Assembly: GCA_016794985.1 (NCBI GenBank)
Contig: JAEUIQ010000047.1
Location: forward strand, 134,122 to 198,121
Length of the DNA stretch: 64,000 nt
Origin: Planctomycetaceae bacterium
Lineage (GTDB): Bacteria > Planctomycetota > Planctomycetia > Pirellulales > Pirellulaceae
Direction of reading: 5' to 3'
Position 1 is the stretch's first letter. Each line of letters begins with the position of its first letter. The translations under genes and the position numbers were made by a program. Positions 1-64,000 of this stretch are shown piece by piece. The notes under the pieces were generated by a model. The model was not told the DNA's origin, ran no database searches, and was given only the letters and a program-made list of their open reading frames with translations.

Positions 1-515
1 ACGTCACCGTCCGTGGACTGCATGCCAACAGCTTGCAAGGCGATGTGGGTTTTGTTCGATGCCTGCAAATGATGGGCTGTCGTGTGGAGTATTTGCCGGA
101 CGCGATTCGCGTGATTGGCGGTCCGCTGTGTGGCATCGAAGTTGACATGAACCGAATCAGCGACACGGTTCAAACCTTGGCCGCCGTGGCGTTGTTTGCC
201 AGCGGACCAACGGTCGTACGCGGGGTAGCTCACAATCGCGTGAAAGAAACGGACCGAATTGATGATTTGGCAACAGAACTGCGTCGCTTGGGGGCCAGCG
301 TCGAGACATTCTCGGATGGCTTGGCCATTACCCCCGGGCCCCTCCGTCCGGCGATCGTCCAAACGTACAACGATCATCGGATGGCGATGAGTCTGGCCTT
401 GGTCGGTTTGCGTCAGGAAGGCATCCACATCGCCAACCCAAGTTGTACGGCCAAGACCTATCCGAACTACTTCCAGGACCTATTTTCCGCGTGCCGCCAC
501 GCAAGTTTAGGTTAA
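1..515 (+). CDS. aroA: 3-phosphoshikimate 1-carboxyvinyltransferase (EPSP synthase), C-terminal part; 5' end lies outside the window
   Basis: Translation (frame of ORF 33..515) shows C-terminal EPSP synthase motifs (…LGASV…[13 protein letters not shown]…[10 protein letters not shown]). The reading frame is open back to the window edge. Confidence 0.8.
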
Positions 516-862
516 GCTCCATTGCCGCTATGACTGCCAGACGCGAAGGGCAAAACGAAAGGTCGAACTAGCACCGTCAGCTCGAAGCGGCACCTCTGGG
601 CCGTAGGGATTTTAGGGATCAGAAAAGGTGTCGTCTTGTCAAACTATTTCGGTCGTGTCGATTGGACGGGAAGCCAGCCTCCGATTTTTGAAGATTTGAC
701 GAGTTTTGCTCATGAAAATCTTGTAGACGAAATTCGAACCGGATACCATTCAAATCGTGTTGGCAAACGGTGATTGCTGCGGCGAGGAACCGTACCAAAG
801 GTGTTTTTCCAGGACGAGCCATGCGGTTTTGGCTCTAGTTTTGAATTGCGGTTTGATTTGCA

Positions 863-1423
863 ATGGATAATGCTGATCGATTGACGGACGAAGTGGAATG
901 CCTGCTGCAAAATGCCAGGCTTCGCTCGGAATTGGAGCCGTTTTTGGACGAAGCAGTTCTTGTTGTCGACACCCATCAAATGCCAACCCCCGCCGAAAAT
1001 CAGTTCCTGGAGTCCTTGCTGGCGTGGGAGTCCGCTCCCATCCTCCCAATCGCGAACTGGTTCGAACCCGCATTATCATTACAACCCGCAGGGCAGTTGG
1101 ACGATCTTGAACTTCACCTCCGCCTCCACGAAGTGATCCAGCAACTGTTCGAGAAACAAATTGTCCTCGAGTTTACGGACCATCTTTCGGATCGTGAATT
1201 GTACCAACTGATTTCCCGCGATATCTTGCCAAGTCGCGAGAAGAAGGTGAACCTACCCGACAATCGGCTGGTTTGGCATTGCGTTGATGAAGCCAATGAT
1301 CCTGAGTTGTGGCTCAAACATTATGCCACCGAGGAAGAGCGAGACATGTGGCTAGAATTCAATCCAGACGCCACACTGCCGCAATCTTGCCCGCCCCCGT
1401 ACCCTCGTCGTCTCCCGCGCTGA
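863..1423 (+). CDS. hypothetical protein (acidic, no recognisable domain)
   Basis: 186-aa ORF with no antisense competitor of comparable size. No motifs recognised. Confidence 0.4.
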   Translation: MDNADRLTDEVECLLQNARLRSELEPFLDEAVLVVDTHQMPTPAENQFLESLLAWESAPILPIANWFEPALSLQPAGQLDDLELHLRLHEVIQQLFEKQIVLEFTDHLSDRELYQLISRDILPSREKKVNLPDNRLVWHCVDEANDPELWLKHYATEEERDMWLEFNPDATLPQSCPPPYPRRLPR

Positions 1424-1771
1424 TTGGTTACCGCCGGATAATTTGCTGCCGTCCGCTCGTAGCGTGAGCATTTACCAGGTGCCGAATGGCATGCATGTCG
1501 AGCGAGTTTATTGACCTTGGGCCGTTGGTCGATCCGTAAATTTAGCAAACATACACCTTGCGTCGCTGGCCGATCCTTAAACTGGCCGACCCTTAAAACG
1601 AAGACATTTTTATCGTTGCGGCCCGTGCCATGTGCATCCTCCCTTACTTCGGTCAACAGAATTGGGTTGGATTGTCAGTGGCACGTGGAGTTCGCAGAAA
1701 ATCGAAGCGCGGCCAATCACTTCTATAAACGAGTACCGCTAAGTCCAGACAGATACGAGTGAACAGATACT

Positions 1772-2275
1772 CTACTTCTTCCCTTGGGCTCGCTTTTCTT
1801 GAAAAAAAGCGGTGAGAATTTGTCCACACTCTTCAGCCATTAGGCCTTCAATAACCTGACAGCGATGGTTGAGTCGTGAATCATTCAATAAGTGGTACAA
1901 CGAAGCAACGGCCCCCGCCTTGGGGTCATAGGCACCAAAAACAACGGTATCAAGACGAGCTTGCAAGATGGCGCCAGCGCACATTGGACAGGGCTCCAAC
2001 GTCACGTACAACGTGCAACCACTCAACCGCCAATCTTCGAGCGCCGCCGCCGCTTGCGTGATGGCCAAGATTTCCGCGTGTGCCGTTGGATCGTTCAACT
2101 GAACTTTTTGGTTATATGCCGCCGCGATGATTCTTTGTTGGGGACCAACAATGATTGCTCCCACAGGCACTTCATCCGCTTCATAGGCTAAGATCGCTTG
2201 CTGGATGGCTCGTCGCATGAACAACGGATGATCGACATCCTCGGGAGTTGATTCCATGATCAAGTCAAAACTCAC
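1772..2275 (-). CDS. tadA: tRNA-specific adenosine deaminase (CMP/dCMP-deaminase zinc-binding fold)
   Basis: HAEILAI … PCPMCAGAI zinc-binding deaminase signature. Size is ~167 aa, typical of TadA. Confidence 0.85.
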
Positions 2276-4842
2276 TTCCCGGGAATAACCAATTGGATCT
2301 TTTCGTAAGCCGCCGTGGTTTGGAAACAGAACAACCCTAACGGCTTCGAAAGATCCACATCTTGGCGAATCGAAAACTTATGGCCCGCCCGCGGTTGGTC
2401 GACGACTTGCTGTTCATCAATCCAGCATTGGATCTGTTCGCTCGAAACCTTGACACGGATGTCGTACCACTGATTCAACTCGAACTTATGCACGGTTCTG
2501 GTTGGGTTTCGTGCTGCATCCTTTTCATCAACGCTGGATAAACCCACGGTCATGCCACCCCAGCCACCGACAATAAACGAACAATAGTCTTCACCCACCG
2601 GAAAGGTTACCCCGCAGAACATATCGTTCCCATCAATCCGCTTGGCGCGAATTCGTAACTCATAATTGTCTCGGGGCATGTCTTGTATCCCGAGCGATTC
2701 GTTTCCGGCGTAAGAGATTCCGGTTAGCACTTGTCCCATTTCAAGAACGAGTGACTGATCCTCGATCAAAGCCTCTCCTTCGCCGCCGAACTTGGTCGGC
2801 TTCCAACCGGTAATGGTTTTCCCGTCAAACAGGTCGACGACTCGCTCCGGTTCGGTTGGCTTGACGGGGGTTGGCTCTTGCAAAGTGACTTCCGAAAATC
2901 CGATGGCTTTAATATCTGCGTGGTTGGCGACGGCACGAACCAAGAACCGGTTCGGCAGCGGTCCAATACTAGCCATCGGCAACACAAATCGACCACCGGC
3001 CGCAGAGACGACCGTCCGATGAAAGATCCGGTCGTTGGCTTGGGCGTAGTCGGCCGCCATCTGCTGAGAAAACGACTCGGATGATTCGTATTTTCGGCGA
3101 GCCTTTGGCTGAAAGGCTAATTGATCAAGTGGATAAGCCACTTCAACCTCGATGGCAAATGGCCCGCCCTTGCTGTTGGGCACATGACCCACCAGGTCCA
3201 ACTGCCCGTTCGAAACATCCGCAATCATTTCGATGGTTTCGAACTTTGGAAACCTCAATAGCGGATCACCAAAATACGTCATCATGTCCGCATGCTCCAG
3301 AATCTCTTGTTCCAAGATGTCTCTGGTCGGACTCAACCACCACGCGAGTTGATGCAGCACCTCACGATAGTCGATCTTTCGCGGTTCCTCATCGTCGAGA
3401 AATCCCCGCAGCCCAGCCTGGGAAGTGCTCAATCCAGCCTCCGGCACCGCGGCAGATCCCGATGCTGTTTCCAAACTGGCGTTGGCTGCGCGTCGAGCGT
3501 TTCGACGCTGGTGAGCGGCCAACACCATTCTTCGCTTCGCTTGCTGAAACCATGTGCCGACTTCCGCACACGACTCTTCGCCGTGCAGGGTCAATAACTC
3601 GAGTCCAAAATTCGCTAAACCGTAGGGGGCCGTCACTCCGGTGCCAGCCACAACCGAGACCGGTCCATTGGGGGCTCGCAACATCGTCTCGGCCAGACAA
3701 TCTTGCCGCATGTCGAATTGCCCCGTCGAGCAGGCCAACAACAATGCGATTGGTGAAGTGGCACTCGAAATTTGCTCCGAGTTGCCCGTCGTGATGGTGG
3801 GAACCACGCGATCTGGGAAATGAGCCGAATCCAAACAATTCCACGACCCATGCCCAATGTAGACCCAAAACAATGCCCCACGATTCAAACTTTCAAACAC
3901 CTTATCGCAATACTGGTCCGGCCCCGGACAATAAATACTCCGCCAACTCGCGTGGGTCATGCCGACCGTGAACTTCTTCGGTATCAATTCCGACAACATT
4001 CGTGTCGCCGTGGTCTCAATGACCTTATCTTCTAAAGCGCCAAAACCGCCGACCCCCGCCACGAACTCGATCCGTCGTTTTGCGAACTCGACATCCGGGT
4101 CAGTCTCGAAACGAATCGTTTTGTCGATCAAGATTTGTAGTTGTTCAGTATTCTGGACGGACCAGCGTCCAATAGCTAACTCCGGCGCTCCATCATCATC
4201 CAGGTCGGCGTACCAATGGTCACTGGGCACGCGGTCGCGTCCCCCAAATCGTTTGCTGACTTCCGAGGCCACGTAAGACGTGGGCAATCCGGATGCATCC
4301 ATGTTCAACAACGTTGGCACGTCACCAACCAACAACACAAACCGCAGACCCGTTGACCGCATTTGCTGCAACAGATCTTTGAGTTGCTGTGGGGCTTGAG
4401 GCGGTTCGACCAACCCGATTCGATAGCCTTGCTTGTTTCGATACTGCAACCAAGGTTCCAACGTTGCTTGCCAGGCCGGCGGACAAACCACTAAAGTGTC
4501 GTATGTCACTTTACTCGATTCGAGACTTTCCACTGACCAAGAGGCGGCCTCCATTGCGGACGTATCCATGGCATCCATTGCCGGTTGGTCACCTTGTTTA
4601 GCCAAATCCAACGGCAACTTTCCACGGATCTGTTCGGCTTCCGACAAGACAGCCACCGGCGGAACCGTGGAACCATTCCAAACAGGAATGTTCTGCTCGG
4701 GCATCGGTGGCGGTCCCAAATAGGGCACCACCACCAAAGGTCCCGCGGGCAGCCATCGCCACGTGATCCAGCCGGCCGCGACAACGAGAATCGCCAAGCA
4801 AACCCACAACCGCTTCCGAGTAAGGATGCGCGCGAATGACAT
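2272..4842 (-). CDS. membrane-anchored multidomain protein: N-terminal TM helix, central gingipain/C25-like cysteine-peptidase-like region, C-terminal beta-sandwich (DUF1080/LamG-like) domain
   Basis: N-terminus [18 protein letters not shown] is a TM/signal anchor. The central region contains the H…GHGSWNCLD arrangement reminiscent of the C25 His/Cys dyad. The C-terminus (GWKP…GEGEALIED…WYDIRVKV…) resembles a concanavalin-like jelly roll. 856 aa. A 4-nt overlap with tadA suggests an operon. Confidence 0.55.
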
Positions 4843-4947
4843 TTTGATCGGCTCCAGGATATAGGCAGTTCTTGTCAGTTGCTACTGTCGATCGCGGTTC
4901 ATTTCTGATCCAAAACGCGAATGGCTCCCCACCCCAGTTTTGAACAG

Positions 4948-5670
4948 CTATCGTTTTCGAAAGATCAGACCGTAATTGTCCTTCAGGAAATCAACCTCTT
5001 CCACCAATTCAAACCCCGCCTGCTCAATTTCCGCCCGAAAGACGCTTTTTCCAGCCCGAACGTGGTTCAAAACCCACTCGCTGCTGCTGCCCTCTTCGCG
5101 TTCGAAATCCACGACCATCATGCGTCCGCCATCGCGCAACGCCGTATGGATCGACGCCAACGTCGCATAGGGGAATTCGAAATGATGGTAAGTGTCGCAC
5201 ACAAAAACCAAGTCCACTGAATTTGGCGGCAAGGTACTGCTGCGCGGATCGCAGATCACGCCAATGATATTGTCGAAACCTTGTTGCCTACCATCTCGAA
5301 TAAGTTGGTATACAAACTGCGGTGCAATGTCGACCGCATACACTCGACCTTCACCTCCAACTTGCCGTGCAAACAACCGAGTGAAAAGCCCGGTCCCAGC
5401 CCCAACGTCGGCCACCACCATTCCCGGCTTGATCCCGCTGGCCTCGACAATCACATGGCGTTGATCAAAAACTTCACGACCTTCCTTCTCGAATCTCTCG
5501 ACATATTTGGACGGATCCCCGGTCATGAAGTCGTCATTAATTCCCGGTCGCACACTCTCGTCCTGGGCTCGAACTATCCCCGTGCATATCAAGAAGATTC
5601 CGAAAGAAACTGTCCAGGTCAACCATCTCGATCGACTTCGAACAAAGTGGCGCATTTTCACGTGGTTCAA
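4948..5670 (-). CDS. class I SAM-dependent methyltransferase with N-terminal signal peptide/TM
   Basis: VADVGAGTGLFT (motif I, GxGxG) and downstream acidic motif II. N-terminal hydrophobic segment WLTWTVSFGIFLICTGIV. Confidence 0.75.
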   Translation of the reverse strand: MNHVKMRHFVRSRSRWLTWTVSFGIFLICTGIVRAQDESVRPGINDDFMTGDPSKYVERFEKEGREVFDQRHVIVEASGIKPGMVVADVGAGTGLFTRLFARQVGGEGRVYAVDIAPQFVYQLIRDGRQQGFDNIIGVICDPRSSTLPPNSVDLVFVCDTYHHFEFPYATLASIHTALRDGGRMMVVDFEREEGSSSEWVLNHVRAGKSVFRAEIEQAGFELVEEVDFLKDNYGLIFRKR

Positions 5671-6644
5671 CTCCTATTAGCCAAGATTTCTCGCCCGCCC
5701 ATACTCAACAACTGCCTCGCCAGTTCGCGCCCCAACTCCGACGCCGCGCCAACATGCCCACCTATTTGCCAATCCAAGCGTTGCTGCCCGGACTCGCTGA
5801 GAATCGCGCCCTGCAAATAAAGTTGCTCACCGCGGATCACGGCGTGAGCCGCGACCGGAGCCGTACAACCCGCACGAGTTTCATTCAAAAACGCGCGTTC
5901 CGCCTGCACGCACTTCAAAGTCACCACGTCATTCAACGTGCGGACCGCGTCCCTCGTGACAATGTCTTCGCAACGCACCTCCAACCCCAGCGCTCCCTGC
6001 CCTACTGCTGACAACATCGTGTCCAGGTCCAATGCCTGTGTAATTCTCTGCTCCAACCCCAAACGGCGAAGCCCCGCGCACGCTAATACAATCGCATCGT
6101 AGTGCCCTTCATCCAGTTTACGCAGCCGAGTGTCCACGTTGCCGCGCAAGTCGACGACCTCCAGGTCCGGCCGCAACCACCGCAGTTGAGCGGCGCGACG
6201 CAAACTTCCCGTTCCAACTTTGGCATGTTGCGGCAAATCACTCCAAGTGACATAGCTGTTCGACACAAAAGCATCTCGGACGTCCTCACGCTCCGGAACG
6301 GCGGCCAACTCCAATCCGGTCACCGGTTCGGTCGGTAAGTCCTTTAGACTATGCACCGCCAAATCAATCTCCCGATTCTGCAAGCCTATCTGCAGCCTTT
6401 TCGTGAACAGGCCTTCTCCGCCAAGCTGTCGCAGGGGCCCGGTCGCCACGTCGCCTTCGGTCGTCAATGGCACGAGTTCGACCTCGAATCCACGTGATCG
6501 AAGTTGATCCGCAACCCAGGTGGATTGCCACAGAGCTAGCTGACTGTTGCGAGTTCCCAATCGAATCATGAAATACTTTTGACTTCCCACGGACTCTGTC
6601 AAGAATGACCACGCCCCGCACTCGCCCATGCTCATTTTCGGCAA
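5667..6644 (-). CDS. hemC: hydroxymethylbilane synthase (porphobilinogen deaminase)
   Basis: IRLGTRNSQLALWQS…VELVPLTTEGD…LKDLP… matches the HemC N-terminal signature. The dipyrromethane cofactor Cys is in the C-terminal domain. Confidence 0.9.
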   Translation of the reverse strand: MPKMSMGECGAWSFLTESVGSQKYFMIRLGTRNSQLALWQSTWVADQLRSRGFEVELVPLTTEGDVATGPLRQLGGEGLFTKRLQIGLQNREIDLAVHSLKDLPTEPVTGLELAAVPEREDVRDAFVSNSYVTWSDLPQHAKVGTGSLRRAAQLRWLRPDLEVVDLRGNVDTRLRKLDEGHYDAIVLACAGLRRLGLEQRITQALDLDTMLSAVGQGALGLEVRCEDIVTRDAVRTLNDVVTLKCVQAERAFLNETRAGCTAPVAAHAVIRGEQLYLQGAILSESGQQRLDWQIGGHVGAASELGRELARQLLSMGGREILANRS

Positions 6645-6754
6645 ACGAGCTCGCTTTGGCCAACTTTACCGAAAACTCCGATTGTTTAGCCCAGGCAATT
6701 CAGGAAAAGTTTAACGATTATCTGTGGCGTTGCCGATAGGGAAGCATGGGGAGG

Positions 6755-6930
6755 CGCAAGGTCGCTGACCGCTCCGTCGGTCAGATTCCTTCGCTGGCAA
6801 ACGCGAATCAAGACATCGCGCAGGGTCGCTGACCGCTCCGTCGGTCAGATTCCTTCGCTAGCAAACGTGAATCAAGACATCGCGCAGGGTCGCTGACCGC
6901 TCCGTCGGTCAGATTCCTCGGCTGTCAGAC
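6755..6930. repeat. tandem ~64-bp repeat (2.7 copies) with palindromic core ctgaccgCTCcggtcag, lying in the divergent hemC/lipoprotein intergenic region
   Basis: Direct reading: gcgcagggtcgctgaccgctccgtcggtcagattccttcgctggcaaacgcgaatcaagacatc repeated at 6755, 6819 and 6883 (third copy partial/diverged). The core is a perfect 7-bp inverted repeat. Confidence 0.9.
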
Positions 6931-6963
6931 GCTACGGTTCGACTTGTATTTAGGACTTTTGAC

Positions 6964-8031
6964 ATGAACAATCGAATCGCGATACCGTTCTGGGCATGTT
7001 CATTGCTCATCGCGATCGCGTCTTGTCAGACAGGTTGTACTCTGTTCCCACAGCGATTGGATCGTCCGCAGATTCACAATCCGTTCCCACAGCTTCGCAA
7101 AGTCGCCGTCGTCCCGTTCTTTAACCAAAGCGATTTCCCTCAGATCAATGGCGCCAAGGTCGCCGCTAGCTATCGGCACCAACTGCAACAGGTCCGCGGA
7201 TTTGAGGTCGTCCCTGTAGGAGTCGTGGACCAATACTTAAGCCAAAACCCGATCCCGATCGACCAGATCCCCGACTTCCAGAAATTGGCTAGAGACCTTG
7301 GTGTGGATGCCGTCGTCGTCGGCTCGATCACCGACTTCGATCCGTACTATCCGCCGAAGATGGGACTCGCGGTGCGTTGGTATGCAGCGAACACCGGGTT
7401 CCACCCAATCCCGCCTGGTTATGGTCTGCCTTGGGGGACCGCAGAAGAAGAGTACATTCCGGACGAATTGCGATTTGAGGCCGAATTCGCGTTGGCGACC
7501 GAGCAACTCAAGACCCAAACCCCGGTCGTGACAAATCCCGTCCCCGCCGATACCGAAACCCAAACCGTCGAACCCGCCTCGGCGACTTCCGAAATCGGAC
7601 CGTCAACATCGAAAGTCGGTGCAGCACCCCCAGTAGCGTCGGCCGCCGCTCCGAAGCTCGGAGACAACCTGGCCGGCTACTCGCTACCACCCGAGGGCAC
7701 AACGCTGCCAGTTGATTGGCCAGATCCCAATGGATTTGTTCCTGACCCACCTGCACCAACTCGACCAGTCGCGCAAATCCAACGGGGCCCAGTGATGGAG
7801 CTGATCAAACAATACGACGGCAGCGACTCGGACTTCACCGCTCGCTTGGAAAGCTATTACGCTTTCCGCGATGACGCTCGCTTCGGCGGTTGGCAATCGT
7901 ACCTGCAGCGAACCGACGACTTTATCTCCTTCTGTTGCTACCTGCACATCTCGGAATTGTTGACGGCGCGCGGCGGGGCTGGATACGCACGCCCTGTTTG
8001 GCGTTGGCCTTTGGCAGCCGATCATCCGTAA
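6964..8031 (+). CDS. putative lipoprotein (signal peptide + lipobox …AIASCQTGC), Pro-rich middle region
   Basis: The N-terminus FWACSLLIAIASC fits a type II signal peptide. No enzymatic motifs recognised. 355 aa. Confidence 0.55.
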   Translation: MNNRIAIPFWACSLLIAIASCQTGCTLFPQRLDRPQIHNPFPQLRKVAVVPFFNQSDFPQINGAKVAASYRHQLQQVRGFEVVPVGVVDQYLSQNPIPIDQIPDFQKLARDLGVDAVVVGSITDFDPYYPPKMGLAVRWYAANTGFHPIPPGYGLPWGTAEEEYIPDELRFEAEFALATEQLKTQTPVVTNPVPADTETQTVEPASATSEIGPSTSKVGAAPPVASAAAPKLGDNLAGYSLPPEGTTLPVDWPDPNGFVPDPPAPTRPVAQIQRGPVMELIKQYDGSDSDFTARLESYYAFRDDARFGGWQSYLQRTDDFISFCCYLHISELLTARGGAGYARPVWRWPLAADHP

Positions 8032-8473
8032 TGCTAGGCGACAACGCCAGCAAACCACTATCACAAATATTCGTTACAGATCTCCTCGTCACCAACTCGA
8101 TTGAACTCAACTTCACAAATCAACCGAAGATGAAACTCGGAGCAACCTATGTTGTTCCAGATGATAGCGGACCTCTTCAGAAAGCTAGAACGTGCCCAAC
8201 GAATTGCCAAATGACCTGAAAGTATCGCGAGACGTCAACGTCTTGGCTTTGGTCAAAGGAGAGGAACGTTTTATTTTTTTGTACACGGACAGCAACAAGT
8301 CCGAGACCCTTCGAACGCTGGGGCGGTTTGCTTCCGATCCTGAAATCAACTTCTCGTGGTACGACGCGGCGGTCCTCAGCCAACGTCTACGTCAGAATCA
8401 AACCACGGAAGTCTCGCGCACCGAACCTGCCCTGCCGGAATCAGGGTGGGCCTGGGACGAGTAACGCGAACGG

Positions 8474-9439
8474 TTGCGACCGCCGGAACGATTATTCCAA
8501 ACAAAGTTCTGCGAGTTGACCGGGCTCATGCAAGACACCATCCAGCGATATCTGCGATACCTTAAAGTCGAACGCAACGCTTCAGATTATACGATCAAGT
8601 CGTACCGCGAAGACTTGCTGAGCTTATCCGATTATTTGACCGAAGCACTAGGCACTTCCCCGCATCCGGCCCGCATCGATCCGCAGATCCTGCGAAACTA
8701 CGTGGCCGCAATGCACGAGGCTCAATATGCCCGAACCAGTATCGCGCGGCGTCTTGCGTCGATGCGGGGGCTGTTCAAGTTTGCTCAACGCGAAGGCTTG
8801 GTCGAGCAGAATCCAGCCAAACCACTCCGTAATCCTCGCCCCCATCGTAAACTGCCCCACTTCTTGACGACCGACGAGATCCAGACACTGCTGGCAGCAC
8901 CCGCACAAGGCACGGTCATGGGCCTGCGTGATCGAGCGATCTTCGAGACGATGTACTCGGGTGGACTTCGCGTCAGCGAATTGGTGGGGATCAATGACAA
9001 CGATTTGGATTTGGAGGATGGACTGGTTCGCGTGAAAGGTAAAGGCAAACGCGAACGGTTGGCCCCGCTGGGCAAGTTTGCTGTGGAAGCTCTCGAAGAT
9101 TGGAAAGCAAAACGAGTGCTCGCACGTGGCAAACAGCCGACACCGACCACTCCGGTCTTCACAAACAAGTTTGGCAATCGCCTCACAACTCGCAGCGTCG
9201 CCAGGATGCTTGAAAAATACCTTTTGCAGACGGGGCTCAATCTGAAGACTTCCCCGCATACCTTGCGCCACAGCTTCGCAACACATCTCTTGGATCGCGG
9301 TGCGGATATCCGCAGCGTCCAGGAACTCCTGGGACACAAGAGTTTAGTCACGACGCAGATTTACACGCATCTCAGCACCGCCGGCCTGCGTCAAGCCTAC
9401 GAGCAAGCCCACCCGCGCGCCAAAGCCAAGTCCGGCTAG
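8474..9439 (+). CDS. xerC: tyrosine recombinase XerC/XerD family (the true start is probably the internal Met near 8530)
   Basis: N-terminal core-binding motif (IQRYLRYLKVERNASDYTIKSYREDL). C-terminal catalytic box LRHSFATHLLDRGADIRSVQELLGHKSLVTTQIYTH (R…HxxR…Y). Confidence 0.9.
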   Translation: MRPPERLFQTKFCELTGLMQDTIQRYLRYLKVERNASDYTIKSYREDLLSLSDYLTEALGTSPHPARIDPQILRNYVAAMHEAQYARTSIARRLASMRGLFKFAQREGLVEQNPAKPLRNPRPHRKLPHFLTTDEIQTLLAAPAQGTVMGLRDRAIFETMYSGGLRVSELVGINDNDLDLEDGLVRVKGKGKRERLAPLGKFAVEALEDWKAKRVLARGKQPTPTTPVFTNKFGNRLTTRSVARMLEKYLLQTGLNLKTSPHTLRHSFATHLLDRGADIRSVQELLGHKSLVTTQIYTHLSTAGLRQAYEQAHPRAKAKSG

Positions 9440-9547
9440 TGACAACAACACGTCTCCGGTTGTCTTGGTCCACCGCCCCGAAGCGCGGAGCCCTTGGACA
9501 GCAGTTGCCAGCTGCAGCCCATCCTACCTCGTGGAGGATTTTTCCGT

Positions 9548-9700
9548 CCAAGACAGGCCTGAAGGGGCCGACACAACCCTAGCCGTTGCGAGTTTGCCAC
9601 CGTTTAGAGTCGGTCCAAATTCAAAAAAAAGCCCGCAGCGCCGACACAACGGTGTTGGGTTGGCTGGAAAAAATCCTTCCCGACGTCGCGCGCCCCAAGA
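9548..9700. repeat. degenerate copy of the dispersed REP-like element family (ggcctgaaggggccgacacaaccctagccg… module)
   Basis: Shares the 'gccgacacaacc(c)tagccg' and 'cgccgacacaacgg' modules with copies at 20171-20404 and 58466-58587. It lies between convergent genes. Confidence 0.4.
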
Positions 9701-9785
9701 CTCGGCCTTTCACCAAACATGCGTTCCGACGCATTCGAGCTTGATTGGAGGCGGACCTCGATGAGAGGTTCATTCAGAATGCGAA

Positions 9786-9842
<57 letters not shown>

Positions 9843-9964
9843 CTCTCACTCACGCAAACTCTCACACACTAACTCGCCCACCGCTCACTAACTAATCCGA
9901 GCAATCGTCTGCTAACGAACAACGCACTGCGTCGCTCTTCCTCCGCGAATTGCAGAGCGACAAT

Positions 9965-10369
9965 TTATCTGCGGCCCAAGCCCGTGAAGCTCAGCACCAG
10001 TGCGACGGTCCCGGCAGTGATGAGGCCCGCGCCCCAACCGATCGTCTCGGCCGGAGTTCGTAGCAACGTGATCCAATCGAATGGCTGGTCATGTGGAACA
10101 CCAGTGCACAGTCCGATGATGCCCCAAGTCAACAGGCCCACTCCCAACGACAAGAATACCATCGCCTTGGCCTGCGCGAAAATAGCAATCAATCCGGGCC
10201 GAAAGTACATGGTTGCCAGAATTGCTCCAATCAATACTCCCATGGCCAATGTGCCACCGAAGGCCAAAACACGTCCAGAATGTTCTGGGCTAAACTCGAT
10301 CATGATTTGTATTCCGATCTGTCGAGGAATTTGCTTATTGTTTGCGTCGAGACATCGCTCGGTTGACAA
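9965..10369 (-). CDS. small integral membrane protein (3-4 predicted TM helices), function unknown
   Basis: Hydrophobic stretches VLAFGGTLAMGVLIGAILATMYF, MVFLSLGVGLLTWGIIGLCTGV and GWGAGLITAGTVALVLSF. The start is uncertain because it overlaps the 3' end of gltP by 35 nt. Confidence 0.4.
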   Translation of the reverse strand: MSTERCLDANNKQIPRQIGIQIMIEFSPEHSGRVLAFGGTLAMGVLIGAILATMYFRPGLIAIFAQAKAMVFLSLGVGLLTWGIIGLCTGVPHDQPFDWITLLRTPAETIGWGAGLITAGTVALVLSFTGLGRR

Positions 10370-11699
10370 CCGTCGCGACCGCGGCGTCTCCGGTCACGTT
10401 GATCGTTGTGCGACACATGTCCAAGACTCGGTCGACTGCCAGAATCAATGCCAAGCCCGACTGAGGAACACCAATCGCCGCTAACACAATCACCAACATA
10501 ACCATACCCGCACCAGGAACAGCGGCCGAACCGATCGAGGCCAACGTCGCGGTGACGACGATGGTCATTTGTTGGTAAAAATCCAAATCGATACCCAAAG
10601 CCTGCGCAATGAAAACCGCGGCGACGGCTTGATACAAGCTAGTACCATCCATATTGACCGTCGCACCGATCGGCAGCACAAAGCTGGCGACTTTCGGATC
10701 GACACCCAAATTCTTCTCGACGCATTCAACGGTCACCGGCAGTGTGGCCGCACTACTGCTGGTCGTAAAGGCCAACAATTGGGCGGGTAGCATGCCACGC
10801 AAGAATTTAACGTAACCGGTATTGCCAAACCCGACCACCAAAAAAGGATAAACACCGAAGAGCACGATCGCTAAGCCAAGGACGACGGTGATGGAGTACC
10901 AAGCCAATGCCGCAAAGATTCGCCAATCGTTCGTCTCAGCAATCAAACTTGCCATCAAAGCAAACACACCGATAGGTGCAAACAACATGATCAAATCAAC
11001 CATGGTTAGAATGACCGTATTCAATCCATCAAAGAACGCTTTGACTGGAGCGACCTCTTGCGGCGGTGCCACAATCATGGCGATTCCAAAGAAAATTGCC
11101 CAAAAAATAACTTGCAACATATTGCCATTGTTTGAGGCGGCTGCCGCCAGATTTTCGGGGACGACATCGACAATCGCCTGCAGCGGACCCTTGCCTTGTT
11201 CCTTCGCAGCAGAGGCCGCAATTTTGGCCACTCGTTCGACCCCATCTTGATCACCCAGCAATTTTTCTTGAACGTCCTTGGGCAACCCCTTGCCAGGTCC
11301 AATCAGATTGACCGCGACCAAGCCAATGCAAACAGCAACGAACGTCGTGATCAGATAGAGGAAAATCGTCCTTCCTCCCATCGAGGACAAACGCGACATG
11401 TCTTGCAAATCCGAAACGCCCTTGATCAACGAAGCCAGAATCAAGGGTATTGCAATCAGCTTCAACGAATTAACGAAAAGAACTCCAAACGGCTTTACCC
11501 ACCTCAAGACAAAATCGCGAGGCGAAAACTCGGGATTGGATTGAGCCCATTGCACCAACAAAAAACCGAAAATGAGTCCACCGATGAGGCCCGCCAATAT
11601 TTGCCACGGCAATGGCCAACGCCAAAATTGCCAAACCGCCCGTTCGTCGGATCTGTTTGTCATTCGATCGCACTTTCGTGGTTTTTGGGGGGAGAGCAA
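10335..11699 (-). CDS. gltP: dicarboxylate/amino acid:cation (Na+/H+) symporter, DAACS family
   Basis: Multiple TM segments and the hallmark …LPIGATVNMDGTSLYQAVAAVFIAQ… reentrant-loop motif of GltP/GltT/DctA transporters. Confidence 0.85.
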   Translation of the reverse strand: MLSPQKPRKCDRMTNRSDERAVWQFWRWPLPWQILAGLIGGLIFGFLLVQWAQSNPEFSPRDFVLRWVKPFGVLFVNSLKLIAIPLILASLIKGVSDLQDMSRLSSMGGRTIFLYLITTFVAVCIGLVAVNLIGPGKGLPKDVQEKLLGDQDGVERVAKIAASAAKEQGKGPLQAIVDVVPENLAAAASNNGNMLQVIFWAIFFGIAMIVAPPQEVAPVKAFFDGLNTVILTMVDLIMLFAPIGVFALMASLIAETNDWRIFAALAWYSITVVLGLAIVLFGVYPFLVVGFGNTGYVKFLRGMLPAQLLAFTTSSSAATLPVTVECVEKNLGVDPKVASFVLPIGATVNMDGTSLYQAVAAVFIAQALGIDLDFYQQMTIVVTATLASIGSAAVPGAGMVMLVIVLAAIGVPQSGLALILAVDRVLDMCRTTINVTGDAAVATVVNRAMSRRKQ

Positions 11700-11778
11700 A
11701 TCGTCATACCAAACTTGCTTGGTCTGGTTAGATCGCTAAAACCCGAGCCAGCCCTGCTTCAGTGCTCGAGCGAACCTC

Positions 11779-13542
11779 TTGCATGTTGGTATCAGCATCG
11801 GGGCCACATCGCCGTTTGGGGCCGAGACTTATCTTAAAGGTCAATGGAAGTCCGGCAAAGCAGAGGCTACAATTCGAACCGGAATGCTTGGCTCACCGCG
11901 GAGGACGAACGTGTATCGATTTTGGAGGACGAATTTGGAAACTTGGACTCGAGCAGGGTGGCTCCTGCTCTTGTGTTCGCTCGGTTGCGGCGATTCTCCC
12001 CCACAGCGTTCGGGCGAAATGGTCGATCCGAGTGCCGCGAAAACACCAACCATTCCATCCCAGGACTCTAGTCGAACGAACTCAGCCGCCGCAACCGATG
12101 GCAAAAACCGCCGTCCCGCCGAGCTCGATTCGGGACTGCCGTCACCGCCTGTCGAGCTAATCACTTCGCCACCGCAAGAACGAAAGCCCGCGTCGAAATC
12201 CGACACGCTCACGACCGAGCGTTCAACTCCTTCCGCGAATTCGGCATCAACGGACGACGCCGACCCTTATTTGCCACGCCGGAGATTGGGACCGCTTCAA
12301 GCGGTCGAGGTCCAAGTGGAACGCGTGGCCGAGGCCGGGCTGAAGCTTTTCGAATCCGACCATTTACGACTCGTCACGGACCTGCCAGACGCGGACACTC
12401 CCTCGGACTTTCATGCGGTCATCGAACAGGCCATCAGCCAATGGGTAGCGTTTTGCAAGGCCGACCCGCGCCGGTTTGAGAAGTGGCAACTCACTTGTTT
12501 TCTGATTGTCGACGAGGCCAAATTTGAAAACGCAGGTCTGCTGCCAACGAAAAGTCAACTGCCCGCCGGAAAACTTCCGCCCGGTGGATGGCAGTTCGGA
12601 AATCAAATATGGGTCCGCCATCATCCTGGCCCCTATTACACTCGGCACATGTTGTTGCATGAAGCGACACATGCCTTCTTCTCGTTTAATTACGGGGCAT
12701 TGGGGCCGCCTTGGCTGGCCGAAGGATTGGCTGAGTATTTCGCTGTTCATCGGTGGGGCGATGGTAAATTGGAATTGGCGGCTCGCGTGATCGACAAGAA
12801 CGAGTTACCGTATTGGGGAAGGGTCAAATTGATTCGCGATGCCTACCTCACTGGTCAGCCGAAATCATTACTGGAAGTCATCAATTTCCCGCCCAGTGCC
12901 TTTCCGCAAACCGACTCGTATGCGTGGAGTTGGGCAGCAGTCAGTTTGTTTGCGGCGCATCCGGAACTGAGAGAGCCCTTTTCCGCTCAACTGGACAAAC
13001 TTGGGCAAGTCTCTGGTACCCAATGGAATCATGAACTTTTGAAAGCCATCTCGCTGGATCGGCGCCGACTGGAAACGCAATGGCAGGTTGATACGACGAC
13101 AATACAGTACGGACATGATTTTTCCAGAACGGCGATTCGATGGCGAGATGCCGAACCCGCCGCGGAAGGCGAGTATCACTTTAACCTTCCTGCGGACGGA
13201 GCTTGGCACGCCACCGGATGGCGCCTGCCCGCCGGCCAATGGGAGATCGCTGCCGAAGGCACGTACCAAATCGCAATTTCTGACAACGCCGCGTGGAATG
13301 CGGAGCCAAATGGAATCACGATCCGCTATGCCGCCGGAGCACCTCTTGGCCAGGTTCAATATGCCCTGCAAGGTGATCCGGCTATCCTGCAAGGACTGTC
13401 CGAATTGACCAAGCCGCAATGCGTTGGTGTTCGGACCGTCGTGGCAACCACCGGCGAAGAGCTGTTTCTAAGAGTGAATGATTGGCCCAATCAATTGGAA
13501 GACAACCAAGGCCAAGTCGCAATCATCCTCAGACGATTGTAG
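11779..13542 (+). CDS. secreted/lipoprotein putative zinc metallopeptidase-like protein (HExxH), Ser/Pro-rich low-complexity N-terminal region; probable start at internal Met (MLGSPRR…LLLLCSLGCG)
   Basis: HEATHAFF HExxH motif with downstream E (LAEGLAEYF). Signal/lipobox-like LLLLCSLGCGDS. Low-complexity segment aa 80-170. Confidence 0.55.
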   Translation: MHVGISIGATSPFGAETYLKGQWKSGKAEATIRTGMLGSPRRTNVYRFWRTNLETWTRAGWLLLLCSLGCGDSPPQRSGEMVDPSAAKTPTIPSQDSSRTNSAAATDGKNRRPAELDSGLPSPPVELITSPPQERKPASKSDTLTTERSTPSANSASTDDADPYLPRRRLGPLQAVEVQVERVAEAGLKLFESDHLRLVTDLPDADTPSDFHAVIEQAISQWVAFCKADPRRFEKWQLTCFLIVDEAKFENAGLLPTKSQLPAGKLPPGGWQFGNQIWVRHHPGPYYTRHMLLHEATHAFFSFNYGALGPPWLAEGLAEYFAVHRWGDGKLELAARVIDKNELPYWGRVKLIRDAYLTGQPKSLLEVINFPPSAFPQTDSYAWSWAAVSLFAAHPELREPFSAQLDKLGQVSGTQWNHELLKAISLDRRRLETQWQVDTTTIQYGHDFSRTAIRWRDAEPAAEGEYHFNLPADGAWHATGWRLPAGQWEIAAEGTYQIAISDNAAWNAEPNGITIRYAAGAPLGQVQYALQGDPAILQGLSELTKPQCVGVRTVVATTGEELFLRVNDWPNQLEDNQGQVAIILRRL

Positions 13543-13597
13543 AAGCCAGGCAGAGAAGATTACAATGCGACTGAGTGTTGTGGACCGCAATGTCGCA

Positions 13598-13780
13598 AGC
13601 CGCTTCGTCGGTCAGATTCCGTTGTCGCGCAAAGAGAAAGTACAGTCACTGTAGAACTGGACCGAGGGAACCGTCCACGACGCGGTCGCCAACCGTTTCT
13701 TCGGTCAGATTCAAGTTCGCATGGCGAACGCGCAATCGAAGCACAAGATTCAATTCACAATCGAAGCACAAGATTCAAAT
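13598..13780. repeat. two copies of the 'tcggtcagattc…' module related to the 6755-6930 tandem repeat, plus a 2x tandem 21-bp repeat (caatcgaagcacaagattcaa) immediately upstream of the oleC start
   Basis: cgtcggtcagattccgttgtcgcgcaaagagaaag at 13606 and cttcggtcagattcaagttcgcatggcgaacgcgcaatcgaagcacaagattc at 13697. Tandem 21-mer at 13733-13778. Confidence 0.7.
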
Positions 13781-15532
13781 AAGGAGTTCCGGTTGCCGGA
13801 CTTTCAAAACTTCGAACGATTGGATGCGACGGGGTTGGTAAACGTCTCGCAACTACTTTCTCACGCGGCCAAACAGGTACCCGAGCATTTGGCAGTTGCC
13901 GTGGCGGGGCGTCACAGATCGACGACGAGCGCGGGACACCAACACGAAGGCAGAGAAAAACCTGCCCCGCCCGGCTGGCGCACGATCAGTTATCAGGAGC
14001 TGGATACGCTGGCGACGGACATAGCGCGCGGCCTCTTGGAGTTGGGCATCCCGCCCGGAACTCGGTTGGCATTGATGGTTCGTCCCGGGATCGAGTTCAT
14101 TGCGCTCGTGTTCGGCTTGATGCGAGCCGGAATGGTGCAAGTCTTGATTGATCCTGGCATGGGACGCCACAACATGGTGCAATGCTTGCAAGAATGCGAT
14201 CCACAAGGTTTTGTCGGAATTCCATTAGCGCATGTGATGCGATTGGTGTTTCGGCGAAAGTTTCCCGCTGCCATTTACAATGTCACCGTCGGTCGCCGTT
14301 ATGGATGGGGTGGTTGGACTTACCAGCAAGTCATTGCGAAGGGAAGACCATCGATTCGAGAAGTCAATCGGACCAGCGCTAGTCAACAAGCCGCGATCAT
14401 CTTTACCACTGGTAGTACCGGGCCGCCCAAAGGCGTTTACTACTCGCACGGAATGTTCATTCGACAAGCCACATTGATTCGCGACTTTTATTCGATCCAG
14501 CCCGGAGGCGTTGACTTGTCGGGTTTTCCCCTGTTTGCCCTATTCAATATTGGTATGGGCGTGACCACGGTGATTCCTCAAATGGATCCGACAAGGCCCG
14601 CGGCGGTCCAGCCGCAACGGATCATTGAAGCCGTCGAATTGTGGCGAGCGGACCAGAGCTTTGGTTCGCCAGCCTTATGGAACACGGTAAGCACCTATTG
14701 CGAGCGACGTCAGATCCAACTACCAAGCTTAAAGAAAGTCTTTTCTGCCGGAGCCCCCGTACCGCCACATGTCTTGCGACGCTTACAAAAAATGATTTCA
14801 ACAGATGGCGAAATCTACACCCCCTACGGGGCGACGGAATCGCTGCCGATCGCCTCCAATTCCGCGCGCACGATCTTGAACGAAACATCTGTTTTGTCAG
14901 CAAGTGGTCACGGGACGTGTGTCGGTAGTCGCTTTCCCGAAATCGATTGGAAAGTCATCGAAATCACGGACCTCCCGCTCGCAACCATGGAACAAGTCCG
15001 TGAATTGCCACGTGGCGAGATTGGCGAGTTGATGGTGTCTGGGCCGGTCGTCAGTCCCAAATACGTGACCCGCATGGATGCAAATGCCCTGCATAAGGTT
15101 GTGGATTCGGCAACCAACGCCGTCTGGCATCGAATGGGAGATGTGGGATACTTGGACGGACAGGACCGATTTTGGTTTTGTGGTCGAAAGGGTCACCGCG
15201 TCGTTACCGCGCGTGGAACGCTGTTTACGATTCCCATTGAAGCCATGATCAACAAGCACCCCGAGGTCTATCGCTCGGCCTTGGTTGGCATCGGTCCGGT
15301 GGGCGCACAAATTCCAGCCATGGTATTGGAACCTTGGCCGGAACATTGGTCATCGAATCGAGCGAGACAATCGCGATTGATTGACGAGGTGCGGCAGATC
15401 GCCGAGCAGGACCCGCGGTCGAAACAAATCCAGCACTATTTCGTGATGAAGTCTTTGCCAGTGGACATTCGCCACAACGCGAAGATTTTTCGCGAAAAAC
15501 TTGCGAAATGGGCCGCTTCGAAACTAAAGTAA
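13721..15532 (+). CDS. oleC: olefin beta-lactone synthetase OleC (AMP-dependent synthetase/ligase family). Likely true start is TTG at 13793, preceded by AAGGAG.
   Basis: AMP-binding motif IIFTTGSTGPPKGVYYSH. Multiple blocks (GIPLAHV, TVGRRYGWGG, YTPYGATE, HRMGDVGY, RFWFCGRK, VDIRHNAKIFREKLAKWA) match OleC as remembered from Xanthomonas/Stenotrophomonas. It is followed immediately by an OleD-like gene. Confidence 0.8.
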   Translation: MANAQSKHKIQFTIEAQDSNKEFRLPDFQNFERLDATGLVNVSQLLSHAAKQVPEHLAVAVAGRHRSTTSAGHQHEGREKPAPPGWRTISYQELDTLATDIARGLLELGIPPGTRLALMVRPGIEFIALVFGLMRAGMVQVLIDPGMGRHNMVQCLQECDPQGFVGIPLAHVMRLVFRRKFPAAIYNVTVGRRYGWGGWTYQQVIAKGRPSIREVNRTSASQQAAIIFTTGSTGPPKGVYYSHGMFIRQATLIRDFYSIQPGGVDLSGFPLFALFNIGMGVTTVIPQMDPTRPAAVQPQRIIEAVELWRADQSFGSPALWNTVSTYCERRQIQLPSLKKVFSAGAPVPPHVLRRLQKMISTDGEIYTPYGATESLPIASNSARTILNETSVLSASGHGTCVGSRFPEIDWKVIEITDLPLATMEQVRELPRGEIGELMVSGPVVSPKYVTRMDANALHKVVDSATNAVWHRMGDVGYLDGQDRFWFCGRKGHRVVTARGTLFTIPIEAMINKHPEVYRSALVGIGPVGAQIPAMVLEPWPEHWSSNRARQSRLIDEVRQIAEQDPRSKQIQHYFVMKSLPVDIRHNAKIFREKLAKWAASKLK

Positions 15533-16902
15533 CGCGCGGTGTTGAGAAGTTAATCGCGTTAGATGCCGAGACAGTCGATGGAGGATTCATGCAAGTATTG
15601 GTGACCGGCGGTGGAGGCTTCTTGGGCCGGGCTATCGTGCGACAACTTACCTATCGCGGCGAAAAAGTCCGCGTCTTGGGGCGAAGCTCCTATCCATTCT
15701 TGGATAAGCTGGGTGTCGAAGTGATCCAAGGTGACGTGCGTGACCCCGCGGTTGTGAATAACGCCTGTCGTGATGTGGAGTTGGTCTTTCATACGGCCGC
15801 GGTTGCCGGAATCTGGGGGCCCTGGGATCGTTACCACTCGATCAATACGGTGGGAACCAGAAACGTCATTGACGCCTGCATAGCGCAAGGCGTGCAGAGG
15901 CTGATTTACACAAGTTCGCCGAGTGTTGTTTTCACCGGTGCGGATCAAGAGAACGTGAACGAAACCGAGCCCTACCCACGCCGGTATCTGTGCCATTATC
16001 CGCATTCGAAGGCTTTGGCCGAGCAAGAAGTTTTGGACAGCCATGATCGCACTCGACTGTTGACCTGCGCCTTGCGACCGCACCTGATCTGGGGCCCAGG
16101 AGATCAACACTTGATTCCCCGCATGTTGGAGCGCGCTCGACTTGAAAAATTGAAACGCGTGGGCGAAGGCGAAAACAAAGTGGACATGATCTATGTGGAT
16201 AACGCGGCTGCCGCGCACTTGCAAGCAGCCGACGCGTTGACACCAACTTCACCCGTCGGCGGGCAAGCTTACTTTGTTAGCGAAGGCCAACCAGTTAATC
16301 TCTGGCTGTGGATCAATGAGATCTTGATGTTGGCCGGGCTTCCGCGTGTGCGACGTTCTGTTTCTTATTCCTCGGCTTACACGGTCGGACGAATTTTGGA
16401 AACCATGTACGAGTGGTTTGGTTGGCAAGACCACGAGCCAATCATGACCCGATTTCTGGCGTGTCAGCTTGCTCATCATCACTACTACGATGTCTCGAAG
16501 GCGCGGCGAGATTTCGGAATGCGCCCGATCGTTTCTTTCGAGGAAGGCATGGATCGATTGGGAAGGTTCTTGAGTGGAGAAACGGCCATCGCGGAGCAGA
16601 CGCTACCATGCAACCGCAGTCCCGAAGAAGTGGAACGCCAACGTCAGCGGCAGTTGAATTGGCGCGAGAATTATGGCAAGACCAAACCTAAGACAAGTGC
16701 CGCATCGTCCTACGACACGGACGACGATGACCACGACGATCCTGAAACCGACGACAATCTCTATGCCGACCCGGACGACGGACAACAGGATGACCATGAA
16801 CCCACGACGCCTGTCCGTGATCGCTTGGCGGACGGGATTGAATATGCCGACGATGACGACGAAAATGCCGACAAGCGACACAGTCCGCGTGGTCGTCGCT
16901 AA
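15508..16902 (+). CDS. oleD: 2-alkyl-3-oxoalkanoate reductase OleD (NAD(P)-dependent 3-beta-hydroxysteroid dehydrogenase/isomerase family) with ~130-aa poly-acidic C-terminal tail
   Basis: VLVTGGGGFLGRAIVRQL Rossmann motif, YxxSK (YPHSKALAE). 3b-HSD-like length is ~330 aa, then DTDDDDHDDPETDDNLYADPDDGQQDDHEPTT…ADDDDENAD. The gene overlaps oleC by 25 nt. Confidence 0.75.
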   Translation: MGRFETKVTRGVEKLIALDAETVDGGFMQVLVTGGGGFLGRAIVRQLTYRGEKVRVLGRSSYPFLDKLGVEVIQGDVRDPAVVNNACRDVELVFHTAAVAGIWGPWDRYHSINTVGTRNVIDACIAQGVQRLIYTSSPSVVFTGADQENVNETEPYPRRYLCHYPHSKALAEQEVLDSHDRTRLLTCALRPHLIWGPGDQHLIPRMLERARLEKLKRVGEGENKVDMIYVDNAAAAHLQAADALTPTSPVGGQAYFVSEGQPVNLWLWINEILMLAGLPRVRRSVSYSSAYTVGRILETMYEWFGWQDHEPIMTRFLACQLAHHHYYDVSKARRDFGMRPIVSFEEGMDRLGRFLSGETAIAEQTLPCNRSPEEVERQRQRQLNWRENYGKTKPKTSAASSYDTDDDDHDDPETDDNLYADPDDGQQDDHEPTTPVRDRLADGIEYADDDDENADKRHSPRGRR

Positions 16903-16923
16903 GCAGCTGTTTTCAGTCGAATA

Positions 16924-17520
16924 ATGATTTCGCGGGCCACGATCCAGGAAGGACCGAACATGATTTTATCCGGTGAAGAGATTGCGAGAAGACTTGGTGG
17001 CGATATCGGAATCGACCCTTACGACCCCGCTCATCTCAATCCCAACAGCTACAACTTGACTCTTCATCACGAATTGATGGTGTATGAAGAAGTGGTGTTG
17101 GACATGAAGAAACTGAATCGCGTGCAACGCTTGGAGATCCCGGACAGCGGACTGGTGTTGGAACCACGCCGACTGTATTTGGGTCGCACCATCGAACGCA
17201 CGGAAACCCATAACCTAGTGCCCATGATCGAGGGCCGATCGAGTGTCGGACGCTTGGGGCTGTTCGTGCACGTGACGGCGGGCTTCGGTGATGTCGGCTT
17301 CAAAGGCTTCTGGACCCTGGAGATGTTCGCGGTCCAGCCCGTGCGGATCTACGCAGGGGTATCGATTTGCCAGATTTTTTATCATGAAATCAAAGGCGCT
17401 TATGAAGAGTATCGCAGCGACAAGTATCAAAACAATCGCGATATTCAGCCCAGCCTTCTTTTTAAGGAGTTTTCGGACGAACACGATGTTGATCCACAAA
17501 TGCGTTTGAAATTCGACTAA
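16924..17520 (+). CDS. dcd: dCTP deaminase
   Basis: MILSGEEI…GIDPYDP…NPNSYNLTL… and the downstream dUTPase-like fold motifs. Confidence 0.9.
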   Translation: MISRATIQEGPNMILSGEEIARRLGGDIGIDPYDPAHLNPNSYNLTLHHELMVYEEVVLDMKKLNRVQRLEIPDSGLVLEPRRLYLGRTIERTETHNLVPMIEGRSSVGRLGLFVHVTAGFGDVGFKGFWTLEMFAVQPVRIYAGVSICQIFYHEIKGAYEEYRSDKYQNNRDIQPSLLFKEFSDEHDVDPQMRLKFD

Positions 17521-19581
<2,061 letters not shown>

Positions 19582-19649
19582 CAGCAGCAAACTCTCCAGA
19601 TTGGCCAATTTCCCAATTTTGATATACTGAGGCGACTGGGGGGCATGGC

Positions 19650-20045
19650 TTGATCAGGGATGTAGTGATGCTGGGACAATCAGAGATTGAGGTTGGGCAA
19701 TTGGTTTCCGGTTTGGATTATTTGCTCAGCTGGATCGGGATGGGGTGCTTGATCGGATTGGTAGTGTCCGGCTTTTTAGCGCATCGGCGTCAAGGCAGTT
19801 CCGCGGCAACGGTTGCGATTGCGATTGCAGGTACCTTGCTTGGTTGTGGACTGTTGCAGTATTTCAACCCTGGCGAAAATCTCCGGCCGCTAACTCCGCA
19901 GGGTCTGGTTGTGGGCATTACGGGTGCGTTGCTTCTCTTGTTGTTTTTCGGACTGCTCGGAGGGTACTATCCCGCCACCGAATCAGAAAACCCGCGCCGG
20001 CAACGTCGCCGCCGACTTTATCGAGAATACCTGCGTGAGGATTAG
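19650..20045 (+). CDS. GlsB/YeaQ/YmgE (transglycosylase-associated) family small membrane protein with Arg-rich C-terminal extension
   Basis: WIGMGCLIGLVVSGF…AIAIAGTLLGCGLL pattern typical of PF04226. 131 aa. Confidence 0.5.
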   Translation: MIRDVVMLGQSEIEVGQLVSGLDYLLSWIGMGCLIGLVVSGFLAHRRQGSSAATVAIAIAGTLLGCGLLQYFNPGENLRPLTPQGLVVGITGALLLLLFFGLLGGYYPATESENPRRQRRRRLYREYLRED

Positions 20046-20164
20046 GCTTGAGGCTGTGCGTTCTCGGCGACGAACAATACTCCATCAAAGGCCTCACCAA
20101 AGCCGACGGTACGCTGGTTGAACGCTACTCCTAAACTGCCTATGGCACATTTGGGATCTCCCCC

Positions 20165-20404
20165 CCGCGCCGTGAAGTTTTTTTCCGTGTAAAACCGGTC
20201 CGAAGGGACCGACACAACCGTAGCGGGTGTACGTAAGCCAACGGTTAGAACGACACCTGATCCATCCGATCAAAGTCCCCAACGCTGTGAAGTTTTTTCA
20301 GGAGCGCAAAGGTCCGAAGGGACCGACACAACCCTAGCCGGTGTGCGCAAGCCACCGGTTAGAACGACACCTGATCCAGAAAAGGCCTGAAAGGCCGACA
20401 CAAT
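20165..20404. repeat. two tandemly arranged copies of a ~100-120-bp dispersed REP-like element (modules: gtgaagtttttt / ccgaagggaccgacacaacc / ccggtgtgcgcaagccaccgg hairpin / gaaaaggcctgaaaggccgacacaa)
   Basis: Copy A is 20171-20264 and copy B is 20285-20404, ~90% identical. They lie in the 3' intergenic region. ggcctgaaaggcc and ccggtg…caccgg are perfect inverted repeats. Confidence 0.9.
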
Positions 20405-20768
20405 TATCGAGCGTTCGCATTCAAAAATACCTCATTGCGTTGCCCGTGGGGGGCGTTTGTGGCACGGGGTTGGTTCTTGGGTTCGAATCGTCTGGGCTTG
20501 CGAGTATGAACCGTTGCGGTCTCGGTAAAGTTTTGCGGAACAAGACTTGTCCCTCGACCAAAGCTCGCTTGGGTCCGGTCGAGTTCGCTTCGCATTGAAT
20601 CTGTGGCCCGACCGAGACCAGCTCGGTTAACGCCCACCCGCTACGGAGTATTACTGGCATGGTGGTAGTACAAAAATCCGGTGAGTGACGTACAATAGCG
20701 GTTGCGTTTTCGTCACCGTCGGCGGAAACAACATTTCGTTTTGAATTGAGAAGAGGCTGAGGATACCC

Positions 20769-21407
20769 ATGCGTCGAATCGTCGTGGCAAAGGTGTTGTG
20801 TTGGAGTGTCGCGGTTGTCGTTGGAGCCGGTTCGGGGTTGACGCTGGCCGTGCAAGAAAAGCAAGATCCGCCGAAGGCGGAGGCTGCCCAAGAAAACGCG
20901 GACGAAAAGGCGAAAGAAGAAACGGTCGAAGTTGTGTTGGCCGAGGGAAGATTGGACTTTCAAGCGCCCAAGTCTTGGGAAAAGAAGCAACCAAAGTTCA
21001 ATATTGTCGAAGCCGAATTTGCTCCCAAGAGTTCGAAGGAGAACATCGATCCCGCTCGCTTGACGATCATGGCTTCGGGTGGTTCGGTTGACGCCAATCT
21101 CGAACGTTGGATCGGTCAGTTCTCACAAGAGGATGGCTCCGACACGGAAGACCACACCAAACAAGAAGAGAAAAAAATCAACGGCATGACCATCCACATT
21201 GTGGATATCAATGGAACCTATGCCGATTCCGCCGGTCCTTTTGCCGGTAATGCGGTTCAACGAAAAGGTTACCGCATGCTCGGTGCGATTGTGGAGACAA
21301 AAGTGGTTGGCAACTACTACTTCAAGATGTACGGCCCCAAAGAGACCATCGACGAACACGAAGCTCGCTTCAAGGCCATGATCGAAACGATCAAACTCAG
21401 CCTGTAA
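20769..21407 (+). CDS. secreted hypothetical protein (signal peptide, Lys/Glu-rich linker)
   Basis: N-terminus MRRIVVAKVLCWSVAVVVGAGSGLTLAVQE. 212 aa. No motifs recognised. Confidence 0.5.
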   Translation: MRRIVVAKVLCWSVAVVVGAGSGLTLAVQEKQDPPKAEAAQENADEKAKEETVEVVLAEGRLDFQAPKSWEKKQPKFNIVEAEFAPKSSKENIDPARLTIMASGGSVDANLERWIGQFSQEDGSDTEDHTKQEEKKINGMTIHIVDINGTYADSAGPFAGNAVQRKGYRMLGAIVETKVVGNYYFKMYGPKETIDEHEARFKAMIETIKLSL

Positions 21408-21422
21408 CAAGCGAACCACGAG

Positions 21423-23117
21423 TTAACGTGAAGGTACGGCTCGAGCGCGCAAGGTTGCTCCCCCGGTTAAGTTTTGCACGTGGTGAAATCCCAACTGTCG
21501 GAGGATGCGGGCAGCCACATGCCCACGGACACCGACCCCGCAACTCACCACCGTTCGAGCCGATCGGTCCAACTCAACATATCTAGTTCGAAGTTCATCT
21601 AATGGAATGTTGATGGCCTGCGGGGCAGCCGTTAGCGGTCGGTCACGAACTTCGTTGGTGGTCCTCACATCAACAACTTGAAGCCCAGTGAGATCGGCAT
21701 CGGCATCAATGAAGTCTTCGAGACCATCAAGCTGATTCGACGCCGCGAAAGCGGCTTGATGGATCGGATCTTTCGCCGAACCAAACGGAGGGGCGTAGGC
21801 TAAGTCTAGCCCAGCCAAATCACGTACTGTGCCGCGAAATGCCATGGCCGTCGCGACAACATCCAGACGCTTGTCGACACCTTCACGACCGATGGCTTGG
21901 GCTCCCAAGATGCGCCCATCTTCCGGAGAATAAGTCAACTTCAATGTCAACGGCTGCGCTCCTGGGTAGTAGCCCGCATGATGGTTCGCAATGACGGTGA
22001 CACTCCGGCTTGGTATGCCAAATCTCTTGGCAGATGCGGCGCTCAGTCCAGTGATACCGACGGACAACTCGAAAACTCGCACGATGGAAGTTCCAAAGAC
22101 GGACGCCATCGGCGCGCACTGCCCAGTGGCTGCGTGTTCGCCAGCCAAACGTCCTGCGCGATTTGCCGGACCAGCGAGCGCGACGCGCATTGAGGTTCCT
22201 GTAGGACCATAAGGATATTCCGCAGCATCACCGACCGCGTAAATATGCGGATCACTCGATTGCAACCAACGGTTGGTCGCAATTCCACCACTGGCACCGA
22301 TTTGCAGGCCAGCGTCCACGGCCAACTGCGTTTGCGGGCGGACCCCTAAACCCAAAATGACGAGATCCGCATCCAAGACCTTGCCGCTGGCCAACATCAC
22401 ACCAGAAGCCCCGCCAGCACGATCAAGCATGACCTTTTGAATGCCGTCGCCCACATGGACGGACACGCCGTGGGCGGCCAGTTCATCCATCAAAGGCTGA
22501 CTCATTTCCGGATCGAGTATCGGCAGAACGTGTGGCTGCAACTCCGCCAACGAAACCTGAAAGCCACGCCTTTGGAGCTGTTCGACCATTTCCAGTCCAA
22601 TGAATCCCGATCCGATCACGGCGGCACGTTTGCCCGCACTTGTTCCAATCGCGTGGTGAATCCGATCGGTGTCCGACATGTTTCGCAGCGTGAAAACTCC
22701 ACTAGCGGAAAGACCTTCCAACGACGGGGTCAACGGAGCCGCACCAGGTGCCAGAATCAATTTATCGTATTCCAATTGGTACGACTGTTGCGAGTGATGA
22801 TCGAAGACCTCGACGCATTTCGAATTTGGATCGATCCGCCGAGCCTCGTGTCGGGTTCGCACATCCAACTTGAAGCGACGACGCAAAAACTCGGCCGTTG
22901 CCACAAGCAGTTTTCCGCGAACGGCAATTTCCCCTCCTAGATAATAGGGGAGTCCGCAATTAGCAAAAGAAACCTCGTCATCTTTCTCCAACAGCACAAT
23001 TTCCGCAGCTTCATTCATTCGCCGCGCTCGGGTGGCTGCCGAGGCACCACCAGCGACGCCACCGATGATGACAATTCGTAATGGCTTGGTTGTCATGTCC
23101 AATCGCTTCCCGACCAA
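21423..23117 (-). CDS. FAD-dependent pyridine nucleotide-disulfide oxidoreductase of the CoA-disulfide reductase/NADH oxidase class with C-terminal rhodanese domain (CoADR-RHD-like)
   Basis: IVIIGGVAGGASAA (FAD GxGxxG), active-site SFANCGLPYY (CoADR/Nox redox Cys), second Rossmann AAVIGSGFIGLE, C-terminal rhodanese with CGVGVRG Cys loop. Confidence 0.8.
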   Translation of the reverse strand: MVGKRLDMTTKPLRIVIIGGVAGGASAATRARRMNEAAEIVLLEKDDEVSFANCGLPYYLGGEIAVRGKLLVATAEFLRRRFKLDVRTRHEARRIDPNSKCVEVFDHHSQQSYQLEYDKLILAPGAAPLTPSLEGLSASGVFTLRNMSDTDRIHHAIGTSAGKRAAVIGSGFIGLEMVEQLQRRGFQVSLAELQPHVLPILDPEMSQPLMDELAAHGVSVHVGDGIQKVMLDRAGGASGVMLASGKVLDADLVILGLGVRPQTQLAVDAGLQIGASGGIATNRWLQSSDPHIYAVGDAAEYPYGPTGTSMRVALAGPANRAGRLAGEHAATGQCAPMASVFGTSIVRVFELSVGITGLSAASAKRFGIPSRSVTVIANHHAGYYPGAQPLTLKLTYSPEDGRILGAQAIGREGVDKRLDVVATAMAFRGTVRDLAGLDLAYAPPFGSAKDPIHQAAFAASNQLDGLEDFIDADADLTGLQVVDVRTTNEVRDRPLTAAPQAINIPLDELRTRYVELDRSARTVVSCGVGVRGHVAARILRQLGFHHVQNLTGGATLRARAVPSR

Positions 23118-23196
23118 AAGATTCGTTGTCTTTCATTATCCCCAATGAAGAAACGTATCAATTCAAGGAGCGGACTTCAATCCGCCCAGTTGTCAC

Positions 23197-24699
23197 TTAC
23201 TCTTCGACGACCATGGTTTCTAAGCGAACAAAAGCGTGGGCAGCAAGTTCTTGAGCATCGATCGCCGACTGTTGGATCGTCAGGTAAGATCTTTGAGCCG
23301 TGAGCAGTTCTAAATAATCGATCTCGCCCTGCTGGTGGGCTTGTTGGGCTAATGTCAATCGTTCCTGGGCCATCGCCAGTAACGTGGAATTGATCTGTTG
23401 AGTCATCGCGCGCGCCGCTTCGTACTGCCCACTAGCCTCGGCTACCCGCGCCATGATTCGTCGCTCGATCGACGAAAGATCCGCTTGCAGACGAGTAACT
23501 TCCCCTCGAGCCGCTTGCACGAGTCCGTTTTTGCGATCCGTGATTGGTAACGCAACACCTATTTGAATACCAACAATGGTATCACGACTCAATGCATCCT
23601 GTTGGACCGATGCTTGCGTGTTGACATTGGGAACAATTTCAACTTCCGCTCGCCGCAATTCGCATTTGGCCGACTCCCACGAGGCGCGAGCTGCGGCCAA
23701 TTCGGGACTAGAGACTTCGATCGAGGCCACATCTTGGCTAAGTATCGTGGGCCAAGGATCGCTGCCAATCGCGTCGACTTGCTGTTCAGTAATCGCCAAC
23801 GTCTGCGCTAATATCCGGCTTTTCGCTACCGCATCGATCTCGGCTTGTTGCCGCGCCATCACTACTTGGGTCTGTTCCAATCGAGCTTGCAAGACAGTGC
23901 CTTTGCTCACTTCAGCCGCCTGGAACAATTTTTCGTTTATCGCGACGGCCTCGCCCAAGAGCAATTCCAACTGTGTGAGCAGAGCCACTCGCTGCCGCGC
24001 GGCCACCAAACTCCAATACTGACTTTGCACACGACGACTGAGTCGCATACGCTCCACTTCCAACGCCGCTTCGGCCGCGACGACTCGCCATTGACCTATT
24101 TGCTCGGCCAATGCGAGTTTACCTGCCGTTACCCACTCTTGAGACCAGAAGATCCCTTGTTGCCCGGCGCTACCTTCTTGGCCGATCTCGCCGGCCATGT
24201 AACCAACAACCGGGTTTGGCCAACGGGTGGATTGGAACTGATTACCGGACTCTCGCTCAATAACTGCTGAGGCCCGAGTCAATTCAGGATGTGTCGAAAA
24301 GGCCAGATCCAAAACAGAGTCCAAATGTCCAGATGAAGAAACAGCAAGGACTTGCTGTTCAGCGACCGGCACTGGATCCATGGCGGCGATCGTGACGACC
24401 GGTTCCAGTCGATTGGAAACGACTCGCGTTTCCCCGACGACTTGATTTGTGATTCTGTTCGTTGCCGTCGTTTTGACAACCAAGACGTTCGGTTGCAACT
24501 TAGAAGTCCGTTTAACTCCTTCGATCGAACTCGATTCGGAGCGAGCCGCAACATCCATCCGCGGCGCGCGAGGACTTGATTCTTGGGCATTAACGGCTGA
24601 CAACGCAATCGCCTGGGCCGCCACACAAGTCCAGATGCCGAGTCTCACCCGAGCGACTTGAATCTTCTTTTTTTGGAAATTGTTCACAGAATCTTTCAC
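23197..24699 (-). CDS. TolC-like outer membrane efflux protein (outer membrane factor family), signal peptide
   Basis: Signal peptide, two repeated alpha-helical/coiled halves typical of OEP family proteins. ~500 aa. Confidence 0.7.
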   Translation of the reverse strand: MKDSVNNFQKKKIQVARVRLGIWTCVAAQAIALSAVNAQESSPRAPRMDVAARSESSSIEGVKRTSKLQPNVLVVKTTATNRITNQVVGETRVVSNRLEPVVTIAAMDPVPVAEQQVLAVSSSGHLDSVLDLAFSTHPELTRASAVIERESGNQFQSTRWPNPVVGYMAGEIGQEGSAGQQGIFWSQEWVTAGKLALAEQIGQWRVVAAEAALEVERMRLSRRVQSQYWSLVAARQRVALLTQLELLLGEAVAINEKLFQAAEVSKGTVLQARLEQTQVVMARQQAEIDAVAKSRILAQTLAITEQQVDAIGSDPWPTILSQDVASIEVSSPELAAARASWESAKCELRRAEVEIVPNVNTQASVQQDALSRDTIVGIQIGVALPITDRKNGLVQAARGEVTRLQADLSSIERRIMARVAEASGQYEAARAMTQQINSTLLAMAQERLTLAQQAHQQGEIDYLELLTAQRSYLTIQQSAIDAQELAAHAFVRLETMVVEE

Positions 24700-25257
24700 C
24701 CGACAGCTGACGCGTTGACTTCCCCAAACGCCTGGCAGTTGCGTTCCTAACGAACTTGTCGGAATGACCAGCTGGTGCGATCAACAGGCAGGTGTGGATC
24801 GTGCCAGTTGTCCGCAGAATTCAGTTCCGATTGTGACGGATTTCCGGATTGCGCCTGGTAAACTGTCTACGGGTGGCGGGATCGAGCTGACTCCAGATCG
24901 CCGAAGATAGCTTCGCCCCAGTGGGGCAAGGATTGTCAGTTACCGCCCGCGCAAACGGCCATTGTTCCGCAGGCCGCCGCTTCGACTTCGCTCAGACAAA
25001 CGCCTAAGCCGAACGATCACGTTTTGACGTTACATCCAAGACTTCTGAATCTGCTGAATCTACAATTGGACGTCGCGAGAATTCGATCCGGCCGTTCAGC
25101 CAGACCAGTCTTTCCGGCGCGCGAGTTCCTTCGCAGATCGTTTCGGAAGTGCGGATAAATCCGTGGCTCAACCGAGAAAAACTCGGTTGCAGCCAACCAG
25201 TCCGACGACCGCCGCGTGATGTGAATTGAGTTCCTGTCGTAGAGCCACATCGGCGGC

Positions 25258-28200
25258 TTATTCTGGACTTCGGGGAGTCTCGGGATGTTCCTGTGGGACT
25301 TCGGGATCGTCGTATTTGGCGGCGATCATTTGTTTGTAGTGTGCTTCCGTGGCCTTTGCCGCACGTTGGAGTTCCCGTCCACCTTCGATTTTTTCGGCCA
25401 TTGCCAGTAGCGGTTCCATCCAGGCTTGGAGAATTTGGAATTGCCCGGTGATCACTTTCATAAACGCTGTCGGGACTCGGTTGGAAACATGAATCTTGAC
25501 TGGACGATCTTCTGTAACGGTCGCATCGGGCGCGCGACGATTTTCGAGCAGCGATTGCTTGATCTCTTGCAACGACTGATTGAATTTCTCCAATTGTTGA
25601 ACCGCTCCACCAATCTGTTGGATCGTCAGGTTTTGCATGACAGTCCGTTCCGGTGCGCTGGCGTACTCCAACCATCGTTCAACACCGTGCGTCAACGTCG
25701 AGCGAATTTGCCCGAGACCATCACTGAACAACGCCAATTGCGCAATGATCTGTGACGCCTGATCATCTCCGGCAGCCGCGGCACCCAAAACTTGGTTGCG
25801 ACGATAGGTTTCTCGAATACCATCCCACCTTAGCTTCGCCTCGCCCTGCAAGCGGCCCGTGATCTCTTTGAACTTGAGTAGGTTGGCTTCGGCGTCAGTG
25901 GTCAGCGTTTGGGCTTGGTTCTCGAAATGCGAATCAATCAAAACCTGCAATTCTTGATCATTCATGATCGGCACGATCTTTTCTGCGATTTTGGCCATAT
26001 CACGATAAGAGCCCTGCAGTTTGAATGCCGGTTCCGTGCGGTACGCATCCGCTTGTGCCGCCGAGTAGATATACAACTCATTGACCCGTAACAGCACGTC
26101 GCGGACTTTCAAGAGCTTCTGCATGACCTTGACCATCTCGTTCACTTGGCTGGAAGAGAAGTTCCCCTCCAACGCCGCGTGCGTTTGCCCGTTTTGCGCG
26201 GCCATTTCGATGATCGTATGGACATCTTTTTGGCTGGCACTTTGCAACGGAGCCAACGCCGAATTGGATGTCAAGCAATTTTCCAGATAGCTGAGCTCAA
26301 ATGCCTTGGCTTGATCGCCAATCACATCGCCCAAGTTGTACGTATCCGCTCGATTAGCCAACATATCCGGGATCTTGAACTTCTCGCCACTTTCCGTGTA
26401 CGGATTACCCGCCATGACGACGCAAACTTTCCGGCCACGCAAATCGTACGTCCGCGTCTCACCCTCGAAGACGCCTTCAATCTTTCGTTGTCCGTCGCAG
26501 AGCGAAATAAACTTCTGCAAGAACTCCGGATTGCAGTGCTGGATATCATCCAAATAAATCATCACGTTGTCGCCCATTTCCAACGCGAGATTCAGCTTCT
26601 CCACTTCCTGCCGGGCACTGGCATTGGGCGCTTCTTGCGGATCCAACGAGGTGACGTGATGACCAATCGCAGGGCCATTGATCTTCACAAAAGTGATGCC
26701 CAAGCGATTCGCGACGTATTCCATCAAGGTCGTCTTGCCATATCCCGGGGGCGAGATCAGTAATAGCAAACCCATGAGATCGGTACGTTTGTTTTCTCCA
26801 ACTTCACCCATTTGCTTCGCTAGGTTGGCACCAATCAACGGCAGGTAAACTTCATTGATGAGTCGGTTACGCACGAAGGACGTCAGCACACGGGTCTCAA
26901 ACTGGTAAAGCTTCAATTCCTTTCGTTTGCGGTCAAGCAAGTTCTTCTTGTCTTCGACGTAGCGATTGAATCTGGGGACCACCACGCTTTGAAATTTCAG
27001 CAGTCTCTCCAGATAGTCATAAAAGTCGAAGTGGTAGTGGGTGTTGTCGATCTGCGCATGGCTACCGATCATTCCATTGACCGTGACCTCAGGGTCACAG
27101 GCATGAGCATGCCCGATTTGGTCGCCAAGCAAATATACCAACGCCGCTTCCTGCACGAGCCGATACCGATCTGCAGCGACTTTTTGCTGGCGTTTCGCTG
27201 TATTTTGCGTTGATTCCACCGCTGCCGAGTCCGCTGGTTCGCGCGTCGCGATCAGCGTCGCCTCACTCAAGGTCTTGGTCGCTGCCTCAATCAAATTGGC
27301 CCCCGGATCCAAATGCACCAAGAGATGCTCCAAGACACCCGGTTGGTCGGCGAATGCGGTGATCCACAACTGAACCATTTCCAAGCGTGGGCGACTAGAT
27401 TTGAGTGCCTTTACAGCCGTATAAAACGCCTCGTTGGCACGTCGAGACTTCAAAAACTCGATGAACCCATCCAGTAAATGCTTGGCATCATTAGAACAAG
27501 GCAAGCGATCGCCGGTCGTCAGACATTCGTACAGATACTCGGCAGCGGATCTCGCCATCGCAGAATCGAATCCTTCCGACTCCCGAACCATTTGCGAAAT
27601 TGAATCGCTCAAACGCCTGAGCAGCGCCTCATTGGCTCGACTGTCCGGAAACAGAGTCCGCATCGCGCGAATTCCCTGCAGCTGAAACGTCACCTCAGCT
27701 TTGTCCAAGTTCGGCCACACTTGCCTCAACCAAAAGAACGTAGCCAGATTACGAACACTCGCCGGCTGTCGCAGGATTCCCAAAGCTTGATGTTTGTCTA
27801 GGATCACACGCAGGATCTTTGCGGTATCGTGATCGTGAACTCCCTTGAGGTAACTTTCATGATACCGAGGCGCCATGAAGAGTTGAACTTCACCGATCAT
27901 CTGTTGCTCGGTCATGGCATACCAGCGTTGAATTTCGCTGCGGTTGGTCAACAGTTGATCATAAAGCAGCTTGGCCAAGTACTCGCAACGATAGACCTCA
28001 CGATTCTCAGATACGACCTCTTGTGCCATGAGCTCGGGATCGAACTCCAGGTCTTGTGGTGGCACCGGGCGGAAATAGTTTGTACCGGACAAATGAAAGT
28101 ACAATCGACCGTCTTTTGTGACCGTCGTCAAATCCAACGCCTGAGAATTGGTCATGAATTTGTATTTGCCAAACTGAATGACCTTGCCCCCGTCGAGAAA

Positions 28201-30852
28201 CAATTCTTGGCGATCTTTGAGCTGCCGCACCGCGTCTTCGCGAATGGTCTTCAATTGACTTTGAACATCATCTACTTTGACGGACTCTTGCAGCGATTCC
28301 AACTCCTTGACGATGTCTCGAATCTTTTCGACCATCAAATCCGCTGCAAAATAAGCGTGTATCGCGTCGATCTTCTCCATCTGTGACACTCGGCTGCGAA
28401 TTCCACCCAAAATTCGTTCGGCAGCACTCATCAAAGCGCTGGCGCGACGATTACGGGCTTCCTGCAGTTGCAGCTTTTTGTTGTCAAATGCGGAGTAAAT
28501 CTCTTCTCGCTTCTCAGTTAGTTGCAGAACGAACTCGTCGAATTCCGCAAATCGTCCTTCCAGCTCTTCCAGCTGCACCATCGTCTTCGTCAAATAGTCG
28601 TCGCAGCGCTGGGGGGTATCGCAGACCTCAAGATAGTTGACCACCGATTGGCCCAACAGCTTAAGTTGCGAATGAAACTCGGCCTTCCCTTCGACGCTCA
28701 ACAACTGTTTCGTCGCATTTTTCAACTTGGCCCGCGTCTGATTCAACTGAGAATAAATCGCCGAAATGTCGTCGATGATCTTCGTACGTTGCGTAGCATC
28801 CTCGATTTTCAAATTGCTGATCACTTCGATCAGCATTTCCAAGTCCTTGCTAGTTCGTTCAATCTCGGCCTGAAGTGCGTTGGCCTCCGTCACTTTCGTC
28901 AATGCCTCGATGCCGGCGAATTGTTTCTCGACTCGTTGATGATAGGGCACCAACGCCTGTGGCTGCAGGAGAAACTCGACACTTTTCTGTGAACACGCTT
29001 CCGTCTCGGCTTGTACTTGCGATTCCAAGTTCTGAACTTGTTCGAGATCGATGTACTTCAAGTCCCGCAGGCCAATAATTTCGCCGCGTACGGAGCGCAA
29101 ATCCGACAATTGTTGTACAAAATCATCAATGGTCTGGAACATCTTTTGATAAGATTGGCGGAGGACGTCTTTGGTCCGATTGCTTACCGTATCAAATCGC
29201 TGTTTCGTTTCGCGCCGGGCTTGGGTCACTCTTTCAAATTCGTCGATCGCAGACGTCGCGACGCTGCGTATTTCACTGAGAACACCGGCGACATCGAAAG
29301 CCTCGCTTCGTCCCAGCCAGAAATACGAGTCGACGGTGTCGGTCGTTCGCTTGACCAAGTCGACGTAGAGGTTGGCGTAGTTGTCGTCTTTATTCAATAA
29401 ACTATGAATCTCATGGCACTCGGCCATGGCCCGCACCACATCGCGATTCCCAATCTTAAACAAAAAGGAATCCTGATTGCCCGTCGTAAGCCCAGGAAGC
29501 GTTAGCCCTTCCTTGAGAAACGGCGTCTGCCAAATTTGTAGCGAGTGATGCTTTTGGGGACTGGCGTCCGCTCTCACCAGCAACATTTTTCCATCATCAA
29601 AGAAGCAAAAGCCGCCGCAGGTGGTCGGCGTTCCAACGGCCTGTTGGATCATATTGTACGTCAACAACAAGTAAGCGCCAGACACACGATTGTAGAACAC
29701 ATACAAGTAATCTTCGCCGTTGGCCGCAGCCAGACGTTTTTCATACACCAAGTCCACTAACCCCGTTTCGAACAATTTGGACTCGCCGGTCTGTAGGTAA
29801 TAGCCGTTGCTGAAGATCAGTCCGTGATCCTCCGGCAAGAGAATACAGGCTTCCCGTATCGAATCCAATCGCATCGCTTTGGCGGTCTTCTCGTTGTAGA
29901 CCAAGTAGCGATAGTTCTGTTCGCGGAATGGTTTGATTCTCAGCAAAATCAAGTTACCAACAATCGCGTAAAATATCTCGGCATCATCCAACGTCTGATC
30001 GCGATCTTCCACGGGTTCGCTATAGATACCAACCCCATCTTCGGTGTTATCCTCGACCTTGATGGTCAGATCGCCGCCCACCGTTTCTACAAAGACACGG
30101 TCTTCGATCGAAATGTGCGGATGTTTGCCGCTGCGATGCAGATCACGGTGCGTACGCGTCCAACGGAACTCGTGCTGGGCCGGATACTTGACCTCATGAT
30201 CGCTGCGATTGTCGACGTAGCGAAGTCTATCGCCCTCCAAAAGCCACTTGAAGGATTTGACGTTTTTCGGATCATCACCGACTTGAAAGACAAAATACAA
30301 GAAGGCGCCGATTTGCTGAAACTTCGAAAAGCGGGTGCCTTTGTAATACTTGTAGAGCTGTCGAAAATCATTTTGAAATGCCGGATCGCCCAACAACTCC
30401 ACGCCGACCTGGGTCAGTTGTTCACCTTCCCGACGGTAAATCGAAAAGACATCCTCCAAGTGAGTCTCGTTCCGCAACCCCATTTGCACGTTGTAACCAA
30501 AAATCAATTGATCACCAACGGCCACCAAATCACGCGCCACACAGTTGTGTTCGGTCGTGATTCGCTGCGTTGAAAGCAGTTCGGTGGGAATCGAACCGAA
30601 CACGGCTTGACGCGACTCATTCAGTTTGGCCAATCGCTCTCGCAACAATTCCGCTTGTTGAGTCAAACGATTTCGCAGCACTTGGTAAGTGCCCTGATCC
30701 ATCGCCGGGAGGGAGGTGGCCCCACGATCGACGGTGGCTGGAGTCGCCTTGGATTTGTCGTCGGGCGTGCTCATGGGATGAAAGACCTTGGAAGGGATTC
30801 GCCAATCGCTGATGGAAGCGACCTGTGGCCGCAGCCACTCGGCCACGACCAC
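25258..30852 (-). CDS. giant (1864-aa) protein: N-terminal ~500-aa globular region, ~400-aa coiled-coil, central helical region, single MoxR/AAA_5-type AAA+ ATPase module near the C-terminus
   Basis: Walker A LLISPPGYGKTTL, Walker B VMIYLDDIQ, sensor-1 VVMAGNPYTE, R-finger region LANRADTYNLGD. Spacing matches MoxR/AAA_5. No other catalytic motifs. It is co-oriented 130 nt downstream of flotillin. Confidence 0.8.
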   Translation of the reverse strand: MVVAEWLRPQVASISDWRIPSKVFHPMSTPDDKSKATPATVDRGATSLPAMDQGTYQVLRNRLTQQAELLRERLAKLNESRQAVFGSIPTELLSTQRITTEHNCVARDLVAVGDQLIFGYNVQMGLRNETHLEDVFSIYRREGEQLTQVGVELLGDPAFQNDFRQLYKYYKGTRFSKFQQIGAFLYFVFQVGDDPKNVKSFKWLLEGDRLRYVDNRSDHEVKYPAQHEFRWTRTHRDLHRSGKHPHISIEDRVFVETVGGDLTIKVEDNTEDGVGIYSEPVEDRDQTLDDAEIFYAIVGNLILLRIKPFREQNYRYLVYNEKTAKAMRLDSIREACILLPEDHGLIFSNGYYLQTGESKLFETGLVDLVYEKRLAAANGEDYLYVFYNRVSGAYLLLTYNMIQQAVGTPTTCGGFCFFDDGKMLLVRADASPQKHHSLQIWQTPFLKEGLTLPGLTTGNQDSFLFKIGNRDVVRAMAECHEIHSLLNKDDNYANLYVDLVKRTTDTVDSYFWLGRSEAFDVAGVLSEIRSVATSAIDEFERVTQARRETKQRFDTVSNRTKDVLRQSYQKMFQTIDDFVQQLSDLRSVRGEIIGLRDLKYIDLEQVQNLESQVQAETEACSQKSVEFLLQPQALVPYHQRVEKQFAGIEALTKVTEANALQAEIERTSKDLEMLIEVISNLKIEDATQRTKIIDDISAIYSQLNQTRAKLKNATKQLLSVEGKAEFHSQLKLLGQSVVNYLEVCDTPQRCDDYLTKTMVQLEELEGRFAEFDEFVLQLTEKREEIYSAFDNKKLQLQEARNRRASALMSAAERILGGIRSRVSQMEKIDAIHAYFAADLMVEKIRDIVKELESLQESVKVDDVQSQLKTIREDAVRQLKDRQELFLDGGKVIQFGKYKFMTNSQALDLTTVTKDGRLYFHLSGTNYFRPVPPQDLEFDPELMAQEVVSENREVYRCEYLAKLLYDQLLTNRSEIQRWYAMTEQQMIGEVQLFMAPRYHESYLKGVHDHDTAKILRVILDKHQALGILRQPASVRNLATFFWLRQVWPNLDKAEVTFQLQGIRAMRTLFPDSRANEALLRRLSDSISQMVRESEGFDSAMARSAAEYLYECLTTGDRLPCSNDAKHLLDGFIEFLKSRRANEAFYTAVKALKSSRPRLEMVQLWITAFADQPGVLEHLLVHLDPGANLIEAATKTLSEATLIATREPADSAAVESTQNTAKRQQKVAADRYRLVQEAALVYLLGDQIGHAHACDPEVTVNGMIGSHAQIDNTHYHFDFYDYLERLLKFQSVVVPRFNRYVEDKKNLLDRKRKELKLYQFETRVLTSFVRNRLINEVYLPLIGANLAKQMGEVGENKRTDLMGLLLLISPPGYGKTTLMEYVANRLGITFVKINGPAIGHHVTSLDPQEAPNASARQEVEKLNLALEMGDNVMIYLDDIQHCNPEFLQKFISLCDGQRKIEGVFEGETRTYDLRGRKVCVVMAGNPYTESGEKFKIPDMLANRADTYNLGDVIGDQAKAFELSYLENCLTSNSALAPLQSASQKDVHTIIEMAAQNGQTHAALEGNFSSSQVNEMVKVMQKLLKVRDVLLRVNELYIYSAAQADAYRTEPAFKLQGSYRDMAKIAEKIVPIMNDQELQVLIDSHFENQAQTLTTDAEANLLKFKEITGRLQGEAKLRWDGIRETYRRNQVLGAAAAGDDQASQIIAQLALFSDGLGQIRSTLTHGVERWLEYASAPERTVMQNLTIQQIGGAVQQLEKFNQSLQEIKQSLLENRRAPDATVTEDRPVKIHVSNRVPTAFMKVITGQFQILQAWMEPLLAMAEKIEGGRELQRAAKATEAHYKQMIAAKYDDPEVPQEHPETPRSPE

Positions 30853-30982
30853 AACCTAGATAGCTGATATTTTGCGGCCCGCCCACCGCGTTCGATGTGT
30901 CGAATCATCGACCTCTCACGCTAACGTCGTGGTGTGCCGGCAAATGCCGAACACCACTCAGCCAGCGACCAGGAACTGTCGG

Positions 30983-33019
30983 TTAGGCCTTCTTCTGAGC
31001 CGGTAATAGACTCATCGAAGCGGCTTTGGTCGCGCCAACTCCCAGGTTCTGAGCCATCCTCAGCAGCCCTTCCAATTGGTGCTGGATCGATTGATCTTCG
31101 GACTTGCCGATCAATTGGCCCAACAAGGCCGAAATCGTCAGATTCTTGATGTCGGCGCTAGATACCCCGAACAAATCAACAAAGTGTTGAACCTGTTGCT
31201 TGAAGTTCTGAGCATCTCCGTTGAAGAACGTTTCCTTCACGTCCGTCAAGACGCGACTCTCTTGAACCAGTCGGTCCACCTGCTTGCCAGCCGTCACGGA
31301 ACCGACGATCGCTTCGAAGAATTTGTTGTCGCCTCCCACGATATCGATTTTGGCCTTTTCCAGTGACTTCGCAATCATGCTGGCTTGAGCTTCGGCGATC
31401 CGTTGCTGGACCGCAATCGCTTCCAATTCGATGTCGCGATCTTTGTTCAATCGCAACTTGAACTCTTCGTGTTCGCGGCCCACGCCATCGAACAGCTTCA
31501 TCGCTTCGGCCTTTTGGGTGATACCCTTCGCATCCGCAGCAAACTTTAGTTCCATGACTTCGGCCTCGGCCGTGCCTTCCTTGCGCAAGGCCTCCGCCAA
31601 GGATTCCTTGCCACGCGCCTGAGCTTGCAAGCTGCGTTCGGTGACTTCCGCTTCGGCCAAGCCCGGGGCCGCTGTCTCGACTTTGAGAGCTTCGGCCAAC
31701 AATTTCTTGCCTTCCGATTGCTTTTCGGCCGCGTTGCGTTCGGCTTCTGCACGAATGATGACCGTTTTGGCAGCGTGCTCCTGAGCCTTGAGTTCCGCCT
31801 CGGCTTTCTTGATCTCAGCAACCAATAACTGCTCGGCTTCTTCTTCGGCCTTGGTCACAGCGACGCGTTTGGAACGGTCCGCACCCGCGTATTGTTTGGT
31901 GTCTTCGATGCGTTCTTGTTCTTCGACAACCGCTCGTTCCACCATCACGCGCTGACGAATAACTTCTTGAATGTTCTTCTTTTCGACTTCGACAACCTTT
32001 TCCTTTTCTATCTGAGCCAAGGTCACCACTCGTTCTCGTTCGGTGATTTCCAAACCACGATCTTTTTCGACACGTTCGGTCTCGACCGCGTCGGTTCGCT
32101 CTTTATTCTTTTGAGCTACGATAATCGCGCGGAGACGATTCTCTTCGGCAATCGCAATTTCTTCGTCGGCACCGATCCGAGCCAATTCTGAACGTTGCCG
32201 TTCTTGTTGCGCAACGATTTCGGCTTCCGCCCGTTGGCGAGCTTCAATTTCGGCAATTTCGCGTTGTTGTTTCTCTTCCGCCTCGCGTTGTTGACGTTGA
32301 AGGGCCAAAATCGCTTCCTTGGCTTCCACGTCTTGTTTGGTAATCGTCTTTTCGCGTTCTCGGCGGATCAAGTTGGCTCGGACTTGTTCCTGAGCCGTCA
32401 ACTCCGTAATCTTCTTAATACCTTCGGCATCCAAGACGTTGTTTTCGTTCAGCAATTCGATCGAGGTCTGTTCCAAATAGTCGATCGACGCATCGTCCAA
32501 GACGTAACCATTGAGATCCTTACCGATAACACGCAGAATCTCTTCACGGAACTTGTCGCGCTCCGTGTACAGTTCCGTGAAGTCGAAATGCTTGCCGACG
32601 GTCTTGAGAGCTTCCGAGAACTTGGGTTCAAACAAAGCCATCAAAGCTGGCTGTTGGCTAGCACGTTCGCATCCTAAGAACTGGGCAACTTTTTGAACTT
32701 CTTCCGGCTTCATGTTCACCCGGACGAAGAATGCCACTTCGATGTCCGCTCGAATGTTGTCTTTGCAGATCAAGCCGTCTTGACCGCGTCGTTTGATTTC
32801 GATGCGTTTGACCGAGATATCCATCCACTCGACCCGATGCAGAACAGGAATGCAATGCAATTTATCGAAGGCGACTTTGGTGCCACCGGTACCATTGCGT
32901 ACAATCGCCGTACCTTGTTTGACGATCCGAAGCGTCATCACGTAGAAGACGGCAACACCGAGGAAGATAAATGCAATCGCAGCTACGGCGACAATTCCAA
33001 TAATCCATAGATCAAACAT
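30983..33019 (-). CDS. flotillin-like SPFH/band-7 protein (YqiK/FloT type) with very long Glu/Ala/Arg-rich coiled-coil
   Basis: N-terminal TM hairpin (IIGIVAVAAIAFIFLGVAVFYV), SPFH core (…IVRNGTGGTKVAFDK…PVLHRVEWMDISVKRIEI…), then EA-repeat coiled coil. 678 aa. Confidence 0.85.
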   Translation of the reverse strand: MFDLWIIGIVAVAAIAFIFLGVAVFYVMTLRIVKQGTAIVRNGTGGTKVAFDKLHCIPVLHRVEWMDISVKRIEIKRRGQDGLICKDNIRADIEVAFFVRVNMKPEEVQKVAQFLGCERASQQPALMALFEPKFSEALKTVGKHFDFTELYTERDKFREEILRVIGKDLNGYVLDDASIDYLEQTSIELLNENNVLDAEGIKKITELTAQEQVRANLIRREREKTITKQDVEAKEAILALQRQQREAEEKQQREIAEIEARQRAEAEIVAQQERQRSELARIGADEEIAIAEENRLRAIIVAQKNKERTDAVETERVEKDRGLEITERERVVTLAQIEKEKVVEVEKKNIQEVIRQRVMVERAVVEEQERIEDTKQYAGADRSKRVAVTKAEEEAEQLLVAEIKKAEAELKAQEHAAKTVIIRAEAERNAAEKQSEGKKLLAEALKVETAAPGLAEAEVTERSLQAQARGKESLAEALRKEGTAEAEVMELKFAADAKGITQKAEAMKLFDGVGREHEEFKLRLNKDRDIELEAIAVQQRIAEAQASMIAKSLEKAKIDIVGGDNKFFEAIVGSVTAGKQVDRLVQESRVLTDVKETFFNGDAQNFKQQVQHFVDLFGVSSADIKNLTISALLGQLIGKSEDQSIQHQLEGLLRMAQNLGVGATKAASMSLLPAQKKA

Positions 33020-33021
33020 GA

Positions 33022-33684
33022 CTACTTCTTACCTCCCACGGTTGCGATCAAATAAGTGTTGGACTGTGAATCATGCGACAAGATCTGGACGACCTCGCCT
33101 CTCTTAAAGCGATCCATCGCAGCCGCTCGCGCATTGAGCACGATTGGCGGTCCTTGTTGTTCAATGGTAACCTGCCCAAATGTTTCGGTAACTTCGCTGG
33201 TTGTCACGGTGGCTAATTTGCCCACTAAAGTGTTTTCAAGTTCGCCGTGATTCTTGCTCATCTCGTCGAAGAACGACAGAAACGGCAAAAAGAACACTTT
33301 AGTCAGGAGCAAGCTTCCCGCCATGATCGGAGCCCACAACCACAGACCACGAGTTATTTCGGCACTCGGGTTCCAAAAGAGATTGGTGGAGACCGTCGCT
33401 GTCCAAAACACGAGCGCGAAGACTGATACCAGGAACATGGTTGGCACACGTCCCAGATAAAAGAATCCCAACACTGCTTTGAACGCTCCTCCCACTCCGA
33501 CCGTGGCACTCGCAACGTCAGGAACGCCTTCCGTTGGAACCGTGGGCTCAAAGTTCCAGTCGAAATCAAAAACCCCAAGGTCCAGCATCCCGAAAATCAC
33601 CAGCGACCAATAGAACAGTACCAGGATCAACAGGCCCGTTGCAGGCAAGTTGACTGGGTTAAAAAAACTCTGAATCGTTTCCAC
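33022..33684 (-). CDS. NfeD/YqiJ-like membrane protein (N-terminal TM helices + C-terminal OB-fold), partner of flotillin
   Basis: Three to four TM segments, then a C-terminal beta-rich segment (GKLATVTTSEVTETFGQVTIEQQGPPIVLNARA…GEVVQIL) like NfeD OB domains. The stop is 2 nt from the flotillin start. Confidence 0.7.
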   Translation of the reverse strand: METIQSFFNPVNLPATGLLILVLFYWSLVIFGMLDLGVFDFDWNFEPTVPTEGVPDVASATVGVGGAFKAVLGFFYLGRVPTMFLVSVFALVFWTATVSTNLFWNPSAEITRGLWLWAPIMAGSLLLTKVFFLPFLSFFDEMSKNHGELENTLVGKLATVTTSEVTETFGQVTIEQQGPPIVLNARAAAMDRFKRGEVVQILSHDSQSNTYLIATVGGKK

Positions 33685-34585
33685 GTCTTATCGCTCCTTC
33701 TGATCCGCCCGATAGACCATTGATTTTGGCGAGGTTCAATCCAAAGCCATTTCAGTTGTGCGCGAGTCCGCACACAAGTCCTTTAGCATTGAATCAACCT
33801 AGCTTTCAGCTTATGGCTGCCACCCTCCGATTGGGAAGGAGAACGCGGAGTGATTCGGGATTTTGGCATCTGTATTGCCCGAATTCCGGCTAAGTGTAAC
33901 TCGGATTTTTGCGCCTGGGCCGACTTTTTCAACGCAATGGCTGTTTTTTGCCAGCGGAATCGATTCAAACGGTCGTTCTTGCCATTTTGGCAGACGTCAA
34001 TCGCCACGCTTTTCAGCTCACGATCCTCTCGGGCCCCGCCCTCGCGATTCCAAAACAAACGTGCCTGGTTTCGCTTCGGCAATCGTGTTAGGCTCGCCCC
34101 ATCACTTGTCACTTGCTGGATAAAGTGTTCGACGCAAGACGAGAGAACCTGTACGATAAGAAACCTTCATAACCGACCCGCGGCGTGGGCCGCGGGATCC
34201 CTAAACGCTCTCTGTGCGATTCATTGTCATGATGGCCAACAAGAATTGGTGTCGCTCAGGAGTGGCTCGAATCATTAATCAACCATTCATAGCCGTGGCC
34301 AAGTTATCGGTAAGCCAACCTCGCACAAATAAGGTTTCGGATTTAGGGACAATCCTTGTGAACCGCCGCTCAAACATCAACGGTTCGAGATTGCGGAAAG
34401 AGACACGTCCGTCGCGAACGGAATGTTTGGCGGTCAATCGGATGCCGAATATGACGCTTGTACGGAAATTGACATTCGAATTGCAGTTTCTTGATCGCGC
34501 AGCGGATCTTTTCGTGCGCGAGACGGGCCGCAGAATACTAAGTATCAGTGTGAACTGAAAACCGTTTTTCTTCTAGGATCCCGAA

Positions 34586-34942
34586 ATGCCTGGCCCGACC
34601 TCGGACTCGGTCCTCTACAGTGAAATTCAAGACGATCAAGAAATGCTTCCGCTGATCGAGCATTTTGTTTGTCGTTTGATCGACAAGTCGGATCGCATGT
34701 TCGAGCTATTGAAGAGTCGACGCTTCGATGAAATTGCGCAATTGGCGCATCAATTGAAGGGTGCCGGCGGTAGCTATGGTTATCCAACGCTCAGTGATGC
34801 TGCTCGAGCCGTTGAATTCTCTGCCAAGCAAGAACCAGAAGTCGAAAACATTCGGAATCTGATTGCTAATCTGGCTGACTTGTGTCATCAAGCAACTCGC
34901 GGCCTGCGAGCAGGTGCTTGTGAAGTCGACTACTTTAGTTAG
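34586..34942 (+). CDS. stand-alone histidine phosphotransfer (Hpt) domain protein
   Basis: AHQLKGAGGSYG is the classic Hpt HxxKG motif. 118 aa, all-helical. Confidence 0.7.
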   Translation: MPGPTSDSVLYSEIQDDQEMLPLIEHFVCRLIDKSDRMFELLKSRRFDEIAQLAHQLKGAGGSYGYPTLSDAARAVEFSAKQEPEVENIRNLIANLADLCHQATRGLRAGACEVDYFS

Positions 34943-35999
34943 AGTTCGTCGCTTGCTCGCAGCAGTTCGAAAGCAACGATCCGCCATTAAGGAATCGAGC
35001 AGTCGCTTCTTGGACCCGTCGATTCTCCATGATCAACGAGTGGACCGCCGGAACGATCAGTCTCTGCGTCACACCCGGTAGTTCCGTTTCGGCAACCGAC
35101 ACAATCAAGTCACTGGGCGTCTGGACCATTGGGTTCCAGCGTCCCAACTTGGTGTCACCCGAGATAATCGCTACGGGGCATGGTGGGACAGCCAATCGAT
35201 CGGCAACCTCGTTCCACCTGCCGCCCAACTGCAGACCCGTTCGTCCTGTTATCAATTGAAAGACGCCCGTGTAGCCTAGGGCCCTAGCCATCGAAGAGCC
35301 TTGATTCGGCGGCGCCAACATGACCACTCGATCCAATCGTTCCAAATATCGTCGCGTCATCAACCCGCGTTGCCAGTCTCCAATCATGTTTCTGACGACG
35401 ATGTTTCCCAAGCTGTGCCCAACAAAACTGAGACGTGGTTGCCCAGGCAAATGCTTAATGACCGCAGACAGGGCGGCAGCGTGTCGCGCGATCGTTGCAC
35501 GAGAACTCGCATAGCGAAAGTCGACCACCATTGGCCAGCCATGCAGCGACAAGAAACGCCCTAAGCTTCGCAGCGAAGAGCTCGTGCGCATCAAACCATG
35601 AACCAACACAACCACGCGCTGCGATTCATTCTCAGGAATCTGCGCACGACTGTTGTGGTACGCCGTCAAACAACTACGAATATCTCCGCTCTTGATGCAG
35701 CGGTTTGTCGGTGAAAGCACCCGCCAATGCCGTGTCAGTTGGTTCTGCTGCAAGCGAAGGCCGAACCACCAGCGAAAATCCGTCCAAAATTGTTTTCCGC
35801 CCAGCGTCGGGAGCCCAATTCTCGCGAGGCTGCTGCGAGCAGGCGCTTTGCGAGCAGGTGATGTGCGAGCAGGCGTTGTGCGAGCTTCTGACTGGTTCAA
35901 GTTGATACCTCTCCAATTGGTCACCTCGAAATCGCAATCGACTGGAGTACAATCTGTCCGGCGATCCCAGTTAACGGACCATGATATGACAATTCGCAA
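34935..35999 (-). CDS. alpha/beta hydrolase (lipase/PGAP1-like, GHSLG nucleophile elbow); start codon uncertain
   Basis: VVVLVHGLMRTSSS (oxyanion region) and FVGHSLGNIVVR (GxSxG). The N-terminus is encoded by a 15-bp tandem repeat. Confidence 0.6.
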   Translation of the reverse strand: MRIVISWSVNWDRRTDCTPVDCDFEVTNWRGINLNQSEARTTPARTSPARKAPARSSLARIGLPTLGGKQFWTDFRWWFGLRLQQNQLTRHWRVLSPTNRCIKSGDIRSCLTAYHNSRAQIPENESQRVVVLVHGLMRTSSSLRSLGRFLSLHGWPMVVDFRYASSRATIARHAAALSAVIKHLPGQPRLSFVGHSLGNIVVRNMIGDWQRGLMTRRYLERLDRVVMLAPPNQGSSMARALGYTGVFQLITGRTGLQLGGRWNEVADRLAVPPCPVAIISGDTKLGRWNPMVQTPSDLIVSVAETELPGVTQRLIVPAVHSLIMENRRVQEATARFLNGGSLLSNCCEQATNSN

Positions 36000-37038
36000 T
36001 GTTCCAATAGTTCTTTGCTTGTTTCTGGCGACATTCTCGCCTCATTCTGCATCGTGCGCGCAACCCGATGATTCGACGGAATTGGCGGCGGCGTCGCTAG
36101 TCGAAAATGCTGTTTTCGCGGCCACCGATAGTTTGGATCTCTCCGGGTCGGAGACGGGTGACGCCGGAGCTTGCCTTGGTGGGTTGCGTTGGCAACCTGC
36201 CAAGTTTCAAGTCACACTGGAAAAGCCACAGCGAGGTTTCGGAAACTGGTTGGTTCGATTTCCTTCACCGAAGCCGATGGGCGATGCGACGATCGACCGG
36301 GTGGCCATGGAGTGGTACCAAGCCAAGAATGAAGATGGCGATCCGCTGGTTGCGCCCGCAATCGTGGTCGTGCATGAATCGGGCCGCAGTATGACCGTAG
36401 GCCGACTGATTGCCAAAGGTCTTTCGGGCATGGGCGTGCATGCCTTCCTGATTCAATTGCCGGGTTACGGGCAACGTGGAAAACTACCCGAAGCAGACCC
36501 TCGCAAACTCCTTGACGTTCTACAACAAGCCGTTGCGGACGTTCGCCGTGCACGAGATGCGGTCGCGATTCTGCCGCTGATCAATAACAGGCGAATTGGT
36601 TTGCAAGGGACAAGCTTGGGCGGGTTCGTGACGGCCGCCGTCTGTGGCCTTGACCACGGTTATGATTGCCAGTTTGTATTCTTGGCCGGTGGCAACTTGC
36701 ACGATGTTGTGCTCAAAGGTCAGCGGGACGCTGCCAAGATACGGGAGAAGCTTCAAGCGGCTGGATTGTCGGACGACGAGATTATGGCGTTGGCGAATCC
36801 GATTGAGCCACTCCGCATCGCTCATCGCGTGCGTTCCGAAACGACTTGGCTTTACTCCGGGACCAAGGATGACGTCGTGCCGCCGAGCTGTTCCCATGCT
36901 TGGGCTGCGGCTGCCAAGTTATCGGATTCGCACCACATTCAGATGCCGGTTGATCACTACTCCGGTGTGTTGTACTTGCCGAAAATCCTTGGTGAAATTC
37001 GCGAGATCATGCTTGCGGTGCCCCAGGCCGACGAATAA
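35986..37038 (+). CDS. secreted alpha/beta hydrolase (dienelactone hydrolase/peptidase S9-like). The ORF-track start at 35653 is probably too far upstream; the signal peptide begins at Met 35986.
   Basis: MTIRNVPIVLCLFLATFSPHSASCAQ signal peptide, GLQGTSLGGFV nucleophile elbow, downstream Asp/His candidates (…DDVVPP…HHIQMPVDH). Confidence 0.65.
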   Translation: MTIRNVPIVLCLFLATFSPHSASCAQPDDSTELAAASLVENAVFAATDSLDLSGSETGDAGACLGGLRWQPAKFQVTLEKPQRGFGNWLVRFPSPKPMGDATIDRVAMEWYQAKNEDGDPLVAPAIVVVHESGRSMTVGRLIAKGLSGMGVHAFLIQLPGYGQRGKLPEADPRKLLDVLQQAVADVRRARDAVAILPLINNRRIGLQGTSLGGFVTAAVCGLDHGYDCQFVFLAGGNLHDVVLKGQRDAAKIREKLQAAGLSDDEIMALANPIEPLRIAHRVRSETTWLYSGTKDDVVPPSCSHAWAAAAKLSDSHHIQMPVDHYSGVLYLPKILGEIREIMLAVPQADE

Positions 37039-37306
37039 CGCCTCGTTGCCTGTTGAAGGCTCGCCTTTATTGTCGCTTTGCGCCTGAGTTCGTGTGTCCG
37101 AGTTCGGGTGTTTGAGTTTGTGCGCTAAAGTTTGACCGCAAGTCGGTCAAAAAATCTCAGTCACGCTCCCTGTGCCGACCGCTCTGCGAAAGTGGGGCAC
37201 TACTTTTTGAGCAGAAACCGGACGTGAGCGTCCAACCTTTTTCCCGACTTATTCGGCGAAAAGGCATTACAGCAAAGCTGTTTCAACTTCGGGCAGTGTT
37301 GCGGAA

Positions 37307-38986
37307 TTGCCTGAAATAGCTGACCGCTACAATCGGAAAAGTCGAGTCCAGATCTTCACCAAAGAACCAGTTTTGCCGAAAAGTTCGAAGATTCGACTTT
37401 TTGGGCCAATATTGGATGTGACGACTATGGCGTGGTCAAGACTGTCTCGACTTGTCTTTGGGTTATCCTGTTCGTTGGTTTGGTTCGCCGTACAGTCGGC
37501 GCTCTGTGCCCAGACTTCGACCGTTCAAAACCCGCGGTTGCACGCGTCGAATCGTCCACATCAAACCAAGAGACCCGCGGCTGACCAAGAAAATCGCGAT
37601 GGTCGCAAGCCTGCGGCCAAATCTTCAGTTGCGCCTACAGACGGTTCGGTGGACCGGACGGAGGTTAAGGATAGTGGCAGCAACCGATTGGCATCAGATC
37701 GGAAGTCGGTTCCTGCCAGCAACGCCAGTTACTCGCGCGGGCCAACTGATTCGTCTTCGGGAGCGATACAAGAGCCAGATTCGAGTGGAGAAACGGACGA
37801 TCGCGTGGCTGGGCAAACCACCGACGCCAACACCATCGAACAGGCCGCGAATGACGCTGACGACGCCTCAGAACCAGAGACCTGGCGTTTGTTCTCTGGG
37901 CCGATGCTGGATCGCCATCAAATCGAAGTCGGTGGCTGGTGGTCGAATGGTTATACTTGGAATCCATCCCGACCCACGAATCGCTTGAACGGTCTGAACG
38001 GAGTCAACGATCGGGCCAACGACTACATGTTTCATCAACTCGGATTGGGGATCGAAAGAGCGGTGGACCCGTCGTTGGCCGACTATCAATGGGGTTGTCG
38101 TGTCGACCTGATGTACGGAGCCGACGCTCGCTTGGTCCAGTCGGCGGGGTTTGATGACACTTGGCATTCGGGGCGTTTCGTTTCACTCGCCGTCCCACAG
38201 GTCTATGCGGAATGGTTTGACCCGAACCTGAACCCATGGGGACAAGGCGTGACGTTGCGTGTGGGTAGGTTTTGGTCGCCGATCGGATACGAGGGTGTTC
38301 CGTCGTTGGACCGCTTTTTCTTCTCGGCCACCCACGCATTCATGCTGGCTCAGCCGTCAACCCACGTTGGCGTGATGGCAACGGCGGATGTCGGCCCAAA
38401 TTGGACGACCCAAGTGGGACTGGTCCGCGGTTGGGATGTCACAACAGACAACAACAAATCCCCCGGCTATTTGGGGACATTAAATTGGCTCAGCGATGAT
38501 GAAGCGACGTCGGTGACCCACGTCTTGTATCACGGGGACGAAACGGACAACTTGTCCGATGCCCAAACAACTTACGAACTGATTTTGACGCGGCAATTGA
38601 CCGAGCAATGGAGTTACGTGGGTTGGTTCGACTTTAACTTCGCCCAACGAGTTGCCACGAACTCGGTTGGAGACCCCAGTAATGGCCAATGGTTCAGTTT
38701 GAATCAAGCCTTGCTGCATGCCATCACCGACCGCACTTCGTGGGGTGTTCGTGGAGAATGGCTCCACGACAACGATGGCGTTGTTATCATCAACCCGGAA
38801 ACTGGCGATCCATTAGGACAAGGAAATTTGTTCGGAGTCACGTTCGGAATCAACCACACCCCGACCATGAACTTGTTGCTTCGTCCAGAACTCCGATGGG
38901 ACTGGTCAAGTGGCGGACTACCGTTCGACGATCAAACGAGTAGTCGCCAGTTCACCGCTGGTTTCGATGTGGTGTTGTCGTTCTGA
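37307..38986 (+). CDS. putative outer-membrane beta-barrel (porin-like) protein with low-complexity N-terminal region; probable start is Met near 37426 (MAWSRLSRLVFGLSCSLVWFAVQSALCAQ)
   Basis: Signal peptide, then a polar Ser/Asp/Thr-rich region. C-terminal ~380 aa with alternating amphipathic beta pattern, Trp/Tyr/Gly-rich, ending …FTAGFDVVLSF (terminal aromatic typical of OMP beta-barrels). Confidence 0.5.
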   Translation: MPEIADRYNRKSRVQIFTKEPVLPKSSKIRLFGPILDVTTMAWSRLSRLVFGLSCSLVWFAVQSALCAQTSTVQNPRLHASNRPHQTKRPAADQENRDGRKPAAKSSVAPTDGSVDRTEVKDSGSNRLASDRKSVPASNASYSRGPTDSSSGAIQEPDSSGETDDRVAGQTTDANTIEQAANDADDASEPETWRLFSGPMLDRHQIEVGGWWSNGYTWNPSRPTNRLNGLNGVNDRANDYMFHQLGLGIERAVDPSLADYQWGCRVDLMYGADARLVQSAGFDDTWHSGRFVSLAVPQVYAEWFDPNLNPWGQGVTLRVGRFWSPIGYEGVPSLDRFFFSATHAFMLAQPSTHVGVMATADVGPNWTTQVGLVRGWDVTTDNNKSPGYLGTLNWLSDDEATSVTHVLYHGDETDNLSDAQTTYELILTRQLTEQWSYVGWFDFNFAQRVATNSVGDPSNGQWFSLNQALLHAITDRTSWGVRGEWLHDNDGVVIINPETGDPLGQGNLFGVTFGINHTPTMNLLLRPELRWDWSSGGLPFDDQTSSRQFTAGFDVVLSF

Positions 38987-39002
38987 GACAGCAGGCGGAT
39001 GA

Positions 39003-39935
39003 TTACATCTTGCTGCCGGTCGTTTTAGTTAAGGCCATGAATGCCGATTCGAGATTCGTTTCTTCCTCGGCAAATTGGGTCAGCTCCAGCCCATTCTGAA
39101 TCAAGCGAGTTGCCAGAGAACTAAAGTCGGTTTCTTGTTGTTTCAGGGTAACGACCAAACGTCCATCTCCGATCACTACCGAATCAACAAACGCAGCGCC
39201 TTCCACGACCTCTTTGGCGCGATCCAATTGTTCCTTCACGGCGATACGCACAACCACGCGATCGCGAACTTGTCGCATCACGTCCGCCACACTGGAGTTC
39301 ACTTCCAAGATACCACGATTGATAATACCAACTTTATTACAGATATCGGCCAACTCTGGCAAAATATGACTGGATACAATGACCGTCTTGCCCATCTGAC
39401 CCAAGCGACGTAGCAAGTTTCGCATTTCGATACGAGCGCGAGGATCCAAGCCGCTCAGGGGTTCGTCCAGCAACAGGACCTGTGGATCATGAAGCAGGGT
39501 ACGAGCCAAGCCCAGCCGTTGAGTCTGGCCGCGCGAGAGTGTGTTCGCGTAGGCATCACGCTTGAACATCAAATCAACAATCTCAAGCATTTCTTCGCAA
39601 CGAGCCCGCCGAGCCGCGCCGTTCAAACGATAGGCTGACGCAAAAAATTCTAAGTACTCGATTACCTTCATGTCGTCGTAAACGCCGAAGAAATCCGGCA
39701 TGTAGCCGACCAAACGCCGGATTTCTTTCGGGTTATTGTAAACCGAATGTCCACAAACGTAAGCTTCGCCTGAAGTTGGTTCGGACAAAGTTGCGATGAT
39801 CCGCATCGTGGTTGTTTTGCCAGCACCGTTGGGGCCGATGAATCCGAACAAATCGCCCTGCTGCAAGTCAAGACAGACGTCTTGGATCGCATAGAAGTCA
39901 CCGAACTTCTTCGTTAGTTTATCAACGCGAATCAC
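39003..39935 (-). CDS. ABC transporter ATP-binding protein (ABC-2/gliding-type subfamily)
   Basis: Walker A GPNGAGKTTT, Q-loop, signature LSRGQTQRL, Walker B LLLDEPLSGLD, H-loop SSHIL. C-terminal ~80-aa extension. Confidence 0.85.
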   Translation of the reverse strand: MIRVDKLTKKFGDFYAIQDVCLDLQQGDLFGFIGPNGAGKTTTMRIIATLSEPTSGEAYVCGHSVYNNPKEIRRLVGYMPDFFGVYDDMKVIEYLEFFASAYRLNGAARRARCEEMLEIVDLMFKRDAYANTLSRGQTQRLGLARTLLHDPQVLLLDEPLSGLDPRARIEMRNLLRRLGQMGKTVIVSSHILPELADICNKVGIINRGILEVNSSVADVMRQVRDRVVVRIAVKEQLDRAKEVVEGAAFVDSVVIGDGRLVVTLKQQETDFSSLATRLIQNGLELTQFAEEETNLESAFMALTKTTGSKM

Positions 39936-39971
39936 GAAAAGTTCCTTTGTGGGGAGTGCGGTCTTGTTATT

Positions 39972-42341
39972 CTATTCGACAGGAAAAATGATCCGAAACG
40001 TCGTCGCGTGACGATCACGTTGTTCTTCAGTGAAGGGCTGTCCATCGAGTTGCAATTCGGTGAAATATCCCTCGTGACGTCCAATCAACACAGCGCGATC
40101 CGAACGACTGACGTGACTAAGATCAATCCGATTCTGATAGCCTGGCAACAAGCGACTTTGCGACACGCCACCGGCTTGCTCGTAAAACATCAAGAGTTCA
40201 AGGTTGCGGTACAAATCGTCGACGTTGGGGTTGGGACGACGCAACCAATCTTCGAACGACTCGGGTTTGGCTTGATTGCTGCCGGGAGCCAAATCAATGG
40301 TCTCACCAGCTGCTAACGGTCGATTGAGTCGATAGCCCCAACTGCCGTACACAATCAAGCAATCTTTCAACTCGAAGGGCAGCGGATTCGTAAACGTTCC
40401 CGACAATCGATCTCGCCCCGCTTGTCGGCGCAATTCTGATTTCAACGCCGGAAAGTTCGCCGACCACGAACCGGTCACAACGCGGCTGGACGCCACATGG
40501 AGTGGCATTCCCGCAATGTGTGTTTGCAGCGTAGGACGACCTGACGCACTTGTGGATTCCCAACGACCACTGATTTCATAGGTGCCCGAAAGTCCCGACA
40601 ATCGATTTGCAGATTCCATGCCGCCAAGCCCAGTTCCGGGTAACCCTAGCCAGCCGAGGTTCGACTCGGTGAGCGTCAATGAGAGGGATCGTACGCCACC
40701 GACGTTCAAGTCAACAATGTCGGTCCCTGGACTATAAAGGGACGCCCACACTCGCCCTGTCGCGCTGGCGGTTGGTTGAGCGAGCGTTGACTCCGTGCCT
40801 GAAGACCTACGCAATCCACCCGTTCCATCGATGTCGATCAATTCGACTTGATTGAGTTGGTACTTGTCCGGCTTTGCATAACGATACAAGAAGTACGTGG
40901 CAATGCAGGCTGAAACACAACAGATCGGCAACGTGATCCACGCCCACTTCATTTCGCGGAGCAAATGTTTCAAAAAGAAATAGTCCGCCACCAACAAGGC
41001 GACAAATCCCAATATGATCAATGCCACTGCGGTGAAGCTAATGACCTGCACTCGACTAAATTGTTCTAGTGCCGATCGAAGTCGTCCGGTCACGTCACTA
41101 TAACCATAAGTCGTTGCCAAACGAACTGCTTCGGGCTTGCGATAGTCCAACCACTTGGTGAGTAACGCGCCCAACGACGGCCATTTCTCGAATAACTCAT
41201 CCTGAGGGTTGAATCCCAATAAATCGAGTTGTCCCAAGCCGCAGACATTTCGAATGAGAACCGGTTTTCCGCCCACCGCCAAATTCGCCTGATCAATCTT
41301 CGTGTCGAATCCAATAAACGCCAAGCTTTGTTTTTTGGGGTCCTGGATGAGTTGTGTACGGGACGTCACGAATAATTCGATCTGCGAGCTGTCCGTCGTA
41401 CTGCTCGGCTGGGCGGTTTGACCGTTAAGCCAGTCCCGAAAAGTGCCATTCGCGCCAAACAAAGATTCCCAAGACGCACGCAACGCTAAGGAAACGCGGC
41501 CACCCGAAAACAACCAATGTCCCAAGGCGGTTCGTTGGCCATCTTGCAACTCTTGCGGCCAGACCTGACCATCCGAGCACCCCACAAACCGTTCAAAAGA
41601 ATCCCAACCCCAGACCGTCATCGGCAAGGCGTCGGCACGCTTCAAATGCAGCAAGCGATAGGCACCCGCCTGAGGGTCATTCTCAACCCAGCCGAGAGAG
41701 CGCCGCAGTTCAAGTTCCGGGCCAAGATATAGCCACAAACGATCATTTGCCGAGTGAACCCGCAATCCAGAATCGTCCGGCGAGATCGTTACCCCGGCCC
41801 ACACCGCACCCGAGGGGTCGCGAACGGTCACCTCAATGGGTTGATCGCGACGCCCGATCCGAAACAAGCCCAAGTAGACGCAGGTTCCATCACCCGCCGA
41901 CAGGTCGATTCGCGTGAGTGGCCACCGATAATCAACGGCATTGCCGTCCGAATCCATGGCACGAATAAGGACTTCCGAGCCCTCAGGAGCCGGTTCGCAT
42001 TTTATCCGCATTTCCGCCCAACAGCCCAGTCGCACGTGTCCTTCGACCCCAATTTCAACCTCCAATTGACGGGAAGTCGTCGATTCGCGGAGCGTCGATT
42101 CGCGCGACGACTTCGGCGAACTGCCTTGGGTCTGCCAACCAGCCAAGTCGCCTGGGAACATGCAACTCAGAATTAGCATCGCCAACGCGGTCATTCCGGC
42201 ACGGTATCTAAATTCGAATCTGGGCTTCACAACGATCGCTTGTTTCTCTTCAGGCACGGGCGGGCTGACACCGATTTCAGGATATCCCAAAGTACCCGAA
42301 ACTGCCACATGGACAATGACCTCGTTGCACAACTGAAACAC
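39972..42341 (-). CDS. large membrane protein with signal peptide, big extracytoplasmic N-terminal region, central TM pair and ~260-aa C-terminal region; probable partner of the downstream ABC ATPase
   Basis: Internal start MTALAMLILSCMFPG (signal). TM pair VISFTAVALIILGFVALLVADYFFL / WITLPICCVSACIATYFLY at mid-protein. The gene is 36 nt upstream of the ABC ATPase on the same strand. Confidence 0.55.
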   Translation of the reverse strand: MFQLCNEVIVHVAVSGTLGYPEIGVSPPVPEEKQAIVVKPRFEFRYRAGMTALAMLILSCMFPGDLAGWQTQGSSPKSSRESTLRESTTSRQLEVEIGVEGHVRLGCWAEMRIKCEPAPEGSEVLIRAMDSDGNAVDYRWPLTRIDLSAGDGTCVYLGLFRIGRRDQPIEVTVRDPSGAVWAGVTISPDDSGLRVHSANDRLWLYLGPELELRRSLGWVENDPQAGAYRLLHLKRADALPMTVWGWDSFERFVGCSDGQVWPQELQDGQRTALGHWLFSGGRVSLALRASWESLFGANGTFRDWLNGQTAQPSSTTDSSQIELFVTSRTQLIQDPKKQSLAFIGFDTKIDQANLAVGGKPVLIRNVCGLGQLDLLGFNPQDELFEKWPSLGALLTKWLDYRKPEAVRLATTYGYSDVTGRLRSALEQFSRVQVISFTAVALIILGFVALLVADYFFLKHLLREMKWAWITLPICCVSACIATYFLYRYAKPDKYQLNQVELIDIDGTGGLRRSSGTESTLAQPTASATGRVWASLYSPGTDIVDLNVGGVRSLSLTLTESNLGWLGLPGTGLGGMESANRLSGLSGTYEISGRWESTSASGRPTLQTHIAGMPLHVASSRVVTGSWSANFPALKSELRRQAGRDRLSGTFTNPLPFELKDCLIVYGSWGYRLNRPLAAGETIDLAPGSNQAKPESFEDWLRRPNPNVDDLYRNLELLMFYEQAGGVSQSRLLPGYQNRIDLSHVSRSDRAVLIGRHEGYFTELQLDGQPFTEEQRDRHATTFRIIFPVE

Positions 42342-43145
42342 TCAGCGCAGCGATTGGAACGCCGCAACGACATCGGACGTCCATTGCTCGGTTTCGTCCA
42401 CAGGAAGGACAAGGTACGGGCCGTGGACCGACCCAGGGGCTGGGTGTCGCTCCGCCGTCACAAAAATATTGAAAGCGGAGCGAGTTTCCGTCGCGGGCGA
42501 ACCGATCGGGCCGCGCGAGACCTCCCAGCCCATCTCTTGAATCGCGGCCATCAAACCGTCGAGCGCGGCGTTCAACCGATTCTGGTCGGTCGGGGATTCG
42601 AAATCCGGCGCCGGGCGATGATTGGCGCCGACCAACAACCGGGCTTTCCCGTTGATACGGGGCAACTGTTCCAACAAACTTGCCAGCGAGCACTGTGTAA
42701 TCGGATGAATCCAATCCGACGCGACCTCGCAGGCCGGCTCCAACATGAAACGACGAAAGGTCATCCGAGGATGGGGTACCAGACAAGGCAAAAGATCGTG
42801 GACCTGTGATTCGAAGAGCATCAAGTCAAGGTCAACCAAACGAGGCCCCCACCGAGTTTCACGGACGCGCCCAATTTCACGCTCCACCGCTAACAATTCA
42901 ACGACCAAATCCGGGGCCGATAACCGGGTGCGGACCGTTAGTGCCGCGTTGAGAAAAGTGGATTGACCAACGGGACCACCGACCGGGACCGTTTCGAAGA
43001 GACGGCTGCAACTAACAACTTCTATTTGATGATGGGGTAGACGAGCCAACACCTCGTGCCACGAAGACACCGGATTCCCCAGGTTTGCGCCAAATGCCAG
43101 CAAAGCGGAGTGAAGTTTTGGAGCCAGTTGTTTACCCGTTGCCAA
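42342..43145 (-). CDS. folK: 2-amino-4-hydroxy-6-hydroxymethyldihydropteridine pyrophosphokinase (HPPK) with ~100-aa C-terminal extension
   Basis: AxGANLGN, …FETVPVG…FLNAAL…, RWGPRLVDLDLMLF, LPHPRM…RFML blocks match HPPK. 267 aa versus ~160 aa typical. Confidence 0.8.
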   Translation of the reverse strand: MATGKQLAPKLHSALLAFGANLGNPVSSWHEVLARLPHHQIEVVSCSRLFETVPVGGPVGQSTFLNAALTVRTRLSAPDLVVELLAVEREIGRVRETRWGPRLVDLDLMLFESQVHDLLPCLVPHPRMTFRRFMLEPACEVASDWIHPITQCSLASLLEQLPRINGKARLLVGANHRPAPDFESPTDQNRLNAALDGLMAAIQEMGWEVSRGPIGSPATETRSAFNIFVTAERHPAPGSVHGPYLVLPVDETEQWTSDVVAAFQSLR

Positions 43146-43498
43146 ACAAAAAGAGCGGGAGCTTCATGCTCCTCGTTGCCGAAAGACTGACTCCTACGTC
43201 TACGCCCTCGCACAGTAATTCCACTTGATACGAGAATCGAGTCCAATCAACCCACGTATAGCCATCTTTGACATTACCGGAACCACCGCCGAACTCATCC
43301 TCCTGCGGTTCGTTTGCGTTGCGAAAGCCTTCACAACTGGTCGGGTATTGTCGGCGATTCGATTTCATTGTCAAGCAAGGGTGCAGTAAAAAAACTGGAC
43401 GTTTTCATTCCATCAAATTGCCAGCATCATTGACCGAGCTTGCATGCGTCTAATGGGCAAGTTAAAACTCGTACCACGCTTGCATTCAGCGCGGGGAC

Positions 43499-44530
43499 TT
43501 GCATGACTCTTGCAGTTATGATTGCAGCGCAAACATCATGCAGGCGGTTTTTGAAGGTTGTAAGTTGGATACTGGCGCTGATCGTCATGTTTTGAAATTG
43601 ACTCCAGCGCTTTGGCATGCGGCGCGACGTTGGTATTTGAGGCAAGTGACGTCCGACGAATGTGTCACGATTTCGGAATACAATCATGCAGTTCAGCAAG
43701 TTCTGGCTCAACCATGGCCGACATGGATCGAAGCCGGTTCCGCAGCTTTGGGAATAGCTCGCGATACATTCCCGTCGCCACAACAAGTTGGCTTGTTCGC
43801 ATTAGAGACGACGGATTTGGTTTCTGTTGTGGTTCCTGTGTTCAACGAGGAATCCACGATCTTGGATGTACTACAGCGATTGGCAAATGTTCCTGCGGTC
43901 GCGCAAATAATTGTGGTCGACGATGCGAGCCGCGATCACACTGGCGAGCGACTGGCGGCGGTGCGGGAACAATTGACTCAGGAGTTTTGGACCAAACGGT
44001 TGCCCGGCGGTCTACTGATTCTGGCCCATGCCGTCAACCAAGGCAAAGGCGCTGCATTGAGAACGGGTTTTCCGCATGCGACACAAGCTTGGACAGGTGT
44101 CCAGGACGCGGATACCGAATATGACCCCAACGATCTGATGCGGCTTTTGACGCTGGCGAAATCACAAGGGGCGAATGTCGCGTACGGCAGCCGCTTCCTC
44201 TTGTCGGAAGGTGGAACCTCCCCGCTTTGGCATCGTGAAGGAAATCGCTTGATCACTCTGTTGGCGAATTGGAGTTTTGGCCTCCGATTGTCGGATGTCG
44301 AGACCTGCTACAAGTTGGTTGAATCATCTCGGTTGAAGAAAGTGACCGGACAATTGCGAGAAAATCGGTTCGGGATTGAAATCGAATTGACCGCCAGATT
44401 GGCTCAAACGCCGGAAGTGCGGTTCGTCGAATGCCCCATAACGTATGACCGGCGGACCTACGCCGAGGGAAAGAAAATCGGAATGCGCGACGCTTTTCAA
44501 GCCGTGTGGTGCATGTTCAAGTATCGTTAA
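43499..44530 (+). CDS. family 2 glycosyltransferase (polyprenol-phosphate sugar transferase, DPM1/ArnC-like)
   Basis: VSVVVPVFNEESTI…IIVVDDASRDHT (DxD)…QDADTEYDP motifs of GT2_2. Confidence 0.8.
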   Translation: MHDSCSYDCSANIMQAVFEGCKLDTGADRHVLKLTPALWHAARRWYLRQVTSDECVTISEYNHAVQQVLAQPWPTWIEAGSAALGIARDTFPSPQQVGLFALETTDLVSVVVPVFNEESTILDVLQRLANVPAVAQIIVVDDASRDHTGERLAAVREQLTQEFWTKRLPGGLLILAHAVNQGKGAALRTGFPHATQAWTGVQDADTEYDPNDLMRLLTLAKSQGANVAYGSRFLLSEGGTSPLWHREGNRLITLLANWSFGLRLSDVETCYKLVESSRLKKVTGQLRENRFGIEIELTARLAQTPEVRFVECPITYDRRTYAEGKKIGMRDAFQAVWCMFKYR

Positions 44531-44619
44531 GGTGACAAATCGCGGAAGATCATTGCGGAGGGCGGTCGAATCAGTGATAATTCGGACGTCGAAAAGAGGC
44601 GGGCTGTCCAGGTGAATCG

Positions 44620-47565
44620 ATGATCGAAAAAGCAACCGAAGTATTTTGGCGAAACTTGCGTGCGTTGGGGTTATTCGATCCTTCCCAAATTGAACGTTGG
44701 TTCGGGTTGGCGGACGCGCCAGGAGCCACGTGGTTGCAACTGTGTCAAGCCATTCAGCAAGAATCGCGGCTCACTTCGGCTCATTTGCAGTTGCTGGCTA
44801 GCGATAATCCCGCTACGCCGGTGCTGGTGGGCAGTCTGTTGATTCAACGCCCCACGTTGCATCCTTTGAATTGGGACGCCTACGAAGCGGTCCACGTCAA
44901 GCTAGAACAACACGCCCGAGTGATTCTGTTGCCGGACGCCGGTCGAGACAACGTTGGGTTACAAGGGCTGCAGCGAGCGCGTCAAGTGGCGACGTTGGAT
45001 GACGTGCAGGTCACTCGAATTGTCGATCTAGAAACCGTTGGCTCGCGATATGCAATGGTCGTATCCGAGAGCTCCGGCGAGCGGCTGAGTCAAGTGTGGG
45101 CCAACGCCGACGTCGGGATCGATTGGAGCGATTTGGCCTCGCAGTTGATTGGTGTCGTCCACCGAGTTCATCGCAGCGGACTCGGAGTTGGTGTTCTGGA
45201 TCCATTGACGATTCACTATGTTCGCGAGCGAAATGAATTGCTGCTCGATGATTTGGTTTCTAGCCAATGGATCAACGAGGAGATGATCCCCAACGGATTG
45301 GGCCCTTCTGAAGAAGCGGTTTTAATCGCCTACCGAGCGCAGCGAGCGCGTTTCTTGAATGCAGCTTCCCAACCATTGGATGGACACTCGGTGGCTTCGA
45401 CAAACGATATAGCGCACGACTGGTTGGAATGCGCTGCGTGGTTGGATTTTGCAGCCCAGCGTTTAGAAACCTCTGGCCGATCCGAGAACTCGCTTGTGGC
45501 ACAACGACTGCGACAAGCTGCGGTGGAACTCTGTGAAATTCATCGACGACCGGCCACCGATTTTGCCACTTGGTACCGACGTTGGTTTGGATCGCTTCAA
45601 GTGGCCGAGCCCAGCTCGCATTTCGCCAAAGCAAAACCCTTTGCCAATCCCTGGGATGTATCGCCGAGCGTCGAGAACCCGGGGCCGGAACTTGACGACG
45701 AGGTCATTGAGCTACCGAACGACACCGTGGCCATCCCGGACGCCCCCCAAGAGTCGCTGCCCTCCGTGGGAGTGGGCGAAACACGGTCCCCAGTCATGAT
45801 CGAAAAATCTTCCGGCGATGCGCGGAAGTCGGTGCCAACGGCTGACAAACCTAAGCCGGGTTCATTGGCTGAGAAACAAGCAGCCAAACGCGAACTTGAA
45901 AAACGACGTAAGATCGTTCTTGCTGCGGCCGTCCTTGTGCCGCTGCCGATTTGTTTGCTGGTATTGTTGCTCGTGTATTTGTTGCAACCGGCGAAAGAAG
46001 GCGTGCCGGACGTCGCTAACCAATCAACGGGTGCAACCGAGTTGCCAGACGTGGAATTGCCGACCAACGATGTTTTGAAAACCGGCACAGGGCCCGTCGC
46101 GGACGATGTGGCCAAATCGAATGCGTCAAAAGCCAATCCACCCTCGGAAGTGGTTAAGTCGCCGGTGAAGGATCCCAGCGCAAACTCTGATGCCCTTAAC
46201 GAGTTACCGAACTCGAAAATTGGCGACACGGAAGACGAAATGTTGGCCGACCTAACTCCGCCAGCAACTACAGATCCCCAAGATTCCAAGAAGCAAAGCG
46301 TTCCGGACGCCGCAGACACGAAGATGACTTCACCGCCCGTTGATGACGGGTTTATTGCCTACACTCACGTCCTGAACGAACTGGATGTTGTGGGAGCGTG
46401 GCGGGACGCGCTCAAAGAGTCGGCCGATACGGCGATTTCAAGAACCGTGCAACTTGGTCAACTCAATCGTATCACGGGGAAGAAAACATTGCTGGAAATC
46501 AACTCGAGTGAACCGACGATCGCGTCCGCGTTTCGAATTGTCGCCAAGCCAAGTGAGCAGGCCTCCATTGTGCAACAATGGGAACTACAATCGTCGGAAG
46601 CCGGTAAAACATTGGCGCTGATTCAGACCACGACCGATGGTCAGTTGCAAATGGTCTTGGAGCCATCCACTACCATGGATTGGAACGGGGCCGAAAAATT
46701 GAAATTGGAATTGTATTTCGGGCAACGCGATGTTTCCCATTGGATCGCACTTGGTCAAGGTCGCCGTCCAAACTGGAGTTCAACAACCGGCGGGGCGACT
46801 TCGGAAGGGACGGCGAGTGAAACGAATCCATCGTTAACCCTCGTGGCTCCGACGACTCCCACCACAGTTGCCGGCGAAAACCAGAACCTTCCATCGACAA
46901 CTGAGCAGCCCACCGAGCCGGTGGCGGCGAATTCGGATGATGCGTCAATTCCAGACCTCGTATTCGATTCCAAATCAGCGGCTTCGAAAACCTGGTTCAA
47001 GGATACGCCCGGATTTCCTCGGGAAAGCGTTGAATGGCGATTTCAAATCATCGGCCAGAACTTAAAGAAGATTGAAAAAGAACATTCGGCGTGGAAGTCG
47101 CTGCGTGTCCGCTCCAAAGAAGAGGCTTACTTCCTTGACGAGATATTGGATCACGGATCGGTAGTCGTCATCGTCGAAGCTGAATCGGGTGAGCGGACCC
47201 GCCTGAAAGCCCGTATGATCTTGCTGACTCCCAATGGACCGACGGAGCTTAAAGAGGACGTCGTTTCCGTTGCCATTGCCGAGGCCGAGCAATTCAAGCA
47301 AACTTGCCAGTTACAACGCGAGCAAATCAACAAAGTACGCGCCGCTGCGGGCGAGGCAGAACAAAAGAAGGCCAAATTGGGACAGCTTGATGCTTTGATG
47401 AAGGAAATGGACCGCTACAAGAAAGTGCTGGAAGTTGTCGCAAAGAACAACGACGCTATGTTGGAGAAAGGACTGGCGTTTGGACTGGTTCAAATTATCG
47501 ACGGACAAGAACAATACTTGCTAAAGTCGCAAGGATTCACAGTTTCCGAACCCAAGAACGAATAG
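44620..47565 (+). CDS. 981-aa single-pass membrane protein: N-terminal ~430-aa cytoplasmic domain (degenerate kinase-like features), one TM helix, Pro/Thr/Asp-rich extracytoplasmic linker, C-terminal ~450-aa domain ending in a coiled coil
   Basis: TM IVLAAAVLVPLPICLLVLLLVYLL at aa ~440-463. The N-terminal domain has VHRVHRSGLGVGVLDP reminiscent of a kinase catalytic loop but lacks canonical HRD/DFG. Function unknown. Confidence 0.6.
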   Translation: MIEKATEVFWRNLRALGLFDPSQIERWFGLADAPGATWLQLCQAIQQESRLTSAHLQLLASDNPATPVLVGSLLIQRPTLHPLNWDAYEAVHVKLEQHARVILLPDAGRDNVGLQGLQRARQVATLDDVQVTRIVDLETVGSRYAMVVSESSGERLSQVWANADVGIDWSDLASQLIGVVHRVHRSGLGVGVLDPLTIHYVRERNELLLDDLVSSQWINEEMIPNGLGPSEEAVLIAYRAQRARFLNAASQPLDGHSVASTNDIAHDWLECAAWLDFAAQRLETSGRSENSLVAQRLRQAAVELCEIHRRPATDFATWYRRWFGSLQVAEPSSHFAKAKPFANPWDVSPSVENPGPELDDEVIELPNDTVAIPDAPQESLPSVGVGETRSPVMIEKSSGDARKSVPTADKPKPGSLAEKQAAKRELEKRRKIVLAAAVLVPLPICLLVLLLVYLLQPAKEGVPDVANQSTGATELPDVELPTNDVLKTGTGPVADDVAKSNASKANPPSEVVKSPVKDPSANSDALNELPNSKIGDTEDEMLADLTPPATTDPQDSKKQSVPDAADTKMTSPPVDDGFIAYTHVLNELDVVGAWRDALKESADTAISRTVQLGQLNRITGKKTLLEINSSEPTIASAFRIVAKPSEQASIVQQWELQSSEAGKTLALIQTTTDGQLQMVLEPSTTMDWNGAEKLKLELYFGQRDVSHWIALGQGRRPNWSSTTGGATSEGTASETNPSLTLVAPTTPTTVAGENQNLPSTTEQPTEPVAANSDDASIPDLVFDSKSAASKTWFKDTPGFPRESVEWRFQIIGQNLKKIEKEHSAWKSLRVRSKEEAYFLDEILDHGSVVVIVEAESGERTRLKARMILLTPNGPTELKEDVVSVAIAEAEQFKQTCQLQREQINKVRAAAGEAEQKKAKLGQLDALMKEMDRYKKVLEVVAKNNDAMLEKGLAFGLVQIIDGQEQYLLKSQGFTVSEPKNE

Positions 47566-47582
47566 AAAGTCAGGGATTTGTT

Positions 47583-48593
47583 ATGGTGCGAGTAGGCGTG
47601 TTGGGCGGTCGCGGGTACACGGCTGGTGAATTGTTGCGAATCTTGGTTCGACATCCGCAAATCGAAGTGACTGCCGTTGTTTCACGCAAAGACTTGGGCG
47701 AGCCGGTATCGCAAATTCACCCCTGGTTGCGGGGCCAATTGGATTTGCCGCTGAGCCAAGCCAACAACCAACAGCTAGCTCAACAATGCGACTGCGTTTT
47801 TTCGTGTCTTCCGCATACCGCGAGTGCAGAGGCGGTTGGTGAATTGTTGCAGCACGGCGTTCGTGTGATTGACTTTAGTGCTGACTTTCGACTCAACGAT
47901 TTGGAAACCTACGAACATTGGTATCAAGTCAAACATCCGGTTCCAAACTTGGTCGGACAGACCGTTTATGGACTGCCGGAACTGTTCCGCGAAGAAATTC
48001 GAACCGCGCGACTGGTTGCCAATCCAGGCTGCTATCCGACCACCGCAATCTTGGCGTTGACGCCGCTGATCATGGCTGAACTCGTCAAACCGGAAGGGAT
48101 CATCGTCGACAGCAAGTCTGGTGTTTCTGGTGCCGGTCGGCAGGCGGATGAAGCCTATTCCTACTGTGAGGTCAATGAATCCATGTCGGCCTACAAGATT
48201 GGCAAGCATCGACACATGCCGGAAATGGAGCAGATTATCACGCGGGCCAGCAGTCGTGCGACGCAAATCCTATTTACACCGCATTTGGTTCCGATGAATC
48301 GCGGCATTCTATCGACGATCTACGCCGAGCCGAATCCTGGTACAACCTTGGAAGATTGGACCGAATGCCTGACCGAGTTTTACGCGAATGAGCCTTTTGT
48401 GGACGTGGTCAAACACATTCCGAAGACAAGTGAAGTGGTTGGCACCAATCGCTGCGCGATCTCGGTCAATCGTTCGCGCGGTCGCGTGGTTTTGGTCAGT
48501 TGCATTGACAACTTGATCAAAGGCGCGTCAGGCGCAGCGGTTCAGAACTTCAACTTGATGTTTGACTTTCCCGAAACGACCGCGTTGGGTTAA
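47583..48593 (+). CDS. argC: N-acetyl-gamma-glutamyl-phosphate reductase
   Basis: GGRGYTAGELLR NAD motif, active-site NPGCYPTTAILAL (Cys), …KGASGAAVQNFNLM… C-terminus. Confidence 0.9.
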   Translation: MVRVGVLGGRGYTAGELLRILVRHPQIEVTAVVSRKDLGEPVSQIHPWLRGQLDLPLSQANNQQLAQQCDCVFSCLPHTASAEAVGELLQHGVRVIDFSADFRLNDLETYEHWYQVKHPVPNLVGQTVYGLPELFREEIRTARLVANPGCYPTTAILALTPLIMAELVKPEGIIVDSKSGVSGAGRQADEAYSYCEVNESMSAYKIGKHRHMPEMEQIITRASSRATQILFTPHLVPMNRGILSTIYAEPNPGTTLEDWTECLTEFYANEPFVDVVKHIPKTSEVVGTNRCAISVNRSRGRVVLVSCIDNLIKGASGAAVQNFNLMFDFPETTALG

Positions 48594-48613
48594 AGCGGGA
48601 GAGGACGAGGACG

Positions 48614-51067
48614 ATGGATTCGGGCGATGGCTACCTCTCGGAAATGGCGAATGACTTAACCCGCCACGAAGTTGATCGTCACTTGGCGGTTGAGGAACTA
48701 AGTCGCGAAGCATTGCTCCACGTTGCCAAAATTCACGAAGCATTGCTCGAGAGTTTGCCCCTCAACTACGTTCGCAAAGACCTGGAAGGTCGCATTGAAG
48801 AATGCAATCGGCGTTTTTGCCGACTCCTCAATCGCGAACTTTATGATTTGATCGGACTGACTGATTACGACTTGTTTCCAGCAGAGTTGGCTGATCGATA
48901 TCGCGCGGACGACCAACGCGTCATTCTGACGAGACAACCGCTGCACCAGGTCGAACAGCATCGTTCGGCCACGGATGAAGAATTGTTTGTCGAGGTCTTC
49001 AAGTGCCCTATCTTCGGGCCGGAACACCGCGTCATCGGAATTCAGATTTTGTTTTGGGACGTTACTGCCCGCCAACAAGCGGAACAGGCCCTGGATCAAG
49101 AACGCTATCTATTGCACACGCTGTTGGACAACGTTCCGGATAGTATTTATTTCAAAGACCGCGATAGTCGGTTCTTACGAGTTAGCGCAGGATTGGTCGA
49201 GAAGTTTGGTCTGTCCGGTTCCCATGAAGTCATAGGTAAAACGGACGCCGACTTCTTTGAAGCGCGACATGCCAAACAGGCGCGGGCCGATGAAGTGAAA
49301 ATCATGACCACCGGGCGGCCCATGGTTGATTTGATCGAACATGAAACTTGGCCCGATCGACCGGATACTTGGTGTTCAACGACGAAATTGGCATTGCGCG
49401 ACCATTCGGGTTCGATTGTGGGGACGTTTGGGATCACTCGTGACATCACCCAACAGAAAAACATCGAAAAGGAACTCTTGGAAGCGAAGGAAGCAGCTGA
49501 CAAAGCCAATCGCGCGAAGAGCGATTTTTTGGCCAACATGAGCCATGAGATTCGGACACCGATGAATGCGATCTTGGGAATGACCGAATTGGTTTTGGAT
49601 ACGCCATTGGCGCCGGCACAACGTGATTATCTCCGGATGGTGCATGAATCCGGTGAAGCGTTGTTGACAATCATCAACGACATTCTGGATTTCTCCAAGA
49701 TTGAAGCTGGAAAATTAAGTTTGGACCCGACGGAGTTTGATTTTCGGACCAGTCTTCAAGACACGCTACGTCCTTTAAATGTGCGTGCGGTGGCGAAGAA
49801 CTTAGAACTTCGCTTGGAAGTGGATTCGGCGGTTCCAATGGCTGTGATTGCTGATTTGGGGCGACTTCGGCAGGTCTTGATCAATTTGGTCGGCAATGCC
49901 ATCAAATTCACTTCGGTTGGCGAGATTGTGGTCGCGTTCCATTTGCTGGAACAGCATGGTTCACGAGCTCGTTTACGCGGCTCGGTTCGCGATACCGGTA
50001 TTGGAATCCCCGCCGAGAAACTGGATTCGATCTTTCGCGAGTTCGAGCAAGTTGATGCTTCGACGACTCGTCAATATGGAGGCACGGGATTGGGATTGGC
50101 AATAACTTCCAAGCTTATCGCACTTATGGAAGGAACGGTTTGGGTCGAGAGCGAATTGGGGAATGGCAGTATCTTTCATTTTGAATTCGAAGTTCGTTTA
50201 CCCGAACGTGGTTCGGAACGCCAAGCAGACCATTGGGAAGGAATACCGTCGGCCCATGCACCCGATACCGTGCCGCGACGCCGGACTGGCAGGCAACCCC
50301 GCAACCTGAAGATCCTCTTGGCGGAGGACAACCGTGTAAACCAGCGGCTGGCGGTGGGGCTATTGGAACGAATGGGGCATCGAATTAGCGTCGTTGAAAC
50401 GGGACAAGCCGCGATCGACGCTTGCCTTGAGGAAGCTTTCGATTTGGTATTGATGGATGTTCAAATGCCAGGCCGCGATGGCTTGGATGCGACCCGGGCG
50501 ATTCGTGAGGCCGAACGGGCCTCTGGGCAGCATGTCCCAATCATTGCGATGACCGCTCATGCAATGACAGGTGATCGACAAAGATGTCTGGATGCCGGCA
50601 TGGACGAGTACTTGTCGAAGCCGATTCGAATGACGGAGCTAGAAGAGAAGTTGTCTCAAGTCATGGACACTCTCCGATTTGACAACGGCCCAGGCGAAGA
50701 CATTGCCGCCGAAGTTGACCATGAACTTTCGGAAGCTTTGGCGGCGATCGATCACGATGCGGACTTATTGCAAGTGATGGCCGGTGCGTTCTTGGAAGAA
50801 TCCGCTGAGCTGCTGTTGGTCATGAGTGCCGCATGGGAGCGCAGCGATTGGGAGCAGTTATCCCATGCGGCGCATTCGTTGAAGGGGAGCGCCTTGGCAC
50901 TCCACGCAGCCGAACTGGCAGCGATCTGTGCGGTCTTGGAGCAAACTCGTGACCAAGCAAATCGAGAGGAAGTGGCCAACCAATTGGATGCTTTGCGGAT
51001 CGAGCTGCGTTCTTTAGAATCTCGCCTCGAACAGTTTCTCAGCCAACAACGCAGGAACATGGATTGA
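48614..51067 (+). CDS. hybrid sensor histidine kinase: two PAS domains – HisKA – HATPase_c – receiver – C-terminal Hpt (BarA/ArcB-like unorthodox kinase, cytoplasmic)
   Basis: H-box MSHEIRTPMNAILGMTEL, N/G1/G2 boxes (GNAIKFT…DTGIGI…GGTGLGLAI), receiver ILLAEDNRVNQ…DLVLMDVQMPGRDG…K, Hpt SHAAHSLKGSALALH. Confidence 0.85.
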   Translation: MDSGDGYLSEMANDLTRHEVDRHLAVEELSREALLHVAKIHEALLESLPLNYVRKDLEGRIEECNRRFCRLLNRELYDLIGLTDYDLFPAELADRYRADDQRVILTRQPLHQVEQHRSATDEELFVEVFKCPIFGPEHRVIGIQILFWDVTARQQAEQALDQERYLLHTLLDNVPDSIYFKDRDSRFLRVSAGLVEKFGLSGSHEVIGKTDADFFEARHAKQARADEVKIMTTGRPMVDLIEHETWPDRPDTWCSTTKLALRDHSGSIVGTFGITRDITQQKNIEKELLEAKEAADKANRAKSDFLANMSHEIRTPMNAILGMTELVLDTPLAPAQRDYLRMVHESGEALLTIINDILDFSKIEAGKLSLDPTEFDFRTSLQDTLRPLNVRAVAKNLELRLEVDSAVPMAVIADLGRLRQVLINLVGNAIKFTSVGEIVVAFHLLEQHGSRARLRGSVRDTGIGIPAEKLDSIFREFEQVDASTTRQYGGTGLGLAITSKLIALMEGTVWVESELGNGSIFHFEFEVRLPERGSERQADHWEGIPSAHAPDTVPRRRTGRQPRNLKILLAEDNRVNQRLAVGLLERMGHRISVVETGQAAIDACLEEAFDLVLMDVQMPGRDGLDATRAIREAERASGQHVPIIAMTAHAMTGDRQRCLDAGMDEYLSKPIRMTELEEKLSQVMDTLRFDNGPGEDIAAEVDHELSEALAAIDHDADLLQVMAGAFLEESAELLLVMSAAWERSDWEQLSHAAHSLKGSALALHAAELAAICAVLEQTRDQANREEVANQLDALRIELRSLESRLEQFLSQQRRNMD

Positions 51068-52020
51068 ATCGAAAACTTGCCTGGCGTTGGATTCAGTACT
51101 TGACGATCCTGGTGGTCGCGGTCGCGGTGGGGTGGACAATTTGGCAAGGGTGGCGCGATCTCCAGAAACAAGATGTCGATTGGCGCGCCTTGCGATGGAC
51201 GTGGTTGGCGCCCGCCTTTGCGCTGACGATCATGGGCACGATCCCAGGCTGGTTGTTTTGGCATTCCGTCTTAAGTAGGTTCGGTTGGCCCCTTTCCTTA
51301 CGTGACAGCTTTAGAGCGTTTTATCTGAGCCAACTTGGTAAATACGTTCCCGGAAAAGTCATGGTGTTGGCCATTCGGGCTTCGATTGCCTCCAAAGTTC
51401 TGCGCGACACGCCCAACGAACAACCTCCATTGTTTCAACCATGGATGATCGTGTCGGCCGCTGCAGTCGTCGAAACCCTGATGTTCATTGCGGTGGGAAG
51501 TGGCATGGGCGTCGTCTGCGGTGCCACGCTTTTGACCGACCAGGGGTGGGTTCTTGGTTTGGGCGCGGTGCTGGGCGCTGGGATTCTGTTCCTGATGCTC
51601 CCCCCCGTCTTGCGGTTCTGGATCGTACGATTGCCACTCATCAAAACTCCCACGGAACGAGAATGGCTGGCTTCGCGATGGACATGGGGATTGTTCGTGG
51701 GCGGAAGCTTAAGTTTCGTGCTCGGATGGACGTTGATGGGCGGCGGACTATTGTCGCTTACCTTGATGCTGCCTGAGAATTCCACCAGCATCACAGACTT
51801 GCCGCGAACGGTGGCCGGCGTGTCACTTTCGACCGTCATTGGATTTGTGTCGTTCGTGCCGGGCGGACTTGGGGTGCGTGAAATTGTACTCTTTCCCATC
51901 CTCCGCCCAAAATTCTCCGCCGTTTTGCTGTTGATTCTCTTGCAACGGTTTATTGTCTTGTTGGCCGAGTGTTTTGCGTCCGCCCTGGCCGTCGTCCTGG
52001 GATGGCTTGCTCGTCGGTAA
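51064..52020 (+). CDS. flippase-like/UPF0104 (YbhN, lysyl-phosphatidylglycerol-synthase TM-domain-like) membrane protein
   Basis: Eight or so TM segments. C-terminal …FVPGGLGVREIVLF… motif characteristic of the family. A 4-nt overlap with the kinase stop gives translational coupling. Confidence 0.6.
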   Translation: MNRKLAWRWIQYLTILVVAVAVGWTIWQGWRDLQKQDVDWRALRWTWLAPAFALTIMGTIPGWLFWHSVLSRFGWPLSLRDSFRAFYLSQLGKYVPGKVMVLAIRASIASKVLRDTPNEQPPLFQPWMIVSAAAVVETLMFIAVGSGMGVVCGATLLTDQGWVLGLGAVLGAGILFLMLPPVLRFWIVRLPLIKTPTEREWLASRWTWGLFVGGSLSFVLGWTLMGGGLLSLTLMLPENSTSITDLPRTVAGVSLSTVIGFVSFVPGGLGVREIVLFPILRPKFSAVLLLILLQRFIVLLAECFASALAVVLGWLARR

Positions 52021-52213
52021 TCAATGCTAGCAGCAGGGCAATGTTCTTGTGAACTGTATTGGTGATCCGAAGACGCTTTTGCTAAAGACTCCGGGGTTGG
52101 TGCGCTTCCCGGAATCTCTGCGCTTGAAACAGGCTTCGAACAGTAGTTCGCGCGGCATGTACAAGGTCGGCAAGCCGTCGGGAGTATTTCCTTGATTTCC
52201 TGAGAGCCCGTTC

Positions 52214-52984
52214 ATGACGGAACTGAACCCATGTCACGGTCGTATTCCATCCTGTCCGATCATCGGAAGCCGAAGATTAGCCAGTTTTCTGTTTTTGGGG
52301 TGGGGGCTGTTGCTAATTGGTCAGTCGGGGTGCCAGTTTCAGCTGGCGCGGCACACGTCCAACGGCCAGCAGTACTTGCGCAGTGGCCAATTCACGCAGG
52401 CGGCTGACGCCTTCCAACAGGCTTTGATGTCGAACCCGCAAAATGCGGACGCCAATTACAATTTGGGAGCGACCTATTACTACATGGCCAAGCAAACAGG
52501 CCAAATGTACATAAACCCGAAATCAGAAGACTTGCTGCGGCAAGCGATCGCGCTGAACCCTAGTCACGCGGACGCTTACCGAACGCTCGCGGCACTCTAC
52601 ATCGAAACCAATCGACCCAACGATGCCTTTCAATTGATCCGTGGGTGGCAAGTGACTCAACCAACCAATCCCGAGCCGTTGGTCGAGATGGCGCGACTGT
52701 ACCGCGAACACAACGATCCGACTCGAGCGACTCAATATTTGGCCGATGCGTTAACTTTGGATCCGAATCATCCCCGGGCCTTGGTCGCGATGGGAACTTT
52801 GCGTGAGGAGCAAGGCCAATACGAATTGGCACTGAAAAACTACACGCGATCCATTCAGGCCAATGCCTATCAACCGTTGGTGGCTCAACGAATTGCCTCG
52901 ATTCAACAACGGTTCTCCAGCGACTTGAGTTCGCAATCAGGAACTCGATACGCCAATCCCAACATGAATGCCTACCTACGATAA
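52214..52984 (+). CDS. TPR-repeat lipoprotein
   Basis: Signal/lipobox (…LIGQSGCQ), then four or five 34-aa TPR units (AxxxYxLGxxYY…, AxAYRTLAALY…, ALxxDPNHPRALVAMGTL…). Confidence 0.7.
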   Translation: MTELNPCHGRIPSCPIIGSRRLASFLFLGWGLLLIGQSGCQFQLARHTSNGQQYLRSGQFTQAADAFQQALMSNPQNADANYNLGATYYYMAKQTGQMYINPKSEDLLRQAIALNPSHADAYRTLAALYIETNRPNDAFQLIRGWQVTQPTNPEPLVEMARLYREHNDPTRATQYLADALTLDPNHPRALVAMGTLREEQGQYELALKNYTRSIQANAYQPLVAQRIASIQQRFSSDLSSQSGTRYANPNMNAYLR

Positions 52985-53010
52985 GGTCGGTTGAATGAAT
53001 TGGATTGACG

Positions 53011-53085
53011 GCCCGCGAGCAAAAAAAAAGCTCGGCTGCCTGTGCAGGTCAGCCGAGCCACCCCCCCGGGTGTTTTTGTTTCTTA
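53011..53085. terminator. probable bidirectional Rho-independent terminator (A-run – GC-rich 9-bp stem hairpin – T-run)
   Basis: gcgagcAAAAAAAAA gctcggctg cctgtgcaggt cagccgagc cacccccccgggtgTTTTTgTTTcTT, read directly. It follows the TPR gene. Confidence 0.55.
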
Positions 53086-53401
53086 ATATTCGTTACTCGC
53101 TCCGTGTGGCCGTTAAGATTGTCGTTGTGTGTTGTTGACGAAATTGGTATCGGCAAATATTGCCGTCTCATTAAGGCATTTCTTGCGGGTTAGGCAAGAA
53201 AAACGACTTGAGTAAAACTTACGGATAATATCAATTGCGAGGGAAATATCTTGAATCTCTAAGGGTTGCTTTCCCGATCCCTGTTAGGGAGCCCGAGTTC
53301 CGAAGGGACGGGCGCGCTCGTGCACCGAGAACGAATTTCCGCACGACTTTACTCGACACAGTCGTTGCGGTGGGCTGAATAACTTTGCAATAGGCGATGC
53401 C

Positions 53402-55408
53402 ATGAATCAAAAACTGATTTCCAACAATCCGCGCATGGTACCGTTGCTTCCAACGTTTATCTATGGAACGGGAGCCGCATTCCTCCTGTTTGGGTTGATT
53501 CGTCAAGGTTGGGTTTCCCATCCGATCTTGGATCGATACGTGATGGCGCATCCTGTCTCGATAGCCGAAACGATTATGTTTGCCATTGGCTTGATGGCCT
53601 TGATCCTTAAAGGCTGGCAGGTACGGCAAGAACGAAAGCAATTGCTGGCTTGGGAATCACCGTCGCTGGCGGAAGAATCCGGTGCCGCAGTCGCCAATGA
53701 AATTCAGGAACCAGACTCACCGACCGGGCAGAACTTCGGCGCAAACACGAGCTTGCCAATGACCAAGCGTTTGGCAAAAAGCGAAGCATCGTCGGCGGCG
53801 ACTCTAGCCCAGCGTTACAGCAACATTTTGGCCGCCCGACCGCTCGCTGTACGAACAAGTAGCATTGGGTTAAGAACTCGCGAAGCATTACAGTACATTA
53901 AGACTCGACAATCAGCCCACGAAATTGACTCGCAACTAAAGCATTTGGCCAATCGTGAAGCAGATGCTCAACACGAAAGTTATTCGCTGATCCGATTGAT
54001 GGTCTGGGCGATTCCAATGCTGGGTTTTTTGGGCACCGTCTTGGGCATTTCAGAGGCCTTAGGTGGGCTGAATCTCGGTGCTGGGGCGGACCTGTCCGCA
54101 CTTATAACTAGTCTAAAGTCTAGCCTGTACGTCGCGTTTGACACGACCGCAATTGCGTTGACTTATGGCGTTTGCTTGATGTTTGTGCAGTTCGGTTTGG
54201 ATCGAGTGGAGTCCGCCAATGTCAGCCGCGTCGATGCCTTGGTCGAAGAGTTTATCCTCACCAACTTCCAAGACGATCAAGATTCATCGGACTCTCCAAA
54301 CCGCGCGATAAGTCGCATGGGGCAAGCTTTGCTCCAAGCCACCTTTAGTTTGGTCGAACATCAGCATGAGTTGTGGAACGAGAGCTTAACCGCCGCACAA
54401 GAAGCGTGGGTTGCCGCAACCGAAAACTCGACCGCTCAATCGGAGAAGCTACTGCAATCCGCGATGAGCTCGGCCGGGCAGCAGATCGCAGAGCGATTGT
54501 CGCAAGCTTTAGATTTGGCCGAAGGTCAATTGCAACATCGCGCGCAACAGTGGCAGGTTGCGATGTCAGACAACACTAGGGTATTGGCGAAGTATCAAGA
54601 AAATGCCGCGACCCATGTTCAATTACTAGATCAGTTTTTCCAGCAGTGTTCGCATTTGTCGAAACAACAGCAAGACTCGATTACCGACTTGATTCAGTCG
54701 ATGAATCGAACGATTACTCAAAATCAAGAAGTCCAAGCTCGATGGCAGGAAGAGCAGGTGTGGCAAAAGGCCAAACAACAAGAAATTCAGGCAGAAATGG
54801 AATCGATGGTGGTCGCCCATGCCACCGAAGTGACCCATCAGCGGGCCATGGCCGATGCTCGCATCGCGGCGGAAGTCGAAGCGCGCATGGCAGCGGAACA
54901 ACGCGCACACGCCGAAGCCGAGGCCCGCTTGGCAGCGGAAGGACTGGTCAGTGCCGAAACCTCGGCCCGGCGGATTGCTGAACAACAGGCCAAAGCAGCG
55001 AGCGAAGCGCAACGCCGAGCCGAAGAGCTGGCTCGCGCGGCAACGGTTGCGAGAAAACTGGCGGAGCGTCAACTGGTTCTCGAATCCGAGAATCGCCAAT
55101 TGCGAGTCGCTCCGGATTCGATGGGATCGGCCGCTGCGATCAACTCTCCCGTCGTCGCCCCCGTGCCACACCCCACCGCCACCGTGGCGATTTCCGCAAC
55201 CAAGTCTGAAGGGATCCTGGCGGAAGAACATGTCGAGTCCATGCAACTTCCGCCCGTGGATTGGCACTTGGTTCCAGGTCGATTCAATCCAACTGCCGAA
55301 GCGAATTCACAAACTGACGAAACGAAGAAAGACGACTCCGTCGTTAGTTCGCAAGTTCGTTCCAGCATCCTGCCATTCCCAGACGCAAAGATTTATCGGG
55401 CTGCATGA
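53402..55408 (+). CDS. MotA/TolQ/ExbB-family proton-channel (stator) protein with ~400-aa TolA-like Ala/Glu/Arg/Gln-rich coiled-coil C-terminal tail
   Basis: Topology TM1-TM2, large cytoplasmic loop, TM3-TM4 with the family motif LIRLMVWAIPMLGFLGTVLGISEAL and TM4 YVAFDTTAIALTYGVCLMFVQFGL. The tail HQRAMADARIAAEVEARMAAEQRAHAEAEARLAAEG… resembles TolA domain II. Confidence 0.75.
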   Translation: MNQKLISNNPRMVPLLPTFIYGTGAAFLLFGLIRQGWVSHPILDRYVMAHPVSIAETIMFAIGLMALILKGWQVRQERKQLLAWESPSLAEESGAAVANEIQEPDSPTGQNFGANTSLPMTKRLAKSEASSAATLAQRYSNILAARPLAVRTSSIGLRTREALQYIKTRQSAHEIDSQLKHLANREADAQHESYSLIRLMVWAIPMLGFLGTVLGISEALGGLNLGAGADLSALITSLKSSLYVAFDTTAIALTYGVCLMFVQFGLDRVESANVSRVDALVEEFILTNFQDDQDSSDSPNRAISRMGQALLQATFSLVEHQHELWNESLTAAQEAWVAATENSTAQSEKLLQSAMSSAGQQIAERLSQALDLAEGQLQHRAQQWQVAMSDNTRVLAKYQENAATHVQLLDQFFQQCSHLSKQQQDSITDLIQSMNRTITQNQEVQARWQEEQVWQKAKQQEIQAEMESMVVAHATEVTHQRAMADARIAAEVEARMAAEQRAHAEAEARLAAEGLVSAETSARRIAEQQAKAASEAQRRAEELARAATVARKLAERQLVLESENRQLRVAPDSMGSAAAINSPVVAPVPHPTATVAISATKSEGILAEEHVESMQLPPVDWHLVPGRFNPTAEANSQTDETKKDDSVVSSQVRSSILPFPDAKIYRAA

Positions 55409-57351
55409 GCCAACGAAAACGTAATACATTAAGCTTATCGCTGTTTCCATTCTTGGCGGTGCTAATCTGCACGATGGGCGTCCTCGTGGCTTTATTGCTG
55501 TTGGTCGTCAAACGAGCCGAAGAAACAGCCTCACAAGAAGAGCTTACGGCCGTTGCGCAGGCGGAAGCCGAAAGCAGCCAATTGGAGTTACAACAAGCCG
55601 AGACGACGCTACGCAGTCAATTGCTCGAACAGCAACGCAACGAGCGTCAGTTGGAGTTAGCTCGACAGCGAGAACTCTTGGGGCATCTCGAAAATGAAAT
55701 GGCTGACGTGCGATCCGAGGCAGCGGAAGTTGCGGAGCGCATTCGTTCTTTACAGGCAACGATCGAGGCTTCCACGGACTCGCGGTCGCTGCGTGATTCG
55801 GTCAACCAGCAGCAAACCGAGCTAGAATCGCTGCGCGCCGAGCTGGAAGCGGCGCGGCGCGACTACGCGGGAATAACGGCCTCGAATCGACGTGCGGTCG
55901 CACCGGTGTATTCGATTGTGCCTTTGGCCAGCCAGTCGGGAACCAATCGGCGCCCGATCTACGTCGAGTGCGTTGCCGATGGGATGTACCTGTATCCCGG
56001 TAGAATCAAGTTGACTCTAGATGATTTCGTATTGCCTCTCACACCTGGCAACCCGTTAGATACGGCGTTGTTGGCGTATCGCGAGTATTGGCGACGTACC
56101 AAATCGGCCGACGCCAATCACGAAAATGCATATCCCCTGTTGGTCGTTAGGCCCAGCGGCGCGAAATGGTACTCCGTCGCTCGTCGAGCCATGACGGGTT
56201 GGGACCAAGAGTTTGGCTACGAGTTGATTCCGGAAGACTGGAAAGTCAATTTTGGAAGCGCGGACGCGAGTTTGGTCCAGCATGTCCAACAAGCTATCGA
56301 AAGCGCGCGGGTTCGCCAGTCTGCAATGGTCTCCTACGGCCAAGCGATCCCCGCGACTCAAGCCAACGCCGTACAACCCGCGTCAAGTGTCTCCAGTTCG
56401 CGGACAGCGTTGATCCCTGCGAACGGAGGTGGCTTCGCATCCGCGCCAAGTTCCGCCAACCGAACCGCCAGTGCTTCCGCTAAGACTGGGGACAAAGACG
56501 GATACGGCGCCGATCCCATCGCTAGTTTCTCAAATCAATTTCAATCAGGTCGAATCAGCGCACTACCAAATAGTGCAGAACCAAGTTCCGAGCGTGAAGC
56601 TTCGTCGCTATTCGCGTCATCGCGACAAACACCAGTGATGCCGAATTTCAATTCGACAACGGCGTCTGGTCGTCTGGCTCGAAGCGAAACCAGTGGACGT
56701 CCAGGCACCGGATCGGCCGATAGCGAAAATCGGCAACCATCCGGAGATCGCGCGGGCGGGGTGCCACCCAACAGTCTCGCAAGTCCACGGTCTTCACCTA
56801 CGTCACAAGTCGCTGCGTCGAGCGGAGCGGCGGGGCTCCCTTCGATGACGTTGCCGCAAGTGGGCCAACCACCCATCGCCGACCCAAGTCCCGTGGAACA
56901 ATCGTCGAATCCGTCGCCCAATGTTGCAACGGATTGGAATCGAGACGCCTTGGCGCACGAGCGGGGAGAAAATTGGGCCCTGCCATCCCGCAGAAATGCG
57001 GTTAGCGCTTACTATCGTCCTGTTGTCGTTAACGTAGGATCGGATGCCTTGGTTCTTCCCGCCGGGGAAGGCAGTCCCAAACCGCAAACGATCCCCTTGG
57101 GCCCGTCTTTGGCCGAGGCGGTCGATCCGTTGGCCAATGCGATCTGGCAACGAGTTGATAAATGGGGTTATCTAGGCTTCGATGGTTACTGGAAACCTGT
57201 GTTGGAGTTGCGTTTTACACCGGAAAACGCCAGCAAGGCAGTCTTGCTCCAAAGGATGTTGGAAGGTAGTGGCTTGGATGTCAAACTGCCCGCCACGGAC
57301 GATCAATCAGCCCCGACGTCACCTCCAAATCAGCGCGAGGAGGGGCCATGA
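55405..57351 (+). CDS. single-pass membrane protein with coiled-coil, two ExbD/TolR-like periplasmic domains and a ~250-aa Ser/Pro/Ala-rich disordered segment between them
   Basis: N-terminal TM LSLSLFPFLAVLICTMGVLVALLLLVV. Coiled coil aa 40-160. RPIYVECVADGMYLYPGR…LLVVRPSGAKWYSVARRAMTGWDQEFGYELI and RPVVVNVGSDALVLPAG…WKPVLELRFTPENASKAVLLQRMLEGSGLDVKL both follow the ExbD pattern (PVYLSVKADNSMFIG…VDYETLMKVMDTLHQAGYLKIGLV). ATGA overlap with the upstream gene. Confidence 0.6.
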   Translation: MSQRKRNTLSLSLFPFLAVLICTMGVLVALLLLVVKRAEETASQEELTAVAQAEAESSQLELQQAETTLRSQLLEQQRNERQLELARQRELLGHLENEMADVRSEAAEVAERIRSLQATIEASTDSRSLRDSVNQQQTELESLRAELEAARRDYAGITASNRRAVAPVYSIVPLASQSGTNRRPIYVECVADGMYLYPGRIKLTLDDFVLPLTPGNPLDTALLAYREYWRRTKSADANHENAYPLLVVRPSGAKWYSVARRAMTGWDQEFGYELIPEDWKVNFGSADASLVQHVQQAIESARVRQSAMVSYGQAIPATQANAVQPASSVSSSRTALIPANGGGFASAPSSANRTASASAKTGDKDGYGADPIASFSNQFQSGRISALPNSAEPSSEREASSLFASSRQTPVMPNFNSTTASGRLARSETSGRPGTGSADSENRQPSGDRAGGVPPNSLASPRSSPTSQVAASSGAAGLPSMTLPQVGQPPIADPSPVEQSSNPSPNVATDWNRDALAHERGENWALPSRRNAVSAYYRPVVVNVGSDALVLPAGEGSPKPQTIPLGPSLAEAVDPLANAIWQRVDKWGYLGFDGYWKPVLELRFTPENASKAVLLQRMLEGSGLDVKLPATDDQSAPTSPPNQREEGP

Positions 57352-58397
57352 ATTCAAATCGAAAGTCGCGCAGCGAGATTCCGATGGAACAAGATTCGTT
57401 CCTCGACATCGTGGCGAACCTAGTTGGAATCTTGATCATCCTTGTGGTCATTTTTGGCGCCCAAATTGGCGAATCGCTGACGGTGAAGCGATCACCAGAG
57501 ACCGTTGCCACCCTCGAAGGATTGGAATCGCAGCGTCAGCAACTGACGGAGCAAAATCATGTTCTCCAACAGCGAGAGGCCGAAAATCGAGATTGGCAGA
57601 CGGTTATTGATCAGCAAGAAACTTTGATTCAGCAACGGCGGTTGGAACGCCATATCGCCCTGCAACAATTAGCTGCGATTCAACATGAAGTCGAACTGAA
57701 GATCGAAAGTCTTTCAGAACAGCAGCAAGCCGAAGTAAAATTGCGTGAACAATTGACTAATCAAGCGGCCGAAATTCAAGATTTGAGGCAAGAAATTGAA
57801 TCCGTTCGCCAAGCGTCTTTGGCAGTGGAAGAAGAGCCGGCGCCAGAAGTCATCGAGCATTATCCGACCCCCATCGCGCAAACCGTCTTTGGTAGAGAAG
57901 TGCATTTTCATCTACGTGACAACAAAGTTTTATTCGTGCCTTTTGATGAACTTGTCCAAAAACTCCGAGCAACTTGGGAAACCCATGCGGAAAATTTGCC
58001 GGTGGGACAATCCACGACTGAAACATTAGGGCCCATCGGGGATTTCCGTTTGCAATACGAACTGGGGAGTGAAGAAAAAACACTGCCAACGATCAATGGT
58101 ACCGTGGTCACTCGCGTTGTCTCACTCAATCGATTTTGGCTTCTGCCAATACAATCGGGTCTGGGTGAACCGGTTGAAGAAGCATTGAAAGCCGATTCGC
58201 AATTCGCCGGAACTATCAAGAAGTATGCCGTTCAAGATACCACCGTGTCGATTTGGGTCTACCCAGAAAGCTATGCCTCGTTTCTAGAGTTGCGGAAGCA
58301 GTTGACCCGTCAGGGCTATCGAGTTGCTGTCTGGCCGTTGACATCCGACCAAAAAATCTCGGGCAGCCCCGAGGGACTTCGAGCAACGTCTCAGTGA
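57348..58397 (+). CDS. ExbD/TolR-like protein with conserved TM Asp and a ~110-aa coiled-coil inserted between the TM helix and the periplasmic domain
   Basis: QDSFLDIVANLVGILIILVVIFG (compare ExbD DINVTPFIDVMLVLLIIFMV). Gln/Glu-rich heptads aa 50-160. C-terminal EVHFHLRDNKVLFVPF…SIWVYPESYASFLELRKQLTRQGYRVAVWPL fits the ExbD periplasmic fold. ATGA overlap with the upstream gene. Confidence 0.65.
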   Translation: MNSNRKSRSEIPMEQDSFLDIVANLVGILIILVVIFGAQIGESLTVKRSPETVATLEGLESQRQQLTEQNHVLQQREAENRDWQTVIDQQETLIQQRRLERHIALQQLAAIQHEVELKIESLSEQQQAEVKLREQLTNQAAEIQDLRQEIESVRQASLAVEEEPAPEVIEHYPTPIAQTVFGREVHFHLRDNKVLFVPFDELVQKLRATWETHAENLPVGQSTTETLGPIGDFRLQYELGSEEKTLPTINGTVVTRVVSLNRFWLLPIQSGLGEPVEEALKADSQFAGTIKKYAVQDTTVSIWVYPESYASFLELRKQLTRQGYRVAVWPLTSDQKISGSPEGLRATSQ

Positions 58398-58465
58398 AGC
58401 CAGGACATTGACGCACAGGCCAGCAGCAAACTGATTGGGGAAAAGCGGCAGCCAGCGGCGCAACG

Positions 58466-58587
58466 CTATGAAGCATTTTTCCTGGCTAAAACAGGCCCGA
58501 ATGGGCCGAAACATCCCTTGCCGGTGTGCGTGAGCCACCGGTTCGTTTGGTATCACGATCAGAAAAGGCCTGAAAGGCCGACACAAG
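58466..58587. repeat. third copy of the ~120-bp dispersed REP-like element (…ccggtgtgcgtgagccaccgg…gatcagaaaaggcctgaaaggccgacacaa)
   Basis: Modules are co-linear with the copies at 20171-20404. The 3' 40 nt are near-identical. It lies between convergent genes. Confidence 0.85.
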
Positions 58588-58661
58588 TGTTGAGATCGGG
58601 CACTTAAGAATGCTTCACAGCGTTGCCAGCGGCGGTGGTCAGAAACTGCCGCCGTCCAAGG

Positions 58662-60173
58662 CTATTGAATCAACTCTCGGACAACTCGTGCAGGCTCGAC
58701 ACCCGTCAGACGCTGGTCCAGTCCTTGATGCTTGATCGTGAATCGCTCGTGATCGAATCCCAATAAATGCAGGATCGTGGCATGGAAGTCATGAACGGAG
58801 AGCGGGTCTTTGACAATGTTGTATGAGAAATCGTCGGTCTCGCCATAGATCGCACCGCCTTTTGCACCACCACCAGCCATCCACATCGTTGTACAACGAG
58901 GATGATGGTCGCGACCGTAATTGGTTTTCGAAAGTCCCCCTTGGGAATAGATGGTACGTCCGAATTCTCCGCCCCAGATAATCAACGTTTCGTCAAACAG
59001 TCCCCGGGCCTTTAGGTCTTGAATCAGCCCCCAACAAGCCTGATCGACGTCACGGCATTGATCCGGTAATCGCCCCGCAACATTGCCGTGGGTATCCCAG
59101 TTGTTATGGTACACTTGGACAAACCGGACTCCCCGTTCGACCAACCGTCGCGCCATCAATGCGGTATTGGCAAAGGTACCTGGCTTGCGGGCCGCTTCGC
59201 CGTACAACTGAAAAGTTTGTTCCGATTCACGGGAAAGGTCCGTTAGTTCTGGGACACTGGATTGCATTCGATAGGCCAGTTCATACTGTTGGATACGGGT
59301 TTTGATTTGCGGATCTCGCAAATGTTCGTACTGCAATTGGTTCAGTTGGTTGATACCATCGAGCGTGTGGCGCCGAATCTCCGAAGGCACTCCGGGCGGA
59401 TTATTGATGTAGAGAATCGGATCTCCCACGGAACGAAAACTAACGCCCGCGTGTTCGCCTGGTAGAGGACCGCTGGACCACAATCTGGCAGAAATAGCTT
59501 GGACTTGTTCCGTATTCGTGGGATTGGCAACCATCACAACAAACGTTGGCAAGTTCTCATTCAGCGAGCCCAAACCATAACTTGCCCAGGCGCCTAAGCA
59601 CGGACGGCCCGTAACTTGATTTCCCGTTTGCATAAATGTGATGGCAGGCTCATGATTGATCGCATCGGTATGGATGCTCCGCATGAAGCAAACGTCATCC
59701 ACCATTTTGCTCATGTAAGGCAATAACTCGCTAACCCACATGCCGCATTGCCCATGTTGTTGAAACTTGAACATCGAAGGCGCGATCGGAAAGCGAGCTT
59801 GGCCGCTGGTCATGGTCGTGAGACGTTGACCTTGTCGAATCGACTCCGGCAAGTCTTTGTCGTACCAATCGTTCATGACTGGCTTGTAATCGTACAAGTC
59901 CATCTGCGGCGGACCTCCGACCATGTGGAGGTAAATGACTTGCTTCGCTCGCGGGGCAAAGTGAGGTCCGATCGCTTGCGCCAGATCATCACGAACGTTC
60001 CTTGTCGGCACCGTGGATCGCTCATTGGCGAAGGCACCAACGCCAGACAGGGCCGCCGTGCCCAACAAACTTTGCAAGGCAGCCCATCCCAACGCATTGC
60101 CACCTCGGCCCAGAAAATAACGCCGAGTCTCTTGTTGACGGTAAGCGGCTGCGGCAGCGTTTTCGTTCGTCAT
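58662..60173 (-). CDS. DUF1501 family protein (sulfatase-like fold) with twin-arginine (Tat) signal
   Basis: ETRRYFLGRGGNALGWAAL Tat motif. Conserved blocks (…VIYLHMVGGPPQMDLYDYKP…, …IWGGEFGRT…, …GRDHHP…) characteristic of the Planctomycetes/Verrucomicrobia DUF1501 family. Confidence 0.85.
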   Translation of the reverse strand: MTNENAAAAAYRQQETRRYFLGRGGNALGWAALQSLLGTAALSGVGAFANERSTVPTRNVRDDLAQAIGPHFAPRAKQVIYLHMVGGPPQMDLYDYKPVMNDWYDKDLPESIRQGQRLTTMTSGQARFPIAPSMFKFQQHGQCGMWVSELLPYMSKMVDDVCFMRSIHTDAINHEPAITFMQTGNQVTGRPCLGAWASYGLGSLNENLPTFVVMVANPTNTEQVQAISARLWSSGPLPGEHAGVSFRSVGDPILYINNPPGVPSEIRRHTLDGINQLNQLQYEHLRDPQIKTRIQQYELAYRMQSSVPELTDLSRESEQTFQLYGEAARKPGTFANTALMARRLVERGVRFVQVYHNNWDTHGNVAGRLPDQCRDVDQACWGLIQDLKARGLFDETLIIWGGEFGRTIYSQGGLSKTNYGRDHHPRCTTMWMAGGGAKGGAIYGETDDFSYNIVKDPLSVHDFHATILHLLGFDHERFTIKHQGLDQRLTGVEPARVVRELIQ

Positions 60174-60271
60174 AGGTGATTCCTGTTATGGTGGACCGTG
60201 AGTTAAGTTCAAGCTGCTGAGGGTTTGATGTGGTGTCGGTCAATCGCAGACCGGGCAGTCAACTGCAACGA

Positions 60272-63200
60272 CTACTTGTTGATGACTTCGTCCAAATTGA
60301 ACAGTTGATTGAGCAACATTGTCCAAGCGGCGAGGTCTTCCGCATCCAATTCGGTAGGCGCCCGAGAATACCCAACCGAATTCAAAGCAGCCGCGGCATC
60401 CGGGTTGCTATCGTAGTACTGTCGCAAATGTTCCCAGGATTTCAGGATTATCTCTTGTTCGGCGGGTTTCAAATCACGGCACAGAATCCGCCAAGAGGCA
60501 AGCGCCAACTGTCGGTCTAACAGGGTCGCGCCGACGGGGACCGGTTCAGCAATGGAGACTTTCTGCTCTTCCAACTGCATGACCTGAATCGCCAAAAATC
60601 GAGCAGCCTCAATGAGCTGCGGGTCGTTCAACAAGGCCAATGCCTGTAGCGGAGTATTGGTCCGTTCACGACGCACCGTACAAGCTTCACGACTGGGCGC
60701 GTTAAACACGTCCATGGATGCTGGAGGTGCGGAGCGTTTCCACAAGGTGTACATACTGCGGCGATACAGACCCGACCCGCGGTCTTCGACATAATCACGG
60801 GTATTCGATCCGATCATGGCGACCGCTTCCCAGACCCCGGGAGGTTGATAAGGACGGACACTTGGACCACCGATCTCGGGCACTAAGATTCCACTCGCTG
60901 CCAGTGCATAATCACGAACCATTTCGGCGTCCATTCGAAATCGTGGCCCACGCGACAGCCAGATGTTGTCGGGATCTAAATTCAATTTCTCATCCGAGAC
61001 TTGACTGCTTTGCCGATACGTCGAGCTCAGCAACATCTGTTTGTAAAAGGCTTTGATATTCCAACCGTCTTCGCGAAACTTGATGGCCAAGTAATCCAAT
61101 AACTCGGGATGCGTCGGCAAGACTCCGGTCAGCCCAAAGTCACCGCTAGTTGCGACAAGGCCTTGTCCGAAAACCGCTTGCCAAAATTGATTGACTGTCA
61201 CCCGTGCGGTCAAGGGATGCTCTGGCGAAACCAGCCACTTGGCCAACCCCAACCGATTTTTCGGCAGTTGATCCGACATCGCCGGTAATAGACCGGGAGT
61301 GTTGGCCGAAACTTGATCGCGGCGTTGATCGTATTGTCCGCGATGCAACACGAATGCCGTCGGCGACTGATCGGTCCGCTCTTGCATGACATGGGCTAGT
61401 GTTCCTCGCTGCCGGATCTGTGCTGCTTCGGTTTCTAGCTCCGACACTTTTGATTTGAGCTGTTGATGTTCCGTGTCGAGACGACTCAAGTAGCGATTCA
61501 ATGCCAACTCGCGCAGCTCACCGGTCAACGGCGGTTGATCGGCATTTTCTGGATGCTGCAACCCCGCCCGCAATGCGTCGAGCTGTTTTTGTTGGGCCAA
61601 GTCACTGATTGCATCGGTATCGATCTGTCGCGCGTAAAGACGGACATCGTCCAACGCCAGCTTCTCCAAGATTCGCCCGCCGTGGCGTTGGAAGAGGATC
61701 AAGTCCAAATCGTTTCGAATCGTCCCGCTGAGATTATCGGATTGGACATTGGTGGCAACCAAGTTTCCGCCGATGTAAATCTTCAGTCCAGCGGCTTTCC
61801 GCGAGCCATCATAAGTGACGACCACATGATGCCATTGGTCAGAAGGCAATGGTTGGCTGGTCACGACTTTGAGCGCATTGCTGGGCCACTCGTTGATCAA
61901 GTGCATTCCGATTCGACCGCCTTCGGACCATAAATCCCAGCCACGAAATCCGCCGCCGTCGCTCATCTTCGCCAATAATGCACCACTGTTGTTATTGCCT
62001 TGGAAGCGAACCCATGCGGCTAATGAGAAGGGTTGATCGCCATCGATGTCACCAACACCTGGCAGACGCGGTGTTTCGTTAGCCGCGAAGTTCTCCGCAC
62101 GAATGGCCCACGGAAAGCCGGGATCCACAGCGTTCGACAATGGGCCAGAGACGTTGCCCCCCCGTGCCGAACTCCATGGGATCTGAACTTGTGTCGGTCC
62201 AGTTGGGACTCTGAACTGCAAATCTTGTTCATGCGGACTTTGGCCTTCGCCGACGAGCTTCTCGACGGCGGTCGGTTGGCGAAGCCATTGGTCCAACATG
62301 GCTGAGACTTCGCCGCGTCGCGAATCCAATTTTTGCCGGGTTTCCGTCAATTCTTCATTCAACTTGTTCCATCGTTCACGCTCCGACTTTGCTGGAACAA
62401 AGATAATGGGCGGCGTATTGGGAATATTCCCGTCCATGACCGGCTGCGTTGTGTTGTTAAAGAATGCCGCCATTTGATAGAAATCAACTTGCGACACCGG
62501 ATCGAATTTATGATCGTGACATACCGCACAACCCACGGTCAAACCCATCCAAGTTTGGGCCAACGTTTCGGTGCGATCGATGAAATACAAGACGCGATAC
62601 TCTTCTTCAATGACTCCACCTTCGTTCGTTGTGATATTGCATCGACTGAAGCCGGTCGCAATCTGTTGGTCTAAAGTTGGGTTGGGAAGAAGGTCGCCGG
62701 CTAACTGCTCGACCGTAAACTCATCAAACGGTTGGTTCCGATTGAAGGCGTCGATCACCCAATCGCGATAAGCCCAGATTTCTCGATAGTTGTCAAAGTG
62801 GATGCCGTGTGTATCGGCATAGCGAGCTAGATCCAACCAATAGCGCGCACGATGCTCTCCCCACGCTGGACTAGCTAGATACTTATCGACCAAAGCTTCA
62901 TATTCGGCAAGTGTCGGATTGGACACAAACGCTTGGACATCCTCCGGTTTGGGAGGTAATCCCGTGGTATCCAATGCCAATCGCCGTGCTAATACTGCCG
63001 GGTCGGCCGGACCGTTTGGCTGCAAGCCCATTGATTCGAGCTTGGCCAACACGAAGCGATCGATATCGTTCGTCACCCACTCGGCGTTTTGAACGGCGGG
63101 TACCATTGGTTTCACGGGAGCGATAAAGGCCCAGTGCGATTCGTATTTTGCACCTTGTTGGATCCAACGCGCCAGCAAAGATCGTTCGTCGGCAGTTAGC

Positions 63201-63538
63201 GACTTATGGGACGAGACCGGTGGCATCAAGCCCTCGTCGCTTGCGTTGAGGTTGATCCTCGCGATCATTTCGCTCGAATCGGGATCACCGACCACGATGG
63301 CCCCTCCATCCACGGCAGCCTCGAATTGGTCCAATCGCAAGTCGGCCGCTCGAGTCTTGGCATCTGGGCCGTGGCAAGCAAAGCACTTGTCGGCCAAGAT
63401 GGGCCGAATATGCTTTGAATACTGAATCGCATCTTGCGCTGCGACCTGACTACAAAACATGAAGTGCAGCAGAAAGAAACCAACCAACCAAACACAGACG
63501 CGGCCCAAGTTGGCCAGAAGTCGAGGGCGATCAAACAT
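60272..63538 (-). CDS. PSCyt1/PSCyt2–PSD1 (DUF1549/DUF1553) family giant protein with N-terminal planctomycete cytochrome-c-like CxxCH motif and a central LamG/concanavalin-like domain
   Basis: KCFACHGPDAKTRAADLRLD (PSCyt1 haem-binding-like motif), DUF1549 blocks (…FIDRL…RRLALDTTGLPP…), LamG-like middle (…FSLAAWVRFQG…WHHVVVTYDGS…), DUF1553 C-terminus. 1088 aa. Immediately upstream of DUF1501, the classic pair. Confidence 0.85.
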   Translation of the reverse strand: MFDRPRLLANLGRVCVWLVGFFLLHFMFCSQVAAQDAIQYSKHIRPILADKCFACHGPDAKTRAADLRLDQFEAAVDGGAIVVGDPDSSEMIARINLNASDEGLMPPVSSHKSLTADERSLLARWIQQGAKYESHWAFIAPVKPMVPAVQNAEWVTNDIDRFVLAKLESMGLQPNGPADPAVLARRLALDTTGLPPKPEDVQAFVSNPTLAEYEALVDKYLASPAWGEHRARYWLDLARYADTHGIHFDNYREIWAYRDWVIDAFNRNQPFDEFTVEQLAGDLLPNPTLDQQIATGFSRCNITTNEGGVIEEEYRVLYFIDRTETLAQTWMGLTVGCAVCHDHKFDPVSQVDFYQMAAFFNNTTQPVMDGNIPNTPPIIFVPAKSERERWNKLNEELTETRQKLDSRRGEVSAMLDQWLRQPTAVEKLVGEGQSPHEQDLQFRVPTGPTQVQIPWSSARGGNVSGPLSNAVDPGFPWAIRAENFAANETPRLPGVGDIDGDQPFSLAAWVRFQGNNNSGALLAKMSDGGGFRGWDLWSEGGRIGMHLINEWPSNALKVVTSQPLPSDQWHHVVVTYDGSRKAAGLKIYIGGNLVATNVQSDNLSGTIRNDLDLILFQRHGGRILEKLALDDVRLYARQIDTDAISDLAQQKQLDALRAGLQHPENADQPPLTGELRELALNRYLSRLDTEHQQLKSKVSELETEAAQIRQRGTLAHVMQERTDQSPTAFVLHRGQYDQRRDQVSANTPGLLPAMSDQLPKNRLGLAKWLVSPEHPLTARVTVNQFWQAVFGQGLVATSGDFGLTGVLPTHPELLDYLAIKFREDGWNIKAFYKQMLLSSTYRQSSQVSDEKLNLDPDNIWLSRGPRFRMDAEMVRDYALAASGILVPEIGGPSVRPYQPPGVWEAVAMIGSNTRDYVEDRGSGLYRRSMYTLWKRSAPPASMDVFNAPSREACTVRRERTNTPLQALALLNDPQLIEAARFLAIQVMQLEEQKVSIAEPVPVGATLLDRQLALASWRILCRDLKPAEQEIILKSWEHLRQYYDSNPDAAAALNSVGYSRAPTELDAEDLAAWTMLLNQLFNLDEVINK

Positions 63539-64000
63539 CGGTACAACTTTCTGAGGTGGGTATTCAACAATCAGCGTTGAAGGCGAGAATCGAGCTCCCG
63601 TCGGTCGCGCGATCTTTCACTATATTAGCCACGGAGGCCCAACTGCGGTAGTCGCGATTTGACGACTGTAGCGAGTCTAGGACCTGTGCCGAGGTGTTTC
63701 ACGCTCCTTTGGAAATGCCCAGTGATGTTTGGCCCTTATTCTCCCCCTGACCAACGAAATCGTCGCCAAGATTCGGCGGTGCAATTGGCACATTTGGTCG
63801 CAGGGCCCCAAACGTTGAAGGCGGTATTTCAACATTAATACCGTTGTCGATTTCAAACGCGGGACGATGCATAACCAGCCAGCGGTATGGAAGGCCGCGA
63901 ATTGGGACCCCCGCGACAAGCGGATATCGACAAGGAGGGAATACCATGCAGTCGATCGGATTGTGGCTATTTGCCAGTGTCATCTTGACGTTGCCGATTC

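Follow-up and report, generated by a model that had tools for sequence, protein, structure and literature searches.

The window, a 64-kb stretch of DNA from a relative of Mariniblastus in which planctomycete signature genes are present, carries two neighboring genes on the same strand that encode homologues of OleC and OleD (Table 1). The pair is flanked by unrelated housekeeping genes, with a gene for a DUF1570 protein on one side and dcd–ligA on the other. The closest named locus, from Mariniblastus sp., encodes an OleC of 65% and an OleD of 73% identity over the aligned region and keeps the oleC–oleD–dcd order of the window; it was also the only true relative returned by a scan of genome contigs with OleC. 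Direct adjacency of oleC and oleD is seen in this Mariniblastus locus (L006) and in L011, and matches to both proteins share seven contigs (287934, 10042, 12090, 7425, 20307, 6918, and 10890 bp).

The AMP-binding reading frame in its longest form spans 13721-15532 (+) from ATG 13721, yet the oleC start is probably TTG 13793. The deposited protein identical to the window OleC (P0121) has 579 residues, and the 72 nt ahead of the TTG carry two out-of-frame copies of a 21-nt direct repeat, which fits non-coding DNA. The repeats occur nowhere else in the window, where the chance expectation is 0 matches, and possibly form a candidate regulatory site. They were not found 5′ of oleC in the Mariniblastus locus, an Rfam search of the region 5′ of oleC gave no match, and promoter and terminator scans of the oleC upstream region remained at or near chance level. 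A sequence-only reading of this DNA had described a 25-nt overlap between the two genes. This apparent overlap arises because the longest oleD reading frame, 15508-16902 (+), was taken; the Shine-Dalgarno sequence and the homologues instead set the start at 15589, leaving a gap of 56 nt. All OleD homologues begin M-x-x-LVTGGGGF, the OleD model matches begin at the same point, and the deposited window OleD (P0001) has 437 residues.

Table 1. Features of the oleC–oleD locus (window coordinates).
Feature	Position	Strand	Description
Two perfect 21-nt direct repeats, CAATCGAAGCACAAGATTCAA	13733..13778	+	starts 25 nt apart; just 5′ of oleC start
Shine-Dalgarno-like AAGGAG	13781..13786	+	6 nt 5′ of oleC TTG; read directly from sequence
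oleC homologue (β-lactone synthetase family, ANL superfamily)	13793..15532	+	579 aa, probable TTG start 13793
Shine-Dalgarno GGAGGA	15580..15585	+	3 nt 5′ of oleD ATG; read directly from sequence
oleD homologue, whole gene	15589-16902	+	437 aa, ATG 15589
oleD extended-SDR catalytic core, aa 1-332	15589..16584	+	Pfam 3Beta_HSD 204 bits; OleD models; AF2
OleD tail part 1, aa 333-365, AIAEQTLPCNRSPEEVERQRQRQLNWRE...	16585..16683	+	structured extension, mixed charge, net +1
OleD tail part 2, aa 366-428	16684..16872	+	acidic, predicted disordered; semi-conserved LY(A/E)D and RDRLADGIEYADD
OleD tail part 3, basic C-terminus KRHSPRGRR and stop codon	16873..16902	+	sequence

On sequence grounds, the ligase is a true relative of OleC with predicted lactone-forming activity. 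It matches the Pfam family AMP-binding (PF00501) at 164 bits and NCBIfam PRK09274 at 654 bits, above the cut-off of 478, and scores 554 and 481 bits against two OleC models (OleC-Xan and OleC-Shew), far ahead of all models of ordinary acyl-CoA/acyl-AMP ligases (at most 149 bits). The adenylation motifs TTGSTGPPKG, YGATE, WHRMGDVGY, and FWFCGRK are invariant in alignment A1, as is the catalytic C-terminal lysine, K588 in RHNAKI; PVDIRHNAKIFREKL is conserved too. The OleC-like C-terminal block noticed in the earlier reading is indeed present: VDIRHNAKIFREKLAKWA is invariant in planctomycete OleC-like proteins, and equally so in LstC-like ligases encoded by two plasmid clusters whose gene layout is that of lipstatin. 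PRK09274 is a broad family, its name being given by NCBI to these LstC-like ligases as well.

The reductase is, by the same measures, a true OleD relative, in keeping with its earlier placement in the 3β-HSD family with an OleD fold. The two NCBIfam OleD models reach 390 and 376 bits, the next family, HpnA, 144 bits. The Rossmann motif VTGGGGFLG, TSSPS, Y137-PHS-K141, and Arg32 are conserved, and the core is modeled by AF2 at pLDDT >90, with extended SDRs, sugar epimerases, as its fold matches.

Both window proteins lie below curated NCBIfam cut-offs: the ligase misses the equivalog values for olefin β-lactone synthetase (554 < 900 and 481 < 850), and OleD that of 580. The same holds for control proteins from complete oleABCD loci, with 618 and 556 bits for OleC of L056 and L087, and 375-385 bits for OleD, scores on a par with those of the window pair. 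The cut-offs are thus evidently lineage-specific, and failure of the window ligase says little; we dropped them as a membership test since members of complete ole loci fail them.

We find no thiolase/OleA or OleB-type hydrolase in the 64-kb window (Pfam, all large ORFs), and tblastn with 13 OleA/OleB seeds from complete ole loci gave a best E of 0.12 against it, which extends the earlier remark that neither gene lies within 10 kb. Similarly, neither was found within 10 kb of any oleC examined in the planctomycete-type clade. In the OleC tree, loci bearing oleA/oleB are basal, and the window protein falls in a large derived clade in which oleC is solitary or beside oleD. The best 120 matches of an OleA profile search come from Desulfobulbaceae, Nitrospirae, Gemmatimonadetes, and Phycisphaerae.

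Lone oleA–oleB pairs were observed in two assemblies, L095 (a Phycisphaerae MAG) and L096, neither from the window's own order. In these, oleA (PRK09258, 442-445 bits) stands beside a gene for an OleB-like hydrolase, and no oleC or oleD was found within 10 kb of either pair.

Analysis of the different loci also reveals a recurrent module consisting of a KS, an ACP, two amine oxidases, a DH, and a KR. It adjoins complete oleABCD in L056, L062, L067, L073, and L087, and planctomycete oleD or oleC-x-oleD in L001, L002, L023, L025, L027, and L098; this PUFA-like FabF/ACP/desaturase-like module is not found in the 64-kb window. In Desulfotalea, it has been linked to C31:8/C31:9 hydrocarbons (PMC2649909), a C31:9 hydrocarbon has been reported in many planctomycetes (PMC3327967), and planctomycetes are among the phyla listed with ole clusters and olefin production (PMC7158056).

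Our preferred explanation, to which we give somewhat better than even credence, is that the pair forms the oleC–oleD half of a dispersed head-to-head olefin (Ole) pathway in a Pirellulales-type planctomycete. In such a pathway, (I) the OleA thiolase product, a 2-alkyl-3-ketoalkanoic acid, would be reduced to the 3-hydroxy acid by OleD as an NADPH-type extended SDR, (II) OleC would adenylate the carboxylate with ATP and then close the β-lactone ring, and (III) OleB, a hydrolase-fold decarboxylase encoded elsewhere, would convert the lactone to the cis-olefin. We infer that oleA and oleB are present in this genome, and likewise the substrate and the product, the planctomycete product most likely being a polyunsaturated C31 hydrocarbon (C31:9). 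The split cluster suggested by the sequence-only reading is favored by the lack of oleA/oleB near planctomycete-type oleC, the lone oleA–oleB pairs elsewhere, the shared module, and the planctomycete C31:9. On the other side weigh the absence of both genes and of the module from the 64 kb, the origin of the lone pairs outside the window's order, the scores below the equivalog cut-offs, and the unrelated flanking genes.

That same absence, in the window and within 10 kb of planctomycete-type oleC, also fits an OleCD pair that operates without OleB or canonical OleA. Its end product would then be a β-lactone or 2-alkyl-3-hydroxy acid lipid, as actinobacterial oleACD clusters lacking oleB yield β-lactones (PMC7064751), or the pair would process a 3-keto acid from another condensing enzyme such as a FabF-like KS, and KS and ACP genes do lie directly 3′ of oleD in several planctomycetes. 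The KS-ACP module, however, adjoins complete oleABCD too and therefore looks like a precursor supplier rather than a replacement for OleA. The lone oleA–oleB pairs and the C31:9 hydrocarbon known from planctomycetes further speak against this alternative, as does the fact that pathway genes are commonly scattered in planctomycete genomes. Taking its two forms together, we consider it rather unlikely.

A broader variant appears more doubtful still. Here solitary oleC and oleCD throughout the planctomycete-type clade would operate without canonical OleA/OleB and would be supplied with 3-keto or 3-hydroxy acids by the FabF/ACP/desaturase-like module to make β-lactones or other lipids, and in the Mariniblastus-like lineage the acidic OleD tail would scaffold the basic OleC in a two-enzyme complex replacing an OleB-centered OleBCD; we regard the two propositions jointly as improbable.

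It is very improbable that a generic long-chain acyl-CoA/AMP ligase merely neighbors a sugar-nucleotide epimerase or sterol-type 3β-HSD with no Ole chemistry. Such a reading would agree with the generic names under which the proteins are deposited (“AMP-binding protein” for the ligase, “NAD-dependent epimerase/dehydratase family protein” for the reductase), with the sugar epimerases that are the fold matches of OleD, and with the best solved-structure relatives by sequence, acyl-CoA ligases (~70 bits) and NSDHL (143 bits), no solved OleC or OleD structure being close enough for use. Against it, full-length scores on the OleC and OleD models are three- to four-fold those of any other family, the ligase has the C-terminal motif specific to OleC, oleC–oleD pairing is conserved across several lineages, and the LstC-/LstD-like proteins of the two lipstatin-layout plasmid clusters carry generic names as well.

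In sum, separation of oleCD from oleA/oleB appears to be the usual arrangement in planctomycetes, and the finding is mostly ordinary. We preferentially read the pair as part of a dispersed olefin pathway, with an OleD tail (16585-16902) that is specific to its lineage and for the most part disordered. The poly-acidic tail pointed out in the sequence-only reading exists; its length is 105 residues and not ~130, and only ~50 of these are strongly acidic.

Part 1 of the tail is modeled by AF2 with helices at 332-336 and 345-362 (pLDDT 87-91) and is conserved in P0002-P0014 and the Mariniblastus locus. Residues 374-432 have pLDDT <50. The acidic disordered region carries a net charge of -15, and the stretch 379-428 (46% D+E) one of -21; its two motifs are kept in P0002-P0009. 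K/R-rich ends similar to KRHSPRGRR are found in P0002-P0004, P0007, P0010, and P0015. The acidic extension is missing from OleD of the complete ole loci compared (L056, L087), in line with the earlier remark on characterized OleD proteins, and from most planctomycete homologues, which end at ~330 residues. Conservation in orthologues has two sides, charge being kept in a narrow clade and sequence not. A search for tail homologues among 1.84 billion representatives revealed no relatives outside its own OleD clade; the lone outside match, P0369, was rejected as a weak repeated-motif resemblance.

Together, sequence comparison and structure prediction identify the tail as a clade-specific add-on, composed of a predicted helical extension and a predicted acidic disordered region, in which charge is conserved and sequence is not. 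Read-through, whether due to a frameshift, a faulty assembly, or loss of the stop codon, would agree with the low complexity of the acidic part and with the stop near residue 330 in most homologues, but it can hardly explain a three-part layout, motifs, and net charge (-14 to -26) that recur in 14 or more independent sequences, which stem from different samples, nor the modeling of the first 30 tail residues at pLDDT ~90.

The sequence-only reading named complex assembly and metal binding as possible roles of the tail. Speculatively, it may act electrostatically, either by holding OleC, a very basic protein (net +16, pI 9.7), in an OleBCD-type assembly or by keeping the enzyme soluble. Xanthomonas OleBCD is described as a large complex in work cited in PMC6463001. 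We note that the mean net charge of OleC is alike in tailed (+9.4) and tail-less (+8.8) lineages, so that no covariation supports contact between OleC and the tail.

Metagenome surveys use oleC as a stand-alone marker of “olefin production”, with many matches in Planctomycetota (PMC10176705, PMC13170169). A single-gene oleC marker cannot prove that the olefin pathway is complete, and curated equivalog cut-offs leave out whole lineages. Since planctomycete ole genes are normally scattered, for instance with oleCD separate from oleAB, they are missed by cluster-based searches. The recurrent linkage of ole genes with FabF/ACP/amine-oxidase genes offers a testable route to the supply of the C31:9 precursor. 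The acidic OleD tail is a minor lineage-specific curiosity and a possible probe for assembly of Ole enzymes.

Compared with known systems, the window proteins belong to the same families as OleC and OleD of Xanthomonas campestris, Stenotrophomonas maltophilia, and Shewanella, with full-length model matches, oleC directly 5′ of oleD, and the common motifs PVDIRHNAKIxREKL (OleC) and TGxxGxxG/YxxxK (OleD). Unlike those systems, the window scores fall under the equivalog cut-offs, oleA and oleB are not adjacent, OleD bears its 105-residue tail, and an additional segment stands at the N-terminus of OleC, which also carries an insertion (aa 64-85, numbered in the long ORF).

NSDHL/3β-hydroxysteroid dehydrogenase and HpnA-type extended SDRs share the fold of the window OleD; HpnA nevertheless reaches only 144 bits against 390 for OleD models, and the window lacks a sterol or hopanoid gene context. 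LstC/LstD and NltC/NltD of the actinobacterial lipstatin and nocardiolactone systems represent the same two families, carry the chemistry to the β-lactone, and cluster without oleB. Plasmid-borne LstC-like proteins are 36-39% identical to the window ligase and in the tree do not belong to the OleC clade of that ligase, and Lst-type pairs cluster with LstA/LstB thiolases, an NRPS, and a formyltransferase, neighbors that the window pair does not have. A further known system is the gene set for polyunsaturated C31:8/C31:9 hydrocarbons described by Rattray et al. 2009 for planctomycetes and for Desulfotalea psychrophila. Orthologues of oleC/oleD in other planctomycetes adjoin the FabF/ACP/amine-oxidase/DH/KR module; in Desulfobulbaceae-like loci the same module adjoins complete oleABCD, whereas the window pair stands without it.

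The pair is best explained as a split ole cluster, the main interpretation of the sequence-only reading, which we regard as rather probable, with the absence of oleA and oleB referring to the 64-kb window. That reading holds for the genes, their family similarity, the missing oleA and oleB and the acidic tail of OleD, but not for the gene overlap or the tail length.

Family assignment of both proteins is clear. The ligase passes the PRK09274 cut-off (654 bits vs 478), and the two models for olefin beta-lactone synthetase give it 554 and 481 bits, with the next family at 149 bits; the reductase scores 390 and 376 bits on two 2-alkyl-3-oxoalkanoate reductase models and 144 bits on HpnA. The curated equivalog cut-offs are missed by both proteins. 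As a control, we scored OleC and OleD from two metagenomic loci with full oleA-oleB-oleC-oleD arrays (L056 and L087), which reach similar values (618/556 and 375/385 bits, respectively) and miss the same cut-offs. Since OleC and OleD of complete ole loci fail too, these cut-offs are lineage-specific and missing them is uninformative. The NCBI name PRK09274 is also given to LstC-like ligases from two actinobacterial plasmid clusters with lipstatin gene layout, and therefore denotes a broad beta-lactone synthetase family. The motif PVDIRHNAKIFREKL..WA, noted previously in the ligase, is invariant in planctomycete, OleC-type and LstC-type sequences, as are the adenylation motifs. The window OleC is very basic (net +16, pI 9.66), like other planctomycete OleC homologues (mean pI ~9.0-9.2), and carries a clade-specific N-terminal segment and the insertion RSTTSAGHQHEGREKPAPPG. 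OleD retains TGGGGFLG, Arg32, TSSPS and YPHSK, and AF2 models it confidently as an extended SDR (core pLDDT >90).

The proposed 25-nt overlap of the two genes proves to be an artefact of taking the longest ORFs. OleD begins at ATG 15589, preceded at 3 nt by GGAGGA; the identical deposited protein has 437 aa, M-x-x-LVTGGGGF opens all homologues, and OleD profile matches start at the residue encoded from this position. The intergenic gap is consequently 56 nt. For oleC, the most likely start would be TTG 13793, with AAGGAG 6 nt before it and in agreement with the deposited 579-aa protein. Within the 72 nt 5' of this probable start lie two perfect 21-nt direct repeats, CAATCGAAGCACAAGATTCAA. Their 25-nt spacing puts the two copies in different reading frames, consistent with non-coding DNA. 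The repeat has no other copy in the window and no conserved counterpart in the Mariniblastus locus, and Rfam gave nothing for it; it may serve as a binding site for a regulator. A second pair, of 28 nt and 86% identical, lies further upstream with its copies 93 nt apart.

Coordinates of features in the window and in comparison loci (L numbers)
Feature	Position	Strand	Remarks
Peptidase_C25 (gingipain-like) protein	2272-4842	-	856 aa; C-terminal 3-keto-disaccharide hydrolase domain
XerC/XerD-type tyrosine recombinase	8474-9439	+	~4 kb upstream of oleC
DUF1570 protein gene			upstream of pair
Sodium:dicarboxylate symporter gene		opposite to pair	upstream of pair
28-nt repeats	13592-13619, 13685-13712
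21-nt direct repeats	13733-13753, 13758-13778
Longest ORF, ligase	13721-15532	+	603 aa
oleC homologue	13793-15532	+
Longest ORF, reductase	15508-16902	+	464 aa
oleD homologue	15589-16902	+
OleD extension	16585-16902	+	105 residues
Tail part 1	residues 333-365		AIAEQTLPCNRSPEEVERQRQRQLNWRE...; near-neutral (net +1), mixed charge
Tail part 2	residues 366-428		acidic; 379-428 is 46% D+E, net -21
Tail part 3	residues 429-437		basic end, KRHSPRGRR
dcd (dCTP deaminase)	16924-17520		downstream of pair
ligA, NAD-dependent	17539-19581		downstream of pair
Giant ORF	25258-30852	-	1864 aa
S9 peptidase-like ORF	35653-37038
L095 oleA-oleB	10001-11921		Phycisphaerae MAG
L096 oleA-oleB	10001-12389		second assembly
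GYF_2 protein, L023	11814-13220		between oleC and oleD
GYF_2 protein, L027	11841-13202		between oleC and oleD
Module, L001	11111-17984		planctomycete oleD side
Module, L002/L098	11087-14150		planctomycete oleD side
Module, L023	14449-20517		planctomycete oleD side
Module, L056	5911-9105
Module, L073	6847-13336
Module, L087	1376-7915

The neighbourhood is typically planctomycete, with the signature families PSCyt1/PSCyt2/PSD1, DUF1501 and DUF1570 in the window. GC is even at ~0.54 across the pair, and beyond the XerC/XerD-type gene the region gives no sign of a mobile element. The nearest named relative, a Mariniblastus sp. MAG contig, has the same order oleC-oleD-dcd, with identities of 65% for OleC, 73% for OleD (355 aligned residues) and 83% for Dcd. 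Translation of dcd probably begins at its second ATG (16960), given a Pfam match from residue 14 and GAAGGA upstream. Synteny of oleD and dcd is kept in several planctomycete lineages (the window, L004, L005, L006 and L097), with no obvious functional link. Elsewhere in the window, the giant ORF combines DUF3686 ('ATPase involved in DNA repair', 611 bits) with DUF7902 and an AAA domain. An outer-membrane efflux (OEP) gene comes before it, and two ORFs of 678 and 220 aa, neither with a Pfam match, come after it.

The claim that oleA and oleB are missing near the pair can be extended to 13.7 kb upstream of it and 47 kb downstream. Neither a thiolase nor an OleB-like hydrolase turned up when all large ORFs of the window were scanned with Pfam, the lone alpha/beta-fold protein being the S9 peptidase-like ORF. 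When six OleA and seven OleB sequences of complete ole loci were run against the full window by tblastn, the best E was 0.12. The complementary half was found elsewhere in the phylum. Using a profile built from seven OleA sequences, whose matches included Phycisphaerae OleA proteins, we found oleA followed by an OleB-like hydrolase in L095 (after 5 nt) and the same pair in L096, with no oleC or oleD within 10 kb of either. The proteins score 442-445 bits (OleA, PRK09258) and 172-178 bits (hydrolase, haloalkane-dehalogenase-like), the hydrolase result matching OleB of complete clusters. Such lone pairs indicate that a split into oleAB and oleCD occurs in Planctomycetota. They form the mirror image of the pair in the window.

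Gene order was surveyed in 80 metagenomic loci that carry an OleC relative at 41-57% identity, together with several loci from genomes. The classical oleA-oleB-oleC-oleD array was present in ten (L056, L061, L062, L066, L067, L073, L079, L080, L087 and L091) and oleB-oleC-oleD without oleA in two (L078 and L085); many loci had oleC-oleD only or oleC alone, flanks of 4-10 kb notwithstanding. A neighbour-joining OleC tree places oleA-carrying loci basally. The window, the Mariniblastus locus and L004 belong to a large derived clade whose loci are all without oleA or oleB in their vicinity. This clade is planctomycete, with mch/ATP-grasp (H4MPT) or PSCyt/PSD1 genes in its flanks, and takes in Anatilimnocola floriformis and Pirellulaceae MAGs. 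Seven contigs are common to the OleC and OleD matches among the window's close relatives, so the pairing is conserved among them. An oleCD pair without adjacent oleA or oleB is normal for the phylum. The main rival, a pathway of OleC and OleD only, we consider clearly less probable than the split cluster; the missing oleA and oleB in the derived clade speak for it, the lone oleA-oleB pairs against it. In the planctomycete loci L023 and L027, a protein of 453-468 aa with an N-terminal GYF_2 domain is encoded between oleC and oleD, and in L011 the end of oleD is overlapped by an unannotated 394-aa ORF.

The single unusual feature of the pair is a modest, clade-specific OleD tail. OleD ends at ~330 aa in complete ole loci (L056, L087) and in most planctomycete homologues; the acidic tail described earlier is present, at 105 residues instead of ~130. 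Its first part, conserved out to Mariniblastus and four homologues (P0011-P0014), is modelled as helices 332-336 and 345-362 (pLDDT 87-91), and residues 374-432 have pLDDT <50. In the second part, the motifs LY(A/E)D and RDRLADGIEYADD are semi-conserved among the nine closest homologues. The tails of 15 homologues range in length from 54 to 248 aa, and their net charge is held at -14 to -26; conserved charge despite variable length is what one would expect if an acidic disordered region were under selection. Searched exhaustively, 1.84 billion representative proteins yielded no such tail outside this OleD family except for one weak motif resemblance in a repetitive giant protein. Confined to this family and conserved in net charge, the tail is therefore a genuine feature of this lineage and not an artefact. 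An electrostatic tether to OleC is a reasonable guess, since the window OleC is unusually basic (pI 9.7) and Xanthomonas OleB, OleC and OleD are described as a large assembly in work cited in PMC6463001. OleC has the same charge in tailed and tailless lineages, however, and the tether is thus without direct support here.

A conserved module of FabF-like KS, ACP, two amine-oxidase/phytoene-desaturase-like flavoenzymes, FabA-like dehydratase and FabG-like reductase, absent from the window, lies downstream of planctomycete oleD (L001, L002, L098) or oleC-x-oleD (L023, L025, L027). It also flanks complete oleABCD arrays (L056, L062, L067, L073 and the Desulfobulbaceae-like L087) and lies directly beside ole genes at L081. 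Such linkage speaks for a role of planctomycete OleC and OleD in the olefin pathway, and its systematic nature seems worth dedicated study. Clusters of this type were reported from Kuenenia and Desulfotalea psychrophila by Rattray et al. (2009), who suggested that they encode a new route to PUFA; D. psychrophila, which is without Pfa synthase, contained C31:8 and C31:9 hydrocarbons in their analysis (PMC2649909). In Telmatocola and Zavarzinella, C31:9 dominates the neutral lipids; it is also tabulated for Gemmata and was 'detected in many other planctomycetes' (PMC3327967), and planctomycetes are among the phyla listed with ole clusters and olefin production (PMC7158056).

Follow-up and report, generated by a model that had tools for sequence, protein, structure and literature searches.

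The yqiJ-like, flotillin and giant ATPase genes of the window (the whole 64,000-nucleotide stretch of DNA that was analysed) form one functional unit, a conserved operon: the same synteny is found across phyla, with different flanking genes. With moderate confidence, the whole is best explained as a flotillin-based module at the inner face of the cytoplasmic membrane, with the ATPase acting on the scaffold. The type of gene cluster is already published, and the window holds one more Pirellulaceae copy of it, nothing new in kind. The three genes are co-oriented on the minus strand, in the order yqiJ-like, flotillin, giant ATPase. An earlier sequence-only reading had given the three ORFs with correct coordinates, as well as the 2-nt junction between the yqiJ-like stop and the flotillin ATG (33022 vs 33019). 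The features of the locus are as follows.

33844..33951, minus strand: conserved non-coding element, 160–267 nt upstream of the yqiJ-like start (blastn against relatives)
33022..33684, minus strand: yqiJ-like gene, 220 aa (hhalign, Pfam, hydropathy)
30983..33019, minus strand: YqiK-type flotillin (SPFH) gene, 678 aa (BLASTP and hhalign to E. coli YqiK)
30775..30982, minus strand: spacer between the flotillin and ATPase genes, 208 nt, with two strong hairpins (RNA fold)
25258..30774, minus strand: giant soluble ATPase gene, 1,838 aa from ATG 30774; the listed ORF extends to GTG 30852 (Pfam)
29527..30582, minus strand: beta-propeller-like domain of the ATPase, residues 65–416, preceded by a helix at 29–59
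28201..29466, minus strand: helical arm of the ATPase, residues 437–858, including DUF7902
26245..26877, minus strand: AAA+ ATPase core, residues 1300–1510 (motifs, AlphaFold model, Foldseek)
25184..25199, minus strand: terminator-like hairpin with a T-rich tail, 59 nt past the ATPase stop codon (consensus scan only)

The ATPase gene most likely starts at ATG 30774 rather than at GTG 30852. A database protein 100% identical to the ATPase is 1,838 aa long, homologues align starting at the Met of this ATG, and nucleotide conservation with relatives starts only ~25 nt upstream of it. With this start the spacer is therefore 208 nt, not the 130 nt proposed from the sequence. The spacer folds with an energy of −86.6 kcal/mol (z = −2.4), and its first hairpin, which has no U-tract, lies 3′ of the flotillin stop codon. 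A consensus scan of the minus strand of the spacer gave no promoter-like or terminator-like match, and an Rfam search found no family matching the spacer or the rest of the locus. The equivalent spacer in close relatives is 44–243 nt long, with sequence conservation limited to the stretch just upstream of the ATPase ATG. Spacers of this length, and the hairpin after the flotillin stop, leave room for separate or attenuated expression.

At the upstream end, element 33844..33951 is 77–82% identical in two relatives (L088 and L089), and the remaining upstream intergenic DNA gave no blastn match. The element occurs once in the window. It contains an inverted repeat, GATTTCGGG/CCCGAATC, and the sole sigma70-like match of the minus strand in a promoter scan (33932–33905), and probably serves as promoter/operator of the operon or as a 5′ leader. 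At the downstream end, hairpin 25184..25199 is a candidate for the end of the operon, though a weak one, because such sites in the region do not exceed shuffle expectation.

Among related loci in other species, from at least seven phyla, 74 could be judged, and in 68 of them the ATPase gene immediately follows a flotillin gene. Where 2.5 kb or more of upstream sequence was available, a same-strand upstream flotillin homologue was present in 60/62 loci; where only 1.4–2 kb was available, in 8/12. The YqiJ-type partner of the flotillin was found by tblastn in 51/60 related loci. In Planctomycetota the triad is kept while the flanking genes are unrelated, and the triad occurs also on plasmids of Hymenobacter, Pseudomonas fluorescens (pQBR103), Streptomyces and Deinococcus. 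Synteny of the kind that the sequence-only reading had suggested looking for, in Planctomycetota and beyond, is thus conserved. That reading had set a promoter or terminator in the gap, together with a lack of conserved adjacency, against its proposal; the scan was empty and the adjacency is conserved. Its view that flotillin operons do not normally include giant AAA+ proteins did not hold, the pairing being both widespread and published (PMC11237479).

These counts also bear on whether an ordinary yqiJK-type pair simply lies beside an unrelated large gene. The 208-nt spacer with its hairpins would fit such an arrangement, as would E. coli, whose yqiJK has no such downstream gene; in strain K-12 the next locus after yqiK is sibD/ibsD, with sibD on the other strand, and not an ATPase gene. 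However, an arrangement that recurs in 68/74 loci amid different flanks, and on plasmids of four further genera, is not due to chance. The synteny count refutes chance adjacency, to which we give practically no weight. The remaining 6/74 loci have no upstream flotillin, so the two genes need not be neighbours. Among these flotillin-less loci, L019 has a STAND NTPase with TPR as a neighbour, and L040 a Uma2 endonuclease.

Upstream of the cluster, a CesT/Tir-PspA dyad was found in 20 Bacteroidota loci, where this is the usual form. Loci L003 and L004, like these 20, have the extended CesT/Tir-PspA form with orthologues of the window's genes. No match was found in the 64 kb window by tblastn with the Hymenobacter and Pseudomonas PspA and CesT/Tir (YjfI) proteins, and the window has no HKD phospholipase gene. 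With no CesT/Tir-PspA, the window therefore holds the abbreviated form of the operon.

Operons of the composition CesT/Tir-PspA-band-7/flotillin-AAA+-YqiJ/YuaF were described by comparative genomics by Ravi et al. 2024 (mSystems 9:e00847-23, PMC11237479), who found 'abbreviated' operons without PspA to be widely distributed and proposed a role of the cluster in sub-membrane dynamics. All three components of the window match those of that operon: a protein with a TM segment, band-7, coiled coil and flotillin regions, an AAA+ ATPase, and a 3-TM protein of the YqiJ/YuaF type. The window differs from the extended operon in lacking the upstream dyad, and its ATPase is orthologous to the ATPase genes of the dyad-linked L003 and L004. 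Ravi et al. give neither a structure, an assignment of the AAA+ clade nor an experiment. The literature searched contained no experimental data for any member of the ATPase family, and searches on DUF3686 (PF12458), on 'DNA repair ATPase' with flotillin, and on YqiK with AAA+ and propeller found nothing.

The yqiJ-like and flotillin genes encode the usual NfeD-type/SPFH pair, and E. coli yqiJ-yqiK and B. subtilis yuaF-yuaG (NfeD2-FloT) have the same two-gene core in the same order. By profile comparison, the product of the first gene is a YqiJ-family protein with three TM segments. The family alignment (A5) matched E. coli YqiJ in hhalign with a probability of 97.1% (E 6e-11), and the match reaches into the C-terminal region; BLASTP of the window protein against YqiJ gave no match, and only the profile comparison succeeded. 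Three hydrophobic, TM-like segments were identified by hydropathy; the protein also has an acidic linker and, at its C-terminus, a beta-rich domain that is putatively NfeD/YuaF-like. Pfam YqiJ_N matched 14/32 family members, with the window copy at 16.9 bits, under the cut-off. The protein had earlier been labelled 'NfeD-like', but the NfeD OB-fold itself is only weakly detectable: PF01957 gave a weak match to 1/32 family members (E 0.008), and the best PDB profile match of the family, also weak, was the YuaF soluble domain (2k14, E 0.14).

The 678-aa protein is, from its alignments, a clear YqiK homologue with a recognisable SPFH (Band_7) domain. It matched E. coli YqiK by BLASTP (5e-41, 29% over 474 aa) and by hhalign (probability 99.96%), its SPFH region aligning with YqiK residues 25–200. 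Searched alone, the window flotillin gave no Pfam match even at E 10, and NCBIfam and PDB sequence searches were also empty; homology was established via E. coli YqiK and the family alignment. Pfam Band_7 was passed by 6/29 flotillin homologues (best E 9e-11), and the homologues carry the source names flotillin, YqiK or SPFH. The protein consists of an N-terminal membrane anchor (1–35), the SPFH domain (~35–200), a Glu/Ala-rich helical region (~211–500) and a conserved C-terminal region, and its bulk is cytoplasmic. An SPFH5 identity (YqfA; Hinderhofer 2009) was considered and rejected because the window flotillin aligns to YqiK, SPFH5 being the ~330-aa COG4864 group. The length of 678 aa had been thought unusual; it is normal for ATPase-linked flotillins, which span 643–723 aa compared with 553 aa for E. 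coli YqiK.

The giant ATPase belongs to a large family, with more than 5,000 homologues and with 945 clusters at 50% identity, and the gene is present in at least 589 species-level genomes. Pfam matches were to DUF3686 (1.5e-183), DUF7902 (6.8e-30), AAA (2.5e-8) and AAA_5 (3.2e-6). Hydropathy analysis found no TM segment, and the protein is therefore cytoplasmic. In the AlphaFold model, a beta-propeller-like domain, helical bundles spanning ~420 aa and one AAA+ module can be recognised; the protein also has other helical domains and small beta domains. The globular N-terminus, helical stretch and single AAA+ module outlined from the sequence were thus recovered; the module had been placed near the C-terminus, but ~330 residues follow its core (~1300–1510 of 1,838). 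Foldseek propeller matches back the propeller-like domain; no sequence repeat appeared when the beta region was compared with itself. The arm is made of long helices with spectrin-repeat-like three-helix bundles.

Members of the family are named 'DNA repair ATPase' by NCBI and 'ATPase involved in DNA repair' by Pfam. If these names were taken at face value, the protein would be an SMC/SbcC-like ATPase acting on DNA, next to flotillin for unrelated reasons. The helical region weakly resembles the SMC-like LmuB model and the P-loop region weakly matches RuvB, both of which point in the same direction. However, the protein has one AAA+ module as its NTPase instead of an ABC/SMC head: the ABC-type head split by a coiled coil, the hallmark of SMC/SbcC/Rad50, was not found. 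The RuvB matches are confined to the generic P-loop region and reach 22.7 bits against a cut-off of 282. No DNA-binding or nuclease domain was found, no nuclease gene adjoins the ATPase among its window neighbours, no Mre11/SbcD-like partner lies nearby, and the conserved partners are membrane proteins. The name has no support in the domain content, and probably stems from helical-region similarity. A role in DNA repair is weakly refuted by the domain content and appears very improbable.

The AAA+ core contains Walker A SPPGYGKTT (26728–26754), Walker B LDD within YLDDIQ (26539–26556), the sensor-1 Asn in MAGNPYTE and a conserved Arg in ANRAD (RADTYNLGD), so that all motifs named beforehand are present in the translation. 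The motif residues are invariant in 30 and in 60 diverse homologues. Walker B is Asp-Asp and not hhhhDE, both Asp residues being invariant in the same 30 and 60 homologues; with Asp-Asp instead of Asp-Glu, ATP turnover may be slow or regulatory. The core scored 27.6 bits for AAA_5 against a cut-off of 22, and higher, 34.9 bits, for generic AAA.

Most 10-residue blocks of the AAA+ core are above pLDDT 80 in the AlphaFold model. A beta-hairpin is predicted between helix 3 and strand 4 of the core (model strands 602–607 and 610–615, between helix 587–596 and strand 621–626). The best Foldseek TM-scores were to NorQ and CbbQ (0.55–0.65, normalised to NorQ or CbbQ), with two truncated RuvB chains (146–173 residues) also at 0.60–0.64; full-length RuvB gave 0.36–0.42, and spastin/Vps4 chains 0.35–0.39. 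The predicted fold of the AAA+ module is thus closest to the MoxR-type ATPases NorQ and CbbQ, in agreement with the MoxR/AAA_5 resemblance first noted from the sequence. Comparison with E. coli RavA by hhalign was non-significant (probability 7.6%), and the ATPase family profile had no match among PDB sequences within a limit of E 0.001. The clade of the AAA+ module therefore cannot be assigned from sequence alone.

The MoxR family (NorQ-NorD, CbbQ-CbbO, RavA-ViaA) shares with the window ATPase the structural match, the hairpin before strand 4 and Pfam AAA_5. The MoxR motif pattern is 'ATQNPxE...LPxAxLDRF', and the order 'AGNPxxE...IPxxLxxR' of the window ATPase resembles it. The two differ in that the window module has a DD rather than a DE Walker B, lacks a sequence-profile link to RavA, and is one part of a 1,838-aa protein that also contains a propeller and a helical arm. 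They also differ in partner: no VWA-domain protein is encoded among the window neighbours or in the related loci examined.

The structural proximity to NorQ and CbbQ raises an alternative in which the MoxR-like ATPase acts on clients of the scaffold and not on the scaffold itself: the scaffold would hold unfolded or unassembled membrane-associated proteins, and the ATPase would unfold these, insert cofactors or mature complexes. NorQ and CbbQ are chaperone ATPases that act in this way. S. aureus FloA-NfeD is reported to stabilise unfolded proteins without ATP (PMC11222466), and chaperone-like roles for the band-7 and AAA+ partners were proposed by Ravi et al. (PMC11237479). The VWA-domain adaptor, the usual MoxR partner, is however missing from all loci examined, and no candidate client gene is conserved beside the triad, whose flanks differ in every lineage. 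The sequence data do not tell a client-directed chaperone from scaffold remodelling; we consider the former possible but rather unlikely.

The sequence-only reading had offered membrane remodelling or defence. Remodelling is reasonable; defence found no support. In an anti-phage or other conflict system, a membrane-anchored sensor/effector pair would here be coupled to a large NTPase, which would set off abortive infection or disruption of the membrane. Known conflict systems do include large NTPases extended by propellers and helices, copies of the triad are carried on large plasmids, and the two flotillin-less loci described above (L019 and L040) have conflict-type neighbours. Against this, PADLOC-DB v2 identified no defence system: the flotillin and the YqiJ-like protein had no match, and the sole match, of the ATPase to the LmuB model, was weak and confined to helical region 556–921. 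A search of phage genomes found no record encoding the giant ATPase. Effector domains (nuclease, protease, pore-former, NADase) were not detected by Pfam in the three window proteins, nor do the gene tables that were read list any for their homologues. The triad lies among housekeeping genes that differ between genomes, and the recurrent partner in extended operons is PspA, a membrane-protection protein. A conflict system is accordingly improbable.

For the flotillin-based module, the best mechanistic analogy is offered by the HflK/C-FtsH and prohibitin-m-AAA protease systems, where an SPFH scaffold and an AAA+ ATPase are functionally coupled at the membrane. Unlike those ATPases, the window ATPase has no protease domain and no TM anchor and is of a different AAA+ lineage, and its gene adjoins the SPFH gene. 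A parallel may also be drawn with Vps4/ESCRT-III, as the extended operons link an AAA+ ATPase gene to PspA, a bacterial ESCRT-III-superfamily protein. The window ATPase, however, shares no homology with Vps4 outside the AAA+ fold and lacks an MIT domain, and the window has no PspA gene.

Most likely, the three genes encode a membrane-stress or membrane-remodelling module, whose ATPase would act on the flotillin assembly or its clients. By analogy with solved SPFH-NfeD cages, such as QmcA-YbbJ (8z5g), the flotillin and YqiJ-like protein would form a ring or cage at the cytoplasmic face of the membrane. The AAA+ module would mediate oligomerisation of the ATPase, probably into hexamers as in other AAA+ proteins, and the propeller and helical arm would reach the flotillin assembly. 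Powered by ATP, the ATPase would build up the scaffold, take it apart or remodel it in another way. In lineages carrying PspA, the ATPase may act on the PspA/ESCRT-III-like polymer. The module would serve in membrane-stress protection or repair.

To the published cluster, this analysis adds the synteny count, the structural assignment of a MoxR-like motor, the invariant Asp-Asp Walker B and the finding that the name 'DNA repair ATPase' is unsupported. The ATPase bears on the standing problem of how bacterial flotillin and PspA assemblies are built up, turned over and coupled to energy, for which it is an obvious candidate, being flotillin-adjacent in nearly all loci examined. The family is present in tractable hosts (Pseudomonas fluorescens pQBR103, Flavobacterium, Bacteroides and Streptomyces). 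We tentatively propose that the DUF3686 ATPase, with its MoxR-like motor, propeller on a spectrin-like arm and Asp-Asp Walker B, may use ATP to remodel bacterial flotillin cages and, in operons with a linked PspA, also PspA/ESCRT-III-like polymers; in function it would correspond to Vps4 or to FtsH in HflK/C. A 2025 review notes that a Vps4-like ATPase is apparently absent in bacteria (PMC7619361); if the proposal is true, the DUF3686 remodeller would fill this gap.

The three open reading frames are all on the minus strand, with the first two 2 nt apart as the sequence-only reading had described, and the ATPase motifs quoted there were found in the translated window sequence. As given in the ORF list, they are:

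33022–33684, minus strand: yqiJ-like ORF, 220 aa
30983–33019, minus strand: flotillin ORF, 678 aa
25258–30852, minus strand: giant ATPase ORF as listed, 1,864 aa from a GTG

For the giant gene, a start at the ATG at 30774 is more likely than one at the GTG at 30852, because an identical protein in the databases has 1,838 aa, alignments of 30 diverse homologues begin at the Met of this ATG, and nucleotide conservation in the spacer, aligned with two close relatives, starts only ~25 nt upstream of it. With this corrected start codon, the flotillin–ATPase spacer would measure 208 nt instead of the 130 nt given earlier. A 223-aa ORF in another frame (25004–25675, minus), which overlaps the ATPase gene at its 3′ end, had no Pfam match and is almost certainly spurious.

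The adjacency of flotillin and ATPase genes is meaningful. Scanning one genome per species identified at least 589 genomes that encode a relative of the ATPase, whose family comprises 945 clusters at 50% identity. Eighty loci were listed, from Planctomycetota, Bacteroidota, Verrucomicrobiota, Desulfobacterota, Clostridia, Lentisphaeria and Chitinispirillaceae.

Flotillin homologues upstream of the ATPase gene on the same strand, among the matches listed
Upstream sequence of at least 2.5 kb, 62 loci: present in 60
Upstream sequence of 1.4–2.0 kb, 12 loci: present in 8, at the contig edge
Upstream sequence below 0.7 kb, 6 loci: not judgeable
Judgeable total, 74 loci: present in 68

The count excludes chance adjacency, and its 68 of 74 judgeable loci support the functional link between flotillin pair and giant ATPase that had been suggested from the sequence. 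Among the matches listed, tblastn picked up a YqiJ-like gene at 51 of the 60 flotillin-bearing loci with at least 2.5 kb upstream; genes upstream of the six ATPase genes lacking an upstream flotillin were unrelated. Planctomycete homologues (54–88% identity) kept the same triad within differing flanking genes. The family was also found by tblastn on plasmids of Hymenobacter, Pseudomonas, Streptomyces, Deinococcus, Vibrio and others, and at all four annotated plasmid loci examined the ATPase gene was preceded by a 643–722-aa protein ('flotillin/SPFH' or unnamed) and a small membrane protein.

Several features of the surroundings were also observed. In some Bacteroidota, two to three small non-conserved genes (DMP19-like protein, DUF3997, DUF3592 and unannotated ORFs) lie between the flotillin and ATPase genes (L013 6609–7695, L060 5865–7765). 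Two of the few flotillin-less ATPase genes had conflict-type neighbours: a STAND NTPase with a TPR protein (L019 2372–5017) and a Uma2-family endonuclease (L040 5921–6508). Downstream of the operon, window 21423–24699 encodes an efflux protein of the outer membrane (OEP) and a Pyr_redox/rhodanese oxidoreductase. Both genes recur in the closest relative, there with a DDE transposase between them (L088 9423–12927), and more distant relatives had unrelated neighbours.

Among the matches listed, a CesT/Tir (YjfI)–PspA dyad precedes the triad at 20 Bacteroidota loci and at no Planctomycetota, Verrucomicrobiota or Clostridia locus; it also lies ahead of the triad on Hymenobacter and pQBR103 plasmids. 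The window contains no PspA. Ravi et al. 2024 (PMC11237479) described the same cluster, CesT/Tir–PspA with three partners, the third being a 3-TM YqiJ/YuaF protein, and reported that abbreviated operons without PspA are more widely distributed. The window carries such an abbreviated form. The flotillin–ATPase association was therefore already known, and the view that a flotillin beside a giant AAA+ protein is unusual was not upheld; the gene-cluster type is an established one, and the window holds no new discovery.

The 678-aa protein alone had no sequence match in Pfam or the PDB. It matched E. coli YqiK by BLASTP (E 5e-41, 29% over 474 residues, including the SPFH region), and its family profile did so by hhalign with 99.96% probability. 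Pfam Band_7 was passed by 6 of 29 homologues, and relatives carry the source names flotillin, YqiK or SPFH. The protein has a single N-terminal hydrophobic anchor and a ~290-residue stretch with 20% Glu and 17% Ala. The 220-aa protein has three hydrophobic segments and gave no BLASTP match to E. coli YqiJ; a 32-member profile of its family matched YqiJ with 97.1% probability, and 14 of the 32 members matched Pfam YqiJ_N. The top PDB profile match, the NfeD-like soluble domain of B. subtilis YuaF, was weak (E 0.14).

Pfam analysis of the giant protein returned DUF3686 (1.5e-183), DUF7902 (6.8e-30), AAA (34.9 bits) and AAA_5 (27.6 bits; cut-off 22), and no TM segment was found. Two AlphaFold models, each from a 60-sequence alignment, covered residues 1–1010 and 830–1838 (mean pLDDT 80.7 and 82.6, respectively). 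The N-terminal half was modelled as:

residues 29–59: N-terminal helix
residues 65–416: all-beta region of ~28 strands
residues 437–858: long helices (helical arm)
residues 865–903: small beta domain

Foldseek matched this half to beta-propeller proteins in the PDB (IFT-A subunits, Elp1, clathrin N-terminal domain, CyRPA, prolyl oligopeptidase, WDR91) at E 1e-6 to 1e-3, with very low global TM-scores (~0.1 for the top ones). Profile self-comparison of residues 65–416 revealed no sequence repeat. From the models, we concluded that the domain is propeller-like and divergent, consistent with the description of Ravi et al. The modelled arm forms bundles, not a single long two-stranded coiled coil. 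For the N-terminal half (window 28201–30687), the leading matches were coat and transport proteins of eukaryotes that combine a propeller with helices (IFT-A subunits, clathrin heavy chain, Elp1). This likeness probably reflects just the common propeller, although a propeller followed by helices recalls the architecture of membrane coats.

The AAA+ core occupies approximately residues 1300–1510, in the C-terminal half. Foldseek E-values for this half were similar for RuvB, MCM, ClpA, spastin/Vps4 and MoxR-type ATPases. Among full-length chains, NorQ and CbbQ gave the top target-normalised TM-scores (0.55–0.65), equalled only by two truncated RuvB chains (146–173 residues). In the model, a beta-hairpin separates helix 3 from strand 4, as it does in the pre-sensor-1 hairpin AAA+ clades. 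By sequence profile, the module was linked neither to RavA nor to any solved chain; 'MoxR-like', as first proposed, therefore describes a predicted structural resemblance, which the models support, and not demonstrated membership. Walker A, the sensor-1 Asn and one conserved Arg are invariant throughout the family. Walker B is Asp-Asp rather than Asp-Glu (D1409–D1410, window 26545–26550, minus), invariant in 60/60 diverse homologues.

The family is PF12458 in Pfam and is named 'DNA repair ATPase' by NCBI. A DNA repair role was not supported, because the motor is an AAA+ module rather than an ABC/SMC head, and the locus shows neither a DNA-related domain nor such a partner. Neither domain content nor gene neighbourhood supports the name, which probably derives from similarity of the helical region to SMC/SbcC-type proteins; the only SMC-like match, LmuB (1.6e-5), falls within that region.

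On the minus strand, the 208-nt spacer (30775–30982) contains no sigma70-like promoter or terminator-like site. It carries two strong hairpins (fold z = −2.4), the first directly after the flotillin stop and without a U-tract. A GC-rich inverted repeat was seen by eye at the corresponding position in L088, less clearly in the other close relative (L089), and the sequence is not conserved. Spacers in close relatives span 44–243 nt. These features fit a single operon with possible differential expression of scaffold and ATPase, whose ratio the spacer may set. A terminator-like hairpin 59 nt after the ATPase stop offers weak evidence of an operon end.

Ahead of the first gene, at a distance of 160–267 nt, a ~100-nt non-coding stretch (33844–33951, minus) is 77–82% identical in two relatives; the remaining upstream intergenic DNA had no blastn match. 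Present once in the window, it includes the inverted repeat GATTTCGGG/CCCGAATC, and the sole sigma70-like promoter match on the minus strand overlaps it. The stretch may serve as an operator or 5′ leader, and an overlapping 109-aa ORF (33783–34112) is probably not a gene.

Gene linkage, the homologies, a soluble ATPase and conserved ATPase motifs are directly supported. The defence role once suggested is not; no PADLOC defence system and no phage copy were found. By analogy with solved SPFH assemblies, flotillin and the YqiJ-like protein would assemble into a cage or ring at the membrane's cytoplasmic face. The ATPase would oligomerise via its AAA+ module, its propeller and arm engaging the scaffold, or PspA, or scaffold-held clients, and would remodel the engaged target with ATP. 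The main rival to such remodelling is a client-directed chaperone role. No experiments on the ATPase were found in the literature searched. According to a 2025 review (PMC7619361), a Vps4-like ATPase is apparently absent from bacteria. The mechanism of this ATPase is a question of some importance.
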